Below are positions 1 to 64,000 of a stretch of 64,000 bases of DNA, one piece after another. A program made the translations under genes and the position numbers. The notes beneath the pieces are model-generated. The model did not search any database. It was given only the letters and a program-made list of their open reading frames with translations, and had not been told where the DNA came from. The stretch is taken from positions 94,547 to 158,546 of the forward strand of contig CAWBQQ010000002.1 in the NCBI GenBank assembly GCA_963790995.1, read 5' to 3'. This stretch comes from an uncultured Bacteroidota bacterium. GTDB lineage: Bacteria; Bacteroidota; Ignavibacteria; Kryptoniales; JAKASW01. Positions within the stretch are counted from its first letter, which is position 1, and each line of letters begins with the position of its first letter.

Positions 1-937
1 TTCCTGCACTGCCCGCTGACAAAAGAATGCCTAACGCTTTCATGTCTGCGATGAACTTATTTACGTTTGAGAATAATTTGATTCCGAAAATAAGGATATT
101 CGTTTCGACATGATCAATGTTTATTTCGTAGAGAGGGGACTCAGACAAGACTTTTGCGAGTACCTTCGCCTTTTCATGATCTTCAGCGAGTCGTTTTACA
201 TTATGCTCCATGGCATACAAACCGGCGGCAGCAAGAACACCTGCCTGTCTCATACCGCCGCCGAAGATCTTTCGAAAACGACGCGCCCTGTCGATGTATT
301 CTTTCGTGCCGGCGAGGACCGATCCGACCGGAGCTCCCAGCCCTTTAGAAAGGCAAACCGAGACAGAATCAAAACGTTTTGCAAATTCCGAGACTTTAAT
401 TCCTGTCGCAACCGAGGCGTTCCATAATCTGGCGCCATCGAGATGATATTTCAGCTTGTGGCGAGAGGCAACGTCTTTGATTTCATCGATCACCTTTATC
501 GGGTAGATACTTCCGCCCCCGCGGTTGTGAGTGTTCTCCACGCAAATAAGCCTCGTCGGCATCATATAATAAAGGTCCGGCCTAATCGCTTCTTCAACCG
601 CAGCAGCCGTCATAACGCCTCTTACACCCGGGACGGGATTCAACTGAATTCCCGACAGCAAAGACGGTGCTGCGGTTTCATAATTAAAAATGTGTGACTC
701 GCGCTCGACGATTACTTCGTCTCCCGGATTTGTGTGAGTCTTCAGCGCAAGCTGGTTCGACATCGTTCCGCTTGGAACAAAGAGTGCGCTCTCCTTACCG
801 AGGAGCTCCGCAACTATTTCTTGCAAGCGATTTACTGTCGGATCTTCTCCGAACACATCATCCCCGACTTCCGCAGCCGCCATCGCCTTCCGCATTTCAT
901 CGTCCGGTTTCGTAACCGTGTCGCTTCTCAAATCAAT
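1..937 (-). CDS. ltaE: Low-specificity L-threonine aldolase (PLP-dependent), partial: C-terminus lies beyond the left window edge
   Basis: This ORF is not in the ORF track because it runs off the edge. My minus-strand translation reads [68 protein letters not shown]...[14 protein letters not shown]...[10 protein letters not shown]...[18 protein letters not shown]...[15 protein letters not shown], the typical threonine aldolase pattern. There is no in-frame ATG near the 5' end. ATT at 937 or TTG at 931 are the candidate starts, so the start is uncertain. Confidence 0.75.
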
Positions 938-957
938 GTAATTCGTAAAACATCTCC

Positions 958-2592
958 TTAGATTTTGCTTTTAAATTTAAGAAAAAGTCCGATAAGAATT
1001 ACTCCGGCGGAGACAATTTCTGCACCGTGAGCTATCCAATCTCCGCGTTCGGTATAAAACGTAATCTGACGATCAATAGGAATCTCCGCCTCAAGAGCTG
1101 CCCGTTCATCAAGCTTAGTTTGCTCACCTATGTATCTTCCGTAAGGATCGATAAACTCGGATATCCCCGTGTTCGCTGCTCGGACAACAGACCTTCGATT
1201 CTCCACGGCGCGGAAAACTGCATAAGCCGCATGCTGGTACGGTCCGGAAGATTCTCCGTACCATCCGTCGTTCGTGATAATCACCAAGAAATTCGCGCCC
1301 TTCTTGACGAATTCCCTGACGTAATTCGGAAAAATACTTTCGTAACAGATAACCGTAGAAAAGGTTACGCCGTTTTTAGGATTGAACACCGTCGTATCCT
1401 CGCCACGGGCCCAGTTGCTGATGCCGACTCCCCATTTGAGAGGTTTAATCAGAAACGGCAGCGCATCAGCGTAAGGAATTCGTTCACCGAACGGTACTAG
1501 AATAATCTTTCCGTAGGTCTGGTTGGGCGGTGTTTCGCTTGCGGAATTCAGGCGGGGCGTGAACAGTGCAGCGCCGTTGTAGGCATCATAATATTTGTGA
1601 ACGAATTCATCGTAGTGGCTGCTCGGCTTTGCGTCGTCGGGATTCGAATAATAGATTGCAAGAGGAACGCCGCTTAGGAGCGAAACGCCGGTGCTGTCCA
1701 AAAATGACTGAAGCTCGTATTTGAAATAAGAATTCTGCGGAAGAAGGATGTAAAATGGAATCGCCGTCTCAGGCCAAACAACAAGTTCCGGCTTCTTGTT
1801 TATTAATTGATAAGTCTCATTTTCATATTCGCGCAAAATCTCAGCCGGGCCCTCCGACCATTTTGCATACGGATCAATGTCCGGCTGCACAAGCGCGACT
1901 TCGATACTTTCTGAGTACCTCAAATGTTTCGCCGCTTCCAATATACTCAGTCCATAAATTTCAGGAACCGCGATCAGGAGCAAAGCCAGCGATAATGAAA
2001 CTGCGATCCGTAATCCTTTTCCATTTCGGTGTTCCATCCATGATGTCAAGGCATAATAGGCAAGAGAATTCACCAGCAGAATTTGAAACGACAAGCCGAA
2101 AAGGCCGGTATAAGTTGCAAACTGAATATCCGCCAGGTCAAACGATTGGGAATAGCCTACGGTGAGCCACGGGAATGCAACTTCGGTTATTGAATGCAAA
2201 TGTTCAAAGGAAAGATATAGAAACGGGAAGAGAAAGACAGACATTTTTCCGAAGCGTTTATGAATAAAGTGGTACACCAGAAACGGAATAGTGAAGAAAA
2301 GCGGGTGCCCCAATACAAGTGCTGCTCCGCCGATCATGAGAAACGGGTCCGCCTCCTTCGTCCAGCCGCCGACCCAATAGATGGCGACGATATTAAAGGC
2401 AAGAAATGCGAAATAGGATAGCTTGAACACTTCCCTGTAATTTTCGGTGGTGTCCATAACGAAAAGCAGCGGCACAAATCCCGCAAATGCCAGCCAGCCG
2501 AAGTGAAACGGCGGAAACGAAAATCCCAGGAGAAGACCCGAGAATACACAGAGGCCAACCTCTGAACTGAAGAACTTTTTCGCTATTGCCAT
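958..2592 (-). CDS. lnt: Apolipoprotein N-acyltransferase
   Basis: This is a 544-aa ORF. It has a multi-TM N-terminal half and a C-terminal CN-hydrolase domain ([41 protein letters not shown]), which is the Lnt architecture. Confidence 0.85.
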
Positions 2593-2598
2593 CTCAGA

Positions 2599-3846
2599 CT
2601 ATCGATAGATGTGAATCGGGTTTGACAATATCCATGGGTAGGAGCGTTTCATAAATAGCGGCAGCATGACACGCTTCTGGAAAGCCTGGACTCTGTATTC
2701 ACCAGGATGAAGCACAGGAAGATCTATCGAACCTGCATTCTCGTAAGACGCGATTACTTGGCCGTTCCACACGATTTGCGTCTCGACACCGTCGCTGTCG
2801 GGCATCACAATATGAAGTATTGCAGACCTTTCGGCTTTCAAGCTGTCGCCCATGACCACCTCGTTTGTATCCGCTGTTGCCGTGAACAAAAAGCCTCTCG
2901 CATTCTCAAGCCCGCAAAATGAGACGAACATGTTCCCCTTTCGAATGGAATTCAAGAGTAGCTCTCTATCGTGATGGTACAATCCGTTGAACTGCTCCCT
3001 GGTCACGATGACCGTATGAACCAGATCGAATAAGCTTTGGTACGATGGAAAGTGCCAGTAGGAATTCTTTCTAAGCTTGATATTGGAGTATGCGCCCAAA
3101 GATCCTATACCGACAACCTTGCGGCTCATATTCATATCGTCAAAGGCTCTCATCTCCTTTCCGGGATATTCGAGTAAATAATTTAGAGCTTCCCCTTGAA
3201 AGCCGTAAACGATGCATGCAGCTATCATTTTATTTATTCCGAAAAAGTTTAGTGAGCTTCGCAAGCCCTCGTCAAAGTTGTACAATTCGATCCCCGTAAA
3301 CTCGCCGGCGTCCGAGTTGTCCCGATCAGGCCCATTAAATGAGTGGATAGCGTTCTCCAGCATGACCATGCTTCCCTGCTTAAGTGCACCATGTAGCACA
3401 GAATCTGAAGTTATTCCACTGCGCGGCAGATGCGGAATGCTATCACCGATTAAAAGAAAGTGCCCGTTCTCACCGTCAGCGGAGATCTCAACTGCAGGTA
3501 CAATTAAGCTCATGCCGAAACGCCTGGCCAGACTGTCCTTCATCGGTTGGACTGAGTTGCGGTCGCTTATAATCGCAAAGTGAATCCCGAGTGAATCGCA
3601 CATTTCTCCGATTTGCCGATATGTGCCGCTTCCATTCGAGAATCGCGTGTGAATATTGATAACACCGGAGTACTCATGATATTTTCCGAAATCCACGCCG
3701 GCATCGCGATCGACTCGATATGTAAGAAGATCGTTTGCAATCGAGAGAATAATGGTTGCGGCAATTACTGCACCGATGATTTTCAAGATTCTTTTAAACA
3801 CGCCTGCGCCGGTAGAAATATATCGCGATGAAATATGCCGCAGCAA
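2599..3846 (-). CDS. PHP-domain-like (CehA/McbA-type) metal-dependent phosphoesterase with an N-terminal TM anchor
   Basis: This is a 415-aa ORF. It contains the motif INIHTRFSNGSGTYRQIGEMCDSLGIHFAIISDRNS, which resembles the PHP His/Asp motifs. An alternative in-frame GTG start at 3801 would remove the 53-nt overlap with the upstream DedA gene. Confidence 0.5.
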   Translation of the reverse strand: MLRHISSRYISTGAGVFKRILKIIGAVIAATIILSIANDLLTYRVDRDAGVDFGKYHEYSGVINIHTRFSNGSGTYRQIGEMCDSLGIHFAIISDRNSVQPMKDSLARRFGMSLIVPAVEISADGENGHFLLIGDSIPHLPRSGITSDSVLHGALKQGSMVMLENAIHSFNGPDRDNSDAGEFTGIELYNFDEGLRSSLNFFGINKMIAACIVYGFQGEALNYLLEYPGKEMRAFDDMNMSRKVVGIGSLGAYSNIKLRKNSYWHFPSYQSLFDLVHTVIVTREQFNGLYHHDRELLLNSIRKGNMFVSFCGLENARGFLFTATADTNEVVMGDSLKAERSAILHIVMPDSDGVETQIVWNGQVIASYENAGSIDLPVLHPGEYRVQAFQKRVMLPLFMKRSYPWILSNPIHIYR

Positions 3847-4405
3847 GACCTACAGATGCAACAATGATGGTACCGTAAATGCTGAGGTAATATTCTATCT
3901 GTCGCCAATTGTGGCCGAGCTGAGATCCCGCAAGAACCAACAGTGTGTTCCAAAGCAAGGCGCTAGCGGCACAGAGCGGCAGCGTGATTGCAATCGGCAG
4001 CTCAGAAAGCCCAACAACAAAAGAAATTATCGCTCTCGTTCCTGACAGGAACCGATTTCCGATCACTATCCAATATCCGTATTTTGTAAACCATCCTTCA
4101 ACAACTTTTACCTTGTCAAGAGGAAGAAATTTGAGCTTTCCCGAATCAATTATTCCTCTGCCCAAAAAGAACCCAAGATAATACATGGAAACGAAGCCGG
4201 CAGTGCTTCCGAGGGTTGCAAACAAAATGGCCGCGAACATGTTGAGTTTTCCGAAACCTACAAGCGTACCTCCGAATGCTATGACCAAGTCGCTCGGAGA
4301 AGGTGGGAAAAGATTTTCTAAGAAAGCGAAAAAGAACAACGTGAAATAAAGATAACCTGGAGCAGCGTGTTGCAGTGCACCGATAATGGTGTCAATTTCA
4401 GTCAC
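3794..4405 (-). CDS. DedA/VTT-domain family membrane protein
   Basis: The sequence YLYFTLFFFAFLENLFPPSPSDLVIAFGG plus multiple TM segments are typical of DedA. The ORF track extends to 4465. I prefer the in-frame GTG at 4405, which forms a GTGA overlap with the ispF stop codon. Confidence 0.7.
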   Translation of the reverse strand: MTEIDTIIGALQHAAPGYLYFTLFFFAFLENLFPPSPSDLVIAFGGTLVGFGKLNMFAAILFATLGSTAGFVSMYYLGFFLGRGIIDSGKLKFLPLDKVKVVEGWFTKYGYWIVIGNRFLSGTRAIISFVVGLSELPIAITLPLCAASALLWNTLLVLAGSQLGHNWRQIEYYLSIYGTIIVASVGLAAAYFIAIYFYRRRRV

Positions 4406-4899
4406 GGGATCTCTCCTGCATGGTCGGCCTGCGGGATCTCCGACATAAGAACCACAACGAAACATGCGATAGCATTTTTATTTACAAGCGTTCCCTCAGT
4501 TGTCTTCGATTTAACAGACACGTCATCCGGCGGCACGCCGCAAGTTTTTGCAATCGATTGTCGAATGTTTTCGTACATCGCATTAAGCTTCGGACGGTCA
4601 GCTACCAGAACCATGTCGATGTTGACTATTTTCATGTTTGAGTCTGCTGCACTTTCCAGTGCGAACCTCAAAATCTGGTCGCTGTCTATTCCTTTGATCG
4701 TCTTATCGTCATCGCGGAAATACATTCCGATGTCTCCCCTGGCACATGCACCGAGGATCGCATCGCTCAAAGCATGAAGAACAACGTCACCGTCTGAATG
4801 CCCCTGAAGTCCCATCGGAAAATCTATTAGCAGGCCGCCTAACTTGAGCGGCTTATTCGCTGTCAATTCATGCGCGTCAAACCCGAATCCGATTTTCAT
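4402..4899 (-). CDS. ispF: 2-C-methyl-D-erythritol 2,4-cyclodiphosphate synthase
   Basis: The 165-aa product contains [12 protein letters not shown]...[19 protein letters not shown]...DIG, the IspF signature. Its start overlaps the stop of the upstream gene in an ATGA. Confidence 0.9.
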
Positions 4900-5183
4900 A
4901 GAGCTTGAAACCCGTCAAACTCAAATGTCGGTTTCTCCCATTCGATCCGCAAATCGGAGACATGAGCAGAAATAGGACCGCGTCGTAATTCTTTTATGAG
5001 TTCTTCGACCAAACCTTCTTCACCTTCCGCTACTACTTCCACTCCGCCGTCAATGAGATTCTTAACAAAGCCTTTAAGACCGTAAGTGCCGGCCTTTCGA
5101 ATTGCAAAGAAGCGATAACCTACGCCTTGTACGAGACCACTGACGAATATATGTGCCCTAACATCAGCCATTTTGCTGCTCAA
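4896..5183 (-). CDS. acyP: Acylphosphatase
   Basis: The 95-aa product contains the [13 protein letters not shown] motif and has the typical acylphosphatase size. Confidence 0.85.
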
Positions 5184-5213
5184 ACCGCATATCTTGAAAT
5201 ATCATTGTACGTT

Positions 5214-6632
5214 TCATCCGATGTTGTGTGATTCCGGTTCTTGATGGATAACAACTTTAGAAATCATCGGAAGCTTCTTAATGATGGCTTCTTCGAGTTC
5301 ATTTACCATCTTAACCGTATTTTCTAACGAAAGAGTTTCATCAAACTGGCACACCATCGCGACTCGAAGTCCCGACTCACTTTCCGCAAAATTCAAGTCG
5401 CTGCATCCGACGACGCCCTCATGAGATCTTACGAATTTCAAAAGTTTCACGGGGAGTTCGTTATAACGGAAATTCGGCAGCGTAGCATCTATCAGCTTTG
5501 CCGAAGATTTGTCAATGTGCACGAAAATATGATCGACATTTCTCACCTGATCACGAATGGCATGTTCGAGCGCATCGGCTTTCTTGTGTGCAGTTTCGAT
5601 GGTATCTGTGTCCTCCACTTCCAGATGCAGATCAATCTCAAATCCTGTCTTCGTGGAGAACACTTCCAGCTCGTGAATTTTTCCTTCCACCTTTTCTGCG
5701 GCAAATCGAACCTTATCTATCACAGTTTCCCTGACCGTCTCCACGGGCTCAGCATGTACCACTACGTCGATCTCGTCTCTGACGGCACGCACCCGCTTTT
5801 CGATTTCATCTACGAGTGAGTGCGCTAGCTCAAATGGTAATAGCCGCGGAAGCTCGACTACCATGTCAACAAATATTTTCCCACCGGAGTCTCTCACGCG
5901 CAAACTCTTCAACTCTTCGACTCCCTTAGTCCCGAGCGCAGCCTCGCGGATACTTGCGACCAATTTACGATTCGGGCTCCTGTCAACGAGAACATCGATT
6001 GCTCGCTTTCCAAGCCTGATGCTGATAAGCATTACAATTATCGAAACTCCTAAAGCCGCGAAGGAGTCCGCAAATCTAAATCCCATTTTGGCACCCAACA
6101 AGCCGAATATCACTATGCTTGAGCTGAGAACGTCCATCGAGAAATGGAGTGCATCGGCTTCCAATGCCTGGCTGTGAAATTTCTTTGCTGTCCTCGAAAG
6201 CATCCGTGATCTCGACAGGTCAACTGCGATTGAAGTAAGCATTACGGCAAAACTCCAAAAGGTAATTTCAACTGCAACCTTCTTGAACAGCAGTCGCACA
6301 AAAGCTTCCCTTCCGATAAGGACGCAAGTCAACAAGAGAAGTAGCGTCTCGAAAAGGGCCGAAATATTCTCAAACTTTCCGTGTCCGTAAGGATGTTCGG
6401 TATCGGCAGGTTTGTCGGCAGCCCTGACCGCAAAGAGTGTCGTGATAGCTGCAATCAAATCGAGTGCGGAATGGGCTGCCTCGCTCAGAATCCCAAGACT
6501 GCCTGTAGCAATTCCGACTACAAGTTTAAAAGTGGTGAGAAAAAAGGCGGCGATTGCAGACGTAATCGCCGCTCCGATTTTTTTGCGAGATGAATTCTTC
6601 GTCAATCGGCGTTTCAATCTGCGCACCGGCAT
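5214..6632 (-). CDS. Cation diffusion facilitator (CDF) family transporter with an extended C-terminal cytoplasmic region
   Basis: This is a 472-aa ORF. The sequences SEAAHSALDLIAAITTLFAVRAADKPADTEHPYGHGKFEN and HFSMDVLSS are CDF TM2/TM5 motifs. About 170 extra C-terminal residues follow them. Confidence 0.8.
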   Translation of the reverse strand: MPVRRLKRRLTKNSSRKKIGAAITSAIAAFFLTTFKLVVGIATGSLGILSEAAHSALDLIAAITTLFAVRAADKPADTEHPYGHGKFENISALFETLLLLLTCVLIGREAFVRLLFKKVAVEITFWSFAVMLTSIAVDLSRSRMLSRTAKKFHSQALEADALHFSMDVLSSSIVIFGLLGAKMGFRFADSFAALGVSIIVMLISIRLGKRAIDVLVDRSPNRKLVASIREAALGTKGVEELKSLRVRDSGGKIFVDMVVELPRLLPFELAHSLVDEIEKRVRAVRDEIDVVVHAEPVETVRETVIDKVRFAAEKVEGKIHELEVFSTKTGFEIDLHLEVEDTDTIETAHKKADALEHAIRDQVRNVDHIFVHIDKSSAKLIDATLPNFRYNELPVKLLKFVRSHEGVVGCSDLNFAESESGLRVAMVCQFDETLSLENTVKMVNELEEAIIKKLPMISKVVIHQEPESHNIG

Positions 6633-6648
6633 CGGTACGACATCGTGA

Positions 6649-7998
6649 TTAGACCTTCACGTATTTGGTTACGGTGTCCTTCGTATCCTTGGTGTTAAGT
6701 TTCAAAAACAGAAACTCGAATCTTTTTTCGAGCTCCGTATTTGCTTTCGCGAACCAATCTTTTCCAAGATTCCACATCTGCTGCTTGAAAGGTCCGAAAG
6801 CCTTCTTTCGCGTCTTGTAGATGAATTGCTCGTCGGTCATGTCGGGTTTCTTTTCGTCCGCACAATTTTTCCTCAGATAGTCATAGATCGTTTCCTTAAA
6901 ATCTTTTGGAAAAATATCGAAAAGCAAATTCTGGAAGCCGGTCGCAAGATGAATCTCAGCGGTTCCCACCCCGGGGAATTTATGGAAGAGTTCTTCGGGC
7001 AAAGTCGATGCCCCGTGCTGAACCGCTCCTGCCATGCCGTATTCCTGTCTCGCAATTTTTGAAATCGACTCGAGAACATTAAAGTCGATCTTGACTTGTG
7101 CGACGGTGCCGTCCGGCAGCGGAACACCGCCATGGCTCGATCCCGTCTGGACGCTGATTTTGCTGATCGGCGTCAGCCCATGTTTCTTCGAATTCAGCGT
7201 CTTGACATAACCTTGCATGTAGGCACGAAATTCTTCCGGAGTGGAATTCTTACCGCCCACTTCGCCTATCTCACCGCCGACAGAAACCGTTACTCCTTTC
7301 GGCTCGACTTCACGAATGAGTGCCGTCATTTCAGCCGCAAGTTCGTAGTTATTCCGCTGCTGCTCCTCCGTTGTTGTCTTGCTGAGATCGACAAGCGTGG
7401 AAGAATCGATATCTATGTTGTAAAACTCGGCGGCGACCGCCTCTTTTATAAGCGACTTTATAGATTCAATCTCCTTCTGCGGGTCTTGCGCGAATTTCTT
7501 CGCGTTGAACTGAAAATGGTCGCCCTGTATGAATACGGGCCCGGAATAGTTCTCTTTAACCGCTGCCGCGAGAACGCAGGCAGAGTACTCGGCCGGACGC
7601 TGGTCGGTATAACCCATCTCCGATTTCGCAATCTCGAACACGAATGGACCGATGTTATTCTTCTTCGCCACTCTGAACATTGCGCGCGCAAAGTCATACG
7701 TAATTCCCCGGATGTTCACTGCAGGAACTGTAAATCCGGAGACCTCGCCCCGTCCGTATGCCGAATAAAGCCCCTGTATCGAGGCGGAACCCGAACGCAG
7801 GTTCTTTGTAAGTTCATGGATCATCCATCTTATTTTTGTTTTCACTTCTTCACTTGGATTGAAGACCGACTCGTAAACGAGTGTATCTATTACCGAGCTT
7901 CGAAGTTTTTCGGCGTTGGAAACCTTCAGCTTTTGCCAGCCGTCAACTTCGACAACACCCTGTAAATTGTTTTTAAGTTCATCAACGTTCTTAATCAT
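6649..7998 (-). CDS. fba: Class II fructose/ketose-bisphosphate aldolase (long form)
   Basis: This is a 449-aa ORF with the motifs FEIAKSE, VFIQGDHFQ, GGEIGEVGG, SVQTGSSHGG and AVQHGASTLP, which are typical of the class II aldolase family. Confidence 0.8.
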   Translation of the reverse strand: MIKNVDELKNNLQGVVEVDGWQKLKVSNAEKLRSSVIDTLVYESVFNPSEEVKTKIRWMIHELTKNLRSGSASIQGLYSAYGRGEVSGFTVPAVNIRGITYDFARAMFRVAKKNNIGPFVFEIAKSEMGYTDQRPAEYSACVLAAAVKENYSGPVFIQGDHFQFNAKKFAQDPQKEIESIKSLIKEAVAAEFYNIDIDSSTLVDLSKTTTEEQQRNNYELAAEMTALIREVEPKGVTVSVGGEIGEVGGKNSTPEEFRAYMQGYVKTLNSKKHGLTPISKISVQTGSSHGGVPLPDGTVAQVKIDFNVLESISKIARQEYGMAGAVQHGASTLPEELFHKFPGVGTAEIHLATGFQNLLFDIFPKDFKETIYDYLRKNCADEKKPDMTDEQFIYKTRKKAFGPFKQQMWNLGKDWFAKANTELEKRFEFLFLKLNTKDTKDTVTKYVKV

Positions 7999-8086
7999 TT
8001 AACCTCCGAAATATTTTCATTACAAAGTTATTAAACAGTTGCTTCCATTACAAGAAACTCATAAAGCAAACTTCATCTTCAATCTT

Positions 8087-9577
8087 TTAGCTGACTTTAC
8101 GCATTCGTGCCGCAAAAGATCCGTCCATATCGTGTCTGTGCGGGAAGATTTCAACGAAACCTTCGCGTCCCACTAATGCTTTGTTCACGAATAAATCTGC
8201 CGGCTCCACAACAAATCCGGGGTGATTGGCCAAAAAATTATGGACGACCTCCTGGTTCTCTTGTGCTTCGATCGTACAGGTGCTGTAAACAATTACGCCG
8301 TTCGGCTTCAAAAGATTTGACATGTTTTCAAGAAGCGCTGTTTGGATTTCGTTGAGGCTTCTAATGTCCTCAGGCTCGCGTTTCCATTTCGAGTCGGGCT
8401 TCTTCCTGATAGCTCCGAACCCCGTGCAGGGTGCATCAACCAATATCCTGTCAAAAAGGACCGGGTCGGAATAATTCGTGCCGTTCCCCACGACAACCTT
8501 AGCACGAGTGTACCCCAACCTGTCGAGAGCGTTCTGGATGAGACAAACACGATGCTCGTATTTTTCGACTGCCGTAATGTCCACATCCCCGCCGGTCAGC
8601 TCAAGGATATGAGTTGTTTTTCCGCCGGGGGCGGCACAGATATCCAATATTCTCTCCCCGCGCATCGGATCGAGAAGGATGGAGACTATTCCCGCGCCTT
8701 CGTCCTGGACCGTAAACTGCCCGGCTTTGAACGATTCAATGCCGCCTATCCTCGATAGACCTTCGACATAGAGGAAGTTTGGGATAAATTTGCCGCACGT
8801 GACCACTATACCATGATACCTGAATTGGGCAGCGAGTTCATCCGTCGGAATCCTGCCCGTATTCACACGCACCGAAAGCCGCGGGCGATCATTGAGTGAG
8901 ACAAGCAGCTGTTCCGTTTCAAAGATTCCGAACCTGTCGATAAACCTACGCACAAGCCACGCCGGAAAGGAATGAATGACGGAGAGAGCTTTGACTGCAT
9001 CCTCGCCTACGGCAGGAAATTCGATTAAATTGGCTTTCCGAATTACCGTCCTGAGAATCGCGTTGACAATATTCGCGGAAGCCTGGCCTCGCAGTTTCTT
9101 GACGAATTTGACAGCCTCGTTGACAGCAGCCGATTGCGGTATGCCTTGAAGGAACATTAGCTGGTACACCGCGAGTCGAATGGCATTTTTGATATTGATG
9201 TCAAGCTTGAAATAATCGCCTTTATAAAACTGCGTTATGACGTAATCAAGCTTGAGCTTCCAGCGAACAGTTCCGTTAACCAATTCGGTAATGAATGCTC
9301 TGTCTAACTTGTTCAACTCGGGATTCCTCAATTCAAAGTCTAGAATCTTGTCAAGGTAGGAATCTGTCCGGTCAATTCTGTTGAGGGCTTTGACAGCAAC
9401 TTCACGAGCGGTTTCGTACAATACGACGTCACCATCACTCCTTGAGTCGTTATTGTAGTCCTTAAATTTTGCCATCGCTGCATTCCCCTGATTTTCCTTC
9501 TTTTCATCTCTCGCCAGAGCACCTGCATACCCTGCGGCTAGTTCATGCTCCGGCAACATCTGTTCAACTTGACCCAA
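8087..9577 (-). CDS. rsmB: 16S rRNA (cytosine-C5)-methyltransferase RsmB/Sun (NusB-like N-domain plus SAM methyltransferase)
   Basis: The sequences ILDICAAPGGKTTHI, DRILVDAPCTGFGAIRKKPD and VYSTCT are the RsmB/NOL1/NOP2 motifs. The start is uncertain; an alternative ATG at 9475 gives MAKFKDY. Confidence 0.85.
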   Translation of the reverse strand: MGQVEQMLPEHELAAGYAGALARDEKKENQGNAAMAKFKDYNNDSRSDGDVVLYETAREVAVKALNRIDRTDSYLDKILDFELRNPELNKLDRAFITELVNGTVRWKLKLDYVITQFYKGDYFKLDINIKNAIRLAVYQLMFLQGIPQSAAVNEAVKFVKKLRGQASANIVNAILRTVIRKANLIEFPAVGEDAVKALSVIHSFPAWLVRRFIDRFGIFETEQLLVSLNDRPRLSVRVNTGRIPTDELAAQFRYHGIVVTCGKFIPNFLYVEGLSRIGGIESFKAGQFTVQDEGAGIVSILLDPMRGERILDICAAPGGKTTHILELTGGDVDITAVEKYEHRVCLIQNALDRLGYTRAKVVVGNGTNYSDPVLFDRILVDAPCTGFGAIRKKPDSKWKREPEDIRSLNEIQTALLENMSNLLKPNGVIVYSTCTIEAQENQEVVHNFLANHPGFVVEPADLFVNKALVGREGFVEIFPHRHDMDGSFAARMRKVS

Positions 9578-9697
9578 TTATCATGTCATTTAAGTTTCAG
9601 CAATTAATGTGTAAGCTTTTATCTGATTCTTTCCCGAGTTTGTTGCGCTATATTTGAAAACACTTAAGAAGGCGACGTGAAAAATTGGGAACGAGAA

Positions 9698-9919
9698 TTA
9701 CGCTTCAACCTTTGCTTTCTGTCCATACTTTTTCATGAATTTCTCGACGCGACCTGCCGAGTCGAGAAGTTTTTGTTTTCCCGTAAAGAACGGATGACAG
9801 TTCGAGCAAATTTCAATTTTTAAAAATTGTCCGGGGTCTGTTGAACGAGTTTTGAACGTATTGCCACAAACGCAGGTTACAGTCACTGTATGATATTTGG
9901 GATGAATTCCGCTTCTCAT
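9698..9919 (-). CDS. rpmE: 50S ribosomal protein L31
   Basis: The product [27 protein letters not shown]...[13 protein letters not shown] is a canonical L31 with the CxxC zinc motifs. The ORF-track extension to 10009 adds 30 non-homologous residues. Confidence 0.9.
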
Positions 9920-10359
9920 GTCTTTCTCCAATTTGTAAATTAATGTAAGCAAAATATGCTCGAGTTTCAAGCCGTGAAAGCATTCCTGATCGATTGCGGC
10001 TAATGCCATGATTTGATTTTCGTTTCATAATAAAAAAATATAAACCGCAAAGTGCCGCCTTGCAGCATCCCCCCATTCTATATATTATCGATGATGAGCG
10101 GGAAACGCCACGATGCGCAAAGATTATTATTATTGAAAGAATACTTGGCGAGTCTTTGCGGTCTTGGCGGTTAAGAAAACCCTTTTGGGGTATCGCAGAA
10201 AGTTGAAATTGGGACTCTACCCAATTCCGAAATGGCTCGCCCATCCGGTTATGAGCGCCGCAATTCTGCTGACGCGTAATGATCCGCGAGCTGTTGCCAT
10301 GGGCCGTCAAGGTTCATGGAGTGGCTCCGGCGCCGATCAACGGAGCCGCGATTACTTGC

Positions 10360-11622
10360 TTACGAAGGGTCCACAACCTGTTCCACCTTACGTGCAGTGC
10401 CTGCCACCAAATCCGATTCGCGCAGCCTCGACGCCATAAAAAGGCCCACCAGAACCAGCCCGGTCATAACCAGGAGCGAAGGCGTCATCGAACCTTTCGG
10501 ACCGACTCTGAATGCGTCCATGCCGAATATAAATGCAATGCCGGAAATCTGTCCCATGAGAAGGAGCATGCCGTTTGAAGTTCCCTCGGGTGCAGGTCTG
10601 CCGATCTCCGCCCCATATTGGAAGCCAATGGGTCCGCAGCTTAAGAGGAAGAATCCCAGCGCGAAGCACGCCGCGTACAAAAGACCGCTTGTGGCGGCGT
10701 ACGTAATTGCGAGCAGCCCGGGAATTGTGCCCGCAAGACTGATAACGATAAAAGGAACCCTCTTGCGGTACTTGTCCGACAAAGTCGGAAGTATTACGGC
10801 GCCGACAATTCCGCCGAGTATCATCAAACCTCCTGCCGTGCCGGCCTGCGTCGCGGTGAAGCCGCGGGGACTGATGATGTCTTCGATCCATGTCGTCACG
10901 CTGTTGAAAACACCGAGTCCGATGAAGAAGATCGACATTAGAAAGATGAAATTCCTATTATGGAGAAGCTGTTTCATCCCGTCGAACATCAGGGCACGCT
11001 CTTCCAATTCGGCAGCTCCCGGGGGCGTTGCCGGATGTTCCCGGGCGAATACAATGAATATGATTCCCGCGGCGAGTGCACCGATGCCGTAATACAACAG
11101 CATGTTGTCGAATCCGGCAGAGATCACCAGGGCAGGCGTTACAGCCAGACCAGCGAGTATGCCGAGGTACATTGCCAGTGAGCCGAGACCGGATGCCGTG
11201 GCACGCTCTTCGATCGGGAACCAGCGCGCCGCAACTTTGGTCAAGGCGTTCAGGATAAACGGCTGCCCGACGGCCGTGCCTATTTGGGCGACCATGACAA
11301 GAGTAAAGTTCGATGCTACCATGCCGCGCATTAGGCCGAACGCGCCTGTCAGCCCTGCGCCTATCCCGACGGCGACACGGAAACCGTACGTGTCTATCAC
11401 CCATGATGCGGGGATCGACACGACCAAATACGCAATCATGAAGCTCATCGACAGGAGACCGATGTCCAACTGCGAAACGTGGTAGTATGCGGCGGCGGAC
11501 TCGGTCACCGGTGCAAACGTAATCCAGACAAGCTGATTAAATGCCGCAACCAGCATGAAAACCACGAGTATAAGCCACCTGTACCCGTAAATCTTGTAAG
11601 CAGATTTTTCCATGTAATTCAT
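10360..11622 (-). CDS. MFS transporter
   Basis: This is a 420-aa ORF with about 12 predicted hydrophobic segments, and its composition is typical of the major facilitator superfamily. The substrate is unknown. Confidence 0.7.
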   Translation of the reverse strand: MNYMEKSAYKIYGYRWLILVVFMLVAAFNQLVWITFAPVTESAAAYYHVSQLDIGLLSMSFMIAYLVVSIPASWVIDTYGFRVAVGIGAGLTGAFGLMRGMVASNFTLVMVAQIGTAVGQPFILNALTKVAARWFPIEERATASGLGSLAMYLGILAGLAVTPALVISAGFDNMLLYYGIGALAAGIIFIVFAREHPATPPGAAELEERALMFDGMKQLLHNRNFIFLMSIFFIGLGVFNSVTTWIEDIISPRGFTATQAGTAGGLMILGGIVGAVILPTLSDKYRKRVPFIVISLAGTIPGLLAITYAATSGLLYAACFALGFFLLSCGPIGFQYGAEIGRPAPEGTSNGMLLLMGQISGIAFIFGMDAFRVGPKGSMTPSLLVMTGLVLVGLFMASRLRESDLVAGTARKVEQVVDPS

Positions 11623-11972
11623 ATCTCCTTAAATATTTATGCAGAGTTGATAACCAACTACCAGCGCGTTATTCGGGCCGCAAAGACTTCCATAACTGGC
11701 AGCCAAGCTTCATAGCAAAGACTCAGTACTTTTCAAACTCGAATCAGAATTTGTGGCGATATTAGGAAGTCCGTTTTCTTCAACCGAACTTACAGATATT
11801 GCGTTGATTTTAGTCAGTCTGTGGGTGATTTCCAAACGATTTCCATTGATACGACGCATTGCGGGGTGAGAATTATTCAGACAAAAGCTTCTTTCATATT
11901 GCCTGCCACTTTTACAATTTCTTTGACGCACCCGATTTTAGCAGTCGGATCCCGAGGCTAACTTGCATAAAC

Positions 11973-13649
11973 TTATTTTGTCTCCTCTGCGAGGAATTCA
12001 AATTCACCTTTTATCTCTTTGTTTGCTTCCTGAGCGCGAAGCTGTACTCTCCTGATCTTGCCGGAAATTGTTTTAGGCAAGTCGGTGACAAACTCAATTC
12101 TTCGAAGCCGCTTGAACGGCGCCACCCTTGCCCTGACGAAATCCAGAACTTGCTTTGCCGTCTCACTCGATGGCTCGAAGCCCGGCGCTAGCGTTACATA
12201 CGCCTTCGGGATGTATCCACGGATGGGATCGGGCGCAGGGATGACCGCCGCTTCGGCAACGGCCGGCGATTCAATCAGTACACTTTCAATCTCAAAAGGG
12301 CTGATGCGATAGTCCGAGCTCTTGAACAAATCGTCTGCTCTGCCCACAAACCAGAAGTACCCTTCCTGGTCGCACGTCGCGACGTCGCCGGTTCTGTAAT
12401 AACCTCCGGACATCACCGTTCTCGTTCTCGCTATGTCGTCGGCGTAATTGATCATCAACCCCATCGGACGCGAATCCAGTTTCATCACGATCTCTCCTTC
12501 ATCCGATTCAACACCGTCGGCATCGAGCAGCTCGATTCGATATCCTGGAGCAGGCCTTCCCATGGCGCCGATCTTTACGATCGAGCCCGGCATGTTCCCG
12601 ATTTGAAGAGTCGATTCCGTCTGACCGTAGCCGTCCCTTATCGTGATTCCCCAATCGGTTCTCACCTTCATGATAACTTCGGGGTTCAGCGGCTCACCTG
12701 CGCTAACAAGCTCGCGAAGCGATTCCGGTTTCTGCTTGAGATCTTCGAGAACCAGCATCCTCCACACGGTGGGAGGAGCGCAGAGCGTATTCACATTGTA
12801 ATTCTGCAGTATCTCAAGAAAGCTTTTCGGAGCGAACCTCTCATATTTATACACAAAGACCCCGGCGCCCGCATTCCATGGTGCGAAGAATGAGCTCCAG
12901 GCATGTTTTGCCCAGCCGGGCGAGCTGATATTCATATGAAGGTCTCCCTCGCACGCGCCTAGCCAGTACATTGTCGAAAGATGTCCTATCGGGTAAGAGC
13001 CGTTCGTATGTAGAGCCATCTTAGGTTGAGCCGTGGTGCCGGAAGTGAAATACAAGAAGAGCGTATCGGTGACTTTTGTCTGCACTTCAGGCTTATAAGT
13101 TACAAGCGCATTGTATGCGTCTGCGTAGGAAATCCAGTCGTCAACTTTGGGTCCGACGACAACCTTCACGAATTTGCCCTCGATTCCGTCGAACTTTGCG
13201 ACATTGTCCGGCGTCGCGATCGCTAATTTTACTCTTCCCCTTCGCATTCTATCCTGGATGTCGTTTTTCGTCAGAAGAAAGGATGACGGTATCAAAACCG
13301 CGCCCAGCTTTATCGCGGCAAGCATGACTTCCCATATCTCCGGCTGGTTATCGAGCATCAGCAATATCCTGCTTCCCCTGTTTACGCCGAGGCGCTTCAA
13401 GAAGTTGGCGACCCTGCTCGATCTCTCCGACATTTCCGCGAACGAATACTTCCATTCTGACCCTTTTTCATCCACTATCCAGAGCGCCGTATTATTATTG
13501 CCTTCTGCATAGTTATCAAAATAGTCAGTCGCCCAATTGAAGTCTTCTATGTCCGGCCATTTGAACCCGTAGTATGCCGATTCATAGTCGTCGCGGCGGG
13601 TTTGCAGGAATTCACGTGCCTTGAGAAATTTGTCAAGTTCAACTGTCAT
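11973..13649 (-). CDS. AMP-forming acyl-CoA synthetase (medium-chain/acetyl-CoA synthetase-like)
   Basis: This is a 558-aa ORF. The motifs FLYFTSGTTAQPK (AMP-binding motif I), GYGQTE, YRTGD and ISGKIRR are adenylate-forming enzyme motifs. Confidence 0.85.
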   Translation of the reverse strand: MTVELDKFLKAREFLQTRRDDYESAYYGFKWPDIEDFNWATDYFDNYAEGNNNTALWIVDEKGSEWKYSFAEMSERSSRVANFLKRLGVNRGSRILLMLDNQPEIWEVMLAAIKLGAVLIPSSFLLTKNDIQDRMRRGRVKLAIATPDNVAKFDGIEGKFVKVVVGPKVDDWISYADAYNALVTYKPEVQTKVTDTLFLYFTSGTTAQPKMALHTNGSYPIGHLSTMYWLGACEGDLHMNISSPGWAKHAWSSFFAPWNAGAGVFVYKYERFAPKSFLEILQNYNVNTLCAPPTVWRMLVLEDLKQKPESLRELVSAGEPLNPEVIMKVRTDWGITIRDGYGQTESTLQIGNMPGSIVKIGAMGRPAPGYRIELLDADGVESDEGEIVMKLDSRPMGLMINYADDIARTRTVMSGGYYRTGDVATCDQEGYFWFVGRADDLFKSSDYRISPFEIESVLIESPAVAEAAVIPAPDPIRGYIPKAYVTLAPGFEPSSETAKQVLDFVRARVAPFKRLRRIEFVTDLPKTISGKIRRVQLRAQEANKEIKGEFEFLAEETK

Positions 13650-13883
13650 TGCTGGATCTCCTCAGATGTAATTATTTTATGGACGTCAATAACTAACTGC
13701 GTTCAATTATCTGATCGCAAAGCAACGGATAAAATTTATCCACTCCCATCCGTCAAATCAAGCTTATTATATTCTTCGCAGGGTCAACATTCACGCAAGT
13801 CACTATTAATTAATGATTTCATAATTTGTATGAGACTCCTTCCGGTCGTTAATTATCCTCAACTAATATTAATGGAGTCTTTC

Positions 13884-14873
13884 ATGAAAAAAATTATATA
13901 CATTTCTCTAATTGCGGTCTTATCGTTCGGATTCCTTACCGGACGAACAAAGAAGACTTCGAGTCCAGATCCCGCAACTCTTCCGAAGTATGATCATATA
14001 GTCATCGTTATCGAAGAGAATAAAGACTATTCCGAGGTGGTCGGGAGCGAGGCTGCTCCTTACATCAACAGCGTTCTTGTAAAAGAAGGGGCAGACCTGA
14101 CACAAATGTTTGCCGAAGAACATAGCAGCGAAGGCAACTACTTCTGGCTTTTTTCCGGCAGCGATCAAAACGTCGGATATCATGACGGCATACCGGATCC
14201 GGATAATAATAAAGGCTATCCGTTCAGGTCGCCCAACCTGGGTCAGCAGCTGATCGATGCCGGTTACACGTTTAGAGGCTATTCCGAAAGCCTGCCGGCG
14301 ATAGGAGACACTGTTTCGAAAGCCGGAATGTATGCCCGGAAGCATGTACCATGGATCAGTTTCGGAAACCTTCCCGCCGGAAGCACGGAAGAGAGTTCCA
14401 GCAATTTGCAGTTTGAGCAGTTTCCTGCAGACTTTAATAAGCTGCCGACGGTCAGCATTGTGATTCCCAATTTAATCGACGATATGCACAGCGGCGAAAG
14501 AGCATCAAGGGTGAAGAACGGCGACACCTGGCTGAAAGAAAATCTTGACAAATACTATCAATGGGCAAAGACGCATAACAGCCTTTTAATTATAACGTTC
14601 GACGAGAGCGATAATAAGATACACTATTCCGGGTTGACCGATCCATCGAGCGAACAGCCTGAAATTAAAAACATAATACCGACGATAATTGCAGGAGCGC
14701 ATGTTAAACACGGCGAATATCCTGAAGGTATCGGGGTTACACATGTAAACCTTCTTCGTACAATAGAGGCGATTTACGGCCTGCCGAAAGCCGGCGGTCA
14801 ACAGATGAATGCTCTTAAGTACGGAATTCAGGATGATTATATCATCACCGATATCTTTGCTGAAAAGAATTAA
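13884..14873 (+). CDS. Secreted phosphoesterase-family protein (acid phosphatase/phospholipase C-like)
   Basis: The signal-peptide-like N-terminus MKKIIYISLIAVLSFGF starts at the ATG at 13884. The sequences HIVIVIEENKDYSEVVG...APYINS and IPNLIDDMH resemble the phosphoesterase family. The ORF-track start at 13602 overlaps the upstream gene and is unlikely. Confidence 0.6.
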   Translation: MKKIIYISLIAVLSFGFLTGRTKKTSSPDPATLPKYDHIVIVIEENKDYSEVVGSEAAPYINSVLVKEGADLTQMFAEEHSSEGNYFWLFSGSDQNVGYHDGIPDPDNNKGYPFRSPNLGQQLIDAGYTFRGYSESLPAIGDTVSKAGMYARKHVPWISFGNLPAGSTEESSSNLQFEQFPADFNKLPTVSIVIPNLIDDMHSGERASRVKNGDTWLKENLDKYYQWAKTHNSLLIITFDESDNKIHYSGLTDPSSEQPEIKNIIPTIIAGAHVKHGEYPEGIGVTHVNLLRTIEAIYGLPKAGGQQMNALKYGIQDDYIITDIFAEKN

Positions 14874-15115
14874 TTCGCTCTTGAAATTCTGAGTTCTAAA
14901 TTCCGGTAGTTGCCGATTTTTGTTAGCCTTTACTGACGGATTTTCTTCATGATGTCTGCCGGCAGTTAAGCGAGATGAGATTCGTGATGTGCCGCCTGAA
15001 GTCAGTTGATTGGCGGCACACTCTTCGGTTGTGCCGCTCTATCTCCACTTTCCCTTTCGAGAATTTCTCGCCTCTAATTGCTGTTTGGAATAAATAAACC
15101 TAAGGAGTATTCCAC

Positions 15116-16046
15116 ATGAGCCTTGATCAGACATTCTTCGATCCCGGCCTAGACGCAAAAGTACACCGGAGAGCTGCACCGCGCAATTGAGAAGGACGGC
15201 TCGTTCAACGTCCGCAAAACCGGCGTTGGGCTGAAGGACTTCCATTTCTACCAGTTCCTGATAAATATCACATGGTTCCAATTCTTCCTCGTGATCCTGG
15301 CGGGTTACATCCTCGTCAACGCACTATTTGCATCCCTGTACCTCCTTGCAGGAGTCCAGAATATACAGGGCGCAGATACCGGCACACCTCTGTCGGCATT
15401 CCTGAGCACATTCTTTCTTAGCGTTCACACTTTCACCACCGTTGGCTACGGGACAATCGCACCGAAGGACTTCTGGACGAATGTTATCGCGGCTTTCGAG
15501 GCTCTGACAGGTCTCATGGGACTTGCGATCGCAACCGGTCTGCTCTACGGCAGGTTCTCCCGGCCCACGGCGAAGATTGTCTTCAGCGAACGTGCCATTA
15601 TCGCTCCGTATCGCGAAAAGACCAGTCTTCAATTCCGCATAGCTAACCGCCGCACCAATACGCTGATGGAGATAGAGGCGAAGGTGCTAATCATGACAGT
15701 GACCGGTACCGGAGATAACCATAGGCGTGAGTATCATGTACTGAACCTGGAGCGTTCATCGGTATATTTTCTTCCGCTGACATGGACAGTCGTCCACCCA
15801 ATCGATGAACAGAGCCCGTTCTTTGGAAAGACGCTCCACGATCTCTCTGATTTGCAGGCTGAAGTCCTGATCTTAATAAAGGCTTTCGACGATACCTTCG
15901 GACAGGTTGTCCACTCCAGGTATTCTTACAGGTTCGACGAGATTCACTGGGGGGCTAAGTTCGTACCCGCGTTCAGTGTTACGAAAGATGGTGATATGGC
16001 TCTTGAGCTTGACAAGTTGAACGAAGTAGAGGAGGCGAAGGTCTAA
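15116..16046 (+). CDS. Inward-rectifier-type K+ channel (KirBac-like); the 5' end is in a different frame (apparent frameshift at A4 run 15157-15160)
   Basis: The ORF 15291-16046 has the TTVGYG selectivity filter and a Kir cytoplasmic domain. The homologous N-terminus (IEKDGSFNVRKTGVGLKDFHFYQFLINITWFQFF) continues upstream in the same frame only to a TAG at about 15150. An ATG at 15116, with the SD AAGGAG at 15102-15107, opens MSLDQTFFDPGLDAK in the -1 register. Confidence 0.75.
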
Positions 16047-16054
16047 AGACGCGA

Positions 16055-18370
16055 TCAGCGAGTCATCGCGTGATCGTTGTAACGAACAAACAGATCCTGC
16101 CCGGCATCTGTCGCAGCTCTTTTCTTCTTCTTTGAACCCTTTCCCTTTGCAATCGTGCAGCCGGCAGCCAATTCCATAATCTTCTCATACGTGTACCCTA
16201 ACGGGTCGAGCAGTACCTCGATGGCTTTCACCGTCAGCTCGGTGTACTTCTCGACGTCGCAGCCGTCTTCGGTGCGATATAGAATGAACGGCTTTGCCTT
16301 CTCGGGATTCTTCTTTCCCGAAGCATCGATGATTATATATTCGGCTGTCTCGCCCGGCTTCAACGGTACGCCCGCTTCCTTCATTGTCTGTGCCACGACA
16401 GCTTGCATGCTCTTGTTCTCGTACTCGTCGGCTTCCTTCGAAATCGTATGCCGGACTACCAGCTCGAGAGGCGGAACCCTGCCGTTCTTCAACAAGTCGA
16501 GATGGTACCGGACTATATCCATGATTGCCGGAACGAAACTCTTCAGCTCCTCGATGCTCGATGCCTTCGACATCAGATCTATCACCTCTCCCTGAACTTT
16601 ACGAGTAAACAGCGGTATGTCGCCGCGTCTTACTTCAAGGCCGCGCACTTTGACTTCGCCATTTGTGTACGCGCCGATATACCTGTTCGCCGTCGGTATA
16701 TCGGGATTCATTCTTGAAGCGGGGAATAATATCCATTTATAGATTCCTTCGAACGACATACTGATGCCGGTCTCTCCGCTTATTTCTTCGCACAGCTCCT
16801 TGTAGTCTTCTTCTGTTGCTTCCGGTTTCTTCAGGAACAGGCAATCGACTATCCCGTGCATGATTGAAAAGCCCCTGCTCTCCGCTATCTTCTTGGCGTG
16901 AAGCAAATCCCGTCTCGCAAAGGCATTGACCGATTCGTGGGCTTCTATCTTTCCGAAGCGTGCATTTTTATATCCTAAGTAGCCGAAGGTGGTCACGAGC
17001 ATCCACTTCAGAGCGGTCTGCCGCCTGTGGTATTCTTTTTTGGTTGATTCATCAAGAGCGGATTTCTCCCTCTTTTTGTATTCCGCCCGCTTCCTCAGCA
17101 CGGCCCCGATTGTCTCGGGTATTATTCCTCTCCGCTTCTCGCATATCGTATAGTGGAGCTCCGGTACGGAGTCGTTCCGGCAGCAGCTGCAGTTCACGGT
17201 CTCCGGCGAAACGTTGTGTATGGACATTATGCTCGGAAACATGGATGCGAAATCGAGCTCTCCGATGTTTTCGTGGTACCCCATGATAGGCAGATAGATC
17301 AACCCGCCCCTGTCGGCAAGGAGCAATTCCCAGCTCGATTTGAATTTCTCCCATTCCTGCTTCTTCGCCGGGATCAGTATGTCGTGTTTGTACGCCCATG
17401 ATAGCTGCATCGACGATAACCCTGTTCCTATCGTTGCGCGTCCCTGGTCTTGCACCGGTATCTGCGTTATGCGGGAAAGTTCGAACAACCCGTCCAGATC
17501 CGATTCGCCCACGATAAATGAATTCTCCGCGTTGACATGCCATCTTCCGGCAAGCATGAACGCACCAGACCTGTGCACTATTTGTCCGTACGTCCAGTAG
17601 CTCGACTCGTTAGTTGTCCGGTACACTGCCGATTTGTCCCGGTTGAGCTCGATCGGGATTTTCGTCTTCCTCGAAATGTCCACCAGCCATGGCAGCAGCA
17701 CGTCGTCGCCGTAGTTGGTGATGATAATGTCGGGGTCGCTTCGCCTCAGGTGTTCGTTTATACTGCCGAGAAGCTCCTCTGCCGTATCTGCGATTATCTC
17801 GTAAGTCCTGCCGTCGTAAGCGGCTTCCAGGTTCAGGATACCCTGATATTTCGGCGCGACTTCGGAGTTCATCGGGCGCAGTGTCATTACACTAATGGGC
17901 GGGAGCGTGTAATCGATAGCGTCGGATGTGTCATGCAGCTCCACCGACGTCAATTCATCACCATCAAAAGAATACTCTCCGAACGCGAGCGGGAAGAGCT
18001 TCTTTTCATATATGAACATCTGAACCGGAGTAAGATCGGAATTGAAGAAGACATTATAAGAGAACTCCGACTCGAACCGGCGGACAATATTCTTGAAATG
18101 CAGCGTGTCCGGTACCATGATCTCCAGAACGGGTATTTGCCTGCCGGAATAGATTTCGGTTTTGTAAACCCGGTCTTTGGATACGAGACAATGAAAGCTT
18201 GCTGCGGCCTTTTCCGCCCTGTTTCTCTCTTCCCTGCCGACGTGCATATAGAATTTAGGAGTGAATCGTGCGTACCCCTTTATCTTCTTCCCGCATTCGT
18301 CGATCAGCCAGAGTGTAATCCCCTTGTCCGAGACATAGAGGTCAAACAGCCAGGCTTTTACGGTGAGCAT
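16055..18370 (-). CDS. polB: Family B DNA polymerase, archaeal-PolB-like, with degenerate 3'-5' exonuclease motifs
   Basis: This is a 771-aa ORF collinear with archaeal PolB. Polymerase motifs: motif A is LDFASMFPSIM, motif B is KWMLVTTFGYLGY, motif C is HGIVDC (canonical YxDTDS), and KxY/RGLEVRRGD is present. Exo I (FDIE replaced by MTLRP), Exo II (NYGDDVLLPWL, the FD Asp lost) and Exo III (YxxxD not recognisable) appear lost. Confidence 0.85.
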   Translation of the reverse strand: MLTVKAWLFDLYVSDKGITLWLIDECGKKIKGYARFTPKFYMHVGREERNRAEKAAASFHCLVSKDRVYKTEIYSGRQIPVLEIMVPDTLHFKNIVRRFESEFSYNVFFNSDLTPVQMFIYEKKLFPLAFGEYSFDGDELTSVELHDTSDAIDYTLPPISVMTLRPMNSEVAPKYQGILNLEAAYDGRTYEIIADTAEELLGSINEHLRRSDPDIIITNYGDDVLLPWLVDISRKTKIPIELNRDKSAVYRTTNESSYWTYGQIVHRSGAFMLAGRWHVNAENSFIVGESDLDGLFELSRITQIPVQDQGRATIGTGLSSMQLSWAYKHDILIPAKKQEWEKFKSSWELLLADRGGLIYLPIMGYHENIGELDFASMFPSIMSIHNVSPETVNCSCCRNDSVPELHYTICEKRRGIIPETIGAVLRKRAEYKKREKSALDESTKKEYHRRQTALKWMLVTTFGYLGYKNARFGKIEAHESVNAFARRDLLHAKKIAESRGFSIMHGIVDCLFLKKPEATEEDYKELCEEISGETGISMSFEGIYKWILFPASRMNPDIPTANRYIGAYTNGEVKVRGLEVRRGDIPLFTRKVQGEVIDLMSKASSIEELKSFVPAIMDIVRYHLDLLKNGRVPPLELVVRHTISKEADEYENKSMQAVVAQTMKEAGVPLKPGETAEYIIIDASGKKNPEKAKPFILYRTEDGCDVEKYTELTVKAIEVLLDPLGYTYEKIMELAAGCTIAKGKGSKKKKRAATDAGQDLFVRYNDHAMTR

Positions 18371-18471
18371 TTTCCTTATCCGAAATATTAGAAAGGTGTT
18401 TGCGTCCCAGTTTCAATTACTCTTGTTTTCAGTAATTTCACCACCGAGGCACGGAGGCGTTTTGGGCAGCA

Positions 18472-18756
18472 TCATTCAGGTGAATTCGTTTGGACCACTC
18501 CCTTATTCTCAATCTCCTTCATCTCCCTCTGCAGCGCCGCAATCTTTTTATGCTCTTCCAAAAGCATAGACATCAGGATATTCTCGAATGGAAACGGGTT
18601 CATCGCATAAGCACACGCGGCAAGATGAATCTTGGGAGCCTGGAACAGTTCGTCGAACATTTCCTGGTCCTCTTTTCTCAATGCCTCTCTGAATTTTCTC
18701 CACCTCGATTCATATTCATCTGTGAGTTTTGTAAATGTCGGTGCAGTGCGTCCCAT
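18472..18756 (-). CDS. Hypothetical 94-aa protein in the lexA-polB operon
   Basis: The ORF sits 5 nt downstream of the preceding gene's stop. The product is charged and helical-looking (MGRTAPTFTKLTDEYESRWRKFREALRKEDQEMFDELF). I do not recognise a family. Confidence 0.5.
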   Translation of the reverse strand: MGRTAPTFTKLTDEYESRWRKFREALRKEDQEMFDELFQAPKIHLAACAYAMNPFPFENILMSMLLEEHKKIAALQREMKEIENKGVVQTNSPE

Positions 18757-18761
18757 GATAC

Positions 18762-19394
18762 TTACCTCTGAAGAAGCCTTCTGCGCTTGTTCCAGACGAC
18801 GTCGGGATAGAAATCGGAGCTGACTTCGTACACGTCGTCCGCCATCGCTTTCAGCCGCAGCTGGAAGGCTTGCCTTTCCCTCTGGCCCGGTATCAAATTC
18901 TCCGAAGCAATCAGGATCGAAACGCCTGTCTCCTTGAGTGCGCTGAACTTCTCGCTTATTCTTGCAAGACTCTTCTCCGCTTCTTTAACCGATATCTGGT
19001 CATCATAGAAGGTATGAAGCAGGCCGAGCACTATCAGGACTTTTGCCTTGGACTCGTTCAGGAACGGTTCTACTCCGCGCGTTATCACCCCGTCCGCCTG
19101 GAACGCCGTGAAGATTCTCGACACGAAAACCCTGTTCAAGGCTTCAATCGGATCCATGCCGCTCATCCTTGCGAGGCGTGCAAGCCCATAGGCATCGTAC
19201 CTGTTCGCGCCGTTGACAACGGCGACACTGGGAAGCTTCCGCAATATCTCTTTGATAATTACGAGCGTCGTGTAATAGACCATGGTAGAGCCGTAGAGCA
19301 AAGCCGTCTTCCCCGGTACAACTCTGCCTATAGTGTTCGATAGCTCGGTTGTCACGGTACGGTTATCAAGATGTATTTCGGCGGCGGTATTCAT
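18762..19394 (-). CDS. RecA-fold-like protein with an atypical P-loop region (ImuA/RadB-like by architecture only)
   Basis: I place the start at the ATG at 19394 (MNTAAEIHL). It overlaps the DUF72 stop as TAATG. The ORF-track start at 19586 would overlap DUF72 by 190 nt. The segment IGRVVPGKTALLYGSTMVYYTT resembles the G..G.(i/l)t.i.G....GKT segment of RecA/KaiC-like proteins, with the second GKT replaced. Confidence 0.45.
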   Translation of the reverse strand: MNTAAEIHLDNRTVTTELSNTIGRVVPGKTALLYGSTMVYYTTLVIIKEILRKLPSVAVVNGANRYDAYGLARLARMSGMDPIEALNRVFVSRIFTAFQADGVITRGVEPFLNESKAKVLIVLGLLHTFYDDQISVKEAEKSLARISEKFSALKETGVSILIASENLIPGQRERQAFQLRLKAMADDVYEVSSDFYPDVVWNKRRRLLQR

Positions 19395-20326
19395 TATCCG
19401 AACAAATCTCCCAACGGGCTGACGTTTATTCTTTCCGCAATCTTCCCTAACTCCGGGAAATACTTTATCACCGTGTCGGGTATGCGAACCTTTTCCACAT
19501 TGCGAAGCCTCTTTACAAGCTCCAGGGCATTTGCGACAGCCTTTCCCATCGGATGGTTGTTTGCGACGACATATACCCTGTCGCATCTCTCTTTCACTTT
19601 CCGGATTTTCCTTTCGATCTCGTCAAGCTCGGAAACGCCATACAGGTAATCATACCGGGCGTTGCGATCCATGTTATCATTCTCCGTGCCTTCTCTCAGT
19701 TCGTGCCGGCTGAGGCTCCACATTCCGGAATTCCTGCCGTGCAGGCGAATGTACCCGGTCTGCCCGAAAAGTTCGGTATCGAGCTCTGCCATGCCTTTGA
19801 GTAGCGGCTGGTCAATCGCGACGGCGTTGATGCCGTTTTGTTTGAGAAATTCCCTCCCGCGCTCCGTGTACCATGATGCGTGGCGAAGCTCGAAGAACAG
19901 CGTAAGATCGTGAAATTCACGGGCGATAAGAGAGACGTAAGACTTGTTTGGAATGTTTTCTTTGAAGTATTCCGAGAACTGGACGAGGACGCCGCCAAGC
20001 TTGCCTTGCTCCCTGAGCGGCGAAAGAAAATCCAGTATTATCTTCTTGTTGCCGTCGAACTCCTCATCCTTCCCGCGGCTCCCGTGCGTGAATTCCTTGT
20101 AGAGCTTCACTATGAAAACGAATTTCGGATTATGATCAACTTCCTTCAGCCACTTTTCAGATGCGGCTGGCGGAAAATGGCGATAATAAGTGCTGTTTAC
20201 TTCGACGCAATCGAAGAAGTCCGCGTAGAACTTCAATTCCGAAAACCCTTTCTGTTTCTTTTCAGGGTAGAACGGGCCGTGCCAATCGGCATAGCTCCAG
20301 CCTGCTGTGCCACCAAAGACTTCCAT
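19394..20326 (-). CDS. DUF72 (YecE-like TIM-barrel) family protein
   Basis: The N-terminus MEVFGGTAGWSYADWHGPFYP is typical of DUF72. The ATG at 20326 lies 1 nt after the lexA stop. The ORF-track start at 20359 would overlap lexA. Confidence 0.75.
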   Translation of the reverse strand: MEVFGGTAGWSYADWHGPFYPEKKQKGFSELKFYADFFDCVEVNSTYYRHFPPAASEKWLKEVDHNPKFVFIVKLYKEFTHGSRGKDEEFDGNKKIILDFLSPLREQGKLGGVLVQFSEYFKENIPNKSYVSLIAREFHDLTLFFELRHASWYTERGREFLKQNGINAVAIDQPLLKGMAELDTELFGQTGYIRLHGRNSGMWSLSRHELREGTENDNMDRNARYDYLYGVSELDEIERKIRKVKERCDRVYVVANNHPMGKAVANALELVKRLRNVEKVRIPDTVIKYFPELGKIAERINVSPLGDLFG

Positions 20327-20327
20327 T

Positions 20328-20954
20328 TCAATTAAGCCGCTTCTGTTTATGCTTTTCATAATTCTTAACGACGCTTATTACTCTTCCGAGTATCTCGAAA
20401 TCTGTCCCTTCGTCTTTTCTGTCGAGGATTATCGGTTTGTAATTGGGATTCTCCGACCTTAATACAATCCTGCCGCTCGTTCTTTTAAACCTCTTCACGA
20501 CGGGGCCGCCGTTGACACGCGCAATGACTATCGAGTTGTCATTCACCGAGTCCGTTTTCCGGTAGAATACTATCGAGCCGTCGGTTATACCTGCGTCCAC
20601 CATGCTATCCCCTCTTACAAGCATTCCCCTGTCTCCTTGTTTGATTCCAAGCGCATCCTTAGTGCTCAGGTAATCGATCGGTTCTTCGTCGGCAAACCCG
20701 GGAGAACCGGCTTTCACAAACGCGAAAATCGGAATTCGATCTTCACCCTTCAGCAGTCGAATACCGCGAGAGAGGCCGGCGTCTTTCCTTATAAAGCCCT
20801 TCTCCTGGAGCTTGTTAAGAATCTTCTGGACCGCACCTATTGTCACTTCGGTTCCTACGGCGATCTCTCGAATGCTCGGCGAGTAGCCTCTTTCCTTTGT
20901 AAACCTTTCTATGAAGCCGAGAGTTTCTTTCTGCCTTTCGCTTATTTCAATCAT
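20328..20954 (-). CDS. lexA: LexA repressor (S24 autopeptidase)
   Basis: The product has an N-terminal winged HTH (GYSPSIREIA), an Ala-Gly cleavage site (FVKAGSPGF), the Ser nucleophile (VRGDSMVDAGI) and the Lys (VVKRFKR). The start is taken at MIEISERQ. Confidence 0.9.
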   Translation of the reverse strand: MIEISERQKETLGFIERFTKERGYSPSIREIAVGTEVTIGAVQKILNKLQEKGFIRKDAGLSRGIRLLKGEDRIPIFAFVKAGSPGFADEEPIDYLSTKDALGIKQGDRGMLVRGDSMVDAGITDGSIVFYRKTDSVNDNSIVIARVNGGPVVKRFKRTSGRIVLRSENPNYKPIILDRKDEGTDFEILGRVISVVKNYEKHKQKRLN

Positions 20955-20976
20955 TTCTCTTCTCAATGAGTACCTG

Positions 20977-20992
20977 GTATACGAATGTATAC
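20977..20992. promoter_or_regulatory. Candidate LexA operator: GTATAC-N4-GTATAC in the lexA/helicase divergent promoter region
   Basis: The sequence GTATACGAATGTATAC lies 23-38 nt upstream of the lexA ATG, inside the 161-nt divergent intergenic region. The motif assignment is an inference only. Confidence 0.3.
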
Positions 20993-21115
20993 ATGCCGAT
21001 CCTGAAAGTCAAGCCCAAATACGCTCAAATCAAAATTCGTTCGATATTTGTTATCTTAAGCGTATGGAAAAGCAGGCGTTTCTTTTTACAAGACATTCAC
21101 AAAAAGAAATTTGTA

Positions 21116-23148
21116 ATGGCAGAGCAGGTAGATTCGAAAAATAAAGATTCCGGCGGCGGCGAGACAAAAACATACACGATAAAGACAAGCACGGTCGGAG
21201 AAGTTCAGCGCCGCGTTTTCAAAATCGATTACGAGCGAGACCTTAATCCCGACCAGCTTGAGGTCGTCCGGACGATTGACAGCCCGGTTCTCGTGGTTGC
21301 CGGCGCAGGAACAGGCAAGACGAAGGTGCTGATTTATCGGGTCGCCTATCTGGTTGAGCTCGGGGAGAATCCACGCTCCATTTTGCTTCTTACCTTTACA
21401 CGCAAGGCGGCAAGCGAAATGTTGAAGCGAGCCGCGTCTTTGCTTAAATCCACGTCGGCAGAACAAGTATCCGGCGGGACATTCCATTCATTCGCGAACA
21501 TGACCTTGAGGCATTATGCGAAAGCCCTCGGATACGGCGAGCAGTTCACGATTCTTGATGATTCCGACGCAGCAGACGTTGTGAATCTCCTGCGGACCCG
21601 GCTCGGGCCGGAAAAGAAGGCAAAGCGCTTTCCAAAGAAGGAAGCTCTCGTCGATATGTTCAGCAAATCGGAGAACACGCTGACAAAAATCGAAGAGGTT
21701 GTATTCATAGAGTATTCGCAGTTTACCGACCATATAAACGATATCATGACGCTCAAGAGACAATATGACGAATACAAGCGTAAGTACAATTTAATGGATT
21801 ACGACGACCTGCTGAAAAATCTCAGGCGGCTTCTGGAGCAGAACGAATCGATACGGAAAGCGATAGCCGGAAAATTCAGCTACATCATGGTCGACGAGTT
21901 TCAGGATACCAACAAAGTGCAGGGCGAAATCGTAAGGCTTCTCGGTATGGATAAGCAGAACGTCATGGCTGTCGGGGACGATGCACAGAGCATCTATTCA
22001 TTTCGCGGCGCAAATTTCAAAAACATCTTCGACTTCCCTGCCTTTTTCCCCGGATGCAAGATTATCAAGCTGACTGAGAACTACCGTTCGACGCAGGGCA
22101 TTCTTAATTTCACGAACAGAATTATTGAGGGAGCGAAGGAAAAGTACGATAAGGAGCTTTTCTCGCGGAAGGAAGCGGGAGAAAAGCCTGCTGTCGTCGT
22201 AACGGAAAATGAAAACGTCCAATCGAAGTTCGTCGTGCAGAGAATTCTCGAGCTTCGCGAGGCGGGAATGATTCTCAATGACATCGCAGTGCTTTTCCGT
22301 TCCTCGTACTTATCGTTCGATCTGGAAATTGAGCTCACGCGCGCGAATATCCCGTACGTGAAATTCGGCGGCATGAAATTAGTCGAGGCTGCCCACATCA
22401 AAGACGTTATCGGCTTCCTCAGAGTGATCGAGAACCCGCGCGACGCCGTTAGCTGGCACAGGATTCTGCTTCTCCACGCCGGTATCGGTCCTGCCATTGC
22501 AGAAAAGATTATCGGCAGAATTACTGCGGAGGGCGAAGAGACGCCGGCACTTGACACTGGAGGCACGAATATCCCGCCCGGTGCAGAAGATACTTATGAG
22601 CCTCATTTCAGAGAGAGGAAATAAGAAAGTTCAGCCGGTCGAGCAGGTTGAAGCGGTCATTCATTACTACGAGCCTTTAATGCGCGCCAAGTATGACGAT
22701 TACCAAAAGCGCGAGAAGGATCTTGCGATGCTCGCTTCGATTGCCGAGCGGTATAAATCGCTCCAGAGCTTCCTATCCGACCTCGCCCTGGAACCTCCCA
22801 CCGAGAGCCACATAGTATCTCGGAGCGAAAGACAAGAAAGAGGAACAAATAACGATTTCGACTGTCCATTCCGCAAAAGGGCTGGAGTGGAACAGCGTGT
22901 TTGTTATCTGGACGCTTGACGGGAAATTTCCGCCGATGTATGCTACCGATGATGACGATGCGCTTGAAGAAGAGAGAAGATTGATGTACGTCGCATGCAC
23001 AAGAGCCAAAGAGAATCTTTACATCACATATCCGGTGAACGTGTACGATCGGGAAACCGGCCGCATCTTTACAAAGCCAAGCAGGTACATTGAAGCAGTA
23101 CCCGCCGACAATTATGTGAAGTGGAATCTGAATTTCGACGCGCAATGA
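21116..23148 (+). pseudogene. UvrD/PcrA-family superfamily-1 helicase interrupted by two +1 frame displacements
   Basis: The gene is spread over three frames. Frame 1 (21116-22624) carries VVAGAGTGKTKVL, MVDEFQDTN and YRST. Frame 2 (about 22560-22919) carries VEAVIHYYEPLMRAKYDDYQKREKDLAMLAS. Frame 3 (22816-23148) carries EEQITISTVHSAKGLEWNSVFVIW...EEERRLMYVACTRAKENLYITY. The frame switches lie at about 22540-22600 and 22816-22845. Confidence 0.8.
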
Positions 23149-23516
23149 AGAAAGGGAGTTTCTCCGTTTACGAGCTTTCCGAAATATCGTGAATCGTTCC
23201 AGGTGTTGAAGCAGAAAATCCTGAAGTTCGGCATCAGCGAGCACCTTTACCTTCAGGCTCAGGGTAAGCATGTCCTTCGTTTAGCTGGCAATACATAAAC
23301 CATATTGCAGTGGGTACGGTGATGGACAGTCGGCCCGGACATCTTTGCCGCCGGCTTCACTATATTAGCAGCGCAAATCTCGGCCGGAGGCCTGAACCCG
23401 AGGTTCATACGCGGCCGAGATGCGGCTTGCACCGGAAAGATGGCGGACAAGCTGGCACAGTGCGTCTAACGTTTCTTGATATCTTATTTTGTCTTGCTGA
23501 AGATCCAACTTATGTC

Positions 23517-23656
23517 ACCCCTAAGGGGTTTAGATTGGATGGGAATGCCTTTTTCTACAACAATATCAGCCCTTTGGGCTTAAACGTGAAGACACCGAAG
23601 GTGTGCAATTATTGTAGGAAACCGATTTTGATAATCAATTCAACCCTGAAGGGGTG
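23517..23656. repeat. Cluster of four short GC-stem hairpins (5-bp stems, 3-4-nt loops)
   Basis: The four hairpins are ACCCCtaaGGGGT (23517-23529), AGCCCtttGGGCT (23568-23580), ACACCgaaGGTGT (23592-23604) and CAACCCtgaaGGGGTG (23641-23656). They lie in a noncoding stretch. Confidence 0.5.
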
Positions 23657-23779
23657 ATATAAAAGGCATTCGCAAGCAAAGGTATATCGGAGGCGCTGCA
23701 CTACCACAGAAATGACAATCCTTTTTCTCCACCCCCTGCCTCAACAGCCATATCCGCGTCGTATTCTTTCGTCTCTCTC

Positions 23780-24052
23780 CTATTCAAACCTCAGCCGTAC
23801 CATTTTGATCGCCCCGAAGAAATTCAACACTCTCAGCGGAGTCAGAACCCTCTTGTCCCAATATTGTCCCAGGTCGATCCTCGAGTAATACCGAAACACA
23901 TCGACCACTTTTATCCGATCGCTCCACTCTTCAAACTCCTTCACCGGGCCGATTTCCCACCGGTGCGGAACGAATAATTCCGATTTCATCCTCCCTCCTT
24001 TGACCAGCTTGTATCTCAGCTTCAGCAGCCATCTTGAATACACGTCAAACAT
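23780..24052 (-). CDS. Hypothetical protein; the reading frame is open up to the IS3 boundary at 24088
   Basis: This is a 90-aa ORF. Its C-terminal part (RYYSRIDLGQYWDKRVLTP) is encoded by the 70-nt repeat that is also present at 53637-53704. I do not recognise a family. Confidence 0.3.
   Translation of the reverse strand: MFDVYSRWLLKLRYKLVKGGRMKSELFVPHRWEIGPVKEFEEWSDRIKVVDVFRYYSRIDLGQYWDKRVLTPLRVLNFFGAIKMVRLRFE
23824..23893. repeat. About 70-nt repeat, copy 1 (partner at 53637-53704)
   Basis: The sequence CTCAGCGGAGTCAGAACCCTCTTGTCCCAATATTGTCCCAGGTCGATCCTCGAGTAATACC is almost identical to the copy at 53.6 kb, with 3-4 mismatches by eye. Confidence 0.7.
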
Positions 24053-24133
24053 GATTTCTCCCCCGGGGAATTCATTCCCGATGTCAACTGACCTGCCCCC
24101 AATTGATGTACCAATGCTAAGTTAGTCATCCGA

Positions 24134-24970
24134 TCAGACATTGGCAACCTGAGACGGATAATAAGCTTCTGGAGCTGGGGGCCTGTAGCCGAGAGAGCTA
24201 TGAGGTCTGACAGTGTTGTAGTGGATTCTCCACTTTTCGATGACGACTTTTGCTTCCATGATTGTGTCAAACACCTCTCGATTAAGTAACTCATCTCTGA
24301 ACTTCCCATTGAACGATTCGATGTAACCGTTCTCCCATGGACTGCCGGGCTCGATGAAAGCTGTGGTGACACCCAGGTGATGGAGCCATCTCCGTAGAAG
24401 CTCAGCGACGAACTCAGGTCCGTTGTCCGAGCGTATGAACTGTGGCGTACCATAGGCGATGAATATATCAGACAATGTATCGATCACGTCATTGGCTTTG
24501 ATCTTTCTCTCCACTCGACTGGTAAGACATGTTCTCGTGTACTCGTCGATTATGTTCAGTATTCGTAGCGCTCTCCCGTCACTGGTTCTCTCCGCAACAA
24601 AATCATAGCTCCAGACATGGTTCTTGTGTTCTGGACGGAGTCTTTTGCACGATCCGTCGTTGAACCACAGTCGTCTCCGCTTTGGCTGTTTTTGTGGCAC
24701 TTTTAGCCCTTTCTGGCGCCATAGCCTTTCCACTCGCTTGTGGTTCACATGCCATCCTTCTGTTCTCAAGAGAACTGTTATTCGCCTGTATCCATATCGT
24801 CCATACTCGCTGGCGAGCTCCACCATTCGTTCTGTAAGCCGTTCTGTGGCTGCATCCAGCCTTGCCACCACTCTTTGTGTTGACCTTGGTTGTTCCACTA
24901 CCTTGCAGGCTCTGCGTTCGGACACTTGTACTATCTCCATAACTTCTTCCACCGCCCGGCGTTTCTTCAC
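24134..24970 (-). CDS. IS3-family transposase OrfB (DDE/rve integrase core), probably expressed as an OrfAB fusion by -1 frameshifting
   Basis: The 278-aa product contains HVWSYDFV..., IRSDNGPEF and ESFNGKFRDELLN, the rve-domain DDE motifs. The ORF lies in the -1 frame relative to orfA. Confidence 0.9.
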   Translation of the reverse strand: MKKRRAVEEVMEIVQVSERRACKVVEQPRSTQRVVARLDAATERLTERMVELASEYGRYGYRRITVLLRTEGWHVNHKRVERLWRQKGLKVPQKQPKRRRLWFNDGSCKRLRPEHKNHVWSYDFVAERTSDGRALRILNIIDEYTRTCLTSRVERKIKANDVIDTLSDIFIAYGTPQFIRSDNGPEFVAELLRRWLHHLGVTTAFIEPGSPWENGYIESFNGKFRDELLNREVFDTIMEAKVVIEKWRIHYNTVRPHSSLGYRPPAPEAYYPSQVANV

Positions 24971-24975
24971 CGGGC

Positions 24976-25254
24976 TCAGTAGTTTCCCCGTGCGGCTTCC
25001 TTCAGTATTGAGTTATCTATTGTCAGATCTGCTGCCACCTTCCGGAGACGCTGGTTCTCCTGCTCGAGCTCCTTGTACCGCTTTGCTTGATCCACCTGAA
25101 GTCCACCGTATTCCTTCCTCCACTTGTAATATGTTGCATCGCTGATCCCCAGTTGTCGGACTACCTCAGCCAGCGTTTGGCCTTTTGCCATCATGACTTC
25201 TGCTTCTCGCAGCTTTGCTACAATTGTTTCTACCGTGTGTCGCGGCTTTCCCAT
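24976..25254 (-). CDS. IS3-family transposase OrfA (HTH)
   Basis: The 92-aa product MGKPRHTVETIVAKLREAEVMMAKGQTLAEVVRQLGISDATYYKWRKEYGG plus a leucine-zipper-like tail is typical of IS3 OrfA. Confidence 0.9.
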   Translation of the reverse strand: MGKPRHTVETIVAKLREAEVMMAKGQTLAEVVRQLGISDATYYKWRKEYGGLQVDQAKRYKELEQENQRLRKVAADLTIDNSILKEAARGNY

Positions 25255-25325
25255 TGTCGTTTCTCCTTTGATCCATAATATACCTTTTTACTAAGTCTAT
25301 TTTGGATCACTTTTTGGGGGGCAGG

Positions 25326-25718
25326 TCATGTTCCGTGAGCTGTTACCCCTTCTTTTCTGGCTGCAATCGTCAGCGCCTTATCGCCACTTAGCAAGGTGAG
25401 TTCGCGACTCTTCGCAATCATCAGGGCAAACAGATCGTTTCTGGAAGGTTTACTGTGTTTTTTGCTGAGATCTTCTACAATATACATTTCACTTCCTGTG
25501 GTACCTGATGCAATGAAACCAGCGCTCGCAAATGTCGCCGCAGGTGGATCCTGAAGTTCCTCAGCCAGAATAACATCAGGCAACAAGAAATAATAAGGAA
25601 GCTTGACCGTTGCGTCGAGGATTCCGCCATTGAACAAGTCAATGGCTACGGAAGTATCAATAACTAACTTCTGCTTTTCCTCCGACAAGTTCGGCTCCCA
25701 TTTGTTTGCGGAATTCAT
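25326..25718 (-). CDS. PIN-domain protein (DUF3368-like), probably 3'-truncated; its stop codon is supplied by the IS3 terminus
   Basis: The sequences LVIDTSVAIDL...LPDVILAEEL...SRNDLFALMIAKSRELTLLSGDKALTIAARKEGVTAHGT follow the PIN pattern. The TGA stop at 25328-25326 is the first three bases of the IS inverted repeat TGACCTGC. Confidence 0.6.
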   Translation of the reverse strand: MNSANKWEPNLSEEKQKLVIDTSVAIDLFNGGILDATVKLPYYFLLPDVILAEELQDPPAATFASAGFIASGTTGSEMYIVEDLSKKHSKPSRNDLFALMIAKSRELTLLSGDKALTIAARKEGVTAHGT

Positions 25719-26734
25719 TCAGCGGTCTTCCAAGAAGTTCTGCGGCTCTTCCGGAAGAGATCAGATCTTCGCTGACAGCCTGCAGGATCAGTCTTTCGAA
25801 TTGTCTCGGCTCTTCCGGCGGTATCAGATCTCCAGGCTCTTGTGAAGTCCATCCTCTAGACCGAAAAGTTTTGAATAAAATTGCAGCACAGCTGTTAGTA
25901 ATTATTCCAAGGTCCTGTGCTCTGTACACCCACGCCTGCATGCTTAAGCCATACTTTTTCTTAAGCATTGAAAGCTCAAGCAATTCAATACGTCGGCGAT
26001 GTTCCCCTAACTCTCGACATGCGGCCTCAGCAGGAACAAGAAACGACGCGGCAAACCTGTGTGCTGCTTTCTCGGGGTCGAACGTTTTTAGAAACTCTCA
26101 ACAGGAGGTGACCGAGCTCGTGCGCGAGGTTGAATCGTTCCCTGTCTCCAGTTAAACCTTTCTTCACAACGACGACAGGTATTTTGCCATTGGCCCAGCA
26201 AGAAAGGCCATCGAAATCATCATCACCGTCGAGTAAGATGACCTTGACGCCCCTGTCTTCGAATACCTCAAGCACATTCTCGATCGGGTCGATACCAAGG
26301 TTCCATCGTTTACGGAGTCTAAGCGATGATTCTTCGGCATCTTGGATTTTACTTATCTGCCTTTCTGAAGCAGGTGGCATTGTAAACCTCCGGAACCTTT
26401 TAGGCGGATACAATGATTCGACAAAGAGGTACCTTTCCAAAAGCTCTTGAGTTTTGGCTTTCAACACTTGTAGCCCCTTTGCCGATGCACCACCTCGCTT
26501 GCGATAAGCGGGTTCACTCAGTTCAACTGCATGTTCCTGCTCCCGGAAGAAGAACTCCACTTTGACACCAAGCGCGCCTGCTAATCGAAGAAGCACATCA
26601 GACCCGGGCATCGAGGTGTCTTGTTCATACTTGTGGATAGCTTGCCTGGAAACATAGTTCTGGGTCCTTTCGGCAAGTTCTTCAAGGGAAAGACCAAGCG
26701 CGATTCTGCGCTGTTTTATCCGGTCTCCAACCAT
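25657..26734 (-). CDS. XRE-family HTH fused to an ImmA/IrrE-type zinc metallopeptidase domain, split by a +1 frame displacement near the T5/A5 run at 26085-26089
   Basis: ORF 26027-26734 carries the HTH (IKQRRIALGLSLEELAERTQNYVSRQAIHKYEQ) and the HELGHLLL zinc motif. The other frame continues with DPEKAAHRFAASFLVPAEAA...LSMLKKKYGLSMQAWVYRAQDLGII (ORF 25657-25983), which is the remainder of the ImmA/IrrE domain. Confidence 0.75.
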
Positions 26735-26755
26735 AATATTTTCCTCCCAATGACA

Positions 26756-26793
26756 GTTGACAAATTAATAAATATATGAACGTTTGTCAACTA
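26756..26793. promoter_or_regulatory. Perfect 10-bp inverted repeat AGTTGACAAA-N18-TTTGTCAACT upstream of the XRE-ImmA gene (candidate operator/promoter)
   Basis: The repeat is seen directly 22-59 nt upstream of the ATG at 26734 and contains TTGACA. Its function is inferred. Confidence 0.35.
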
Positions 26794-26948
26794 CCGAAAA
26801 TTCCCATTGAAGGCGAAGAATGAATGCTGCCCCCTAACGATCCGGCAAAGAAGTAAGATCATTCGGCGCGCGATTCGCGTATCTATATGGTGTTATTTCT
26901 TGGGCACGTGTGAACGTGGGGGTATTTTTTGGGGGAAAGGAAAGATGG

Positions 26949-27527
26949 CTATTTCTTGAATCTGGAGAAGTATTCGTCTATTTCTGAACGAAGCTCGATT
27001 CCTACTCGCTCGAAGATATTTAATAATTCATCATACGCACCTTCGCCACCGATAAAATCCCAAAACTCTTTTGCAACTTTAAGCTCGTTGTCCAAATCAA
27101 GCATTCCTCTCATAGTCCAGCGATTATAAGGCTGTGGTTCGTATGGATTGTACGGAATAGCTATGATTGTATTTACTTTTGACTTTGGGTTTTCGGCAAG
27201 CACGGCAGCAACCCATTCCAACAACGTCCGCTTAAATTCTTTAAACCCTCCTGCGTTTGGCTTAGCAGTCTTAATGTCGAAGAGAAACAGTTCACCAGAG
27301 TTGCTTTCAATTTGGACATCGACTCGAGTCGGTTTCACCTTCTTCATCTTGCCTTTTTGACATACCTTTCGAATCTTTTCAATTTCTTTTGCCTTGTTCG
27401 GTGAATCGCTCGCTGTTGTTAGATCATCCATTATCTCTTGTATAACTTTATGAGCTTCTACGCTTATTTGTGTGCCCGCTATGGCTTGCGATTGGGCAGA
27501 CTTAAAATTCTTTCGCGCCAACGCCAA
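26949..27527 (-). CDS. Putative type II restriction endonuclease with a PD-(D/E)xK signature (possibly TdeIII-like)
   Basis: This is a 192-aa ORF. The segment PTRVDVQIESNSGELFLFDIKTAKPN fits the pattern D...x13...(D/E)xK. It lies in an operon-like array with a DNA methyltransferase. The family name comes from memory and has not been verified. Confidence 0.45.
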   Translation of the reverse strand: MALARKNFKSAQSQAIAGTQISVEAHKVIQEIMDDLTTASDSPNKAKEIEKIRKVCQKGKMKKVKPTRVDVQIESNSGELFLFDIKTAKPNAGGFKEFKRTLLEWVAAVLAENPKSKVNTIIAIPYNPYEPQPYNRWTMRGMLDLDNELKVAKEFWDFIGGEGAYDELLNIFERVGIELRSEIDEYFSRFKK

Positions 27528-27612
27528 AGCGACAGGTTCAAAGATCGCAGTACCAAAGTTTGTGTTGAGCGAAACGATTGATGCGGAAACGTCCGCTGGG
27601 ATTGATGTTTGC

Positions 27613-28449
27613 CTAAAGGTCTATTTTCTCTCTCAGTTCGCGGAGATTCAACTCCGCAGCGTAAAGCTCACCAACTGACTCCGCGAGAACGTGATGATAC
27701 CTGGTGGCCTGTTCAGAATAAATTTGGACTACCTGATTATATTTCTTATCGTCGTCTGAAATGACGTACAACCTTGCATTTGCATAATCTATCAGAGTCC
27801 CCATGCGACCGACGCCTGACCAGACCCCAGTCGAGAGTTCCACTTCAAAAGCATATTCCGGTATAAGATTACTGTTCTTCTCTCTAAACCATAGGACATC
27901 AATCTGTCGAAGAATCTCATAGTTTGAAAACTGGAGTTGCGGGCATACCGGCAATGTGGCAATCTCGATAAGTTTCTTGTCGTTGAACCTTTTTGACTTG
28001 TTGGGACAAAACGTTTGATACCCTCTAATATTTCCTATCTCCAACAACCTGCCCTGAAGCACCGAATGAAAACTCTCTTCCGCCGAATTACTTCCCCCAG
28101 GCATGGCACGAGCTTTCTTCAGGGAGTCCCAAGCGTTAATAAATTGGGAACAGTTCAGCCGGTTCTTTTTTCCCGACAAAATAACATTTAGCTGACCATC
28201 GATTACAATTTTATATTCACCATCTCGATCGTGGCTCATGAGTGGAAGTTGGCCGATGAGGACGGGCGCTGGAATGATCAAGGTTCGGTCCAACGAGCCA
28301 CAAATAAATGCAAAGAATGGGTTGTCAAGGTTTGCAACCTCCTCGGCGCTGACATAATTCAGCCCAAAAAAGAATCGCTTGTTTGCTCCTTCCGATGAGG
28401 CACGGATAAGAATGTTTGCCTCGCCAATCTTGTAAGCGCGAGTTTTCAA
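27613..28449 (-). CDS. Hypothetical protein with a nuclease-like C-terminal domain (D...EVE motif); second endonuclease candidate
   Basis: This is a 278-aa ORF. The sequences HSVLQGRLLEIGNIRGYQTF...IDVLWFREKNSNLIPEYAFEVELSTGVWSGVGRM resemble restriction-endonuclease-fold cores. The family is not recognised. Confidence 0.4.
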   Translation of the reverse strand: MKTRAYKIGEANILIRASSEGANKRFFFGLNYVSAEEVANLDNPFFAFICGSLDRTLIIPAPVLIGQLPLMSHDRDGEYKIVIDGQLNVILSGKKNRLNCSQFINAWDSLKKARAMPGGSNSAEESFHSVLQGRLLEIGNIRGYQTFCPNKSKRFNDKKLIEIATLPVCPQLQFSNYEILRQIDVLWFREKNSNLIPEYAFEVELSTGVWSGVGRMGTLIDYANARLYVISDDDKKYNQVVQIYSEQATRYHHVLAESVGELYAAELNLRELREKIDL

Positions 28450-28544
28450 AACTTTGATGGGTTCGATAAGTGTATCTAATTGCTTTGCCCTCTCAAGGAA
28501 TTGAGCAGCTAGATTGTCTGTATGGTAGCGAATCTTAGACAGCT

Positions 28545-28757
28545 TCAGATAGCCTCCTCAATTTCTTGGCACTCAAATGCGTCGTTCCACATTGTTTCAA
28601 TGTTTTCGATTTTGAATCCAAATTCCTTTCGATGGTTTTCAGTAGAGAGATCTCGTTCGCCTATGAAGAGATCCGCCGCCTGTTTTGCATCTTCTCTATT
28701 GGTTGCTTCAATCGTAACGGAATAAGTTCGAGACAACCCAACTTTAAATCGTGGCAT
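28545..28757 (-). CDS. Hypothetical 70-aa protein between the methyltransferase and nuclease candidates
   Basis: The ATG is preceded by AGGAAG and overlaps the methyltransferase 3' end by 14 nt. I do not recognise a family. Confidence 0.4.
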   Translation of the reverse strand: MPRFKVGLSRTYSVTIEATNREDAKQAADLFIGERDLSTENHRKEFGFKIENIETMWNDAFECQEIEEAI

Positions 28758-30300
28758 GTTTTCTTCCTTTCGAAAAATAATTTGATCTTTTCAAAAAATG
28801 TACGTGCTGCTGTTGAAAGACTGAAAATACTCTTTCGTTTTCCTGCCCGTTTGCCTTATGACCGATTTCTAATTCATCCTGACGCTTGAATCCGAATAGA
28901 TCGTAAGCGTAGGCGTGCTGTTCGTGATAATCGATCAGTCCAACGTAAGGTGGACTGGAAAATACGCCCGCGATCTTTTGTCTTTTGATAAGTGCGGCAA
29001 ATGCGGGGTCGTGTCTTTCTGTCTCACCTATAATATCAATGGATTTGCTGTCTCCTGTAAGGCAGTATTGGTAAGTCTCTGTCCGAAGTTTTTTGAATTG
29101 AGCCAGACGCATTGCAGTGTCTTTAGTGTATGTCTCCCACCATTTTAGGATTGAGAAGAGCGGCTTACATATTTTTCCATGCTTCGCACAATAATAAGTG
29201 GTTGTAACACGCTCAAGAAGCGTCGCCAAATCTGCATGAGTGGTAGCGCGACAGGACCGTATTGTTCGGCTTAAAATAATGCTGATAATTTTTTTGGTGT
29301 CGGGATTCTTAATCTTTTTAATCTCACCAAAAACAAACTCGATCTCATTACGAATATGAGGAGAGTACCATTTATCCATGAAGGTGTCTTCCTTATCCTG
29401 TCGAACTTTGATTCGGTATTCTTTTACGAGATGCTGAAAGGTTGGCAAAAATTCCCTGGCTTTTTCCGCTCCGTACGATTCCTCGTCAATTTCATCGCTT
29501 TTGACTTTGTATTTGTATTCCGGCACCGGAAAGAATTCATTGTTGAATTTGTACAGCGCCTGTAAGAGCCTTTCTTCAAACTCCAAAGTATGGGAGTCGG
29601 CAAGAAACGCCTTCAATGCGATACTAATTCGCTGAATCTCTTTATGAACGTCGATAAGATCGAACTTCGTGACCTTGCAATTACTGATCAGTGCGTTAAA
29701 TGCAGAAACATCGATGCCGATGCCGTGCATGCCAAGTTCGTTTGCTTGTACCAGCATTGTTCCGCTTCCGCAAAACGGATCGAGAATAATGTCGCTCGTA
29801 TGAAAATAGGCTTTCTCCTTAAAAGCATCAGTGTGTTCATCCAAGAAGTACTCGACCAATTGCGGAATGAATTTCCCTTTATACGGATGCAAGCGATGTA
29901 CATGCTTCGTTGTCTCGGCCTCCGTAAATTGATCGAAGGACAGTGCCCAGTTTAAATCTTTTCCGAGCTGATCTTTCCACGAAAGCTCTCTTCGCCCGTT
30001 GAAGGACTGGTAGTATTTTTCTAACTCTCGCAATGAAATTTGCGTCGCACCATTCTCGCCATGTTTCTGAACTCGACCATATTGAATCAAATATGATATA
30101 TTCGAAGGCGTTACCTTCTTCCCAAGGTGATTTGTGGCCCATTCAGCTGCCTCTTTGATGCTTAACAAATCAGATTCCGTTTCAAATAGGGTTGGGATGG
30201 AACGGACTTGATATTTTGTGGCCTGCTCTGAAACGCGCGGCTTCACCGAGGAATGTTTTTGGGATTCACGCTTGAGGTTTTTATTTTTGGGTTTTGCCAT
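28744..30300 (-). CDS. DNA methyltransferase (amino-methyltransferase, SPPY motif IV, likely N4-cytosine or N6-adenine)
   Basis: This is a 518-aa ORF. Motif I is ILDPFCGSGTMLVQA and motif IV is VFSSPPYVGLIDY, about 270 aa downstream, which gives an alpha-like motif order. The C-terminal 40 aa look unusual, and I could not confirm an intact 3' end. Confidence 0.75.
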   Translation of the reverse strand: MAKPKNKNLKRESQKHSSVKPRVSEQATKYQVRSIPTLFETESDLLSIKEAAEWATNHLGKKVTPSNISYLIQYGRVQKHGENGATQISLRELEKYYQSFNGRRELSWKDQLGKDLNWALSFDQFTEAETTKHVHRLHPYKGKFIPQLVEYFLDEHTDAFKEKAYFHTSDIILDPFCGSGTMLVQANELGMHGIGIDVSAFNALISNCKVTKFDLIDVHKEIQRISIALKAFLADSHTLEFEERLLQALYKFNNEFFPVPEYKYKVKSDEIDEESYGAEKAREFLPTFQHLVKEYRIKVRQDKEDTFMDKWYSPHIRNEIEFVFGEIKKIKNPDTKKIISIILSRTIRSCRATTHADLATLLERVTTTYYCAKHGKICKPLFSILKWWETYTKDTAMRLAQFKKLRTETYQYCLTGDSKSIDIIGETERHDPAFAALIKRQKIAGVFSSPPYVGLIDYHEQHAYAYDLFGFKRQDELEIGHKANGQENERVFSVFQQQHVHFLKRSNYFSKGRKHATI

Positions 30301-30497
30301 TATATTTTCGCTGCTTTATAAATTACCCAACCAGATATTCTTGTGCAATCCTTTGCTCTATTGACTTCACCGTTTTGGTTCATTTTTCAGACAAATCCAC
30401 GACAGAGTGACCTCTCCATTAAAAGCCAACCCTGCCGGAAGGTTGTCTGGTGGCGAATATCAGTTCAGCATCTCAGGCTGCCGTCTGTGATAATCCC

Positions 30498-30884
30498 TCA
30501 ACGCCTCAGATATTGCGCCACCACCATGATAATTGGAATCGAAAGCTCCGGGATGAGGTAACCGAGCCACCGCCCTTTTGGCTCAGGCATGCCGACTTTG
30601 CGAATAGATATCAGCCGCCCGGTGGCCCCAAGGAAAACGCCGAGCGCCAGCAGATAAATCAGGAAGCCCTGCTCTCGAATTGTGATTGCCGCCCAGAGGC
30701 AGATGAAACCTGTGGAGAGGTACACTCCTGCCATGAAACGGTGAACGTTATCCAGGCGCGGCGAAGTGTCCGGTTCGCCAACATACAGCTGTAGTGACCC
30801 GCCGATTAGCGCGATGGCGCTCACAAGGATAAGACAAACCTGAACGACAACCTGAGCCGCCGCGATGCCTGTTTGCGAAGACAT
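30498..30884 (-). CDS. Small 4-TM membrane protein (DUF4345-like)
   Basis: This is a 128-aa ORF with four hydrophobic segments. The family assignment is from memory. Confidence 0.5.
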   Translation of the reverse strand: MSSQTGIAAAQVVVQVCLILVSAIALIGGSLQLYVGEPDTSPRLDNVHRFMAGVYLSTGFICLWAAITIREQGFLIYLLALGVFLGATGRLISIRKVGMPEPKGRWLGYLIPELSIPIIMVVAQYLRR

Positions 30885-30968
30885 GTTTACCTCTCTATTT
30901 TTAGTTCTGAAAGTTCCTGAACGACCATGGCAAACAGTTCGTCGTATTTCTTCTTTGCGCCTCTCAAC

Positions 30969-32216
30969 TCACATTGCCAGCCATACGAGCAGTCCGCCCA
31001 GCGCGACGAGCGTCACCGGCACTCCCAGCCGTGCAAAGTCGCGAAAGGATATGTTTATTCCCAATTCCCGCGCCTGCTGCACCACGATGATGTTGGAGAC
31101 GCTGCCGAGAATGATGAGGCTTCCCCCGAAACTGTTCGCCAGTGCCAGCACGTAAGCGACCGTTGGATTCGTCACGTTTGTCAGTTTGACCAGCAGCATT
31201 ACCGCGGCAGAGTTGTTTATCAGATTGGAAAGCGCGGCAGTAACGATGGCGAGGATCGGCAGCGATCGAAGGTTCATGCCGTTGTGGGCAAGCCATTGGA
31301 CGGCAAGCTCGCCATATCCCGTGGACTGAAACGCACCGGTGACGACGAATAATCCCATGAATAGAATCAGGATCGGCCAGTCCACCAGGCCCAATAGATC
31401 TTCCGTGCGAAATTTCCGACTGGCAAGGTGAACCCCTGCCGCTGTCAGCGCAATGATTTCCTTCGGCAGTCCTGTGAAGAACAGAGCAATGACGACAATG
31501 AGTATGACGAGACCTTTGATCGTGTGCGGCCGGTTGAATGGCTGCGGGGCGAACGCGGGTGCTTCCGGCTCTTTCCCGCTGGAGGCAAGGTTGAGCCGCG
31601 AAAGCCACCAGATGATGGCGTATGAGGTCGCCAGCGCAAATAACACCGGCGGCAAGCACCAGAGCACATAAGGGCCGAACCCGAGCCCGGCGACCTGCGC
31701 GATCAACATGTCTTGCGGATTCCCGACGAACGTGGCTGCGGCGCCGATATTACTCGCGACGGCCAACGCCACGAGAAACGGGATAGGATTGAGCTGCCGG
31801 CGGAGCGTTGCGCTCCCGACGACCGGTGCGAAGACGAAGCAAACGATATCGTGATTGAGAAACGCCGACAGCCCGGCTGTCACCACCATCAGCAGGAGAA
31901 GAAACCGCGCGGGGCTTTCGAGCTCCGTGGAGACGCGGCCAGCGATCCTGTCGAAAAACCCGGACAGACGCAGCTGGGCCGAGATGACGAAGAAACCGAA
32001 AAGCAGGAGGATAGTGGGCCAGTTGATGAAGCCGGCTATACCGGAAGTCGGCAGCCCGGTGAAGACCATGATGGCAATGGCGCCGAGGAGCGCGATGCCT
32101 GTGCGGTCTAATTTCAAGCCCGGCACACGGCCAATTGCAATGCCGATGTATGTGAGCGCGAAAATCGCCAACACCACGGGTATTGAGGCGGAAGGTATGA
32201 TGGTTGAGCTGCTCAT
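30969..32216 (-). CDS. ArsB/NhaD-superfamily (anion/citrate-transporter-like) permease
   Basis: This is a 415-aa polytopic membrane protein with the internal repeat architecture typical of ArsB/NhaD permeases. The substrate is unknown. Confidence 0.6.
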   Translation of the reverse strand: MSSSTIIPSASIPVVLAIFALTYIGIAIGRVPGLKLDRTGIALLGAIAIMVFTGLPTSGIAGFINWPTILLLFGFFVISAQLRLSGFFDRIAGRVSTELESPARFLLLLMVVTAGLSAFLNHDIVCFVFAPVVGSATLRRQLNPIPFLVALAVASNIGAAATFVGNPQDMLIAQVAGLGFGPYVLWCLPPVLFALATSYAIIWWLSRLNLASSGKEPEAPAFAPQPFNRPHTIKGLVILIVVIALFFTGLPKEIIALTAAGVHLASRKFRTEDLLGLVDWPILILFMGLFVVTGAFQSTGYGELAVQWLAHNGMNLRSLPILAIVTAALSNLINNSAAVMLLVKLTNVTNPTVAYVLALANSFGGSLIILGSVSNIIVVQQARELGINISFRDFARLGVPVTLVALGGLLVWLAM

Positions 32217-32261
32217 GCTGGCCGTCTGTTCATACGCCGGTCATTCCTTTGAGCCCATTTA

Positions 32262-32918
32262 TTAAACGTGCAATTGCAAGGACATGAGCAGCGCTTTTAT
32301 CCCGTTCCAGACAATCTGTACCCCGATGCACAGGAGCAGGAACGAAGCGAGACGGATGATTACGGTAGTCGCCGTTTCGCCAAGTATCTTCGTCAGCCGG
32401 TCCGCAAAGCCATAACAGACGTAAACGCTGGCGGCTACCAGCCCTGTGCCGATCAGCGCTGCCGCGATTACCGCGATGTGCAGCCCGTAATGACGGGACA
32501 TATGAGCACCAAGCGTGATCGCAACTGAGATCGATCCCGGACCGACCGTCAGCGGAAGAGTAAGAGGATAGAACGCCTGCCGAAATACTTTCTGCGGCTC
32601 GACCGCTCCTTTACCGGTGTTGCGCTCCTCGTCTTTTTGCAGAAGCATCTTCCAGCCGATGGAGACGACGACCATCCCTCCCGCAACTTGCACAACAGGC
32701 AGCGATACGCCGAAGAAGCTGAGGACGTACGATCCCACGAAATACGATCCGACCATCAAGAAAAAACTATCCAATGCTACCCGCCGCGAAAGTGATCGCC
32801 GCATAGGTGACGATAAGTCGCTCGTTAATTGAAGAAAGATCGGGCTTCCACTCAGCGGATCAACAATCGGAAACAGCGCGCTAATCGTCAGCAGAAAAAC
32901 ACTGATTGCATCGGTCAT
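32262..32918 (-). CDS. MarC-family (UPF0056) integral membrane protein
   Basis: This is a 218-aa ORF with six hydrophobic segments and the N-terminus FPIVDPLSGSPIFL, which is typical of the MarC family. Confidence 0.7.
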   Translation of the reverse strand: MTDAISVFLLTISALFPIVDPLSGSPIFLQLTSDLSSPMRRSLSRRVALDSFFLMVGSYFVGSYVLSFFGVSLPVVQVAGGMVVVSIGWKMLLQKDEERNTGKGAVEPQKVFRQAFYPLTLPLTVGPGSISVAITLGAHMSRHYGLHIAVIAAALIGTGLVAASVYVCYGFADRLTKILGETATTVIIRLASFLLLCIGVQIVWNGIKALLMSLQLHV

Positions 32919-33194
32919 CTACTTTTCCATAGAATTGTATCATCATGCTAATCCCAAGATAGCAGCCGCATCAGAAATTGGCAACCTGATCCGGAGTATC
33001 TTCTTATTCTCGCTCCATCACTTATTAGCCATTGTAACGCTAAGCCAGGAGTCAAGACAACATCTCAGTTTACGGCACATGTAACAAATTCATTAACCAT
33101 CTTCATACCGGGTTCTCCGAATAATTCAACATTTCAATTTTTTGCTAATTCTAAGGACTCTTTTTAACTGCAATGTCAAGATTCGTTCCGATAG

Positions 33195-35012
33195 TCATGA
33201 CGTTTGCAGATCGCCAGTCGCCCGCTTCTTCTTCTCGAATCTTTTTTCAACAACTTCCGGCGGAATGATGCCGTCCTCAGCGAGCTTTTTCAAACGTCCT
33301 GAGATTACCTGCGTGCGCCCCAGGTAGCCGACAATCGTGTAGATGTCGTCCCTGCTGACCACCGGCAGTCTCCCCACGTCATGGTGCAGCATCCTTACAA
33401 CAGCTTCATAAAGAGGTTCCGTCTGGAAGGCAAGCACGAGTTCCTTGCTCCCGGCCTCGATTACGGTTTTCTCCTGCATCCCCTTTTGCACAGCTCTTCT
33501 GATATCGTTGTGCGTGATAATCCCTGAGAGACGGTTATTGGCATCGACGATTGGAATACCCCTGTGACGGTTGGCGTCGCTATCCCCGCTGAGAATCTTC
33601 TCGGAGAGTTTTCCGACCTTCATATCCGAATTGACTGTAGGGACATCTGTATCCATCACTTCAGAGACCGGAACACGTTTGAAGATGTCCGCTTCATAAT
33701 CCTGCGGAATCAGGAATCCACGACGTGCAAGCTTCTCAGTGACTACAGAATTCTTGTAGAGAATGTACGCTATGCCGGATGCCACGACACCTACAAGCAT
33801 TAGAGGCAGAACCGAATCGAAGTTCCGCGTCATCTCCAGCGGGAAAATGATAAATGCAAAAGTTGACCTCACCGAGGCACCAAAGACTGCGCCCATGCCG
33901 ACAAGGGCAAACGCAGCAGGAGAAAGATTTGCACCCGGTATCAGCCGGTTCACGAGCATCGCAAAGATCCCGCCGATCGCGGCACCTACCATGAAAACCG
34001 GAGCTAACAAGCCGCCCGACGTCCTCGTTCCGAGCGAAAGTATCAAGGCAGAGAACTTGAATACGAGTATCACGAGGAGAACAGTCAACGTAAATTGATT
34101 TCCCAGTATGGCGCCGATCGTATCATACCCGGGCCCGAAGATGCGCGGAACAAAATAGCCCAATACTCCAACCCCGAGCGCTCCAAGAGACGGTAGGATA
34201 TAGGGGCTCAGATGGATCTTTTCGAACTGGTCCTCCGTCCAGTAAAGCAACTTTATGAAGAATACTGCCGCAAGCCCGCAGATCACTCCAAGGGCTACGT
34301 AGTACAGGAGCGCACCGGAGAAATTGAAGTCCACGGATTCGATCGGGAACATGGCGCCGGACTGCATTATCCGGAAGCGCACGGCGGTGGCTAAGCTGCT
34401 TGCTATGACGAGCGGTATGAACGAGCGAGTCCTGAATTCAAAGAGAAGAATCTCGATCGCCATGATGACGCCGGATATCGGGGTGCCGAACGTGGCGGCG
34501 AGACCTGCCGCGGAGCCGCAGGCTAAGAGAATCCTTCGTTCGGATTCGGTGGTTTTGAGAATTTGTCCGACGAAGGAACCCACTGCCCCGCCGGTTTGAA
34601 TGATCGGGCCTTCAGCTCCAAACGGGCCGCCGGTCCCTATCACGATGGCCGCGGATAGTGGTTTCCATATCGCTACCTTACCGGGGATGCGGCTTTTGTT
34701 CGAAACTACCGCCTCAAGCGCTTCCGGCAATCCGTGACCCTGTATCTGATCCGTCCCGTACTTTGACATCAACCCGACGAGCGCACCACCGACTACAGGC
34801 ATCAGGATAGCCAGATAACCGATGTGATTGTTTACTTCACTGACGAACACAAAGGATATTCGGTGAAAGAAAACAAGGTTTGTAATCAGACCTATGAGAT
34901 GGTACAGCACGTACATGATCAATCCTGTGCCGATGCCGATGAGGGCTGCAAGCGTTGAGATGTAAAGCAGCCTTGAACCCTTCTCCTCAGTCAACGAAGT
35001 GTCATAGTTCAT
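33195..35012 (-). CDS. ClC-family chloride channel/antiporter with C-terminal CBS domains
   Basis: This is a 605-aa ORF with the motifs GHGLPE, GGPFGAEGPIIQTGG and GTPISG, followed by a CBS pair (VSEVMDTDVPTV..., IPIVD...GIITHNDI). Confidence 0.85.
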   Translation of the reverse strand: MNYDTSLTEEKGSRLLYISTLAALIGIGTGLIMYVLYHLIGLITNLVFFHRISFVFVSEVNNHIGYLAILMPVVGGALVGLMSKYGTDQIQGHGLPEALEAVVSNKSRIPGKVAIWKPLSAAIVIGTGGPFGAEGPIIQTGGAVGSFVGQILKTTESERRILLACGSAAGLAATFGTPISGVIMAIEILLFEFRTRSFIPLVIASSLATAVRFRIMQSGAMFPIESVDFNFSGALLYYVALGVICGLAAVFFIKLLYWTEDQFEKIHLSPYILPSLGALGVGVLGYFVPRIFGPGYDTIGAILGNQFTLTVLLVILVFKFSALILSLGTRTSGGLLAPVFMVGAAIGGIFAMLVNRLIPGANLSPAAFALVGMGAVFGASVRSTFAFIIFPLEMTRNFDSVLPLMLVGVVASGIAYILYKNSVVTEKLARRGFLIPQDYEADIFKRVPVSEVMDTDVPTVNSDMKVGKLSEKILSGDSDANRHRGIPIVDANNRLSGIITHNDIRRAVQKGMQEKTVIEAGSKELVLAFQTEPLYEAVVRMLHHDVGRLPVVSRDDIYTIVGYLGRTQVISGRLKKLAEDGIIPPEVVEKRFEKKKRATGDLQTS

Positions 35013-35523
35013 AGAACATCTCTCTCGAACCTTAGAACATGGTCAACGATGCTAAGCTTACGGGGTTCCCAAATACTGCCACCCATGCCGCTTTCCACTA
35101 TACAGTCACCGGCAATATCCGAAATGAATTTCATATAATTGAAAACTGCCAATCCTGTCAAAAAGTTCGTGCGTCCTGCGGCTGCGGCTTAAAATAAGAT
35201 CCATCTCTGAAGCTGCCGGACTTTACTAATCCTGACGATGGCTGCGTCCGAAGTGGAGAAAACCTCGCGGTCAAATGTCTGGTCGGGGCGTGTCCTGTTC
35301 TGGAAAAAGCAGCAAAGAGAGAAAACTATTCTTACTTTTGCCGTCGACTTTTCTCAGAACGACACAGGGATTCAAGTCAGGGGTCTAGCGCCTGTCCCGT
35401 AGTGCTCTGATACGGCGGTGAGCTTGGCAATGCTAACACAGACGAGTCGCCATCGTTAGCTGCCGAATCTTTGCCTGTTCGTTGAATGCTTTGAACCGAA
35501 TTTCCACTTTGCTATCTTAGACC

Positions 35524-36450
35524 ATGGAGAACGATACTATTTCAGTTTACAAAGCCTGTAAAGAATTCACGAACCATCTCCACATTGGAACGTGCAGCTG
35601 GAATTATCCGGAATGGGAAGAGATCGGGATCTATTCGACAAAGCAGCAGAGGCATTTCGATTACCTTCCCGAATATGCGGAGCATTTCAATACGGCGGAG
35701 GTGGACCAGTGGTTCTGGAGTCTAGAATCACCGGAGACAATTCGGCTTCCGCGCGGCGAAGACGTTGAAGCCTATGCCAAACTCACGCCCGAAGACTTCA
35801 AGTTCACCGTCAAGGCACCAAACGCCATTACACTGACGCATTTCTACAAGCAGGCGGCTAAAGAGTTTGCAGATAAACCGAACCCGCATTTCCTGAGCAA
35901 GAAATTGCTGGAGACATTCTTGAAATCTCTCAAGCCGATCGAGTCTAAGATCGGCGCGATAATGTTCGAGTTCGAATACTTAAATAAGGAAAAGATGCCT
36001 TCACTCGGGGCTTTCATGGATCACCTCGGACTGTTTCTTACCACACTGCCGGACGAGTATCCTTTTGCGATTGAGATAAGAAATCCGAACTTCATCAAGA
36101 AAGAGTACTTCGATTTCCTTAAGTCGCACAACGTCGGGCATGTATTCGTCGAAGGTTACTACATGCCGCCGGCCTGCGGGGTGTTCGAGAAGTTCGGGAA
36201 GGATTCGCTTCCTGCCCGGACTGTCGTGGTTCGCCTGCTCGGTGCAGACAGGCAGGGTATCGAGAAGAAAACGAACAAGCACTGGACAGAGATAGTCGAG
36301 CCTCGGGACAAGACGATCCGGGAGATCGCCGCTTTTATTGCGAAGCTCATTCCCGGAAAATACGACCTCTATGCGAACTTCAACAACCACTTCGAAGGGA
36401 GCGCCCCGCTCTCGATAGAGAAGCTTCTCCGGGCATTCGAAAGCACTTAA
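35524..36450 (+). CDS. DUF72 family protein (second paralog in the window)
   Basis: The N-terminal motif HIGTCSWNYPEWEEIGIY and the 308-aa size are typical of DUF72. Confidence 0.7.
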   Translation: MENDTISVYKACKEFTNHLHIGTCSWNYPEWEEIGIYSTKQQRHFDYLPEYAEHFNTAEVDQWFWSLESPETIRLPRGEDVEAYAKLTPEDFKFTVKAPNAITLTHFYKQAAKEFADKPNPHFLSKKLLETFLKSLKPIESKIGAIMFEFEYLNKEKMPSLGAFMDHLGLFLTTLPDEYPFAIEIRNPNFIKKEYFDFLKSHNVGHVFVEGYYMPPACGVFEKFGKDSLPARTVVVRLLGADRQGIEKKTNKHWTEIVEPRDKTIREIAAFIAKLIPGKYDLYANFNNHFEGSAPLSIEKLLRAFEST

Positions 36451-36500
36451 TATGTCCCGTGCCGGTCCCGCCGGCGCCATTCACCGGGGCAGCTGTGTTG

Positions 36501-37895
36501 CTATAAGCCATCGTAGACTTTTAGAACGACCGGTGCAGTCGATTCGCCACCGGCAGCCGCGGTCCATTTTATTTCCTGCCATACTCCCTTACCGGTTTTC
36601 GGCGCCACGAGGCGCACGTAGAATGGGAATTGGTCGTGTGCCCCGACGATAAGGGTCTTCTCCGGAAGAAAATGGTGGGCATATTGAGCCGAGTTGCTGT
36701 CTAAAGACCAACCCGGCGGCATTTGAGTCCGTAGATCGAACGTATCTGCCCTGTCGGTATTATTATGGAGTATTAGTGGTACAGAGAAGTCGGCTCCGCT
36801 CCCGACGCCAAGTTCAGGAGCGAGAAGATCGGGCATGGAGTCGAGATTGTGTGCGGGCCAAAAGTTTTTGTAGAATGCCCAGGCTCCGCCAAGCTCGATT
36901 GAGAAGTCCGGCAATTTTTCCGGCGGCTTATATCCGCGCACCATGGCAAACGGGATTGGACCTGGATTGACGTCCTCGAAAATGTCGCCGGTAATCGAGC
37001 CTCCCACCAGCGATTTGCCGAGGATAAACATAAGCGGTTTCTTATAATAACGCAGATCGCCCGATTCGAGCTCCTTTTCGGTTTCGCCATCGTATTGGGT
37101 TTCGTGAGAGGAGATTTCCCTGGCAGCGAGCCGGGCGTATGAAATGTTCTCCGACGGCGAAATCTCTGTCATGGAATATTCGGGGCCCTTCCCCTTTACG
37201 AAATCGAAATGTATCGCATCCGTGAAGTAATAGAGTTTTTTCGGCTGCCACGTGCGCAGGCCTTCCATAAGATTGGCGTACCATAGATGGTCTTCGGGCT
37301 CCGTCACCTGCTCGGGAAACCACGTTGGATCGCCTGCAAGATCGAATGCCTCGCTGGTAATTACGCCGGCGGCCTGATGATCTTCGTGATTCTCGCCTAC
37401 CACGACATCCGGCAGCATGGTGATGACGACCTCCGGGCGAGTCAGCCGGACAAATCGCACGATCTCGCCGAGAACGTTGCCGTGGTTCCAACTCTCCAGC
37501 GAGCGCAGTACGTCGGGAACGTCCTGCCATGGAGTATCCGGCGCGCGAAGGAACCATACGTTATGAACCCCGATTGAAGCCAGTGCCTGGCGAGCCTCCA
37601 TCTCGCGAATCTCAGCCAGCGAGTTGGCCTGCTCGTATCCGACGAGGTTTTGCCCGGCGTCTCCGCGCGTCGTAAATACGACTGCGATCCGTTTGTGTTC
37701 GTCGAGCGACGCTTTCGCAAGATAGCCTGCAATTATCGATTCATCGTCCGGATGTGCCACGACAACCAGTATGTCGGCTTTGAAGCGATCATCGGGCGGC
37801 GGGTTTGCGGCTGGCTCCTGCGCCATGGCAGGTTCGGTAAGTAAAGCCAGTGAAAGCCAAATGATATTAAAAAGACAGCGATGTATCCGATTCAT
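36501..37895 (-). CDS. Secreted PIG-L/LmbE-family deacetylase with a C-terminal extension
   Basis: A signal peptide (MNRIHRCLFNIIWLSLALLTEPAMAQ) starts at the ATG at 37895. The sequences ILVVVAHPDDESIIAG and HEDH are LmbE/PIG-L motifs. Confidence 0.7.
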   Translation of the reverse strand: MNRIHRCLFNIIWLSLALLTEPAMAQEPAANPPPDDRFKADILVVVAHPDDESIIAGYLAKASLDEHKRIAVVFTTRGDAGQNLVGYEQANSLAEIREMEARQALASIGVHNVWFLRAPDTPWQDVPDVLRSLESWNHGNVLGEIVRFVRLTRPEVVITMLPDVVVGENHEDHQAAGVITSEAFDLAGDPTWFPEQVTEPEDHLWYANLMEGLRTWQPKKLYYFTDAIHFDFVKGKGPEYSMTEISPSENISYARLAAREISSHETQYDGETEKELESGDLRYYKKPLMFILGKSLVGGSITGDIFEDVNPGPIPFAMVRGYKPPEKLPDFSIELGGAWAFYKNFWPAHNLDSMPDLLAPELGVGSGADFSVPLILHNNTDRADTFDLRTQMPPGWSLDSNSAQYAHHFLPEKTLIVGAHDQFPFYVRLVAPKTGKGVWQEIKWTAAAGGESTAPVVLKVYDGL

Positions 37896-38012
37896 AGTCT
37901 CATCCTCCTTTAAAGTCCGATCCGAAATCCGAAGCGTTGTCCGGTCCGTTGGTGGTACGCGTATGTGCACAAATTAAGATATAAAGTAAACAAGGCAAAC
38001 GGCATCCCGCCG

Positions 38013-39359
38013 TCATCCAGCGCCAACCATCTTTTGCCCTTCTCTTTTTGCAAACCATTTAAAATACACGAATATTCCCGCCGCCATCCAGGCGATGCCG
38101 AGCGAAATTGCGCCAATCCCGGAGCTAGCGAAAATGTATGAGAAGCCGATAAAAGCGATGATCGACGGAATAGGATAGAGCCACATTTTGAACGGCCTTT
38201 TCATATTTGGGCGGTCCTTTCGAAGAAGGGTAAGTCCTACGATTTGCCCGATAAACTGTATTAATATCCTGCTCGAAAGTGAAACGGCGATTATGAAATC
38301 GAGGTCGAATAGGCTTACCACGCACGTCATGAGGCCGATCGTCAGGAGAGAAAAATGCGGAAAGTGCTTTGTCGGGTGGACTTCTCCAAGCCATTTGAAA
38401 AAGAATCCGTCTCGTGCTGCGGCGAATGGAAGCCTGGAGTAGCTCATCATCAAGGAATACGTGGAAGCATAAGCGGTAATGATCACGAGAACAGTAAGAA
38501 CCGCGGCCGCTCCATGGCCCACCGTGCGCTCAAACATATCCGAGGCAACATGCGTCGATGCGGCAATGTCCTGCCACTTCATTGTCCCGAGTATTGAAAT
38601 GTTCATGACAAAGTAGATCAGCGTCACGCCCACGACGGAAAAAAGTATAGCCCTCGGGAACACATATTCCGGACGCTTCACTTCTTCCTCTACGTAACAG
38701 ATGTTGTAATATCCCATGAGATCGTACATTGCGATAAGTGTCGCCGAACCGAGGCCGGCGGCGAATCCCCACGAGAAGCCGAACCAGCCGTGCGAAAAAG
38801 TGAAGGCGTTGCGGGCATTGAAATGCGTCATGCCGACGATAATCGTCAGCGAAACCGTAATTAGCATGACGACCCAGAGAGCGACCGTAACCGCTCCCAC
38901 AAACCTGACACGATTATAATGCAGCGCGATCGTTACTACGCCGACCATGAAAGCAAGTATCCTTATGGTTGTTTCGTTCAATAGCGGCCAGATGAAAGAT
39001 GCATACTGCACCATCCCGACGAACCCGGATGCGATCTCAAGAGGCCCGCTTAAGAGAAACGTCCAGATGAAAAGGAACGCGATGAGTTTTCCGAAGTACC
39101 TTGCGTACGCCTCGCGCAGGTAAACATAGGAGCCGCCCTCACCCGGAAGCGACGTGCTCAGCTCCGCCCAGACCTGGCCGTCGGATATCGCAATTACAGC
39201 TCCCGCCGCCCATCCTATCATGGCCTGAGGCCCTCCCATTGCACTTACTATAAGCGGTATCGTGATGAACGGCCCGATCCCTACCATCGTCGCCATATTG
39301 TTGGCGGTGGCCTCCAATAAGCCGAGGCTTCTGTCTAAACGACCCTTTGTTCCTTCCAT
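38013..39359 (-). CDS. APC-superfamily amino acid permease
   Basis: This is a 448-aa ORF with about 12 TM segments and the N-terminal GIGPFITIP-type motif. Confidence 0.7.
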   Translation of the reverse strand: MEGTKGRLDRSLGLLEATANNMATMVGIGPFITIPLIVSAMGGPQAMIGWAAGAVIAISDGQVWAELSTSLPGEGGSYVYLREAYARYFGKLIAFLFIWTFLLSGPLEIASGFVGMVQYASFIWPLLNETTIRILAFMVGVVTIALHYNRVRFVGAVTVALWVVMLITVSLTIIVGMTHFNARNAFTFSHGWFGFSWGFAAGLGSATLIAMYDLMGYYNICYVEEEVKRPEYVFPRAILFSVVGVTLIYFVMNISILGTMKWQDIAASTHVASDMFERTVGHGAAAVLTVLVIITAYASTYSLMMSYSRLPFAAARDGFFFKWLGEVHPTKHFPHFSLLTIGLMTCVVSLFDLDFIIAVSLSSRILIQFIGQIVGLTLLRKDRPNMKRPFKMWLYPIPSIIAFIGFSYIFASSGIGAISLGIAWMAAGIFVYFKWFAKREGQKMVGAG

Positions 39360-39374
39360 CCCGGCAAACGTCGA

Positions 39375-41996
39375 TTACTCAGTTGTCATCGGAGAAACAT
39401 TCCATCCGGAGACCTTGAGCCCGGCAGTTCCACCATTCAATTCGTAGGCGTGGAAATAGCCCTCAATCTTCCTCGACTGGCCCGGCAGGATGCTTATGTA
39501 GTTATCGTTCCAGAATACCGGCGATATTGACTCCGCGGATCTTTCGTTGACAACCGAGAGGTGAACCATGAAAGCTAAATAAGGCGAAGTGTTTTTCAAA
39601 TCGGCAGTCACATGGATGTCGTCCCCAATTCTCTTAAACCGCGCCTTTACATTCACTCTCGTCTCATGTAAGTGATTCAACTCAGTCAGATCGGCATATT
39701 GCGATTCGGGCGTTATGTACCATGTTGACTTAGACCAATCGAGGACATCAGGGACTGTCGAAAGCGCATAAAAATTGGAGCTGATCAGCTTGCCACGTCG
39801 ATATAATCGCAAATCAAGAAAATGCACCCCCGCCGGCAATTCGATGCGGGGTATTTTCCCAACAACCATGGAAGTATTCGGAGAAATGCCGGCGTCCTTT
39901 TCAAATTGGAAGTGCTTCTTCATTTGAAAATCATATAATCCGGCTTCTGCTCTAAGCTCGTCTTTTTCCTTCAGGGTCGAGTTAACGATGTACACGTTGC
40001 TATCGGCAGGGTCGTACTCGACATGTAGCGGCTCACAAGCTTTTTGTGCACCATAGAATGCGGCCGTCGGCTGCAGGTAATAATCGAAAAGCTGCCACCA
40101 TAACTTCGGCCACGCGGCGTTGTACATCCATTGTATCACGCCTGTCGCTTTGAATTTCATAGCGCCAAACGCCTCGAACATTGCCCGCAAGCCTTCATAG
40201 TTCGTGTACTGTGCTTTTCTTTCGTAGTCCCGCAAACTCCGGGGTATTCCCAGTCGATTGTCGATTGCCTGATTATACCTGGTGAGATTCGGGAAGCTGC
40301 CGCGCGGACAATGAAATATCCATTCGCCGTTGATCGGCCACAAAGAATCGGGTGACAGCATCCTGTCGAGAGACTGCTCGATTGGAATTTCGGGGCCGGG
40401 ACCGGTCTCGGTATTGAATCCGAAAGCACCTCCGTTCAACGTGTCCGCGAACCAGTAAACGGGTGGGACGTAGTCGTAAGGGCCCCTCATTTTCACTCCG
40501 GTCTTGCCCGTCAGCACGCTTGTATGTTCTGCGGCAGACCCTAATGCAGGTCGAGTCGTATCGTACTTAGCAAGTATTCCCAAATACTTCTCCTCAAGCT
40601 CCGGGCGCGGAAGCTTGTCGCTGCCGTATAACCATGCAAAGATGCTCGGATGGTTTCTCAGCCACTTCACCTGATCCTGAAACGATGCCGCCACCGCATC
40701 CATGTCTTTATTTGATTTGACCGCACCGAAATCGTCGGCTTCTTTCCCTGCATATTCCGGCCACTCCCACTGTGCACTCCAGCCGGCCATGATGAGGATT
40801 CCCTTCTCATCGCAGAGATTATAAATATCGCTCCCTTCGCCCCAAAAACCTTCCATCCTTAACGTGTTCAAATGCATATTGATCGCGTAATCGACCTGCG
40901 TCTTCAGGTTATTCTCATTCTGATCTAGGAAAATCCGGTCTGTCCAGCCGCCGCCCCGAAGAAGAATTTTCCTGCCGTTGAGCTTGAAACCTCTATAGCC
41001 TTGCGGCGTCATGTAGCTATCTATTCGTCTGATTCCAAACCTTAAGCTGACCGAATCGCTTACCGTATTACCGGTAACAAATTCAAGATGTAAAGAGTAC
41101 AAATTGGGTTTGCCATATTCGTAAGTCCACCAAAGCCGGGGATTCTTTATAACGAGCTGATTAAAATCTGCTGGCATGAACGTCACTATTTTCTTCTCCC
41201 CCGGAGACAGCGTAACCAGCTGAGAAACCATGAGTTGTCTAATTGTTCCGGTAATAGTTCCAGTAATTTTTCTGTGTGTCATGTTTGTTACTTCAGCCGA
41301 GACGGTAAGTTTCGCTCTACTCAAGGATGGCGTATCAACGTCCGTCGCAACGAATGGGAAACCTAACGAGACGTCTCCCGTAATATGCAACTCGACCGGA
41401 CGCCAGAGTCCCATATCATGATCAGGCGGAGTGGGATTCCAGTCAACAAATCCAACCGTAAAATCTCCCGGTTCCGGTCTCGAGACTTCCACTGCAAGAA
41501 CGTTTTCTCTGCCGAACGCCGCATATTTAGTCGCATCGAACGCAAACTGCCTGAACCCTCCGAAGATAGAATCTCCGTTTGCAATAAGTTGACCGTTGAG
41601 CCAGATGTCCGCTTTATAGTTGATGCCGAGGAACTTCAGAACCACATGATCGGAGGTCTTTGAACGCGCGGGAAGCACAAAAGTTGTTCTGTACCACCAT
41701 GGCTTCTCAAACAGCGAGTCGGGAATGCGTGCAAGATTTTCTCCACGCAACGGATCCTTGCAAATGCCGTCGGCTATGAGGTCACCCAGTATGGTTGAAG
41801 GCACCCGGGCTGCGTACCATCCTTTCGGGACGTAAAAAGACGAGGAGACTTCACTTCCCCCGGCGTTGACGACTGCGGACGACTGAATTTGCCAGTGGTT
41901 TGTCGGAACACTTTCTCTGCCGGACGCCGATGCGCCCGGTGGGTTTACACCAAGAAGTGAGACGGCAATGGAGAAAAAAAAGAAATGAGATTTCAT
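39375..41996 (-). CDS. Glycoside hydrolase family 2 enzyme (exo-beta-D-glucosaminidase/beta-mannosidase-like), secreted
   Basis: A signal peptide (MKSHFFFFSIAVSLLG) starts at the ATG at 41996. The protein has a sugar-binding N-domain and then HLNTLRMEGFWGE and ILIMAGW segments, as in GH2 CsxA-type enzymes. The ORF-track start at 42149 adds 51 unlikely residues. Confidence 0.7.
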   Translation of the reverse strand: MKSHFFFFSIAVSLLGVNPPGASASGRESVPTNHWQIQSSAVVNAGGSEVSSSFYVPKGWYAARVPSTILGDLIADGICKDPLRGENLARIPDSLFEKPWWYRTTFVLPARSKTSDHVVLKFLGINYKADIWLNGQLIANGDSIFGGFRQFAFDATKYAAFGRENVLAVEVSRPEPGDFTVGFVDWNPTPPDHDMGLWRPVELHITGDVSLGFPFVATDVDTPSLSRAKLTVSAEVTNMTHRKITGTITGTIRQLMVSQLVTLSPGEKKIVTFMPADFNQLVIKNPRLWWTYEYGKPNLYSLHLEFVTGNTVSDSVSLRFGIRRIDSYMTPQGYRGFKLNGRKILLRGGGWTDRIFLDQNENNLKTQVDYAINMHLNTLRMEGFWGEGSDIYNLCDEKGILIMAGWSAQWEWPEYAGKEADDFGAVKSNKDMDAVAASFQDQVKWLRNHPSIFAWLYGSDKLPRPELEEKYLGILAKYDTTRPALGSAAEHTSVLTGKTGVKMRGPYDYVPPVYWFADTLNGGAFGFNTETGPGPEIPIEQSLDRMLSPDSLWPINGEWIFHCPRGSFPNLTRYNQAIDNRLGIPRSLRDYERKAQYTNYEGLRAMFEAFGAMKFKATGVIQWMYNAAWPKLWWQLFDYYLQPTAAFYGAQKACEPLHVEYDPADSNVYIVNSTLKEKDELRAEAGLYDFQMKKHFQFEKDAGISPNTSMVVGKIPRIELPAGVHFLDLRLYRRGKLISSNFYALSTVPDVLDWSKSTWYITPESQYADLTELNHLHETRVNVKARFKRIGDDIHVTADLKNTSPYLAFMVHLSVVNERSAESISPVFWNDNYISILPGQSRKIEGYFHAYELNGGTAGLKVSGWNVSPMTTE

Positions 41997-43125
41997 TCCG
42001 ATAGAATACTTTCGATCAACATGAATATAATTGCCGAATGCACTCAATGCAATATGAACCCAAAATAAGAATGAGCTGTTCATGGTTTCTATATTTGAGT
42101 TGATATAATAAGGAACACAGCAGTGACCCTCTCTATACCACCTGGTCACCGGGTTTTAATTCGTTTTTGATTCAAAATTTATGTCGTCAGGAGTACAGAT
42201 TCTGTTTGGCAAACTAAAAAAACAGGACACCGTGAAGAGAATAATCTTACTCGTATTCCTGCCGTCATTGATAGTATTCGTCTGCGTCTATTCTCACTAT
42301 GCTCCGAGACGGGGTAATAAGGAGATAAAAATAGAGGTGAAGACAAAGAAGCACGAAAATAGAAAGTCGGTGATACAATGAGAGAAGTGTACGTCGGCAA
42401 AATAAAGTGGTAGTCATAGTGAGCAGGGAACCCAATCGCGAAAAGACGGACGCGCAGCCGCCCTGCCGCTAAGACACTTTTGATAATCGCACATCATGTG
42501 AAGAGTCTGATACCAGGGGACAGTTTTTAATTAATCATCAAGTTGCCGGTGAAATTAAATAGGAAGAGCCTGCCATATTGCTTGACTTCATAAGTGCCGG
42601 GCGCGGAGGATGTTTTTGATTTCGGGAGATGAATTCCTGCTATATCTCGCGGTCAATTATTCCCCGCGCACATATTTCGAGGTATGCGTATTCATCTACT
42701 CTCCATATTATTTGTCCCGCCGGTTGCTGCCATGGTAGAGCACCCTGGAGCGCTCCCGGAGGCGGAGCGCGTGGGACGATCCGATGCCGGGGTCCTGCAT
42801 GTTCCACAGGGCATGGTGTGTGCGGGAGTTTGTCGCGCTCGGAACTATCTAGCGTTACCGATGTTTATACCTGTAAACGAAGAGGTCAGAATTCTATGGC
42901 ATGGCGTAATGTTGTTGAAGTGTTTACTTTAGTTTTGTCAGTCTTTATTGGGGACGAATGCGCCGAGGCCCAAACTGCTGTACCTGTAAACAGTCATGGC
43001 TTTGTGTACGCGGCGACTCCTTTGGCAGCAAGTTCTGGGGGCTATGCGCAATCTTTGTTAACGAAAACTATACCCGACGAGCCCGATCCCATTAGGACGG
43101 GATCTTCGGCGGGGATGACGTAGGT

Positions 43126-43878
43126 ATGGCGGTCTTCAGTGGTTTCGGCGACAATATCTTGCATAGCTTTACAGGCATAAACTTCCTTTATCAATCTGCG
43201 GCAGTTGCCGTCACCCCCATTCTAGTCGGCAACAACGTTGATTACCATGTGGAGCGTTTTTTCAACGCGCATCCAGGGTACGGCGAGATCGCGACTCCCG
43301 TGCCGTTCACCGGACAGGCACTCCCTTTTATCGTTGGGGGATCGCTATTGGCTTATTCCTATCTCAAACACAACGATGAAACACTCGGCGCATCCTTCGC
43401 TGTCATCCAGGCGAGCCTCATCGAGCTTCTCGACAATACGACGCTAAAGGCAATCACGGGAAGGCCGGGTCCTAGCTGGAGGAAGGTATCCAATATGGAA
43501 GATCTCAGCGAAGAGTTCAGGTTCGGCTTTTTAAGAGGCGGAGTTTATAACGGGTGGCCCTCCGGCCACACGGGTGCAACCATGGCAGTAGTGTCCGCTC
43601 TCACAAATTATTATCCCGAAAATACATGGCTCAAGATAACGGGCTACAGCCTGGTCCTTTACACAATGTACGGAGTCACATCGGTCAATAGGGGCGGCAT
43701 GCACTGGTTTTCGGACGCAGTGAGCGGCGCCCTGATGGGATATGCCATCGGCTCTACCGTCGGAAAGTTTTATCGGAATCTTTATTCCTCATTGAGCGGA
43801 ACGGTGACCGACGAAAACGAAACCAGCCTGTCATTCGGAATCACGTCAGGCGGATTAGGTTTCACTTACAGCTTTTAA
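43126..43878 (+). CDS. PAP2-superfamily phosphatase
   Basis: The sequences KAITGRPGP, PSGHTGATMAV and HWFSDAVSGALMGYAIG are PAP2 motifs 1-3. There is no signal peptide in this ORF. See the finding on the upstream signal-peptide ORF at 42896-43123. Confidence 0.7.
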   Translation: MAVFSGFGDNILHSFTGINFLYQSAAVAVTPILVGNNVDYHVERFFNAHPGYGEIATPVPFTGQALPFIVGGSLLAYSYLKHNDETLGASFAVIQASLIELLDNTTLKAITGRPGPSWRKVSNMEDLSEEFRFGFLRGGVYNGWPSGHTGATMAVVSALTNYYPENTWLKITGYSLVLYTMYGVTSVNRGGMHWFSDAVSGALMGYAIGSTVGKFYRNLYSSLSGTVTDENETSLSFGITSGGLGFTYSF

Positions 43879-44178
43879 TCGTGGCAACTGTGCGACCGTG
43901 TAAACTCCGGCTATCGCCATGGGATAAAAACCCCAATCCACAAGACCCTGCCTGCCCTTGCAAATACCGGGATAGCCTCACGAAAGCTCTGCTTCATATA
44001 TACCTGCCTTCTCGCAAATCTTTCGGTGTGTTGATAGACTCAGTCGTAACCCTTAGATTAGTTGTCAGAGCGTCCAAAACTTGTGTCACACATATGTTAA
44101 GCAGGGCTGATATGCGCAATCCGGCTGGCCATGAAGGATGCGTGGAATCGCGTGGTTAAGCCAAAAGGAGAAGTAAAG

Positions 44179-44535
44179 ATGGAATTTGAGGAAATGAATG
44201 CCATAATAGAGTCGGCTGATTTTATGATGGACAAGCTTGGACATTTGACGGCCTGGATCAATCTCAGATGTGATGGCGGCATTCATAAATTCGGCGGATA
44301 TGCTCTCTACCTGCCAAAATCTTTTAAGCACCACAAAATGGATTATGGATATGCCGGTCATTTTATTTGGAGAGTAATGGAAATTGCAGGGGTAACGGAG
44401 TGGAGCCAGCTTAAGGGGAAATGCCTTCGCGTTCGCACAAAAAACCAGCATGTTCATGCAATCGCTCACACCATGGAGGATGACTGGTTCTTTCCCGGTC
44501 ATGATTTTCAGCCGAAGAATAAAGACGGGAAATAG
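44179..44535 (+). CDS. Hypothetical protein
   Basis: The ATG at 44179 is preceded by AAAGGAG (44164-44170). The product is 118 aa (MEFEEMNAIIESADFMMDKLGHLTAWINLRCDGG). I do not recognise a family. Confidence 0.45.
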   Translation: MEFEEMNAIIESADFMMDKLGHLTAWINLRCDGGIHKFGGYALYLPKSFKHHKMDYGYAGHFIWRVMEIAGVTEWSQLKGKCLRVRTKNQHVHAIAHTMEDDWFFPGHDFQPKNKDGK

Positions 44536-44760
44536 AGTAAGGAAGCTAAAGACGAAAATTCTCATCTTAGAGCCAAATCTTAGCATTAACTAAACATTTC
44601 AGTAAAGTGTCATGCGTATATTGAGTTGTGAATGCTACGAGCCGATCCTGCTAACGTCGGAACACAATGTCCAGCTGAGAGAATTGGCAGCAATTGCGCA
44701 GTTATGCGGGTTGAGAGATTTGCTTGAATATTTCGTTCCGTAGCTGTACTATGCCCACTT

Positions 44761-45786
44761 TTGAAACAGGAGACACTAAGGATGGATGGTGATGTTTGCG
44801 GGCTCTTAAATGGAAAAGGGACTGTCCTCTCTTCCGTGTTCATCTTCTCAATGACGCTTTTTGTGGGACAGCTCCACGCACAGCAGACTGATACGGCTCT
44901 GGCACTCAGAGACACTTCCGTCAATGCCATGGGTGGTACCACATCGCAAACGTCGTATTCCATCGAGAGCGTGCCGGACACCATATCTGAACATGAGGAA
45001 GTCTACATGCCGAAATGGGATAGCATGTTAGCAAACCTGCCGACCGACTGCATGAGATTCACAACCGAGTCGTTTCAAACGAAGAATATCCCGTTGACGA
45101 TCGGCATCGCGGGTTTGACAGCAGGACTCATGGTAGCCGATAACCGCTTGTGGCAAGACGAAAGAGGATTATACGACCGGTCGTTGACATTTCGCGAATT
45201 CAGCAACGATATGGTTTGGGTGGGAGACGGAAGGGTTCAGTTTGGAGTTGTGGGGCTCTTTGCCGCCTACGGATTCGTATTCAACAATGATCGTGCATTG
45301 CGAACGGCAAGTCAAACCACCGAGGCGATTCTTGCCTGCGGTGCGGTTGTGCAGTTACTCAAACACGTCTCCGGAAGAGAGCAGCCTGACGTGGCCTCGG
45401 AGACCGGCGGAGATTGGACATTCTTCCCGAGTCAGATTTCTTATTTGAAGCACGTCCCTCATTATGACGCCTTCCCATCCGGGCACATCGCAACCACGGC
45501 AACTACGCTGGTGGTGATTGCTGAAAACTATCCGGAGCTCACGTGGTTTAGGCCCGCCTCGTATGTTTTGATCGGTGCGGTATCGTCGAGCCTCGTAGCG
45601 TATGGGATACATTGGTGGAGTGACATCCCGCTCGGAATTGTATTGGGCTATGCATTCGGCGAAATTGCATCACATCCCTTTGCAGTGGACCTCAACTCAA
45701 AATCCGTCAGCGGCTCGCCAAGCCTTTCGTTTGAGCCGGTAATGCTGCAAGGCGGAGTCGGCGTCGGAGTGGGTTTGTCATTTTAG
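44761..45786 (+). CDS. PAP2-superfamily phosphatase (paralog), secreted
   Basis: The sequences KHVSGREQP, PSGHIATTATT and HWWSDIPLGIVLGYAFG are PAP2 motifs. The N-terminus is hydrophobic (VLSSVFIFSMTLFVGQLHAQ). The start could be the downstream ATG at 44782. Confidence 0.7.
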   Translation: MKQETLRMDGDVCGLLNGKGTVLSSVFIFSMTLFVGQLHAQQTDTALALRDTSVNAMGGTTSQTSYSIESVPDTISEHEEVYMPKWDSMLANLPTDCMRFTTESFQTKNIPLTIGIAGLTAGLMVADNRLWQDERGLYDRSLTFREFSNDMVWVGDGRVQFGVVGLFAAYGFVFNNDRALRTASQTTEAILACGAVVQLLKHVSGREQPDVASETGGDWTFFPSQISYLKHVPHYDAFPSGHIATTATTLVVIAENYPELTWFRPASYVLIGAVSSSLVAYGIHWWSDIPLGIVLGYAFGEIASHPFAVDLNSKSVSGSPSLSFEPVMLQGGVGVGVGLSF

Positions 45787-45987
45787 AAGTTGTCCGACCG
45801 CCTCTCAATCTCAAGCTATGATTCATTTCTCTCTCTCCTGAAACCTGTCCTCACGAAAGGGGGGAATCGCAATCCATGTTGGTGAGTTAATAGATTACTG
45901 ATGCCGTGATACGTCATGCCTTCGCACCTCAACCGTGGTTCGCCCGTGGAATGCCGGGGCGACAATTATATTTGCTGCGATTTATGT

Positions 45988-48213
45988 CTACTTCAACAGC
46001 AAAAGTTTCCTCGTAGCTGTGTATGCCATGGTCCCTTGACCGGGATTTTCGACTTGCAGGCGGCAGAAATAAACACCGCTTGCGAAGTTGTTCGCCTTGA
46101 ACGTAACCAGATGACTCCCGGCGGTCTGGCGCTCATCGACCAATGTCTCCACTTCCCTTCCGAGCACATCGTAAATCTTAAGTGAAACAAAACTGTCTAT
46201 CGGCAATTGATAACTGATCGTTGTGGTTGGGTTAAAGGGGTTGGGATAGTTCTGATTCAAAGAGAAGGATCCCGGCTGCTCAACTGCCGTTACTCTCACG
46301 CCCACCGTTGTTTGCACGCTCCGAAACACTCCGCCGCCGTAGGTACCGGCATATATTATTCCGATAGAATCGAACGCGAGAGAATACACATTGGCATTTA
46401 CCAGTCCGGAATTCACGGCAATCCATGTTCCACCGCCATCCGTTGACCTATAAGCTCCTCCACCGTCGGTCCCGGCAAAAATGTTACCCTTTGAATTAAT
46501 AACTATGGAACGGACATCGCTCATCGTATCCAGCTTCGACCAGTATTCCCCATTGTCCGTTGAGCGGTAGATTCCGTCCGCCGCACCGGCCAAAATATCT
46601 CCATCGGAGCGCACGGCGAGAGAATAAACCGCTAAAGATGACAGCCCGCTATCCACCGTGGTCCATGTAAGTCCGTTGTCGGTGGAACGGCTGATCATCC
46701 CGCCGCCCGTCGCATTGATATATCCGCTTGCGGCAAAGATATCTCCACTGGAATTGAAGACCATGGAGTTGACAGAGCTGTTGGACAGCCCGATATTTGT
46801 TTCAGCCCAGCTGCCGCCCTTGTCGGTTGAACGAAAGACATCCCCCGCGCCTGCGAAGACATCACCGTTCGGCCCGACAACCAGCGACGAAATGGTGTTA
46901 TTGGGCAATCCTGACTGGCCCCAGCTTTTGCCGGTGTCGGTTGAGAGGTAAACGCCTCCCGTAAAGACCCCTAGAAATTCTGCTGTACCCGCATAAATAT
47001 CCCCGCTGGAATCCATGGCGAGCGCCTGAACATAAGTACTGGTCAGTCCTGTATCTACAACGTTCCATGTTGTTCCTTGATCGGTAGAAAGAAAAGCGCC
47101 TCCTATGTTGCTTCCAAAGACATTATACCCGACCGTTCCGGCAAGGATGTCCCCGTTTGAGATTATTAAAAGAGAGTTCACGTAAGTTGACGGGACGCCG
47201 ACTCGCACCCATGTTCCACCATCGTTCGTTGACCGGTAAATTCCGCTCGTTATCAAGATGTTACCGGTGCCGACAAAAACGTTTGATCCGGAAACGGCAA
47301 GCGAGTAGACGGATGTATTTGCCAGCCCTGAATCTACGGCGCTCCAGCTTGTTCCGTTATTGGTCGAACGAAAAACTCCGCCGCCCCAAGTGCCGGCGAA
47401 AACGTTTGAGCCTGAAGAGCCAACGGAACTGACGTCCGTGTTCGTCAGACCGGCGTTGACCAACGTCCAGCTCGAACCGTTATTTGTGGAGAGAAAAATG
47501 CCGCCGTAAGTAGCTGCGAAGAGATTCATCCCGCCTGTCCCGTTGAGCGAAACATCAAGACTCTGGACGTTCATGTTTGCCAGTCCCGTATCCTTAGCAG
47601 TCCAGCTCGAACCCCCGTTAGTAGAAAGGAACACGCCGCCCGGCGAACTACTATAAGCTCCTGTCCCCGCGAAAATGCGACCGTTTGAACCGACGACTAA
47701 GCAAGTAACGTAAGGACTCGTCAGACCGGTGTTAACACTACCCCAGCTTCCACCGCTGTCCGTAGAGCGCAGCACACCGGTGCCATTCGTCCCTGCTAAG
47801 ATATCTCCGCTCGAGTCCACTGCAAGAGAACGAACGTCTGTGCCTGCCAATCCGACCTGTGTCCATGTTGCACCATTATCGGTCGAACGGAATACTCCCG
47901 AACTCGCGCTTCCGGCAAAGATAAGACTGCCGATTGGATCGAATGCGATTGCCTGGATGTCGACATCCGTGATGCCTGTATTCACCGGTGCCCAGTTGGT
48001 ACCGTTATCTGTGGAGCGAAACACTCCGCCGTCGTACGTTCCTGCGAAAATATATCCTGCCGGATTGACGGAAATGCAGTAAACGTCGCCTCCGTTTGGG
48101 CCATTGCACTGCTGCCAGAAGTTAGTCTGGGTGAATGCAGCTTCGCTGAAAACGCTGCACAGTATAATGGCTGCACCAGATACCAGCCGGGGCAAAATCT
48201 TGACAGTCCTCAT
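45988..48213 (-). CDS. BNR/Asp-box (Sortilin/Ycf48-like) beta-propeller repeat protein with a T9SS C-terminal sorting domain
   Basis: This is a 741-aa ORF with more than 15 repeats of the G(G)VFRSTDNG.(S/T)W type. It has a signal peptide and the C-terminal sequence FSLNQNYPNPFNPTTTISYQLP...GVYFCRLQ, typical of Por/T9SS CTDs. Confidence 0.8.
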   Translation of the reverse strand: MRTVKILPRLVSGAAIILCSVFSEAAFTQTNFWQQCNGPNGGDVYCISVNPAGYIFAGTYDGGVFRSTDNGTNWAPVNTGITDVDIQAIAFDPIGSLIFAGSASSGVFRSTDNGATWTQVGLAGTDVRSLAVDSSGDILAGTNGTGVLRSTDSGGSWGSVNTGLTSPYVTCLVVGSNGRIFAGTGAYSSSPGGVFLSTNGGSSWTAKDTGLANMNVQSLDVSLNGTGGMNLFAATYGGIFLSTNNGSSWTLVNAGLTNTDVSSVGSSGSNVFAGTWGGGVFRSTNNGTSWSAVDSGLANTSVYSLAVSGSNVFVGTGNILITSGIYRSTNDGGTWVRVGVPSTYVNSLLIISNGDILAGTVGYNVFGSNIGGAFLSTDQGTTWNVVDTGLTSTYVQALAMDSSGDIYAGTAEFLGVFTGGVYLSTDTGKSWGQSGLPNNTISSLVVGPNGDVFAGAGDVFRSTDKGGSWAETNIGLSNSSVNSMVFNSSGDIFAASGYINATGGGMISRSTDNGLTWTTVDSGLSSLAVYSLAVRSDGDILAGAADGIYRSTDNGEYWSKLDTMSDVRSIVINSKGNIFAGTDGGGAYRSTDGGGTWIAVNSGLVNANVYSLAFDSIGIIYAGTYGGGVFRSVQTTVGVRVTAVEQPGSFSLNQNYPNPFNPTTTISYQLPIDSFVSLKIYDVLGREVETLVDERQTAGSHLVTFKANNFASGVYFCRLQVENPGQGTMAYTATRKLLLLK

Positions 48214-48533
48214 GACGATTCTCCTTTCAGGTCAACCTACAAAATCCCTAACTATAACTTCGCGAACGTCGATTTTGTTCCGTCGAGATAGATCCACGGG
48301 ATATCTCCCGCTATTTGGGAAATGGCTTCAGGACATCCAATCTGTCGAAACCCTGTTTCCTCTGTTTGTCCTGTGAAAGCTGCCCTCACGAACGTATGCA
48401 TCGGTGACTTCGCTGCGCGATTTGGTCTGTACCCTCTTGACTATGACTCATGAGCTAAAGAGTGACGCGGAACAAGTTTCGGCAGCTCATTGTTGGATAG
48501 CTTAATCATAAACTATTAGGAAGGTAAACGATA

Positions 48534-48938
48534 ATGGCAGAATCAATAAAGATATCCGCGACCGTGCCGGCGTCCCCGAAAGAGGTTTACGATGCGTGGC
48601 TTAACGGGAAAGAACACTCCGCCTTCACCGGGGAAAAAGCCACAGGGAGCGCCAAAGTCGGGAGCAAGTTCACCGCCTTTGGCGATTACATAAAAGGCAA
48701 GAACATTGAGCTCGAGCCGCACAAACTGATTGTGCAGGCATGGCGAACGTCCGAGTTCCCCGCCGACGCCGAGGACTCTAAAGTGGAGCTGACCTTGAAG
48801 AAGATAAGGGGCGGTACAAAGTTGACCTTTGCTCAATCGAATATACCGGATGGACAGGGTTCGCGGTACCAAGATGGATGGAAGATGCATTACTTCAATC
48901 CAATGAAGAGGTACTTCAGAGAGCAAAGTAAGAAGTGA
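48534..48938 (+). CDS. SRPBCC-superfamily protein (Aha1/activator-of-Hsp90-ATPase-homolog-like)
   Basis: The 134-aa product contains ISATVPASPKEVYDAWLNGKEHSAFTG and QAWRTSEFP, the AHSA1-like pattern. Confidence 0.6.
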   Translation: MAESIKISATVPASPKEVYDAWLNGKEHSAFTGEKATGSAKVGSKFTAFGDYIKGKNIELEPHKLIVQAWRTSEFPADAEDSKVELTLKKIRGGTKLTFAQSNIPDGQGSRYQDGWKMHYFNPMKRYFREQSKK

Positions 48939-49160
48939 TGTCTTTTCGACTTCTCTTCCCATTTCCTGCAGAGTACTCAACGAAGATTCCATGGCACAAA
49001 AGGCTTAAAGCTACATTCGCAACCTTGCGAAGGCTTACCTGGCAAAATTTGAGAACATCCCTGCCTCGAACGACTTCTTTCTAATTAGGAAACCTAAGTA
49101 AGGTCACCCTGAATTCCTCAAATGAATCACTGCCCGCATTTTGCACCACGCTGACGCGAG

Positions 49161-52100
49161 TTATATATTTAGGCTCTCGCGGACTTTTCTTGCAAGAAAG
49201 GTAGGGGTAAACGGCTTCTGGAGAAACTGCAGATCTCCTTTCAGGATTCCCTCAGGCACAAGCTCATTTGCCGTGTATCCGGACATAAATAACGTCTTCA
49301 TTCCAGGTCTCATGACGGTGATTTTTTTGCTTAATTCCTTCCCGCTCATGAATGGCATAATTACATCGGTCAGCAACAAGTGAATCGGTCCAGTATAAGT
49401 CTCCGCGAGCAGAAGCCCTTCGCCCGGTTCAAGCGCAGTTAGGACTCTGTATCCGAAACCCGCCAGCAACGTCTTCGTTATTTCGAGCAAGTCCGCCTCA
49501 TCTTCGACGATTAGAATTGTTTCAGCCCCACGAATGGATTCATCAGCGGGCTGCATCTTCTCAGTTTCAGCTTCTCCATGACACCTGGGCAAAACTACTT
49601 CAAAAGTTGTCCCCTCACCCGGTATGCTCGTAACGGAAATATCCCCGTTATTCTGCTTGACTATTCCATAGACCGTTGACAATCCAAGCCCCGTGCCCTG
49701 ACCCTTGGGCTTTGTCGTGAAAAACGGTTCAAATATTCTTTTAAGTGTTGCATCATCCATTCCCCTGCCGGTATCTTGAAACGTCAGGTTAACGAAATCG
49801 CCAGGTATAATTCCCGAATAGTCCCGCGCTTCGCTGTCGTTTATCTGCTTGTTCGCGGTCCTAATAGTGATCGTCCCGATTCCGGTGATCGCATCCCTCG
49901 AGTTCCCTGCGAAGTTGATCAATATCTGATCAAACTGTGATGGATCAATCTTGATATTCCACAAATTACTATCCGGCACAAAATTAAGTTTACGATTCTC
50001 TCCTATAATGCGAAACAACATTTTTTTTATCGATTCGATTGAGGAATTCATATTTATGACCTTAGGGGATACCATTTCCTTCCGGGCGAATGATAAAAGC
50101 TGCCTGGTCAGATCTGCGCCCCGGTTCGCCGCTTTAAGGATTGCATTGACCGGTCGCTTAGCTTTATTGTCGTCTTCAAGTTTGGATATTAGGAACTGGG
50201 CATAACCGATTACGACGCCAAGCAGGTTATTGAAGTCATGGGCGACACCACCTGCCAGCTGACCTATACTTTCCAATTTCTGGGACTGCAAGAGTTGTTC
50301 CTGGAGCGACTTCCTATCTGTTATGTCGGTGCAAAGCCCTTCGTGGTACATAATCCGGCCCGTCTCGTCGCGGACATATCTCGCATAATCCTCAATCCAG
50401 ACTTCGGCGCCATTCTTCTTTTTCAATCGATATGACTCGGTCGTTGGGGCAAATCCCGCGTGTCGAGTTGCTCCAGTTCGTTCAGTCTCGGCAAAATAAA
50501 GCGTACCGGGGATATTCATCGTCAGCAATTCTTCCCTGCTGTAGCCCACCATCCGGCAAAATGCCGGATTTATCTCAACGAACGTTCCTTCGGGTGTGCT
50601 CTTATAGTATCCGACCGGCATCGACTCGATAAGCTCATGATATCTCAAGTCGCTTCTTGTGACGGCTTCCTCCATCTCTTTACGTTGAGTTATGTCTTCA
50701 CTCACCGAAATGAAATTCCTGATCACGTTATCTTTATCTTTGACGGGCGAGATGTTCACAAGCTCCCAATACAACTCCCCATTTTTCTTCCTATTATGCA
50801 ATTCACCCTGCCATTCATTGCCTCCCAGGATAGTTTCCAACAAACTCTTATACTCTTCCTGGGACGTTCTCGATGGACTTCAAAATGTCGAAGTCTTTCC
50901 CGACTGTCTCTTGCAGAGTGTATCCCGTGAGCCGGGTGAACTTTGGATTGACGTATTCAATCTTTCCGTCAATATCTGTGATAACGATTGAAACCGGACT
51001 CTGTTCAACTGCGAAATAGAGCTTACGAACCTGCTCTTCTGTCTGCTTTCGTTCGGTGATGTCGCGTAAGAAACCTACGATCCCCAACGGTTCGTCGTTT
51101 TTCCCGATCACGGGGGCCTTATATGTCTCGTACCATCTGCCTTTTTCAAAGCCTATTATTTCTTGCTCGAGAATGTTTTTCTCACGGGAAGCCAGCACAA
51201 AACGGTCGTGGGCACGGTATTCCTCCGCAACTCTGCGTTCGACTATATCAAAGTCATTTTTTCCAACAAGTTCATCGGCAGTTGGAATGTTAAAGCTCTT
51301 CGCAAATAATTGGTTCACTGCAAGGAACCGGCTTTCCGTATCTTTCATCCAGACTGCAAAGGGAAAATTATCCAGCAAAGCACGTTGATAACGTTCTTTA
51401 TTTTGCAATTCCTCCTCTGCCCGTTTGCGATCAGTGATGTCGCGTGCAACCCACACCGCGCCGATGATCTCGCCTCCTGCACCATTGATCGGGGAAACGG
51501 ATACTGAAGCATAAATCATGGCGTCGTCTTTTCCGGATATAGTCTCGTAGTGCTGCGCATGATTTCCTTCTCTGATGCTTTTAATAATCCCGAGAATATT
51601 ATTGCCATGCTCAGACGGTAACAACGCCGACGCAGACCTGCCAATAGCCTCGCCATGCGTGTAACCGTAAACTCTCTCCGCACCCTTGTTCCAGCTTGTG
51701 ACAATGCTATCCAACGTCATGCCGATAATGGCATCGTTTGACGAATCCACTATTGCGGCCAGATAACTGTTCCTTTCTTCCCATATTTTCCGGCTCGTAA
51801 TATCTCGTCCAAGTCCCACCAGACCGATAATCTTACCCTCCTTATCGCGCAAGGGTACCTTGGAAGTGAGAAGCCAGCGCTTTTCGCCATTCGAATCAAT
51901 GAGAAAATCTTCGTGATTTAATATTGGAATACCATTTTGGATAACTGTCCTATCGTGTGCGCCGAATCTCTCGGCTGTTTCACGGGAGAATAGTTCGAAA
52001 TCGCTTTTCCCAAGAACTTCTTCTTCGGAATGAAGCCCGACATTTCTTAAATCGGCCGGATTCGTGACTATTTTTCGACCTTCTATATTTTTTGCATATA

Positions 52101-52572
52101 TCCCATCGGGAATATTATCTATGACAGTGCGCAATAAAATCAACTCTCGACGAAGTTGTTCCTCCAGCTTCTTCTTACTGGTAATTGAATGAAAAGAGAT
52201 TCCGACGATGTTCGGCCGAAGCGGAACCACTTTCACGTCGTACCAGCCTCGATGGTTTGCGCTGTCTCCCATATACACTTCGCCTAAGTCCATCGGAGCG
52301 GACGATGCAGACATCTTGCCCATCGCCTCTAAGGTTTTCGTTTTTATTTCCTGCGGTAGAATCGAAGCTATATCAATTACCTGATCGGTCGAAATCCGGA
52401 TTCCGGCAAGCTCTTGTGCAGCATTGTTAGCCTCGATTACTTTGTGGCATATTTTGCCTGTCGTTTTGCCGATCTCGACTAAAAAAACAGCGTCGCTGAA
52501 ATTCCTTACGAAGTCACTGAAAAGGTCCAAACCTCTTTCTGAGCCAGTCATATGTTGACTCGTTTTCGACAT
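49161..52572 (-). CDS. Multi-PAS hybrid sensor histidine kinase/response regulator, split by a +1 frame displacement at about 50851-50866
   Basis: The upstream ORF (50848-52572) holds several PAS/PAC domains. The downstream ORF (49161-50843) holds PAS, HisKA (GGVAHDFNNLL), HATPase (GTGLGLS) and a receiver (ILIVEDEADL...DVIMPFMSG). The split falls in the middle of a PAS domain: ...LKSIENVPGRV* in one frame continues as QEEYKSLLETILGGNEWQGE in the other. Confidence 0.8.
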
Positions 52573-52869
52573 TTAAGATCCCACATCATATAATAGCTTC
52601 AAATTCACGAACTCTTGTACAGGTTGCAATGAATTTGCCTGTATAGGCTTAATCATTCAATTCCCACCATGAGCAGAATAACTTCACAATTCACCCTATT
52701 TTGACATCCTTACGCGGTTTAGCATGTTTCAAATTCAAATCGGCACTTCACTCCACTCACTTTATCGGATTAAATAAGTCCATTTATAGTGACCTGCCTC
52801 AAGTTGTACACCGGCGACAAGGTAGTGATTTGGCCGGGCGTTGAACACCCATCAGAATCTTTCTACTAC

Positions 52870-53052
52870 TTAAAAATGCCGAAGCAAGTACATGATCAGC
52901 AGAATCATCACTATTGTTCCGAGACATCCCAATCCTCTCTTCTCCACTCCACGCACACGTCCTGTTTGGGAATCGACAATAAAGTATGTTTTTCTCCCTC
53001 TGAAAAGTTCTACGACCAGGACAACTAAGATTGCAATTAACACGACATGCAT
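52870..53052 (-). CDS. Possible small two-TM membrane protein
   Basis: This is a 60-aa ORF with two hydrophobic stretches, preceded by AAAGGGG 8 nt upstream of the ATG. There is no other support. Confidence 0.3.
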   Translation of the reverse strand: MHVVLIAILVVLVVELFRGRKTYFIVDSQTGRVRGVEKRGLGCLGTIVMILLIMYLLRHF

Positions 53053-53340
53053 ATTAATACCCCTTTCGCCTTATACGATCGAACTCATACGACATCATTT
53101 TGACCTTTAAAGCTCTCCGTTAATTTCCAAAGTTATTTCTTTCGTCCATGAAGTGCAATTCGGTCTTCGACGACAACCTGCGGAGAGGTCAAACTCTTTT
53201 AGCTCTGTGGTATTACTGCCGGTCTGCAAACTATCGGGCAAAAAAACAACATATGTACTCCATATTGAACTCAGTAAGATCGATTGGGGTTCATTATTAA
53301 GTAGATATTTGCAAAACTAATCTAAGGAAGGACAAAGGAG

Positions 53341-53634
53341 ATGATCATTGTACACGATGCATTCGTCTGCAAACCCGGCAACGCCTCCAAAGTTGCAAAG
53401 ATGTTCAAAGAGGCCATGATGCTGGACACTCACTCGGTAAACGTCATGACCGACGTAACGGGCCAATACCACCGCGTCATCATGGTTTCACAATACAAGG
53501 ATCTGGCAGAATATGAGAAGAGCTGGGAAGCAATGTCAAACCCGACTAAGGAAATGCAGGAAGCCATGAAGAAAATGGAAGGCTACCAGGAGATGTACGT
53601 TTCGGGAAGCCGTGAAATCTACAGAACATGGTGA
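53341..53634 (+). CDS. Hypothetical 97-aa protein (possibly a ferredoxin-like/NIPSNAP-like fold)
   Basis: A strong SD (AAGGAAGGACAAAGGAG) lies immediately upstream. The fold guess rests on size and pattern only. Confidence 0.5.
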   Translation: MIIVHDAFVCKPGNASKVAKMFKEAMMLDTHSVNVMTDVTGQYHRVIMVSQYKDLAEYEKSWEAMSNPTKEMQEAMKKMEGYQEMYVSGSREIYRTW

Positions 53635-53636
53635 GG

Positions 53637-53704
53637 ACACGCTCAGCCAAGTCAGAACCCTCTTGTCCCGATATTGTCCCAGGTCGATCCTCGAGTAATA
53701 CCAA
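53637..53704. repeat. About 70-nt repeat, copy 2 (partner at 23824-23893)
   Basis: The sequence CTCAGCCAAGTCAGAACCCTCTTGTCCCGATATTGTCCCAGGTCGATCCTCGAGTAATACC matches the 23.8-kb copy in the same orientation. Confidence 0.7.
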
Positions 53705-53855
53705 CACGCCGGGATTTCGAGCAATCCGGCGACATACTTAAGAATCCTTCCCTTCTTATCGGGAACAAAAAACAACAACCGGAGTGTTGTTGGAAATAAT
53801 CGATAGCAATTACAGTCTATTTCACGAACAACATTACAGAGAAAGGATTTAAATC

Positions 53856-54305
53856 ATGGGAGTCAAATCAATTCCGGATGGGTATCACACAGTCACACCC
53901 GCAATCATAGTGGATGGCGCCGCGGATGTCATCTCTTTTGCGGAAGAGGTGCTAAACGCGAAAGTGGCAACAAAGATGGAGAATCCCGACGGTACGATCG
54001 GCCACGCAGAAGTTAAAATCGGAGACTCGATCGTATTTGTAGCAAACCCGATGATGGGATCTGCACCAGCACCAGGATGGCTCTACGTGTATGTAGACGA
54101 TGTCAACTCCGTTTACAGGAAAGCAATGGCAGCCGGTGCGAAGTCGGTTGAAGAACCGTCCGACAAGTTTTACGGCGACCGGACAGCAGCATTTACAGAT
54201 AGAGCCGGCAACCATTGGGGGATCGCAACGCATGTTGAAGACGTATCGCCAGCGGAAATGGAAAAACGCATAGAGGCGTACAACAAGCAAGCGCAGGAGA
54301 ATTGA
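53856..54305 (+). CDS. VOC-superfamily (glyoxalase/bleomycin-resistance, PhnB-like) protein
   Basis: The 149-aa product contains HAEVKIGDSIVFVA and FYGDRTAAFTDRAGNHWGIATH, typical of VOC/PhnB-like proteins. Confidence 0.7.
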   Translation: MGVKSIPDGYHTVTPAIIVDGAADVISFAEEVLNAKVATKMENPDGTIGHAEVKIGDSIVFVANPMMGSAPAPGWLYVYVDDVNSVYRKAMAAGAKSVEEPSDKFYGDRTAAFTDRAGNHWGIATHVEDVSPAEMEKRIEAYNKQAQEN

Positions 54306-54656
54306 GACGGTTCAACTGTCTTCTTCTTTTTCCTAAACTCTTTTTCGGGAAATCCGGTCGGAAGCTGTGTTTTACTCTGACGTTCCCGAGTGTGAGCGCA
54401 TTTGCGCCATGGCGTAAGGCGCCGCATCTATCGGGAACCCATGACGAGCGGGGGCAGTCCAAACGACCTCACCCTACCCTCTCCTTGGCAAGGAGAGGGA
54501 CACAGATCTTTTTCTCCATCCCAAGCTCCTGCTTGGGATGACCTCTGTTATGCGGGAAGTCAACTCTCGCACCGCGGAGAATCCAGACAGAGGTAAAAGC
54601 GGTCGTTAATCTGCGTTTCGCGAATCTGTGTGGTGTGTCAGCAGGGGCACATGTGA

Positions 54657-54820
54657 ACGTGCCGGTGTTTATCTGGTTCGGGCGCGACCCAACTGTATCT
54701 AACTTATTTTTTGTGTACCAGTGTTTCAATCCACGCGCCCGCGTGGGGCGCGACTCGTGTCTGCGTCCGCAAGGGTCGGATTGTCCGTGTTTCAATCCAC
54801 GCGCCCGCGTGGGGCGCGAC
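54657..54820 (-). CRISPR. Minimal type I-C CRISPR array: two intact 32-nt repeats, one degenerate terminal repeat, two 34-nt spacers
   Basis: The minus-strand repeat is GTCGCGCCCCACGCGGGCGCGTGGATTGAAAC, at 54789-54820 and 54723-54754. The spacers are at 54755-54788 and 54689-54722. The degenerate repeat at 54657-54688 retains only the GTCGCGCCC end. The repeat sequence and length fit the type I-C class, and the array lies downstream of cas2. Confidence 0.85.
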
Positions 54821-54959
54821 TGTATTACTTAAAATATCACAAATCACTCGATTTATCCAGAAAATACAACCTACGTTGCTTACCTCAAATTTGTCAAAGA
54901 ACATCTTGCCTCTATTATGCTGAAACAAGGTACTTCACTCATGCGCGCTTCGGTTAGCG
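54821..54959 (-). promoter_or_regulatory. Putative CRISPR leader
   Basis: This is an AT-rich 139-nt segment between the cas2 stop and the first repeat. The degenerate repeat is at the opposite end of the array, as expected for a leader-distal position. Confidence 0.45.
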
Positions 54960-55250
54960 TTACACAATAATCGGCTCTTCTATATCCGCTAAACCAGATT
55001 TCCCATGATGCTCAACCCGCCGCTTCCAGTTTGAACCCAAGAAATAGAACCTTAGGCTATCACTCTTCACATCGTACATCGATAGCAATTGATCCTTGAG
55101 ACTCTCCCATTGTGCGGGCTCGACGTTGCATTCGAAAACAGAATTCTGAACTCGTATTCCATAATCGACACAAGTCTCGGATATCTTCCGAAGCCGCCTT
55201 ACTCCCGCAGCTGTTGTCGTCGAAACATCGTAACTCACAAGAACCATCAT
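54960..55250 (-). CDS. cas2: CRISPR-associated endoribonuclease Cas2
   Basis: The product MMVLVSYDVSTTTAAGVRRLRKISETCVDYGIRVQNSVFEC is a canonical Cas2 N-terminus. The ORF-track start at 55280 (MPIEQAEVSY) is created by a REP-like unit. Confidence 0.9.
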   Translation of the reverse strand: MMVLVSYDVSTTTAAGVRRLRKISETCVDYGIRVQNSVFECNVEPAQWESLKDQLLSMYDVKSDSLRFYFLGSNWKRRVEHHGKSGLADIEEPIIV

Positions 55251-55265
55251 ATAAGACACCTCCGC

Positions 55266-55338
55266 TTGTTCGATAGGCATTCTTGCCTTTCATTAATCTC
55301 TATAAGAGGGACATTCAAGAATGAATGTCCGACAACAA
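55266..55338. repeat. REP-like hairpin pair (one type 1 unit plus one inverted type 2 unit) in the cas1-cas2 gap
   Basis: The units are TTGTTCGATAGGCATTCTTGCCTTTCATT (55266-55294) and GGGACATTCAAGAATGAATGTCCGACAACAA (55308-55338, opposite orientation). Confidence 0.8.
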
Positions 55339-55351
55339 TAATTGTCACCTT

Positions 55352-56458
55352 TCATTTCATATAAAACGGCGGATATTCTTGAATATCTCCGCGGATGTAC
55401 CTTGCCATTAGCTGAGCTTGAATATGCGGCAAGAGCCCAATAGTCATCTTCTCGCCAAGAAAAGGGTGCGTGATCTCTTCCTGCTTTCGCTTCTGATAGG
55501 CAGTGAGCACTTTCTTCCGTGCCTCATCTGACATTCTCACTTCTCCCGATTCACGAATCTCAAAATCTTTCTTCGTGACCTGCTTCAGGTTAATCAGATT
55601 CAGCATAATACGATCTCCTAAATACGCTCGAAACTCCTCCATGATGTCAAGGGCAAGACTTGGTCTTCCGGATCTCAGCTGGTGAAGAAAGCCAACCTGA
55701 GGATCAAGCCCCGTCGTTTCAACTGCCGATCTAACATCATTCGCAAGAATCGCATATAGAAACGAAAGCAGCGCATTTGCGGGGTCGAGCGGCGGCCGCT
55801 TCGAGCGGGCAGTGAATTCAAATTCCTCAACGACTATTAAAGATGACAGCACTCCGAAATACATCGCGGCACACTCGCCTTCGTAGCCACGAAGCTCATC
55901 AAGAGTCTCTGCCTCTTGAATGTCAGGTAAACGACCGCCCATCGCGGCTGCAACGGATTCCACTGCTCCTGAGGATTCTTCGTCGGGTATCCTCCCTAGC
56001 TCTTCAATTGATTCTTCAGTTGGACAAACATTCCTGTTTGTCCCATTCTTGTCTGTCCCTAATTCCGGATGATTCCTCTGGTGACGGAGCAGAAGGTTTC
56101 TATAGTTTGCCACCTTCGCCGCAATAATGGGACGCGCAATTGATAACGAGCATGGTTCACTGTCCGCCGTTGCATACTGTGCCTTCCGAAGCAATACGTT
56201 TCCCTGCTGAGCACCAGAGACATGGGCGAGGAACTTTCCATTCTCCGACAGATAACTAATTCCGACATTATTCTCCGCACAGAACGCCATAAGAGCAGGT
56301 GAAAGAGCTTTGAAGCCGAAACAGACAATATTTTCAATCGAATGAACCGGCGCCTGAAATACTCTCTTGTTGTCTACTTCAACAACAAACGTTTCTCTTT
56401 CTTTGTGGACATAGGCATCATCAGAGGTAATGTAAAGATTGTTGAGATGTTTTTTCAT
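55352..56458 (-). CDS. cas1: CRISPR-associated endonuclease Cas1 (type I-C), with a REP-derived in-frame insertion
   Basis: The sequences MKKHLNNLYITSDDAYVHKERETFVV, RGYEGECAAMYFG, NALLSFLYAIL and GLDPQVGFLHQLRSGRPSLALDIMEEFR follow the Cas1 pattern. The ORF-track start at 56485 (MSVEQ) lies inside a REP unit. Confidence 0.9.
   Translation of the reverse strand: MKKHLNNLYITSDDAYVHKERETFVVEVDNKRVFQAPVHSIENIVCFGFKALSPALMAFCAENNVGISYLSENGKFLAHVSGAQQGNVLLRKAQYATADSEPCSLSIARPIIAAKVANYRNLLLRHQRNHPELGTDKNGTNRNVCPTEESIEELGRIPDEESSGAVESVAAAMGGRLPDIQEAETLDELRGYEGECAAMYFGVLSSLIVVEEFEFTARSKRPPLDPANALLSFLYAILANDVRSAVETTGLDPQVGFLHQLRSGRPSLALDIMEEFRAYLGDRIMLNLINLKQVTKKDFEIRESGEVRMSDEARKKVLTAYQKRKQEEITHPFLGEKMTIGLLPHIQAQLMARYIRGDIQEYPPFYMK
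56019..56058. repeat. REP-like hairpin unit plus a half unit inside the cas1 coding sequence
   Basis: The sequence is GTTGGACAAACATTCCTGTTTGTCC followed by CATTCTTGTCTGTCC. It encodes GTDKNGTNRNVCPT in the cas1 frame. Confidence 0.7.
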
Positions 56459-56470
56459 ATTTCTTTCAGA

Positions 56471-56560
56471 TTGTTCGACAGACATTCTTGTCTGTCATTG
56501 GCATTCCTGCCTGCCATCGGTACTCCTGCTCAAGTTCGACAGACATTCTTGTCTGTCATC
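56471..56560. repeat. REP-like hairpins (two full units and one partial) filling the cas4-cas1 gap
   Basis: The full units are TTGTTCGACAGACATTCTTGTCTGTCATT (56471-56499) and AAGTTCGACAGACATTCTTGTCTGTCATC (56532-56560, overlapping the cas4 stop). The partial unit is GGCATTCCTGCCTGCC. Confidence 0.85.
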
Positions 56561-57269
56561 AAGACAAATACAAATTCTTCAAATAGTTCTTAAGCTTTCT
56601 TTCATTCATAGCCTTCGGCATACACACCGGCTCCAGCGAACAATTCCGGCACTTTGCCGAATACTCTGCGGCCGGCGTTCGCTTGTTTGCTATCAACTCA
56701 CGAACTTGCGCAATGATCTCTTCCGTCTGATTACGCAGATCACTGTCAATCTCGACCCGCACACGCCGTCGGATCTTTCCATAGAAGAATGCACCATGGG
56801 TCACCTGAATATTCATCATTTCTCCCAGGCAGAGTGCTTGTGCACAAAGCTGTACTTTGTCGCTGATATCGTCCTTCGGCTCACCTGACTTAAACTCCAC
56901 CGGGACAATCAAGAATGATTGTCCGACATTTTTCTCATCTTGTGCTTGTTCGAAAGGCATTCGCTCTTGTTCGACAGACATTCTTGTCTGTCTAAAGAAT
57001 TCCACCACATCACATCTTCCTGAAATCCCAAGTCGAAACGAATGAACCTTTAGCCCTCGCACAGTCTTTATCGACCCGCGAGACTCATAAGTATCAGTAT
57101 CCACCTTCTCATGCATTATATCGCCCCGTACAGTAAACACATTTTCATGCCATACATCCTCGACGTGTATCAGGGCGCACTGCCGCGGACAATAGACATA
57201 ATGCTGCAACGCACTTATCTGAAAGAAATCGTCTTCAGTGTACGGCGTCGATGGACTTGATTCAATCAT
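56559..57269 (-). CDS. cas4: CRISPR-associated exonuclease Cas4 (type I-C) carrying an in-frame triple REP insertion
   Basis: The sequences ISALQHYVYCPRQCALIHVEDVWHEN, GRCDVVEF, PVEFKSGEPK, VQLCAQALCL and C-terminal CRNCSL..C form the RecB-nuclease/4Fe-4S pattern of Cas4. Confidence 0.9.
   Translation of the reverse strand: MIESSPSTPYTEDDFFQISALQHYVYCPRQCALIHVEDVWHENVFTVRGDIMHEKVDTDTYESRGSIKTVRGLKVHSFRLGISGRCDVVEFFRQTRMSVEQERMPFEQAQDEKNVGQSFLIVPVEFKSGEPKDDISDKVQLCAQALCLGEMMNIQVTHGAFFYGKIRRRVRVEIDSDLRNQTEEIIAQVRELIANKRTPAAEYSAKCRNCSLEPVCMPKAMNERKLKNYLKNLYLS
56902..56993. repeat. Three REP-like units inside the cas4 coding sequence
   Basis: The units are GGGACAATCAAGAATGATTGTCCGACATT (56902-56930, type 2), CTTGTTCGAAAGGCATTCGCTCTT (56945-56968, degenerate) and TTGTTCGACAGACATTCTTGTCTGTCT (56967-56993). 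Confidence 0.8.
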
Positions 57270-57292
57270 TAATCATACCGTAATTTACCTCC

Positions 57293-57517
57293 ATGGAAAG
57301 GGAAGATAAGATAAACTTTCGCGTTGAATTTGAACAGGAAGAGGACGGACGGTGGATCGCTGAAGTCGTCGATATACCGGGTGTACTTGCATACGGAAAG
57401 TCGCAAGAAGAAGCGATGTTGAAGGCGCAAGCGCTCGCCCTGCGTGTCCTTGCCGAGAGAATCGATATAGGCGAGGTTTCCGCGATGCCACTTACGATTT
57501 CCTTCCTCGCTGCATGA
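57293..57517 (+). CDS. hicB: HicB-family antitoxin-like protein (UPF0150)
   Basis: The 74-aa product contains FRVEFEQEEDGRWIAEVVDIPGVLAYGKSQEEAMLKAQALA, typical of the HicB N-domain. Its stop overlaps the hicA start by 4 nt. Confidence 0.7.
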   Translation: MEREDKINFRVEFEQEEDGRWIAEVVDIPGVLAYGKSQEEAMLKAQALALRVLAERIDIGEVSAMPLTISFLAA

Positions 57518-57729
57518 GGCAGTGGTCCTCTCAGAAAGCCCGCCGTGTGCTCGCCGCTCTGCTTCGCACTGGTTGGACGATCAAGCGCGAGACTGCAGGT
57601 TCCCACAAAATTCTCTCCCGTCCAGGTTGGACAGATTACGTTTTTAGTTTTCACGATGCAGAAGAAATTGGTCCGAAGATGCTTGCCCGAATCGCCAAAC
57701 ACACGGGCTTGAAGCCGGAAGATCTGTAA
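57514..57729 (+). CDS. hicA: HicA-family mRNA interferase toxin (YcfA-like)
   Basis: The 71-aa product contains KARRVLAALLRTGWTIKRETAGSHKIL...FHDAEEIGPKMLARIAKHTGLKPEDL, the HicA pattern with the catalytic GSH. Confidence 0.7.
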   Translation: MRQWSSQKARRVLAALLRTGWTIKRETAGSHKILSRPGWTDYVFSFHDAEEIGPKMLARIAKHTGLKPEDL

Positions 57730-57744
57730 CAACGGATGCTCCTG

Positions 57745-57856
57745 TCTTTTTCCATTCATGCTCGACATCAGTAAATCGATGCTGCCGCGGACAAATACAC
57801 ATATAATGTTGCAGAGCGCTTATTTGAAAAAAATCGCCTTCAGTGTACACGCACTC
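57745..57856 (-). pseudogene. Duplicated, diverged 5' fragment of cas4
   Basis: The minus-strand translation VYTEGDFFQISALQHYMCICPRQHRFTDVEHEW parallels cas4 residues PYTEDDFFQISALQHYVYCPRQCALIHVEDVWHEN. The DNA similarity to 57140-57245 is visible by eye. Confidence 0.7.
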
Positions 57857-57858
57857 TC

Positions 57859-57887
57859 CAGTTCGACGGGCATTTTTGCCTGTCATT
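57859..57887. repeat. REP-like hairpin immediately 3' of the RAYT-like gene
   Basis: The unit is CAGTTCGACGGGCATTTTTGCCTGTCATT. Confidence 0.75.
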
Positions 57888-57893
57888 AGATAA

Positions 57894-58346
57894 TTATTCT
57901 TCTTCATTCAAATACCATCCCACATACTTCTCCGGCTCTTCTGTCAGTTCTTTCTTCACCGGATTATTGTACATATAGTTTAGCTCATTCTTGAACTCGA
58001 CATCATTACGCACTATTCGATCATACGACTCATCCTGCCAGACTTGCCCTCCGGTTCCTCTGTGCAAATTGATCTTATGCGCCGAGACACCTTTCATTCC
58101 ATGCATAACGCGGCTGAGAGTTACGCTTTCATTCGGCTGAATGAGAAGGTGGGCATGATCCGGCATCACCATGGCGGCATAGCAATGATAGAAAGCTCCA
58201 TTCCCTTCCTTGATATGTTCTAAGACGATACGTTGTTCCTCTTCGTCAAAAAATATTCCTCTTGCAGCATGGAGCGTAACAAAATAAACGGATCCTTCGA
58301 GAGTCCAATGCGGCAGATGCCGCCGTGTAATTCTCAATTCAACCAT
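57894..58346 (-). CDS. REP-associated tyrosine transposase-like protein (RAYT; IS200/IS605-type HUH Y1 transposase fold)
   Basis: This is a 150-aa ORF. It has the N-terminus RRHLPHWTLEGSVYFVT, the HUH motif in MVMPDHAHLLIQP, and the Tyr region VWQDESYDRIVRNDVEFKNELNYMYNNPVKKEL, as in RAYT/TnpA-REP proteins. Confidence 0.75.
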   Translation of the reverse strand: MVELRITRRHLPHWTLEGSVYFVTLHAARGIFFDEEEQRIVLEHIKEGNGAFYHCYAAMVMPDHAHLLIQPNESVTLSRVMHGMKGVSAHKINLHRGTGGQVWQDESYDRIVRNDVEFKNELNYMYNNPVKKELTEEPEKYVGWYLNEEE

Positions 58347-58358
58347 AATCTTTCAATG

Positions 58359-58577
58359 TTGTTCGACCGACATTCTTGTCGGTCATTCACATTCCTGCAT
58401 CCTGCTCGACAGGCATTCCTGCGTGTCATTCAAGCAATAAGGGGACACTCAAGAATGAGTGTCCGACAACAAATGAATGTCTGACAAGTGAGTGTCCGAC
58501 AGTGATTCAATTCGACAAACAATCGTGTCTTGTTCGACAAACGCGCTAGCGTTCGACAGACATTCTTGTCTGTCAGT
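58359..58577. repeat. Dense cluster of about 8 REP-like units (both orientations, full and partial) between the RAYT-like gene and cas7
   Basis: Full and near-full units are at 58359-58387 (GACCGAC/GTCGGTC stem), 58402-58430, 58441-58472 (type 2, GGACACTC/GAGTGTCC) and 58549-58577 (consensus unit). Half units are at 58473-58502, and degenerate units at 58508-58546. Confidence 0.85.
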
Positions 58578-58578
58578 T

Positions 58579-59424
58579 CTACAATTTCTCTTCTATCGAA
58601 ACGCCATTCGGAAGTTTGTCTCTTTCAATAGAAACTTCATAATCATTCCACGCACGCGGGAGCACAACCTCCTTTTTCTTTTCAACCTTCACTCGCTCGA
58701 AGAGTTCTCCTGCTCTTGCATTGCCAAGATGGCTTTCGTGTTTGAATACGATGAGCTTTCTTGGATTCATTTCTCCACGCGCCGCAGAGCGATCATGCTC
58801 AAAAGCATTCACTAATGCTTCCCACAACAAACTCAAATCGTCTTCGGAGAAACCAGTCTTTGCCGCATCAACTGCCGAGACAAATCCGTGCATCCTGTAA
58901 AGACCATATGGGACAGTAGATTTCCTGCCTATGGTTGATGCAAATTCCCTCTTTTCTTGCTTTTTCGCTTCCTCTTCAGTCGCAACCGCTTGGCGCGTAA
59001 TAGAGTGCTCAGCTTGATAAACGCGGTCTTCAGAACGAGAAAATGTAAACTGTACAGGACCACGAACAGTACCTGCATTGTTCTCGCCTGTACTTAATAC
59101 AGCACCGAATGTCCGGATATCCCAGTAGCTTTTGCACAGATCAACCTGACGATCGTGTGGGGTCTTTCCCTTTGCTTTTTCTATGATATTATTCAAGATG
59201 TTTCCCTGACGAATGAAGATTTCAGGTCCATCTTCATTCCCCTGTGATTTCACTTCAACATAGTTCCGCACTTTGCGTTTGATGCAGACATCAGTCACCA
59301 ATCCCTCCTGATTCTCTGCATCGACGCGCGGAAGGTTGTCCTGATCAGGATCACCATTGGGATTTCCGTCCTTCACATCGAATAGGAATACAAAATCATA
59401 ACGGTTTTTAATTGTGGTTGCCAT
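58579..59424 (-). CDS. cas7: Type I-C Cas7 (Csd2)
   Basis: The product MATTIKNRYDFVFLFDVKDGNPNGDPDQDNLPRVDAENQEGLVTDVCIKRKVRNY is the canonical Csd2 N-terminus. GAGGAG lies upstream of the ATG at 59424. The ORF-track start at 59547 overlaps cas8c. Confidence 0.9.
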   Translation of the reverse strand: MATTIKNRYDFVFLFDVKDGNPNGDPDQDNLPRVDAENQEGLVTDVCIKRKVRNYVEVKSQGNEDGPEIFIRQGNILNNIIEKAKGKTPHDRQVDLCKSYWDIRTFGAVLSTGENNAGTVRGPVQFTFSRSEDRVYQAEHSITRQAVATEEEAKKQEKREFASTIGRKSTVPYGLYRMHGFVSAVDAAKTGFSEDDLSLLWEALVNAFEHDRSAARGEMNPRKLIVFKHESHLGNARAGELFERVKVEKKKEVVLPRAWNDYEVSIERDKLPNGVSIEEKL

Positions 59425-59428
59425 GGTA

Positions 59429-61210
59429 TTACTCCTCTTTATTACTTGATTTAGTTGAAAAATCTTTTTGCCGTTGGTGATAATACCCGATCGCAAAACT
59501 TGCCTGGTCTTCGAGTGAAAATACAGTCGGGAAGCGAGTGCCTTCAACTTTCGACATCAGTTCCTGCAATTTCTTGTCAAGATTTATTGCAAGCCCTGGC
59601 TTTTCTCCCTGAATCTTCGACAAGTGATGCTGAGTCAGCTTCATCAATCTTCCAAATGCAGTTGACGGCATTGTGGAGGCGAATGAAAAGAATCGTTCGC
59701 GGATACCTGCATTTAGATTGCCACCCGAAGCATGATATTGAATTGATTCGAGGACGGCAAAAATCTTTCCGCAGGTATATGCCGTATTTTCACCTGTTCC
59801 ATCCTGTTCAGACATAAGTTTACTCCTTTCGATTGGATTGTTTTTTCGTTTTAGATATAAGTTCAGAAGAGCAATGCGTTCAGCCGTCGCATTTCCCTGT
59901 GCTGCTCGAATTCTATTCAAGACAGCACTCAACAACCAGAGCGGCGGTGGTTGTCCCGTGACGGCACATTTCCAAAGCACCGCGCCAATTCTCCCGTATT
60001 GAACATCATTCGTGCTTTTGCTTTTCGCAGATTTAACCAATTCCCAGAAACGTGGATATTGTTTCACAAGTTTTTCGTGGTCTGGATCATACCGCTCAAT
60101 TTCGATGTCCCTAAACCACTTCGCCAAATTCGTCTGAAGATCTTTGAGACTTGTCACTATCCAATCTCGCACAGCAATTCGGGCCGCTGTCCCACTAAGC
60201 GTTATTGCGTAGAATGTGTCTCGCTCGATTTTAGTCGCAGATGTCTTGTGACCATCGTAAACAGAGTCGAACATTGCACGAACGGCGTCTTCGGTAGGGT
60301 TGTCGAGAATATCAAGAAGAGATGCCTCGGTGGATTTCCGAAGCCAGAAGACTACAGCGGTATCATCTGAAATATTCCTACGGTTCTTATAGATAAATAT
60401 CTCTTTGCCTTTATCATTAAGTTTTGAGGTACCGTTAGAAAGAAGCCAATTTAAAGCATCCACATAGGCACGCGCACATCTTGCGCAAACAGAAGAATTC
60501 TCATTTCCTCTTAAGCCATAGGATTCTGTTGCATTGAAGTTGTATGAGATGAGCGCGCAACCGGATGTTTGTCCGGCAGGCACGCGCTTGATCATCCCAT
60601 GTGGAAAATCGACAACGGGGAAAGACGACAACCCGCAAATCGAGCATTTGTCAAAACGACTGCTTTTCAATCTTACTTCTGACTCTTCTTCGAATCTACC
60701 AATTATAGCTTCGTAGATTGGATTTTGCTCATGGATTCGTTTTGCACCATTAGTTAAAAGAAACCCGATGTTCCCACTTCTTTCTTTTTCCGTGACCTCG
60801 CTTCCAAAAGCATGCAACGCTTTTTCAACACCGTTCTTTCTATTGGACTCATAAAATGAGAGAATAGGAGACAACCCCTTTACGTCTCTGTATTCATTTA
60901 GCTTATCGCGAAATAACTTATGTTTGAATTCAACTTGTTGCTTTGACTTTTCTCGTTTTTTCTTGTCCTTCTCTTTTTCATCGAAGAATCCCAGCACCTC
61001 TTCAGGTTTATCCACAAGAAGGCGAGCTTTCCCCTTTTTTGCAGTGATTCTCTCTGCCAACGTTTGCTGTTTATCATGCGCAATAAATTTCTTAAAGTTT
61101 CCTTTTTGATCGATTACACAATCGATGGACACTGGGACGTAATCGAGAGCATCGTGGGATAATTTTCCTTTCGGAAGTCTCCCTGAAAGTTCTACTAGTT
61201 CTTGAATCAT
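59429..61210 (-). CDS. cas8c: Type I-C large subunit Cas8c (Csd1)
   Basis: This is a 593-aa ORF positioned between cas5 and cas7 with 4-nt overlap coupling to cas5. Its size and N-terminus (MIQELVELSGRLPKG...) fit Csd1. Confidence 0.8.
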   Translation of the reverse strand: MIQELVELSGRLPKGKLSHDALDYVPVSIDCVIDQKGNFKKFIAHDKQQTLAERITAKKGKARLLVDKPEEVLGFFDEKEKDKKKREKSKQQVEFKHKLFRDKLNEYRDVKGLSPILSFYESNRKNGVEKALHAFGSEVTEKERSGNIGFLLTNGAKRIHEQNPIYEAIIGRFEEESEVRLKSSRFDKCSICGLSSFPVVDFPHGMIKRVPAGQTSGCALISYNFNATESYGLRGNENSSVCARCARAYVDALNWLLSNGTSKLNDKGKEIFIYKNRRNISDDTAVVFWLRKSTEASLLDILDNPTEDAVRAMFDSVYDGHKTSATKIERDTFYAITLSGTAARIAVRDWIVTSLKDLQTNLAKWFRDIEIERYDPDHEKLVKQYPRFWELVKSAKSKSTNDVQYGRIGAVLWKCAVTGQPPPLWLLSAVLNRIRAAQGNATAERIALLNLYLKRKNNPIERSKLMSEQDGTGENTAYTCGKIFAVLESIQYHASGGNLNAGIRERFFSFASTMPSTAFGRLMKLTQHHLSKIQGEKPGLAINLDKKLQELMSKVEGTRFPTVFSLEDQASFAIGYYHQRQKDFSTKSSNKEE

Positions 61211-61923
61211 GGCACTTCCTCCTCCGAAGACTCCTCCGCAAGATTGAATTCATGAATAAGTTGTCTAGGATACTCTGCAATTTCCTTGCGCGGATGTGAG
61301 CTTGAAAGTATTTGTTCGCCGTAGTCTTTGCTGCAATCCAACACCCCTTGCTTCACTGCAACATCGTAGAAAAACTTCGGCGTTGGAACGCCCTTCTCAT
61401 CGTACCACATATCAAGGAACATACTGCCAACAGGAATGTCTTCCGTAATAGATTTGTCGTTTTCATCAGGCAGAGAGAACTCTGCGGCAAATTCTCTTGT
61501 CCCAAGATATGGTCTGCGCCAACATTGACCTTTCCGCGCGCGACGATTAAACATTTCCATGTATTTCCTGGTAGGGTTTTTCACGGGTGAAGTCGCCTCG
61601 TGGACGGCCGCCTCGATGATATAAGCAACATCTTTCAGGATGATGCTATTGCGTTGTGCACGATCTTCTTCAACAATGATTGGCATCTTGCCCTGCTTCT
61701 TATTGATCTCATTTCTCTTTACAGAATAAAATTTCACAGGCTTGAGTACGAGGATGCGTTGCATATGCCACGCGAACTCGGGTTTCCAGAGAACACTATC
61801 CAGAATGCCACGCGCTGCCGATGGAGTCATGCAAGGATATGTCATGCGCTCAACTTTCAGATCGGGACGCGTAAAGCACGCAAACTCTCCCCACACTTTA
61901 AGTCTTACAGTATTGTCGTACAT
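61207..61923 (-). CDS. cas5: Type I-C Cas5 (Cas5d, pre-crRNA endoribonuclease)
   Basis: The sequence RLKVWGEFACFTRPDLKVERMTYPCMTPSAARGILDSVLWKPEF is the Cas5d signature. Confidence 0.9.
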   Translation of the reverse strand: MYDNTVRLKVWGEFACFTRPDLKVERMTYPCMTPSAARGILDSVLWKPEFAWHMQRILVLKPVKFYSVKRNEINKKQGKMPIIVEEDRAQRNSIILKDVAYIIEAAVHEATSPVKNPTRKYMEMFNRRARKGQCWRRPYLGTREFAAEFSLPDENDKSITEDIPVGSMFLDMWYDEKGVPTPKFFYDVAVKQGVLDCSKDYGEQILSSSHPRKEIAEYPRQLIHEFNLAEESSEEEVP

Positions 61924-61950
61924 ATTTTGTCCTTTCTATTTCAAAAATAT

Positions 61951-61980
61951 CCAGTCGGTCAGACATTCTTGTCTGACCAG
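61951..61980. repeat. REP-like hairpin in the cas3-cas5 gap
   Basis: The unit is CCAGTCGGTCAGACATTCTTGTCTGACCAG, with an 8-bp stem (GGTCAGAC/GTCTGACC) and an ATTCTT loop. Confidence 0.8.
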
Positions 61981-61991
61981 ATACAACTCTT

Positions 61992-63606
61992 CTAAAAGAC
62001 TGTCTCAACGTCTTCAGGCGCAATGCCAAGCTTTTGGTCATATTTGCCATGCCAAACTCTCAGAACATCTTTGATGTTTTCGATCTGTTTCTCGTTATTC
62101 CTCAGAAAATTCCGATATACCTGCACGCTGAATTGCTGAATTCTCCGATACTGTTCACGAGTGACAAACCCGCGGAAGATTAGCGACTCAGTGACTTCGT
62201 TCAGCAATGCTTTGCTCTCCTCGGAATAATCGGGGATGAATAAAGGTACAGTTGGACTTTCAATAATCTTATATTGCTCGCTGACGGTCTTGAAATTGAA
62301 ATCCTTCCGCTCCGCGGTGATATTGTATTTGTCAGCATCGACCAGCAATGCGACTCGTTTGTAATAGCCATGAAATGAGTCAATGTGATAAAGGAAATCC
62401 AGATCGTCCTTGATCAAGACTTCTGTCAAGCCTGCACAGGCCTCGTAAGTCCTATCTGGGAATCTCTGTTTCTCTAATTTGAAGATGACAACCTTGCCTT
62501 TCGCTTCGCCGGGATCACCGTTTCGGTTACATCTTCCAGCAGATTGGATCAACGCATCGAGAGGTGCCATGGCCCGATAAACGATTGGAAAATCTAAATC
62601 AACACCAGCTTCCACTAATTGTGTCGATACCACAGATATTCGCGTTTTATCCTTAAGATCTCGAACAATACATGAAATGATCTTCTTTCGATGATGAGGA
62701 CACATAGCTGTGGACAAATGATAATGTTCGTGGTATCCTTTGAAACTCGATATCCTTCCAAACAGCTCCATGGCAACAGATTTTGTATTGGCAATAACCA
62801 GAAAAGATTTTTTCTCTCTGGAAAGTTTCTCTTCCACAATGTCCATGGCACTCGGCTCGAGTTTGTTCAGCAATTTATAGTCCACACGCCGAGTGGAATC
62901 AAAATATATCTTCGAGTTTCTGATCAGCGGTCGGATTCTTTCGATCCCATCGAAGCCTTCACGCTTTTCAAATGCTGGCAATGTAGCCGTGCAGAACAAG
63001 AAACTGGTATTGGCAAGTGTATTGATGTTCTTCAGCATTATGACCGTGGGCTCCGCAATGTGTTTCGGCAAGGTCTGAATCTCGTCGAAGATTACTACGG
63101 ACTCGGAGATGTTATGATTTTTCCGACATTTGGACGATCTGTTGCTAAACAAAGATTCGAAGAACTGAACCGAAGTCGTTACAATGATCGGCGCATCCCA
63201 ATTTTCGCAAGCGAGGCGCTTTGCAAACGCGACGCTTTTGTCGAATTCTTCCTTGGCATATTGTTCATCATCGTCTATTATTCCAGAATGATGTTCCAGT
63301 ACAATGTTTTCACCAAAGATGTCTTTCAAAATCGATGCGGTTTGGTCAATGATATTGATATAGGGAAGAACAATGATGATCCGTTTCAAATGATTGTGCT
63401 TAGCATGGCGCAACGCCCAATACATTGACGTTAGAGTTTTTCCCAGTCCGGTCGGCAACTGAAGAGAGAAGAAACCATGCACTTCGTTTGCAGATCCCGT
63501 CACTTCAATTCTTGCTTTTGTTCGAAGTTCATTTATTATACCATCGGTTGGAAGTTGCTTGAATACTTCTTCGAGTTTGTCAAGCAAGCGTTCACATAAG
63601 CGGTCT
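61992..63606 (-). pseudogene. cas3: cas3 (helicase part only); 5' HD-nuclease region missing at the IS3 junction
   Basis: The helicase motifs are present: LQLPTGLGKTLTS (I), VIFDEIQTLP (II), FCTATLP (III) and QSAGRCNR (VI). Only about 45 residues precede motif I. The frame stays open (QDRLCER-LLDKLEE) right up to the IS end at 63607. Confidence 0.8.
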
Positions 63607-64000
63607 TGACCTGCCCCCCAAAAAGTGATCCAAAATAGACTTAGTAAAAAGGTATATTATGGATCAAAGGAGAAACGACAATGGGAAAGCCGCGACACAC
63701 GGTAGAAACAATTGTAGCAAAGCTGCGAGAAGCAGAAGTCATGATGGCAAAAGGCCAAACGCTGGCTGAGGTAGTCCGACAACTGGGGATCAGCGATGCA
63801 ACATATTACAAGTGGAGGAAGGAATACGGTGGACTTCAGGTGGATCAAGCAAAGCGGTACAAGGAGCTCGAGCAGGAGAACCAGCGTCTCCGGAAGGTGG
63901 TAGCAGATCTGACAATAGATAACTCAATACTGAAGGAAGCCGCACGGGGAAACTACTGAGCCCGGTGAAGAAACGCCGGGCGGTGGAAGAAGTTATGGAG
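63607..64000 (+). mobile_element. IS3-family insertion sequence, second copy (partial, continues beyond the window), inverted relative to copy 1
   Basis: The element starts TGACCTGCCCCCCAAAAAGTGATCC, identical to the 25328 end of copy 1. Its orfA differs from copy 1 by one residue (A to V). Confidence 0.9.
63681..63959 (+). CDS. IS3-family transposase OrfA (copy 2)
   Basis: This is a 92-aa ORF with 91 of 92 residues identical to the 24976-25254 product. orfB begins at GTG 63965 and runs off the window. Confidence 0.9.
   Translation: MGKPRHTVETIVAKLREAEVMMAKGQTLAEVVRQLGISDATYYKWRKEYGGLQVDQAKRYKELEQENQRLRKVVADLTIDNSILKEAARGNY

Follow-up and report, generated by a model that had tools for sequence, protein, structure and literature searches.

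Operons that combine lexA with genes for an inactivated RadA, for arCOG07300 and for PolB2 were described in bacteria in 2014 by Makarova, Krupovic and Koonin (PMC4104785). The PolB2 operon has since been studied in depth by Timinskas, Timinskas and Venclovas (2025; PMC11791011), who report enrichment of lexA, DUF72 and SRAP in its neighbourhood, model a PolB2-iRadA-PPB2 heteropentamer and draw an architectural analogy between the PolB2 complex and the Pol V mutasome. Function is established only for archaeal Dpo2, a damage-inducible, exonuclease-free and mutagenic polymerase that extends from mismatches and lesions in translesion synthesis (TLS) (PMC7390963, PMC8764526); for bacterial PolB2 operons no experiments were found in the literature.

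The 64-kb stretch of DNA analysed here (the window), from a Candidatus Kryptoniota genome, carries five genes of this type on the minus strand: lexA (20328..20954; 208 aa), which encodes a canonical LexA repressor, a gene for a DUF72 TIM-barrel protein (19394..20326; 310 aa), iRadA (18762..19394; 210 aa), PPB2 (18472..18756; 94 aa) and polB2, encoding a family B DNA polymerase (16055..18370; 771 aa). Read from the sequence, the lexA stop codon TGA is followed after 1 nt by the ATG of the DUF72 gene, the TAA of DUF72 overlaps the iRadA start within TAATG, 5 nt separate iRadA from PPB2 and 101 nt separate PPB2 from the polymerase gene. Both the ORF list and the sequence confirm all positions and spacings of a preliminary description, and its view of a tightly packed LexA-headed operon ending in an exonuclease-dead archaeal-type PolB is borne out by junctions, family matches and motifs. 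The claim that no bacterial cassette of such composition had been characterised does not hold: the operon type has already been described computationally, in 2014 (PMC4104785) and 2025 (PMC11791011), and the window cassette is thus an additional member of it, not a new system. We interpret the locus, with a probability of roughly 80%, as a bacterial PolB2 'mutasome' operon that is descended from the archaeal Dpo2/PolB2 system and has a LexA-repressed promoter; it is probably a cassette for DNA-damage tolerance. From the gene arrangement, all five genes are predicted to be co-transcribed from one promoter.

The polymerase matches PF00136 (E = 3e-33), and its best NCBIfam matches are archaeal PRK05761-type models rather than Pol II, the models of which score it at 23-61 bits against cutoffs of 570-1435. 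Its palm segment is identical to an Ignavibacteriales PolB2 at 42 of 61 positions and to an archaeal PolB2 listed in PMC11791011 at 34 of 61. The proposed loss of the proofreading motifs is upheld on alignment, as the catalytic residues of the exonuclease are gone: the equivalent of ExoI reads E144-L-H146, ExoII (N..FD) is changed to Y220..V-L225 and ExoIII (Y..D) to R276..N280. The D245-K246 loop motif and D373 of motif A are present, and motif C (I-V-D509) is missing its first aspartate. With this residue and all exonuclease residues lost, the polymerase might be inert, as originally predicted for the 'inactivated' PolB2 (PMC4104785), and the complex might have a regulatory or structural role at stalled forks, such as that of a brake which interacts with the clamp or with RecA. 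We consider this very unlikely: Sulfolobus Dpo2 has the same aspartate substitution (IID) and is nevertheless a robust polymerase (PMC8764526, PMC11791011), and none of 15 homologues with 52-87% identity deviates at Asp373, at the motif B lysine or at Asp509. By analogy to Sulfolobus Dpo2 we assume that the window PolB2 is catalytically active, and experiments on archaeal Dpo2 suggest that it would act in TLS. The putative clamp motif of the window PolB2 is degenerate (QDLF, compared with QLxLF or the QxxLF of its relatives).

The 210-aa protein, initially recognised as RecA-fold-like, is more precisely an ATPase-dead RadA/Rad51 homologue (iRadA): a profile built on its family finds archaeal RadA first (E = 4e-9), then Rad51, DMC1 and RadB, and the top 50 Foldseek PDB matches of its AlphaFold2 model (pLDDT 85.6) are all RadA, Rad51 or Dmc1. 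It has no GKT Walker A motif and the Walker B aspartate is replaced by glycine. PPB2 is assigned to PF26485 (DUF8156, formerly arCOG07300) by precomputed Pfam annotation and starts with the hallmark MGRT, which also opens 59 of 64 homologues from related loci; its monomer is modelled with moderate confidence (pLDDT 69) as an all-alpha protein whose C-terminal helix is long, and the model returned no structural matches. Published AlphaFold models suggest that PolB2, iRadA and PPB2 form a complex. The 101-nt spacer between PPB2 and polB2 (18371..18471, minus strand) is peculiar to the window genome: in the nearest relatives, L081 and L082, the PPB2 gene overlaps the start of polB2, and in comparison the window has about 80-100 extra bases, including ATTACT-N9-AGTAAT. 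This gap, missing in close relatives, could uncouple polB2 expression.

LexA matches TIGR00498 with 140 bits (cutoff 111) as well as PF01726 and PF00717, and its set of self-cleavage residues is complete, as stated earlier, with Ala82-Gly83, Ser117 and Lys154 all found in the sequence. A consensus scan picked up a sigma-70-like operon promoter on the minus strand (20984..21012; TTGACT, 17 nt, TACATT), the -10 of which is overlapped by the dyad GTATAC-GAAT-GTATAC (20977..20992, given as plus strand). This is the predicted LexA operator, and the ATAC-N4-GTAT site occurs only once in the window. The dyad is present at the equivalent position 5' of lexA in seven related loci (L001, L003, L004, L005, L081, L082 and L083), and among eight aligned related lexA upstream regions it forms, together with the invariant -35 TTGAC and -10 TACATT, conserved islands in otherwise diverged sequence. 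Across the seven related loci the dyad symmetry is kept in 96% of cells, with four of seven positions varying on both arms; covariation of the arms is 0.536 versus 0.203 in shuffles, a value reached by 0 of 500 shuffles in a comparison that corresponds to about four independent lineages. LexA is predicted to bind at the dyad, and the operon to be damage-inducible. In other phyla (L076, L080, L028) GAAC-N4-GTTC LexA boxes are found directly 5' of iRadA, and in Ignavibacteria the palindrome ACGACA-N4-TGTCGT recurs between a divergent S24-peptidase repressor gene and iRadA.

Relatives of the polymerase are encoded, as full-length homologues, in at least 574 species-level genomes. The order iRadA-PPB2-PolB2 is found in 56 of the 60 related bacterial loci for which 1.5 kb or more of upstream sequence is available. 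Where this sequence extends to 4 kb or more (53 loci), 22 loci carry lexA (about 40%) and 19 carry DUF72 (about 36%); the gene neighbourhood is thus conserved, with lexA or DUF72 as recurrent partners of the trio. The flanks of the cassette differ in every close relative, and an IS3 element and a restriction-modification/RmrA-like islet are located 3-10 kb from it. Changing flanks, these nearby elements and the broken helicase gene next to the operon (see below) speak for a chance adjacency of unrelated genes or for an island that was acquired horizontally and is now decaying; lexA would then be the host SOS repressor gene that happens to sit upstream. It is extremely improbable that this explains the locus, given that none of the five ORFs is disrupted, that their junctions overlap or nearly do so, that lexA accompanies the trio in all eight loci of the window's clade despite the changed flanks, that the predicted operator is conserved and that full-length homologues are so widespread. 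The functional reading as SOS damage-tolerance cassette is plausible and broadly right; both the linkage of the trio and the dyad at the lexA promoter are conserved.

The DUF72 protein matches PF01904 (E = 5e-47) and TM1631 (PDB 1vpq; E = 5e-26); DUF72 proteins are TIM barrels and are reported to be close relatives of UV-damage endonuclease (PMC11791011). Among the sampled loci, the order lexA-DUF72-iRadA is otherwise found only in L005, whose DUF72 protein at the same operon position is 53% identical to that of the window, and as a deletion remnant in L081, the closest relative. Because it is deleted in the closest relative and missing from most loci, DUF72 is dispensable.

Divergent to lexA and outside the core operon is a UvrD/PcrA-like helicase gene (21116..23148, plus strand), a possible accessory neighbour. 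Its PF00580 and PF13361 pieces fall into three frames (20966-22624, 22497-22919 and 22897-23148), with frameshifts near 22550-22575 and 22815-22830, and its true start is likely the ATG at 21116 and not 20966. The helicase is 52-65% identical to helicases that adjoin DUF72 and the PolB2 operon in seven Ignavibacteria loci; it was not found beside the cassette in any nearest-relative locus and the promoter scan found no promoter for it. The preliminary description was correct about the presence of this neighbour, but the gene is not intact, and the suggestion of an SOS promoter that the helicase shares with the operon is weak, because the gene is frameshifted here and absent beside the cassette in the nearest relatives. 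Instead of a mutasome, the module could chiefly be an SOS-inducible pathway of excision or gap repair, in which DUF72 nicks at lesions like a UV-damage endonuclease, a dedicated UvrD-like helicase displaces the damaged strand and the PolB2 complex fills the gap, mutagenesis being a by-product. Such a function would agree with the relationship of DUF72 to UV-damage endonuclease, with its presence at 19 of 53 PolB2 loci, with the orthologous helicases of the seven Ignavibacteria loci and the window, and with the high fidelity of archaeal Dpo2 on undamaged DNA. It is unlikely, however, as nuclease activity is not known for DUF72, the Ignavibacteria DUF72 beside the helicase belongs to a different subgroup than the window copy, DUF72 is deleted in the closest relative and missing from most loci, and the helicase gene is frameshifted in the window and absent from the loci of the nearest relatives.

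If the locus is a PolB2 mutasome operon, a LexA dimer on GTATAC-N4-GTATAC would cover the -10 hexamer in undamaged cells and repress the five genes, including lexA itself. Upon DNA damage, RecA-ssDNA filaments would trigger self-cleavage of LexA at Ala82-Gly83 via Ser117/Lys154, derepressing the operon. PolB2 would then join one iRadA and a PPB2 trimer, with the PPB2 MGRT arm inserting between PolB2 and iRadA, and the C-terminal basic linker and QDLF tail of PolB2 may tether the complex to the beta-clamp. This proofreading-free complex would extend primer termini opposite lesions or mismatches, and such translesion synthesis would allow survival at a mutational cost; DUF72, an accessory that the system can do without, would probably act in the processing of damaged DNA.

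The operon shares with the described bacterial PolB2 (group G2) operons the core trio, arranged in the one gene order so far reported from bacteria, a polymerase with the exonuclease site gone, xxD for DxD and the D-K loop motif, an iRadA without N-terminal domain and ATPase residues, and a PPB2 with MGRT arm. A lexA gene is also part of the predicted operon of Leptospirillum ferriphilum (LFML04_0990-0993), and DUF72 is listed as an enriched neighbour of bacterial PolB2 operons (PMC11791011); the window differs in having both within one five-gene unit, with DUF72 between lexA and iRadA. New details are the predicted operator, the recurring UvrD-like neighbour and the remnant that deletion of DUF72 has left in the closest relative. 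The text of PMC11791011 and its top-20 neighbour table mention neither operator sequence nor UvrD-like neighbour, and the supplementary-table rows listed for that paper include no Kryptoniota entries.

All three core proteins are homologous to those of the Sulfolobus islandicus Dpo2 system, from which the model of a damage-inducible, proofreading-free TLS extender is carried over. Archaeal PolB2/Dpo2 systems, however, have variable gene order, are regulated by Orc1-2/Cdc6-type factors instead of LexA and use PCNA in place of beta-clamp motifs; the window polymerase also keeps a fuller N-terminal/exonuclease-like region than archaeal Dpo2 (residues 7-718 align to the 665-position archaeal PolB model NF004416, with about 70 extra residues).

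Like imuA-imuB-dnaE2, the operon would be a LexA-controlled, horizontally mobile multi-gene cassette (with lexA sometimes linked in the imu case) that joins an error-prone polymerase without proofreading to a degenerate member of the RecA superfamily. The two are nevertheless distinct, as was proposed: the polymerases are non-homologous (family B versus the C-family DnaE2), the Y-family scaffold ImuB is absent, the RecA-fold protein is RadA/Rad51-derived with profile matches only to RadA, Rad51, DMC1 and RadB, and PPB2 is an extra subunit, predicted to be trimeric. E. coli Pol V (UmuD'2C-RecA) likewise combines an SOS-induced TLS polymerase with a small dimeric (here trimeric) accessory protein and one recombinase-fold subunit, but it is a Y-family enzyme and uses active RecA. 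E. coli Pol II is an SOS-induced family B enzyme with a C-terminal clamp motif, as is proposed for the window polymerase, but it acts as a single subunit and retains 3'-5' proofreading.

The cassette consists of five minus-strand genes, lexA-DUF72-iRadA-PPB2-polB2 (16055-20954), and all five open reading frames were found where the preliminary description had placed them. The tight packing it reported was confirmed by reading the junctions directly: lexA ends with ...AAT TGA and is separated by one base from the ATG of the DUF72 gene, the TAA of the DUF72 gene overlaps with the ATG of the 210-aa gene (GGATAATGAAT) and the gaps before the 94-aa gene and the polymerase gene are 5 nt and 101 nt, respectively. 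Family scans agree with the proposed identities of lexA (TIGR00498), DUF72 (PF01904) and the family B polymerase (PF00136, E = 3e-33). The interpretation of the cassette as an SOS damage-tolerance unit was right in its reading of function but wrong in its claim of novelty, because this kind of operon was described in 2014 and again in 2025: Makarova et al. 2014 (PMC4104785) reported the linkage of PolB2, an inactivated RadA and arCOG07300, with lexA in the same predicted operon in some bacteria, for example Leptospirillum ferriphilum, and Timinskas et al. 2025 (PMC11791011) named iRadA and PPB2. The window cassette is a member of this operon kind and opens no new category. Apart from the clamp motif, which is a candidate, and the LexA operator, which is predicted, the features of membership that are open to testing are present.

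The 771-aa polymerase (16055-18370, minus strand) is 100% identical to a database protein entry named 'Candidatus Kryptoniota bacterium', in agreement with the FCB-group affiliation implied in the preliminary description. Among NCBIfam models, those of the archaeal PRK05761 type match it best (394 and 360 bits). Across the palm segment 453-513 it is identical in 42/61 and 43/61 positions to two bacterial PolB2 proteins tabulated by Timinskas et al. 2025, the first of them from Ignavibacteriales, and in 34/61 positions to an archaeal PolB2 of that table (PMC11791011). By sequence, the polymerase is a member of the PolB2 group and not a Pol II, PolB1, PolB3 or protein-primed PolB.

Polymerase motifs were assigned by alignment to Pyrococcus abyssi PolB and with a family alignment. 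As the preliminary description had claimed, the catalytic residues of ExoI, ExoII and ExoIII are replaced in the alignment, which is of low confidence in its N-terminal part: ExoI D-I-E aligns with E144-L-H146 in columns that are unconserved in the family, ExoII N..F-D is replaced by Y220..V224-L225 and ExoIII Y..D by R276..N280. The Pfam scan did not detect DNA_pol_B_exo1 in the polymerase, and its 3'-5' exonuclease domain is predicted to be without an active site. A conventional PolB or E. coli-type Pol II was rejected because the exonuclease residues are lost, motif C is altered and Pol II NCBIfam models reach 23-61 bits, far under their cutoffs. Motif A, with its Asp at D373 (ELDFASMFPS), and motif B are retained; in motif C (HGIVDCLF, I507-V508-D509) the first Asp of DxD is substituted and the second is kept. 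D373 and D509 are invariant among 15 homologues; that a polymerase with these residues serves in an inert regulatory complex is very unlikely. L242-N243-R244-D245, followed by K246, is invariant in the family alignment and corresponds to the D(K/R) loop motif of PolB2, which comes after a beta-alpha segment that is predicted to bind iRadA.

Clamp motifs are found in either PolB2 or iRadA (Timinskas et al. 2025, PMC11791011). The C-terminal tail of the window PolB2 (KKKKRAATDAGQDLFVRY), with its basic KKKKR...GQDLF, resembles the basic-linker plus QxxLF/QELPLF tails of its relatives, where the corresponding residues are QQELF, QLDLF, QLSLF or QELPLF. QDLF is one residue shorter than QxxLF and is therefore treated only as a candidate clamp motif; no beta-clamp motif was seen in the tail of the window iRadA.

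The 210-aa protein (18762-19394, minus strand), previously called RecA-fold-like, has a RadA/Rad51 core. A PDB search with the single sequence returned weak, suggestive matches to RadA/Rad51 (E = 0.37), and clear ones needed a profile built on 32 homologues of the related loci: it matched archaeal RadA first, at E = 4e-9, and then Rad51, DMC1 and RadB, with no RecA among the profile matches. The top 50 Foldseek matches of its AlphaFold2 model (pLDDT 85.6) are all RadA, Rad51 or Dmc1, with a probability of 1.00. The protein consists of the core only, without the N-terminal helical domain; its P-loop region reads PGKTALLYGST and has no GKT/S motif, and IVLG stands where Walker B would have IVD, with Gly at the position of the Asp. 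Profile matches, structure matches and lost Walker residues together identify the protein as iRadA, a RadA core that has been inactivated.

The 94-aa protein (18472-18756, minus strand) is PPB2, formerly arCOG07300: it starts with MGRTAPTFT, and the MGRT hallmark of PPB2 (Timinskas et al., PMC11791011) is at the start of 59/64 homologues from the related loci. Precomputed Pfam data assign PF26485 (DUF8156) to homologues of this protein; local scans with NCBIfam and a Pfam copy that does not contain PF26485 had no match for the 94-aa and 210-aa proteins. The PPB2 model consists entirely of helices, of which the C-terminal one is long; Foldseek found no matches to this monomer model and the published sigma-factor-like fold (PMC11791011) was not reproduced. 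The PolB2:iRadA:PPB2(3) heteropentamer comes from AlphaFold-Multimer and AlphaFold3 models (PMC11791011). The C-terminal tail of the window PPB2 is unlike that of its relatives (94 aa versus 101 aa in total). The spacer of about 100 nt that separates polB2 from PPB2 (18371-18471), which holds the inverted repeat ATTACT-N9-AGTAAT, is absent from the closest relative (L081) and from the related locus L082, where both genes overlap.

The window LexA (TIGR00498, 140.3 bits at a cutoff of 110.95; PF01726 and PF00717) is a canonical LexA repressor with a winged-helix DNA-binding domain and an S24 peptidase domain, and the self-cleavage residues that had been reported (Ala82-Gly83, Ser117 and Lys154) are all kept. 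A sigma-70-like promoter (TTGACT-17-TACATT) precedes lexA, and a perfect dyad, GTATAC-GAAT-GTATAC (20977-20992), encloses the -10 element of this promoter; the dyad is the sole such site in the 64-kb window. Seven related loci have GGTATAC-ATTT-GTATACC, CCATAC-ATTT-GTATGG, ACCATAC-ATTT-GTATGGT or ACCCTAC-ATTT-GTAGGGT at the corresponding position. In these eight loci the dyad on the -10 is conserved, TTGAC and TACATT..GTA are invariant and the outer half-site positions vary on both arms together (4/7 positions, with symmetry in 96% of cells). The covariation of 0.536, compared with 0.203 in shuffles, was attained by 0/500 shuffles, in a comparison that comprises only about four independent lineages. 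We read the dyad as a predicted LexA operator. Formation of an RNA hairpin is unlikely, because the invariant TACATT is 17 nt from the invariant TTGAC and the left arm would therefore fall upstream of the transcription start.

The dyad differs from the published motifs CTGT-N8-ACAG, GGA-N5-TCC and CTAA-N5-TTAG and has an AC-N4-GT core in common with GAAC-N4-GTTC. Classical LexA boxes of the GAAC-N4-GTTC type are found in loci of Armatimonadota, Ca. Fervidifonticultor, Ignavibacteriota and Nitrospirota, in one case before lexA (L064:5708-5723) and in three directly before iRadA, even without an adjacent lexA (L076:7031-7046, L080:6992-7007 and L028:6903-6918). In Ignavibacteria, the 16-bp palindrome ACGACA-N4-TGTCGT (L009:6851, L019:6928, L028:6872, L030:6792, L034:6848, L010:4313 and L022:1658) lies between the iRadA-PPB2-PolB2 operon and a divergent gene for an S24-peptidase repressor that aligns to the window LexA over the peptidase domain only; this palindrome is a candidate lineage-specific SOS operator. 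Published Bacteroidetes LexA motifs match none of the three: not the window dyad, not the GAAC-N4-GTTC boxes and not the Ignavibacteria palindrome. Given these three kinds of site, SOS-type control of PolB2 operons seems to be general, with operators that are lineage-specific.

Operons with a bacterial PolB2 are widespread. A scan of one genome per species found a relative of the window polymerase in at least 574 genomes, and the 2025 survey lists 1823 operons, with lexA in 108, DUF72 in 119 and SRAP in 134 of the neighbourhoods (Timinskas et al. 2025, PMC11791011). Eighty loci from FCB-group bacteria, Nitrospirota, Thermodesulfobacteriota, Chloroflexota, Armatimonadota and others were retained from the scan, and their gene content was determined by ORF calling and iterated HMM searches. 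The linkage proposed in the preliminary description could be followed across these loci: iRadA, PPB2 and PolB2 are on the same strand and in the same order in 56/60 loci with at least 1.5 kb upstream, and this is also the arrangement of the window and the only order reported for bacteria. Among the 53 loci with at least 4 kb upstream, lexA is present in 22, DUF72 in 19 and both in seven. A chance or decaying gene cluster is extremely improbable as an explanation of this arrangement. A PolB2 relative with no detected iRadA or PPB2 is found in L014, L017 and L072, each with at least 4 kb upstream, and in three other loci (L052, L055, L073) the polymerase ORF is in two to three pieces, possibly by decay or sequencing errors.

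The window DUF72 protein (PF01904, 161 bits at a cutoff of 25.3, E = 5e-47) resembles the solved TIM-barrel members TM1631 (1vpq, E = 5e-26) and EF0366 (1vpy, E = 6e-20). Another Kryptoniota genome (L005) repeats the exact order lexA-DUF72-iRadA-PPB2-PolB2. In L081, which has 87% PolB identity, a 40-aa ORF between lexA and iRadA (6946-7068) is 84% identical to residues 1-43 of the window DUF72 and is a DUF72 remnant, showing an internal deletion in the closest relative. Five loci (L082, L083, L001, L003 and L004) have lexA-iRadA-PPB2-PolB2 only. The intact order, the remnant and the near relatives without DUF72 indicate that DUF72 is an accessory which this clade had ancestrally but can dispense with.

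On its flanks the cassette has different genes in every relative compared, and lexA to polB2 move together as one block. A casposon, a protein-primed PolB element or a mobile element with terminal repeats was rejected, as the cassette is not bordered by any meaningful repeats, direct or inverted, and the 64-kb window contains no tRNA genes. PADLOC returned no meaningful defence match for any of the five proteins; the 'HEase' match of the polymerase presumably reflects a model of an intein-containing polymerase. Adjoining the cassette is a small defence islet, a low-GC stretch (0.43-0.46) of three genes (26027-30300, minus strand) that encode an RmrA-like XRE/M78-peptidase (235 aa versus 360-400 aa of the models), an ORF weakly resembling type II restriction enzymes and a DNA methyltransferase of type II (PADLOC, E = 4e-204).

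The divergent UvrD-like helicase gene that had been described as a neighbour is present (21116-23148, plus strand) but broken into three reading frames: this UvrD/PcrA-like gene has two frameshifts, near 22550-22575 and 22815-22830, neither within a long homopolymer, and is either a pseudogene or affected by assembly errors. An IS3-family insertion sequence (24134-25254, minus strand; orfA with HTH_Tnp_1, orfB with rve) lies about 1 kb past it. The window helicase is 52-65% identical to a helicase that in seven Ignavibacteria loci adjoins DUF72 and is transcribed divergently from iRadA-PPB2-PolB2 (7/53 with at least 4 kb upstream, each time with DUF72), which argues that its association with the cassette is not random. 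It was not found beside the cassette in the nearest relatives, it is broken in the window and the Ignavibacteria DUF72 belongs to another subgroup than the window DUF72; we therefore list the helicase as a possible accessory outside the operon. In the Ignavibacteria locus L016 (18-4112, minus strand), the helicase is encoded by two genes, an N-terminal half of about 338 aa (PF00580) and a C-terminal half of about 346 aa (PF13361), separated by a gene for a 300-aa homocysteine S-methyltransferase (PF02574, E = 5e-69), all downstream of the DUF72 gene; the same layout is found in L007, L008, L013 and L031, in assemblies from different projects.

The recurring helicase bears on two further readings. 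It is doubtful, if conceivable, that in Kryptoniota and Ignavibacteria the PolB2 mutasome is part of a larger LexA-gated module that, with a nuclease-like DUF72 protein and a dedicated UvrD-like helicase, would incise, unwind and resynthesise DNA, bypassing UvrABC, under a private LexA that resides in the cassette, would co-evolve with its own operator, as the symmetric changes of the half-sites suggest, and would not be the global SOS repressor. An excision or gap-filling module that includes DUF72 and the UvrD-like helicase is unlikely.

The best explanation of the whole, to which we assign a probability of roughly 80%, is a LexA-repressed five-gene operon for a proofreading-free translesion complex in which DUF72 is optional. 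LexA bound at the dyad would repress all five genes; upon DNA damage, RecA-stimulated self-cleavage of LexA would release the operon; PolB2, iRadA and PPB2 would assemble, possibly tethered to the clamp, and the complex would extend termini across lesions without proofreading, with DUF72 as an optional processing factor for damaged DNA. The locus makes three modest additions to what was described before: the predicted LexA operator of Kryptoniota, whose half-sites drift symmetrically, the evidence that DUF72 was lost by deletion and the recurring UvrD-like neighbour. Its five intact genes, single promoter and single predicted operator make it a clean, compact example that could be used for heterologous reconstitution, and the operator variants, in which both half-sites change symmetrically, are a ready test set for LexA specificity.

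Bacterial G2/PolB2 has been described as an archaeal import without proofreading (2026 survey). We found no experimental studies of the bacterial PolB2 system in the literature, and its function is known solely from Sulfolobus Dpo2, an exonuclease-free, damage-inducible enzyme that is responsible for targeted mutagenesis and efficiently extends mismatched and lesion-opposed termini (PMC7390963, PMC8764526). E. coli-type Pol II has an intact DEDDy proofreading domain, unlike the window polymerase, from which the exonuclease residues are missing. The proposed difference from imuA-imuB-dnaE2 holds too: that cassette contains the Y-family ImuB and the C-family DnaE2, whereas family scans match none of the five window proteins to either family and the polymerase is of family B. 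If bacterial PolB2 acts like Dpo2, its operons would add a third SOS mutasome type to Pol V and ImuA-ImuB-DnaE2 and would give rise to damage-induced mutations in many environmental phyla.

Follow-up and report, generated by a model that had tools for sequence, protein, structure and literature searches.

REPs stabilise upstream mRNA in operons of E. coli and Salmonella, and their classical families comprise hundreds of dispersed copies. A RAYT (TnpA_REP) gene flanked by REP/BIME or REPIN sequences is reportedly termed a REPtron, examples being yafM/TnpA_REP of E. coli and the RAYTs of Pseudomonas and Stenotrophomonas. GTAG REPs, REPtrons, REPs situated just past stop codons and intragenic REPs have all been described (Di Nocera et al., 2013, PMC3733652). 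The locus considered here, in a 64-kb window (the whole stretch of DNA analysed), shares with REPtrons a HUH/Y1 protein of ~150 aa with HxH and YxxNP motifs, short tagged palindromes that flank its gene and in part form inverted doublets, stems that covary and units placed just past stop codons; in most relatives, the 20-nt core also carries GTAG or GTGG tags. It departs from them in that the tag in the window is GTTC or GTCG and not GT[AG]G (the GT of the classical GTAG is retained), the window has only a few copies, all within a single operon and not dispersed, and the RAYT gene sits co-oriented inside a cas operon, a setting met again in several clades of RAYT. Selfish DNA of a known type here has an unusual home.

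Other systems also bear comparison. As in IS200/IS605 elements, where TnpA Y1 is paired with subterminal hairpins, the enzyme belongs to the same superfamily and would follow the same logic of ssDNA-hairpin recognition; unlike them, the element in the window has many short repeat units in place of two ends, lacks tnpB and shows no definable left or right end. The in-frame palindromic units within coding genes recall Rickettsia palindromic elements and intragenic GTAG/CGTC REPs (Di Nocera et al., 2013), since the added peptide falls where it is tolerated and the protein is otherwise conserved; here, however, the hosts are the Cas1 inter-domain linker and the Cas4 D-ExK loop, and the insertion length varies. 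Casposons, Tn7-like CASTs and cr-like regulatory repeats likewise unite a mobile-element enzyme and DNA sites within a CRISPR-Cas locus. In contrast to them, there is no sign here of Cas serving the element or of the element serving Cas, the repeats of the window are unrelated to the CRISPR repeat and the presence of RAYT is polymorphic.

We consider it probable that the repeats are REP/REPIN sequences, the non-autonomous partners of the RAYT gene, and that together they constitute a REPtron nested in a type I-C operon. It is placed between the effector (cas3-cas5-cas8c-cas7) and the adaptation genes (cas4-cas1-cas2), with the RAYT gene lying between cas7 and cas4 in the same orientation as the cas genes, with which it is probably co-transcribed, and with REPs on both sides (Table 1). 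The RAYT protein scores 89.1 bits against NCBIfam REP_Tyr_transpos (cut-off 80), matches Pfam Y1_Tnp and has E. coli TnpArep (4ER8) as its best solved relative, the HxH and YxxNP motifs being aligned. The gene is maintained under purifying selection, with dN/dS of 0.09-0.14 at dS 0.4-1.1 against cas-embedded orthologues. On the IS200 model it stays far below the cut-off (26 bits, cut-off 55). JGI annotation gives several homologues the name RayT.

When the full 64 kb is scanned, without filters, a covariance model of the family finds 13 complete REP units (36.8-48.5 bits, E <= 5e-8; starts in Table 1) and about seven partial ones, at ~56044, 56502, 56940, 58390 and 58472-58545, giving a total of ~20. 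All lie within 55265-61984, and the remainder of the window, in contrast to what classical REP families would show, has no unit, the next best score being 15 bits. Matches to the core 20-mer with <=3 mismatches number 7 against 0.01 expected. The earlier note had called the units REP-like, counted at least 17 and seen none in the other ~57 kb. Each copy that it listed is present, at the same coordinates or a few bases off, the flanks are empty under the covariance model, and the units indeed form a GT-tagged REP family with a cognate RAYT. Similar density is seen neither in the 57 kb of flank nor in the genomes of three Kryptoniota-type species, whose only matches to the tagged pattern are in cas loci. 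That every gap and junction of the operon carries a unit holds for the junctions it had listed, but two clusters (56016-56063 and 56897-56999) are inside the cas1 and cas4 frames, and cas5-cas8c and cas8c-cas7 overlap or abut and so have neither gap nor unit. The first unit overlaps the start of the longest cas2 ORF, whose true start is likely nearer 55250, and forms with the second an inverted, REPIN-like doublet; the unit at 56470 gives the cas1 ORF an upstream in-frame ATG, and that at 61951 has an identical copy at the cas3-cas5 junction of L132, the closest relative of the window.

Table 1. Features of the proposed REPtron and the type I-C locus in the window (CM, covariance model).
Feature	Position	Strand	Evidence and remarks
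Residual I-C CRISPR array	54721..54821	-	Two repeats, one spacer
cas2	54960..55280	-	Pfam CRISPR_Cas2
REP unit, type 1, one stem mismatch	55265..55298	+	CM 44.3 bits; cas1-cas2 gap
REP unit, type 2, stem GGACATTC/GAATGTCC	55303..55336	-	CM 43.3 bits
cas1 (type I-C), 368 aa, REP-derived linker insertion	55352..56458	-	Pfam Cas_Cas1
REP unit GGACAAAC/GTTTGTCC and overlapping half unit	56016..56063	+	CM 38.8 bits; inside cas1
REP unit and GGCATTCCTGCC half unit	56470..56520	+	CM 48.5 bits; cas4-cas1 gap
REP unit	56531..56564	+	CM 44.5 bits; begins one base past cas4 stop codon
cas4, 236 aa, REP-derived loop	56559..57269	-	TIGR00372, 127 bits
Three units in cas4	56897..56999	.	CM 40.8, 43.6 bits; type 2 56897-56930 (-), degenerate ~56936-56965, type 1 56966-56999 (+)
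hicB-hicA toxin-antitoxin cassette	57293..57729	+	Pfam HicA_toxin; HicB-like_2 (weak), 74-aa neighbour in L001
REP unit	57858..57891	+	CM 37.8 bits; directly 3' of RAYT gene
RAYT (TnpA_REP, HUH/Y1 transposase), 150 aa	57894..58346	-	NCBIfam REP_Tyr_transpos, Pfam Y1_Tnp
REP cluster, cas7-RAYT	58358..58581	.	CM 43.9, 36.8, 42.5, 40.5 bits; repeat families D1, D4, D6; full at 58358(+), 58401(+), 58437(-), 58548(+), partial at 58390, 58472-58545
cas7 (Csd2)	58579..59424	-	Pfam Cas_Cas7; gene call in L001
cas8c (Csd1)	59429..61210	-	Pfam Cas_Csd1
cas5 (Cas5d)	61207..61923	-	Pfam Cas_Cas5d
REP unit GGTCAGAC/GTCTGACC	61951..61984	+	CM 39.1 bits; cas3-cas5 gap
cas3, helicase part only	61992..63587	-	TIGR01587 cas3_core alone; without HD nuclease domain
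IS3-family element end, second copy	63607..64000	-	Interrupts cas3; runs past window edge

The REP hairpin is supported as being under constraint. As DNA, the units fold at -7.5 to -9.6 kcal/mol (z -3.9 to -7.8), with -8.2 kcal/mol and z = -7.8 for the unit at 55303-55336. The seven stem variants reported earlier are all present and fully complementary, and the compensatory changes then proposed persist on units picked without any stem criterion. Among 66 units selected by loop octamer only, 84% of stem cells are paired, compared with 66% in shuffled sets and 29-38% with a slid partner, and both-side changes amount to 86 cells versus 26 in shuffled sets (0 of 500 shuffles as high). By analogy with E. 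coli TnpA_REP, the HUH/Y1 enzyme would recognise the unit as an ssDNA hairpin with a short 5' tag, and may cut and rejoin at the tag, thereby seeding new copies. If the stem is read as a shape, only paired substitutions would be possible, which would yield the compensatory pattern. The copies are found at tolerated sites: in the gaps they directly follow stop codons, and within genes they keep the frame and fall in two protein segments that are flexible. The REPs of this RAYT lineage remain ~1-4 kb from the RAYT gene.

Alternatively, the host might keep the hairpins because they act in RNA, as punctuation of the polycistronic cas mRNA, with REP/RAYT as their mere source; by barring 3' exonucleases from upstream segments or by attenuating read-through, they would determine the relative levels of Cas proteins. 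The location of units at gene junctions, some one base past a stop codon, the REP doublets at cas3-cas5 and cas8c-cas7 in a second lineage (L140, L141) and the mRNA-stabilising REPs of the E. coli and Salmonella operons mentioned above all favour such a role, and many REPs have been argued to act as RNA (Di Nocera et al., 2013, PMC3733652). We nevertheless regard it as unlikely, given that complete I-C operons (L133, L137) are without units at those junctions, that close relatives, the window and L132 among them, differ in REP positions, that four full units lie within coding sequence and that RAYT genes without cas neighbours have the same clusters around them. Moreover, T tracts are absent from the hairpins, terminator-like matches are at chance level and Rfam gives no match. 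With a nested REPtron, whatever influence the hairpins have on the stability of cas mRNA or on the relative expression of the genes would be incidental.

The units within genes alter two Cas proteins. In Cas1, 28 aa are inserted in frame into the inter-domain linker, and the cluster at 56016-56063 codes for some of them; the insertion is missing from the Cas1 of L005 (87% identical) and from Cas1c proteins of 342 aa, and it falls in the unaligned linker of the solved Cas1 8D3L. The cluster at 56897-56999 codes for a Cas4 loop that separates the catalytic D (DVVEF) from ExK (PVEFK); the 208-aa Cas4 of L133 and L137 is without it, and L011/L139 has the same REP units as the window. Both insertions preserve frame and catalytic motifs, the Cys and RecB motifs of cas4 being intact, and their length ranges among close relatives from 0 to 28 aa in Cas1 and from 0 to 41 aa in Cas4.

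Beyond the window, at least 120 metagenome contigs, their GC content ranging from 35 to 72%, contain the 20-nt core, mostly preceded by GTAG, GTGG or GGAG. RAYT or Cas3 matches are nearby in only 2 of 120 such loci; since the core-bearing contigs are almost never near cas genes, the REP family as such is not specific to cas. All relatives examined have their REPs around the RAYT gene or inside a RAYT-carrying cas operon, apart from L139/L011, where four REPs in cas4, cas1 and the cas1-cas2 gap have no RAYT within 21 kb and must therefore be inherited or made in trans. In L135, a 19.8-kb locus in a housekeeping context, all family hairpins are <= ~1 kb from RAYT, the clustering is similarly tight in L142 and L143, and in the intact I-C operon of L133 REPs are solely beside RAYT. 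The concentration at the cas operon is real, but its centre is the RAYT gene and not cas as such. Across six I-C loci, ~46 REPs are found in ~52 kb of operon and 0 in ~97 kb of flank (E <= 0.01), with a single 17-bit match (E 0.016) in the flank of L140. We propose that inheritance and exchange act on the operon together with the REPtron residing in it, as a single block, which would explain why REPs fill the operon and not the flanks. No copy is seen in the gaps that immediately border the operon, though distance-dependent spread alone predicts some.

RAYT relatives occupy two sites in I-C operons, cas7-cas4 (window, L007, L132, L133/L134) and cas4-cas1 (L140, L141), and in L106 the cas3 gene begins directly after a REP cluster, neither of which is predicted by passive nesting alone. 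It is conceivable that the RAYT lineage is functionally tied to type I-C, an ssDNA-hairpin nuclease or REP-REP recombination serving spacer acquisition, module exchange or cas-island integration, or that the element specifically targets I-C operons. Besides these positions, which involve at least two RAYT clades, such a tie could account for a third, probably linked clade (RAYT and Cas1 accessions 4 apart, 3.3-kb contig), an unrelated Y1 transposase at the cas7-cas4 junction in L005 and L138, the co-orientation with cas and purifying selection of all cas-embedded RAYT copies, effector modules only ~25-34% identical around a conserved RAYT and the arrays of 6-32 repeats kept by RAYT-bearing loci. 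However, RAYT presence is polymorphic in orthologous loci: L133 and L137 share 86-90% DNA identity, and a 693-bp segment of REPs and RAYT in L133 faces 38 bp with one degenerate hairpin in L137, a difference that, like the shifted REP positions of the window and L132, points to mobility and turnover. L139 likewise has no RAYT, and the RAYT homologues P0008, P0043 and P0046, sampled regardless of Cas1, all lie among housekeeping genes; the same is true of P0007 and L081. P0013 and P0014 were picked because their contigs had the same lengths as those of Cas1 matches and are a biased sample. The conserved adaptation block is not special either, as Cas1c is ~75-80% identical across phyla anyway. 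Defence islands are sinks for mobile elements, and the window locus also houses an IS3 copy and hicAB. A tie to type I-C is therefore judged improbable; the setting of a REPtron in an I-C operon is recurrent in related bacteria and apparently undescribed.

The cas locus of the window is itself damaged. The IS3 copy that cuts cas3 (99.7% identical, inverted, to 24935-25328, where an IS3-type element has its orfA end) has cost it the HD domain, which is present in the 720-833-aa Cas3 of relatives; the array is down to one spacer, with a degenerate CRISPR repeat near 54655-54690, and hicAB is inserted between RAYT and cas4 beside a duplicated cas4 5' fragment (~57730-57850, repeat D8). Together with the split cas8c and cas1 gene calls of L132, this could suggest that the repeats merely mark a dying locus, in which junk piles up under relaxed selection. 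The description of a decaying locus, offered earlier, suits this locus but fails as a rule, the small sample of loci already pointing to REP carriers that are on average no less intact and spacer-rich than relatives free of REPs, and as an account of the repeats we find it highly improbable: every other cas ORF of the window is intact, the cas1 and cas4 insertions respect frame and catalysis as described above, L133, L140 and L141 combine RAYT and REPs with full-length cas gene calls, save the cas2 of L141 (69 aa), and arrays of 32 (L132), 31 (L138), 24 (L140) and 6 (L141) repeats are kept.

The approximately 29-nt hairpins in and around the type I-C cas operon are REPs, and their concentration here is organised around the gene of a 150-aa Y1 transposase (RAYT), which happens to reside in that operon. 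A search with the core 20-mer at up to 3 mismatches gives 7 matches in the window where 0.01 are expected, and a stem-ATTCTT-stem scan confines the family to 55271-61978. A covariance model run over the whole window with filters off recovers 13 full units of 36.8-48.5 bits, all within 55265-61984, with 15 bits as the highest score below them; full and partial units together number about 20. The model thus agrees with the earlier note, which had seen no copies in the other ~57 kb, and the seven stem variants listed there were all found and are fully complementary. Nine of the 13 full units are intergenic; what the earlier note overlooked is that the other 4 lie in frame within genes, at 56016-56063 in cas1 and as three units at 56897-56999 in cas4.

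The form of the units is that of short-palindrome REPs, with a stem of 7-9 bp and a loop of 4-6 nt, and the DNA hairpins fold at -7.5 to -9.6 kcal/mol (z -3.9 to -7.8). Type 1 units carry the tag GTTC and type 2 units GTCG, in relatives and in the majority of metagenome copies the tag is GTAG, GTGG or GGAG, and GT alone is conserved across the alignment. Inverted doublets (REPINs) lie at 55265(+)/55303(-), 58401(+)/58437(-) and 56897(-)/56966(+), and doublets occupy gene junctions also in L140 and L141, two other I-C operons, with the RAYT between cas4 and cas1. The regular alternation of a BIME is absent, the cluster at 58358-58581 reading + + - (partials) + with irregular spacing. In most accounts REP/RAYT systems figure as passengers that are inherited vertically, occur throughout the genome and are of uncertain value to the host; in the 64-kb window scanned there is no such typical dispersal, the 13 full units lying within 6.7 kb.

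Compensatory change in the stems, proposed in the earlier note, was confirmed on 66 distinct units from those parts of the window and of 12 related loci that bear REPs, chosen by the loop octamer CATTC[CT]TG alone, with no stem criterion, which avoids circularity. Paired cells amount to 84.3%, against 66.2% with partners shuffled and 29-38% with the partner slid by 1-3 columns; the corresponding figures are 86, 26 and 10-29 for cells with double-sided changes, and 0.437, 0.145 and 0.08-0.13 for the covariation score. None of 500 shuffles attains the observed values, and double-sided changes occur in 7 of the 8 stem pairs. The covariation exceeds both controls, and the hairpin is under constraint. 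At five further occurrences of the octamer in the window, just 0-4 of the 7 flanking positions can pair, and these are therefore regarded as noise.

Several other identities were considered for the units and set aside. They bear no likeness to CRISPR repeats, the I-C repeat occurring solely at 54721 and 54787, and a role as CRISPR or cr-like repeats was rejected for want of similarity to the repeat of the locus. An Rfam search of 54-63 kb at E <= 1 gives no match on the hairpins, and at the array only sub-threshold CRISPR-DR9 matches (22.4 bits, gathering 45). Intrinsic terminators were rejected, as terminator-like matches number 10 against 8.0 +/- 3.3 in shuffles; the units are without T tracts, one sense-strand unit alone having a weak T tail. 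Promoter consensus matches are at chance level. A viral origin was likewise abandoned: IMG/VR is without a RAYT relative, and the core has only 7 matches there, scattered.

Nunvar is said to have defined the REPtron in 2010 as a RAYT gene with its flanking REPs. The 150-aa protein scores 89.1 bits against NF047646, the NCBI curated model of REP-associated tyrosine transposases (cut-off 80), and fails the IS200 model (26 bits vs 55). It carries the motifs DHAH (HxH) and YMYNNP (catalytic Tyr); among solved structures, sequence comparison yields E. coli TnpArep (4ER8) as its sole relative, with the HxH and YxxNP motifs aligned, and JGI gives the name RayT to several homologues. REPs lie on its 3' side (57858-57891) and its 5' side (58358-58581), and on both sides of the RAYT also in L140, L141 and the I-C operons L007, L132 and L133, where the gene sits between cas7 and cas4. 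This arrangement is that of a REPtron, a RAYT gene flanked by its own REPs (Di Nocera 2013, PMC3733652). A weak REP-like hairpin, TTTAGCT-CATTCTTG-AACTCGA, also lies within the RAYT coding sequence (window 57979-58000); it is kept in the orthologues of L007 (~337-358) and L132 (~10347-10368), and may merely reflect a conserved peptide.

The REP family itself extends much further. The bare core GACAGRCATTCTTGYCTGTC occurs in at least 120 metagenome contigs, of 35-72% GC among the matches listed (L012-L131), and a RAYT or Cas3 match lies nearby in only 2 of the 120 core loci listed. Given these numbers and the GTAG-type tags, it is a widespread GT-tagged REP and not a cas-specific one. Conservation of the core across contigs of 35-72% GC, among those listed, is unusually wide for a REP sequence, and some metagenome contigs carry it in tandem arrays with 58-nt and ~104-nt periods (L028, L072).

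The locus has the composition of type I-C, cas3-cas5-cas8c-cas7-cas4-cas1-cas2 with an array of I-C repeats, and every gene apart from hicAB is on the minus strand. It is identical in the MAG contig GCA_052145895.1, and related loci are labelled Candidatus Kryptoniota.

Coordinates of the cas locus and of further features in the window
Feature	Position	Strand	Remark
cas3	61992-63587	-	helicase part only
cas5	61207-61923	-	
cas8c	59429-61210	-	
cas7	58579-59424	-	
RAYT	57894-58346	-	150-aa Y1 transposase
cas4 5' fragment, duplicated	57803-57848 vs 57198-57243		85% identity; between RAYT and hicAB
hicB/hicA	57293-57729	+	
cas4	56559-57269	-	
cas1	55352-56458	-	
cas2	54960-55280	-	
Residual I-C array	54721-54821		two repeats
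IS3-family element, full copy	~24134-25328		orfA HTH_Tnp_1, orfB rve
IS3-family element, second copy	63607-64000		orfA end, inverted, 99.7% identical; runs past window edge
HTH_3 + Peptidase_M78 gene	26027-26734		ImmA/IrrE-type; adjoins IS3
66-bp direct repeat	53637-53702 and 23827-23892		94% identity; just after NIPSNAP-like gene and beside IS3

The earlier note also raised the possibility of a decaying locus, which fits this operon. The HD nuclease domain is absent from the cas3 ORF, which is IS-cut, the inverted orfA-end copy of IS3 starting 20 nt upstream of the truncated ORF, and the array (54655-54821) is down to a single spacer and two perfect I-C repeats, with a third repeat that is degenerate. 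As a rule it fails: relatives bearing the RAYT and/or REPs have arrays of 6-32 repeats, so that decay is not the general explanation. The HTH_3 + Peptidase_M78 gene beside the full IS3 copy may point to the remnant of a mobile element or prophage. The position of hicB-hicA between RAYT and cas4, opposite in strand to cas, is shared with L007; in L138, an I-C locus with an unrelated Y1 transposase, hicAB adjoins that different Y1 gene.

Why the REPs are concentrated here becomes apparent from RAYT genes in other surroundings. In L135, a housekeeping context (queA-ispD-RAYT-TPR), six hairpins lie within ~1 kb of the RAYT, the remaining 18 kb being free of them, and in L142 and L143, also housekeeping contexts, REPs occur solely beside it. 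Among cas-embedded cases, the intact operon L133/L134 has REPs around its RAYT only; L132, the window's closest relative, has about ten, all within the operon; and in L140 and L141 doublets flank the RAYT and fill the cas8c-cas7 junction, with none outside the operon at E <= 0.01 and an additional doublet between cas3 and cas5 in L140. At E <= 0.01, the ~52 kb of operon in six I-C loci together contain ~46 REPs; the ~97 kb of flank contain none, a single 17-bit match in L140 having E 0.016 there. The tagged pattern GTTCGACNNNCATTCTTGNNNGTC, searched in one genome per species, lies exclusively in cas loci in the three Kryptoniota-type genomes, but in a Tepidisphaeraceae genome on three contigs on which no cas genes were detected. 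In this RAYT lineage REPs thus cluster at the RAYT whatever its neighbours, and neither the window flank nor the three Kryptoniota-type genomes show a similar density elsewhere, so that the local concentration described in the earlier note stands.

By analogy with E. coli TnpA_REP, the RAYT would recognise a single-stranded DNA hairpin with its tag, and would then cleave and copy the REP unit. The operon and the REPtron probably travel together, in which case copies would persist in the operon and not in the flanks.

Moreover, REPs have become part of the Cas1 and Cas4 reading frames. Rickettsia palindromic elements are a known intragenic case, and intragenic REPs too have been described (Di Nocera 2013, PMC3733652). 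The window Cas1 has 28 extra residues after HQRNHP that are missing in the 87% identical protein of L005 (an I-C locus with an unrelated Y1 transposase) and in the usual 342-aa Cas1c; at this site close relatives have an additional 5-23 residues, and against the solved I-C Cas1 (8D3L) the insertion maps to an unaligned inter-domain linker. Three REP units make up the Cas4 loop between DVVEF and PVEFK in the window as well as in L139; the loop is absent in the 208-aa proteins of L133 and its orthologue L137, and is formed by other sequences of varied length in L132, L138 and L005; the Cys and RecB motifs of the window Cas4 are intact.

The element turns over while its transposase is conserved. 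L133 and L137 are orthologous, with shared flanking genes and 86-90% DNA identity, and a 693-bp segment of REPs and RAYT in L133 corresponds to 38 bp with one degenerate hairpin in L137, so that either L133 acquired the RAYT by insertion or L137 lost it by deletion. Four REPs are kept in L139/L011, in cas4, in cas1 and between cas1 and cas2, with no RAYT within 21 kb. Among the RAYTs embedded in cas operons identity is 82-89%, with dN/dS 0.09-0.14 at dS 0.4-1.1; the gene has therefore long remained functional. Within an operon of adaptive immunity, purifying selection on the RAYT thus persists while the adjoining effectors diverge to ~30% identity (~25-34% between the window, L007 and L133). 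Cas1 is 83-89% identical to close relatives, but Cas1c is ~75-80% identical even across phyla, and a conserved adaptation block is therefore unremarkable in itself. This weakens the idea of a mobile, conserved RAYT-cas4-cas1-cas2 cassette that switches effector modules, as does the absence of REPs from the far end of that block in L133.

The literature searched in full text, of incomplete coverage, nowhere reports a RAYT/REP system that resides in cas operons, just as the earlier note knew of no REP concentration at one. Within that literature the cas-operon setting and its recurrence, including the return of the RAYT and its REPs in other I-C operons at another position, appear new, while the RAYT/REP element itself is of known type.

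A link of the RAYT to type I-C beyond chance, be it functional or one of targeting, seems rather unlikely, though several observations speak for it. I-C operons house RAYTs of at least two clades at two positions, and probably of a third (RAYT MBI5464415 and Cas1 MBI5464419 on one 3.3-kb contig); in L005 and L138 an unrelated Y1 transposase fills the junction on the upstream side of cas4; in L106 an I-C cas3 directly follows a cluster of REPs that lies 1.3 kb from a RAYT in a housekeeping context; and in a neighbour-joining tree cas-embedded RAYTs are interleaved with housekeeping ones. However, three RAYT homologues sampled regardless of Cas1 (P0008, P0043, P0046) are all in housekeeping contexts, L140 and L141 are a biased, non-random sample picked because their RAYT and Cas1 matches came from contigs of equal length, the presence of the RAYT is polymorphic between loci, and mobile elements gather in defence islands. 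It is doubtful that I-C operons are the preferred or ancestral home of a RAYT/REPIN lineage of Kryptoniota, Ignavibacteriota and Bacteroidota, whether the element would target or recombine with operons through its REPs, and so further the integration of cas islands and the swapping of effector and adaptation modules, or its ssDNA-hairpin nuclease would have been recruited to the function or regulation of cas. If true, it would be a hitherto undescribed partnership of a supposedly domesticated, vertically inherited transposase with an adaptive immune system, and would give HUH enzymes that process hairpins, or recombination between REPs, a part in how CRISPR-Cas evolves by modules or is controlled. 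If the RAYT only nests in the operon, the locus would still offer a clean natural example of REP spread that remains local, a defence island as the carrier of a REPtron between genomes, and sites in Cas1 and Cas4 tolerant of 20-40 added residues, which could be useful for protein engineering.

In L106, dense REPs (4526-4940) downstream of the RAYT in the order queA-ispD-RAYT-TPR reach the start codon of the I-C cas3, and the orthologous L135 has no cas genes at that place. The Y1 transposase of L005 (2528-3145) and L138 (8161-8778) is a 205-aa protein with NHYH and YIHLNP motifs, 30% identical to the window RAYT and under the RAYT model cut-off; it lies directly upstream of cas4 in both loci, whose effector modules differ, and has flanking hairpins of its own, of the GAAGG...CTTC type.

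Follow-up and report, generated by a model that had tools for sequence, protein, structure and literature searches.

A Cas4 loop probably built in frame from RAYT-associated REP hairpins in a type I-C CRISPR operon

The Cas4 protein encoded in the window (the whole 64,000-nucleotide stretch of DNA analysed here) carries an enlarged loop that, with a probability of about 85%, is built of REP sequences inserted in frame, tolerated by the protein and associated with a RAYT gene of the same operon. The cas4 gene holds two complete hairpin units of the REP type plus a truncated half-unit, all in frame, placed between the codons of the catalytic Asp87 and Glu125/Lys127. A preliminary description of this DNA had proposed three such units in an unbroken reading frame; the observation is confirmed, its middle 'degenerate' unit being the truncated half-unit. 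The features of the gene are the following:

56559..57269, minus strand: cas4 (type I-C), an intact 236-aa ORF with Pfam and TIGR matches
56904..56999, minus strand: loop-coding segment, residues 91-122, 96 nt long (36 nt in L112, the ortholog with an empty site)
56963..56993, plus strand: type-1 (consensus) REP unit, hairpin 56973-56992, with the exact 23-mer (nhmmer E 1.5e-7)
56944..56962, plus strand: truncated half-unit encoding ERMPFEQ, comprising the 5' flank, the left arm and one half of the loop but no right arm
56930..56943, minus strand: non-REP spacer encoding roughly AQDEKN, read directly from the sequence
56902..56929, minus strand: type-2 REP unit, hairpin 56903-56924, GGACAATCA AGAA TGATTGTCC (E 4.8e-5)

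The 236-aa ORF matches Pfam Cas_Cas4 at 5.7e-26, its product scores 127 bits against TIGR00372 (cut-off 65), and the Cas4 of PDB entry 8d3l is matched at 1e-47 by sequence and 1e-18 by fold. The protein has the RecB-like DEK motif (D87/E125/K127; recB is a relative of Cas4), the QhxxY motif, Q140 and the four Fe-S cysteines (Cys27, 207, 210 and 216), and its gene lies between cas7 and cas1 in the type I-C order cas3-cas5-cas8c-cas7-cas4-cas1-cas2. All eight residues occupy invariant alignment columns, in line with the earlier remark that the downstream motifs, cysteines included, are preserved. A second contig from a different sequencing run spans 56778-57189 with 0 differences. The fold, DEK motif, Fe-S cysteines and C-terminal helix are those of the I-C Cas4 of Alkalihalobacillus halodurans (PDB 8d3l; Dhingra et al. 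2022, 10.1101/2022.05.30.494039), but the catalytic Asp and Glu are separated by 26 positions there (D82-E108), by 38 in the window and by 18 in the nearest empty-site relatives.

The peptide from GRCDVVE to PVEFKSG reads FFRQTRMSVEQERMPFEQAQDEKNVGQSFLIV (residues 91-122, DNA 56904-56999), as the preliminary description had it. This loop has 32 residues against 12 in the closest empty-site ortholog (L112), whose operon likewise contains a RAYT gene and whose loop is encoded by 36 nt, FRRTSNNADQPM. The net gain in the window is 60 nt or 20 residues, so that the initial estimate of 25-30 extra residues was too high; the normal length, put at about 10 residues, was somewhat low, being 11-14 residues in 74 of 103 loci. 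The structural modelling suggested at that time placed the insert, at low confidence, at the tip of a beta-hairpin: in the AF2 model residues 96-116 have pLDDT below 50 and lie between strands 82-93 and 119-127. The model is mediocre (mean pLDDT 63.7) and silent on Cas1 or DNA contacts; the loop is probably solvent-exposed and distant from the Cas1 and DNA interfaces.

The REP identity of the insert is carried by its matches to other copies in the operon. The 23-mer of the type-1 unit, TTCGACAGACATTCTTGTCTGTC, occurs in cas4 with 0 mismatches and recurs identically at 56474, 56535 and 58552, with a 2-mismatch copy at 58362, where shuffled sequences give an expectation of 0.00 matches. In cas4 this unit is read antisense as RQTRMSVEQ (six-frame translation). 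The type-1 unit is stop-free in five of its six frames, and in the cas4 copy precisely the tail base needed for a TGA in its frame is missing: it has CTAAA in place of the canonical 3' tail CATT, and the stop of that frame is gone. The half-unit TTGTTCGAAAGGCATTC shares 16 of 17 positions with the 5' half of the consensus (0.01 expected by chance), although taken by itself it scores poorly in the profile scan (E 0.6). The type-2 unit, which encodes VGQSFLIV and adjoins the codon of the conserved Pro123, belongs to the family of type 1, in inverted orientation and with two compensated stem positions, and has sister units at 55307-55337 and 58442-58470. The cas4 units stand head-to-head around the 14-nt spacer, which may be a remnant of the original loop. 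Treating the three as one canonical REP doublet or REPIN was rejected, their orientation being opposite to that of the intergenic doublets, which are tail-to-tail.

The hairpins have stems of 8-9 bp and loops of 4 nt and are present in the minimum-free-energy fold, and the fold energy of the whole insert is modestly unusual (z -2.4). Over 42 distinct units 92.9% of the cells are paired, with 38 double-sided changes, a result that none of 500 shuffles equalled; pairs 13-24 and 14-23 covary. Together with the exact identity to the intergenic copies that flank the RAYT gene, this covariation upholds the REP origin proposed initially. At the 5' foot, where GTAG would be expected, the window units show GTTC or GTCG, and GTAG is present in their relatives at L007, L018, L021 and L110. 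An Rfam scan of 54000-59000 with E up to 1 returned only two CRISPR repeats and left the hairpins unmatched.

The alternative of a naturally hypervariable Cas4 loop that grew by slippage or duplication, its likeness to REPs being coincidental, draws on the range of loop lengths, which in the 117 closest homologs with a delimitable loop runs from 10 to 44 residues. It is refuted for this window by the exact 23-nt intergenic matches, of which 0 are expected, and more generally we give it hardly any credence. Long Cas4 loops almost always hold strong palindromes and short ones do not, and homologous proteins use the unit in other frames (DKQECLSN in P0023 versus RQTRMSV). A homolog free of REPs with an equivalent loop would have spoken against the REP reading; homologs with similar loop peptides have a hairpin in their DNA every time, hairpin-free homologs have 11-14 residues, and that reading therefore stands unrefuted. 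About 40% of close homologs have an expanded loop, which holds unrelated palindromes. For those of other lineages (L006, L010, L027, L037, L047 and L098) we found no convincing second copies in their own loci, which are short, and these palindromes are at most putative repeats.

The REP copies are not confined to cas4, and a RAYT gene lies among them:

57894..58346, minus strand: RAYT gene on the cas-gene strand, between cas7 and cas4 (PF01797 3.5e-9, NF047646)
58356..58577, no single strand assigned: REP cluster between cas7 and the RAYT gene, with units at 58356-58388, 58399-58431, 58442-58470 (inverted) and 58546-58577 and degenerate pieces between them
57856..57888, plus strand: REP unit directly 3' of the RAYT gene, adjoining a decayed cas4 5' fragment
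56468..56559, plus strand: two type-1 REP units at the cas4-cas1 junction, 56468-56499 and 56528-56559
56017..56061, plus strand: REP unit and half-unit inside cas1, in frame, peptide GTDKNGTNRNVCPT (E 3e-4)
55263..55337, no single strand assigned: REP doublet at the cas1-cas2 junction, type 1 and then inverted type 2, overlapping the annotated cas2 ORF start
61950..61975, plus strand: single REP unit GGTCAGACATTCTTGTCTGACC at the cas3-cas5 junction, a weaker profile match (E 0.008)

The RAYT product scores 89.1 bits against NF047646, the NCBI curated REP-associated tyrosine transposase (cut-off 80), and stays below the cut-off for IS200; its HUH motif PDHAHLL and its catalytic tyrosine in NYMYNNP are both conserved in the alignment, and JGI names its homologs RayT. 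The gene is flanked by units on both sides, as is the case for 10 further cas-embedded and 7 chromosomal homologs; the latter (44-62% identical) have hairpins of the same type, in each case no farther away than about 130 bp. These relatives live in ordinary chromosomal neighbourhoods, and the idea of a cas-specific RAYT clade was dropped on that account; one of them (L115) nests among the cas-embedded RAYTs in an NJ tree built without bootstrapping. The cas operon holds at least 13 units, with copies at most of its gene junctions and profile matches only at 55263-58577 and at the cas3-cas5 junction (61950-61975); a profile scan of the other ~55 kb of the window, beyond the cas genes and the array, found no REP copy. 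Doublets in tail-to-tail arrangement are seen at 55263-55337 and 58399-58470, and also in L005, L007, L018, L025 and L028. A HicAB cassette and the decayed cas4 5' fragment lie directly upstream of cas4.

These observations suggest the following course of events. REPs are short hairpin repeats of the sort that RAYTs, HUH/Y1 single-strand DNA transposases, mobilise, and a REPtron, that is, a RAYT gene with its flanking REPs, resides in the type I-C operon between cas7 and cas4. From there, copies have probably spread to four intergenic junctions (cas3-cas5, cas7 to cas4 around the RAYT gene, cas4-cas1 and cas1-cas2), to a loop of cas1 and to the cas4 loop, the copying presumably being carried out by RAYT itself. 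In cas4 the landing loop connects the two beta-strands that bear the catalytic Asp and the Glu-x-Lys, and at least two events would have made the insert, bringing the type-1 unit and the half-unit to one side of the old loop and the type-2 unit to the other. These copies would have been kept because they are in frame, stop-free and at a tolerant beta-hairpin tip.

That the protein has outlived the insertions is indicated by a Kryptoniota sister lineage (four assemblies, L001-L004), whose Cas4 is 87% identical and carries the same insert, answering a check proposed at the outset. Between the window and L001 the cas4 core has a dS of 1.38, a dN of 0.053 and a dN/dS of 0.038, so the insert keeps the frame in a host gene under purifying selection. 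Judged from these sequences, Cas4 is most likely active and under strong purifying selection. The opposing view, that cas4 is a recently inactivated pseudogene still open by chance, could appeal to three foreign units between catalytic residues, to the very small CRISPR array and to the HicAB cassette and decayed cas4 5' fragment just upstream. It is nevertheless highly improbable, given that the insert is common to the lineage at a dS of about 1.4 with a core dN/dS of 0.038, that the insert indels are multiples of three (+3 and -6 nt relative to L001, in the half-unit), that catalytic and Fe-S residues are all kept and that the cas4 copy is without the stop-creating tail base. Of the two outcomes entertained initially, tolerance in a surface loop is thus supported and a very recent pseudogene is rejected. 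With 2 repeats and one degenerate repeat, the CRISPR array is very small, and recent relaxed selection on adaptation is possible in this lineage.

The insert itself follows other rules. Its dS between the window and L001 is 0.12, on about 17.5 synonymous sites only, and its dN/dS is 0.74; synonymous divergence is thus about 10 times below that of the flanking codons (Fisher p = 5e-5), and the edges of the drop coincide exactly with those of the insert. A recombination tract was rejected as its cause, since differences restart immediately at both insert edges. The type-2 unit is 100% identical in L001, and the single difference between the full units is a compensatory stem change from A-T to G-C that costs T to A and S to P in the protein. 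The inserted DNA evolves as a nucleic-acid element, with its sequence and pairing conserved while the amino acids drift. Going beyond earlier reports, low dS and compensated stems with a drifting peptide form a clean signature of something besides protein being maintained.

Such a pattern speaks against an inserted peptide selected as protein, through an altered contact with Cas1 or DNA or escape from a phage inhibitor. The expansion of the loop in about 40% of close homologs and its position next to the active site in sequence would fit this idea, which we consider very unlikely in view of the insert dN/dS of 0.74, the completely different loop peptides of near relatives, the lack of structure in the AF2 insert and the fact that the loop is not among the interfaces in the published I-C structure paper.

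A stronger competitor, which we regard as possible but doubtful, is that the operon has recruited the hairpins as cis elements, either as RNA stem-loops acting on mRNA stability, processing or translation (and so on the Cas4:Cas1:Cas2 ratio) or as DNA sites bound by RAYT. The roughly 10-fold reduction in synonymous divergence within the exact bounds of the insert, the compensatory stem changes kept despite their amino-acid cost in the cas4 and cas1 units alike, and the presence of units at most operon junctions and nowhere else in 64 kb all point in this direction, as does the retention of units by the sister lineage without an operon RAYT gene; REPs elsewhere in bacteria are thought to work as RNA elements (PMC3733652). 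However, gene conversion among nearby REPs, or re-copying, would give equally low dS and compensated stems; the window and L001 do not agree in how many junction REPs they have or in how these are arranged, many related operons function with none of the hairpins, the fold energy of the insert is just modestly unusual (z -2.4), and no Rfam family matches. For tolerated REP insertion, the L001 operon is informative in another respect: it has the insert and no RAYT gene, so ongoing RAYT activity is unnecessary for keeping the insert there.

Comparison with described systems places the in-frame insertion on familiar ground. Intragenic REPs tagged GTAG/CGTC lie wholly within ORFs, in frame, often as dimers or groups encoding 20-30 residues (PMC3733652); DNA repair genes are enriched in such insertions (Di Nocera, De Gregorio and Rocco 2013, PMC3733652), and recB contains different REPs at about one site in two Xanthomonas species (PMC3733652). 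Calling in-frame REPs rare, as the preliminary description did, is thus fair, but they are already documented in other genes, recB included; from a setting like this CRISPR operon they are not known to have been described. GTAG REPs also flank RAYT genes as REPtrons (PMC3733652), and relatives of the window units are GTAG-tagged in the same way (L021, L110). Unlike the published REPs, those of the window have GTTC or GTCG instead of GTAG, their hosts are the CRISPR adaptation genes cas4 and cas1, the REPtron is within the operon, the visible copies all lie in one operon, and one Cas4 loop has been struck repeatedly by unrelated palindromes in many lineages.

The REPIN-RAYT systems of Pseudomonas and Enterobacteria share the RAYT gene flanked by cognate hairpins, the inverted doublets, the stem covariation and probably the long-term inheritance (PMC3116915, PMC5581495). 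Classical REPINs number hundreds, chromosome-wide and extragenic (Bertels and Rainey 2011, PMC3116915; Bertels et al. 2017, PMC5581495), whereas the visible window copies lie within about 3.6 kb of the RAYT gene in one operon; among families already described, the clustered GTAG-23 repeats of Thermomicrobium roseum come closest (PMC3733652). Rickettsia palindromic elements (Ogata et al. 2000, 2002) are in-frame selfish palindromes at positions of functional genes judged to be fold-compatible; as summarised in PMC10969869, they measure about 100-150 bp, encode a conserved peptide and have no known dedicated transposase, whereas the window units measure about 27-30 nt, are RAYT-associated and are read in various frames.

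In-frame REPs show that selfish DNA can make a protein longer and leave it functional; this operon offers two cases, one of them between the catalytic residues of a nuclease. Beyond earlier reports, the putative REP-moving transposase is itself conserved and co-oriented in CRISPR adaptation operons of several phyla, a compact setting for asking what RAYT/REP systems do for or to their hosts: in several assemblies from the Kryptoniota, Ignavibacteriota, Chlorobiota and Bacteroidota, the RAYT gene lies inside type I-C cas operons. In the literature searched we found no report of a RAYT or Y1 transposase within cas operons, which is not proof that none exists. A further idea, in our opinion unlikely, is that the REPtron is a long-term resident of I-C adaptation modules in these four groups, at cas7|cas4 or cas4|cas1, and more than a hitch-hiker, its single-strand DNA transposase being coupled to spacer acquisition or its hairpins, preserved as nucleotide sequence even within cas4 and cas1 codons, regulating the adaptation genes. 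If so, the Asp-Glu loop of Cas4 would be a preferred landing pad, beyond a merely tolerant site.

Metagenome contigs from four soil runs, compared with 54900-58700, revealed no joints or indels of the kind left by excision or an empty site; coverage was 3-5x and only contigs were used, so this absence is weak. Some metagenome contig ends join REP copies to other flanks, the sole hint of contexts elsewhere.

The second intragenic case is the REP of cas1, which forms part of a 28-aa lineage-specific insert present in 6 of 86 aligned Cas1 loci, representing 3 distinct lineages (the window, L001-L004 and L005). Its dS between the window and L001 is 0.29 against 1.05 for the core (p = 0.006). REPs also yield false N-terminal extensions, which affect cas1 and cas2 in this window as well as several Cas4 entries in databases, and odd REP-encoded loop peptides should not be taken as new protein features. 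The false MSVEQ extension upstream of cas1, pointed out previously, is real: the first unit of the cas4-cas1 junction (56468-56499) creates an ORF start at 56485, while the ortholog starts with MKKHL at the equivalent of 56455. In the annotated cas2 ORF, the Pfam Cas2 match begins at residue 11.

On its minus strand the window holds a type I-C CRISPR-cas operon, in which a REP-associated tyrosine transposase (RAYT) gene and units of one REP hairpin family, in a consensus (type-1) and a type-2 form, are distributed as follows.

61992-63587, minus: cas3
61950-61975: REP unit at the cas3-cas5 junction, from the profile search
61207-61923, minus: cas5
59429-61210, minus: cas8c
ending at 58579, minus: cas7
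58356-58577: cluster of hairpin units flanking the RAYT gene on one side
57894-58346, minus, co-oriented with the cas genes: RAYT ORF (Y1/HUH protein) between cas7 and cas4
57856-57888: hairpin unit flanking the RAYT gene on the other side
56559-57269, minus: cas4, intact ORF of 236 codons
56970-56992: consensus unit 23-mer TTCGACAGACATTCTTGTCTGTC in cas4, 0 mismatches
56946-56962: middle unit of the cas4 insert, a truncated half without the right arm
56902-56929: type-2 unit, the same element as the consensus unit in opposite orientation
55352-56455, minus: cas1
56017-56061: REP unit and half-unit in frame inside cas1, from the profile search
54960 to about 55250, minus: cas2
54690-54821: very small CRISPR array, with repeats at 54721 and 54787 and a degenerate terminal one

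The array comprises two intact repeats (GTCGCGCCCCACGCGGGCGCGTGGATTGAAACAC) and the degenerate terminal repeat, giving one or two spacers.

The Cas4 peptide between GRCDVVE and PVEFKSG is FFRQTRMSVEQERMPFEQAQDEKNVGQSFLIV (residues 91-122, DNA 56904-56999), as the preliminary description had read it, and its proposal of three REP-like units lying in frame in cas4 was borne out for each unit. The consensus 23-mer recurs at 56474, 56535 and 58552, all intergenic, and never in shuffles of the window; the type-2 unit has two stem positions altered on both sides (GGACAATCA/TGATTGTCC); and the middle unit agrees with the consensus 5' half in 16 of 17 positions, where chance would give 0.01 such matches. 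An assembly artefact is unlikely, because an independent metagenome run on soil yielded a contig covering 56778-57189 with no differences.

The RAYT ORF scores 89.1 bits against the cut-off of 80 for the NCBI curated 'REP-associated tyrosine transposase', and falls below the IS200 cut-off. A REP profile built from the units and run over the whole 64-kb window also matched the spacers that separate the RAYT gene from cas7 and from cas4, the cas4 loop, and the cas4-cas1 and cas1-cas2 junctions, with no unit found outside these cas-operon sites. Each of seven chromosomal RAYT homologs (44-62% identical), in ordinary gene neighbourhoods, has hairpins of this design at its flanks, no further than about 130 bp away. 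Across 42 distinct units, 92.9% of stem cells are paired and two stem positions change jointly on both sides among GC, CG, AU and UA, a covariation as strong as which appeared in 0 of 500 shuffles. The GTAG foot, the defining mark of the RAYT-linked REP superfamily (Di Nocera et al. 2013, PMC3733652), is present in units of relatives, and the window copies have GTTC or GTCG there. The cas4 units are REPs, with what is probably their transposase encoded alongside.

Close homologs of this RAYT (66-89% identical) lie inside other I-C operons, co-oriented with the cas genes, either between cas7 and cas4 (loci L005, L028, L111, L112) or between cas4 and cas1 (L007, L018, L020, L021, L022, L025; Ignavibacteriota, Chlorobiota and Bacteroidota assemblies), and hairpins of like kind flank every one. 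Relatives no more than 62% identical are chromosomal. In a neighbour-joining tree, built with no bootstrap, each positional class has a clade of its own, and a single chromosomal copy is nested between the two. Several phylum-level lineages have a RAYT gene embedded in their type I-C cas operons.

The preliminary description had left two readings of the extra cas4 segment, a tolerated insertion or a very recent pseudogene. The loop has 11-14 residues in 74 of 103 loci, whose loop DNA shows no notable hairpin. In L112, the nearest empty-site ortholog, the operon is the same, a RAYT gene and REPs separate cas7 from cas4, and the cas4 loop FRRTSNNADQPM takes 36 nt vs 96 nt in the window. The same three-part insert occurs in a Kryptoniota sister lineage (four assemblies, L001-L004; Cas4 87% identical). 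Between the window and L001, both insert carriers, the cas4 core has dS 1.38, dN 0.053 and dN/dS 0.038, and therefore strong purifying selection acted while the insert was present. Length differences within the insert are +3 and -6 nt, and D87, E125, K127, Q140 and the four cysteines of Cas4 all stand in invariant alignment columns. The shared insert, the purifying selection, the frame-keeping indels and the invariant catalytic residues and cysteines together lead us to reject the pseudogene reading. The empty site, the sister-lineage insert and the selection support the other: the extra loop is an insertion, old and tolerated.

At the nucleotide level the cas4 insert differs from the core in synonymous change (Fisher p = 5e-5), with dS 0.12 between the window and L001 (2 changes in about 17.5 synonymous sites, which are few) and dN/dS 0.74. 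The sole change in a full unit turns a stem A-T into G-C, keeping the pairing at the price of two amino-acid replacements (RQTRMSV to RQARMPV), and a compensated stem change of like kind is found in the cas1 unit, where insert dS is 0.29 vs 1.05 in the cas1 core (p = 0.006). These patterns suggest that the cas4 insert evolves at the level of nucleic acid and not of protein. Its low dS may reflect hairpin selection, gene conversion among nearby copies, or re-copying; a recombination tract was ruled out as the cause because divergence resumes directly at both insert edges.

The Cas4 matches the solved type I-C Cas4, PDB 8d3l, by sequence and by fold, and from the DEK residues of the latter (D82, E108, K110; 10.1101/2022.05.30.494039) the insert falls between the catalytic Asp and Glu. 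A modest model (mean pLDDT 63.7) came from AlphaFold2 run with 47 homologs; in it, a hairpin made of strands 82-93 and 119-127 has residues 96-116 as its unstructured tip (pLDDT below 50). Since the structure paper gives the N-terminus, the C-terminal helix and the PAM pocket as contact regions and leaves the loop unmentioned (10.1101/2022.05.30.494039), we infer that the loop is exposed and free of contacts. Five of the six frames of the type-1 unit contain no stop; cas4 reads the unit in the sixth, where the canonical tail gives TGA, and its copy, in the window and L001 alike, has an A replacing the T of that TGA. For the type-2 unit, four frames are open and cas4 uses one of them; homolog P0023 has the type-1 unit in another frame (DKQECLSN), and single-unit loops among Cas4 homologs read VRRQTEMSVV, FLRQTDMSVAAV and HRSDVGQSFRAV. 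What is selected would be an open frame at a permissive site and no particular peptide.

Among the 117 closest homologs, 47 have a Cas4 loop of 15-44 residues. Long-loop peptides are typical of translated palindromes from several unrelated families (KGRL...EGDL, GHSELVSES, DSGFRRND, RRLPSAGVESQSKVTFG), with strong hairpins in their DNA where readable, and more distant I-C Cas4 (45-50% identity) almost always have 11-12 residues there. Palindromes therefore seem to have landed or been retained in this loop again and again, in no fewer than five independent events.

In-frame intragenic REPs have been catalogued as dimers or groups that code for 20-30 residues, enriched in DNA synthesis and repair genes, and recB of two Xanthomonas species carries different REPs at about one site (PMC3733652); because Cas4 is a RecB-family nuclease, the present case agrees closely with that pattern. 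Among in-frame selfish palindromes, the classical example is the Rickettsia palindromic elements (PMC10969869), and REPIN-RAYT systems are already well described (PMC3116915, PMC5581495). In a non-exhaustive literature search, no paper was found that describes a RAYT residing in cas operons, REPs within cas4 or cas1, or nucleotide-level conservation of an in-frame insert of this kind. The interest of the case rests on the cas-embedded REPtron (RAYT gene plus its REPs) and on the Cas4 loop as a hot spot.

The Cas1 insert comprises 28 residues with a REP unit and half-unit (peptide LGTDKNGTNRNVCPTEESIEELGRIPDEESSG); its counterparts have 23 residues in L001-L004 and 16 in L005, and about 80 other Cas1 sequences lack it. 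REP units give the cas1 ORF a false N-terminal extension at 56456-56485 (MSVEQSERN before MKKHL) and the cas2 ORF another at 55251-55280 (MPIEQAEVSY before MMVLV). Similar REP-encoded false starts occur in several database Cas4 entries (P0005, P0011, P0029).

Unrelated palindromes in the same Cas4 loop were noted at loci L006, L010, L027, L031, L032, L037, L047, L098 and L111 and in proteins P0003, P0006, P0014-16, P0021, P0039, P0089 and P0109, examples being AAAGGTCGCCTTC...GAAGGCGACCTTT (giving KGRL...EGDL) and CCCCGGCCTTCAGGCCGGGG. P0002 resembles a further insertion nested within a type-1 hairpin. The short 'empty' loops of L021, L022 and L025 (Ignavibacteriota; about 6244-6279 each) read AAAGACAAGAATGAACAAGAAGAA, and their DNA has ACAAGAATG and GAACAAG, the REP arm-loop edge and flank, on the coding strand; these could be chance from Lys/Asn/Glu/Gln codons or the remnant of an old unit.

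Loose metagenome contig ends (runs X2 and X3) match a REP unit at 56477, 58408 and 58555 and then continue into non-window sequence, one foreign flank being common to two runs; these samples thus hold REP copies in two or more further contexts.

Upstream of the full cas4 lies a decayed copy of its codons about 10-40 (57719-57850), and a HicB, HicA toxin-antitoxin pair (57293-57729, plus strand) sits between the two. This order of cas7, a cas4 fragment, cargo and then the full cas4 is found again, with other cargo, in L011, L012, L016, L018, L019, L022, L028 and L062, and cargo seems to have inserted repeatedly at the cas4 5' end. In L019 the cargo slot holds a different Y1-transposase-like ORF (4164-4850), whose peptide GRLLQRENVLEGDLLPR resembles the palindrome-encoded KGRL...EGDL of Cas4 loops and may itself mark an in-frame palindrome insertion within a transposase gene.
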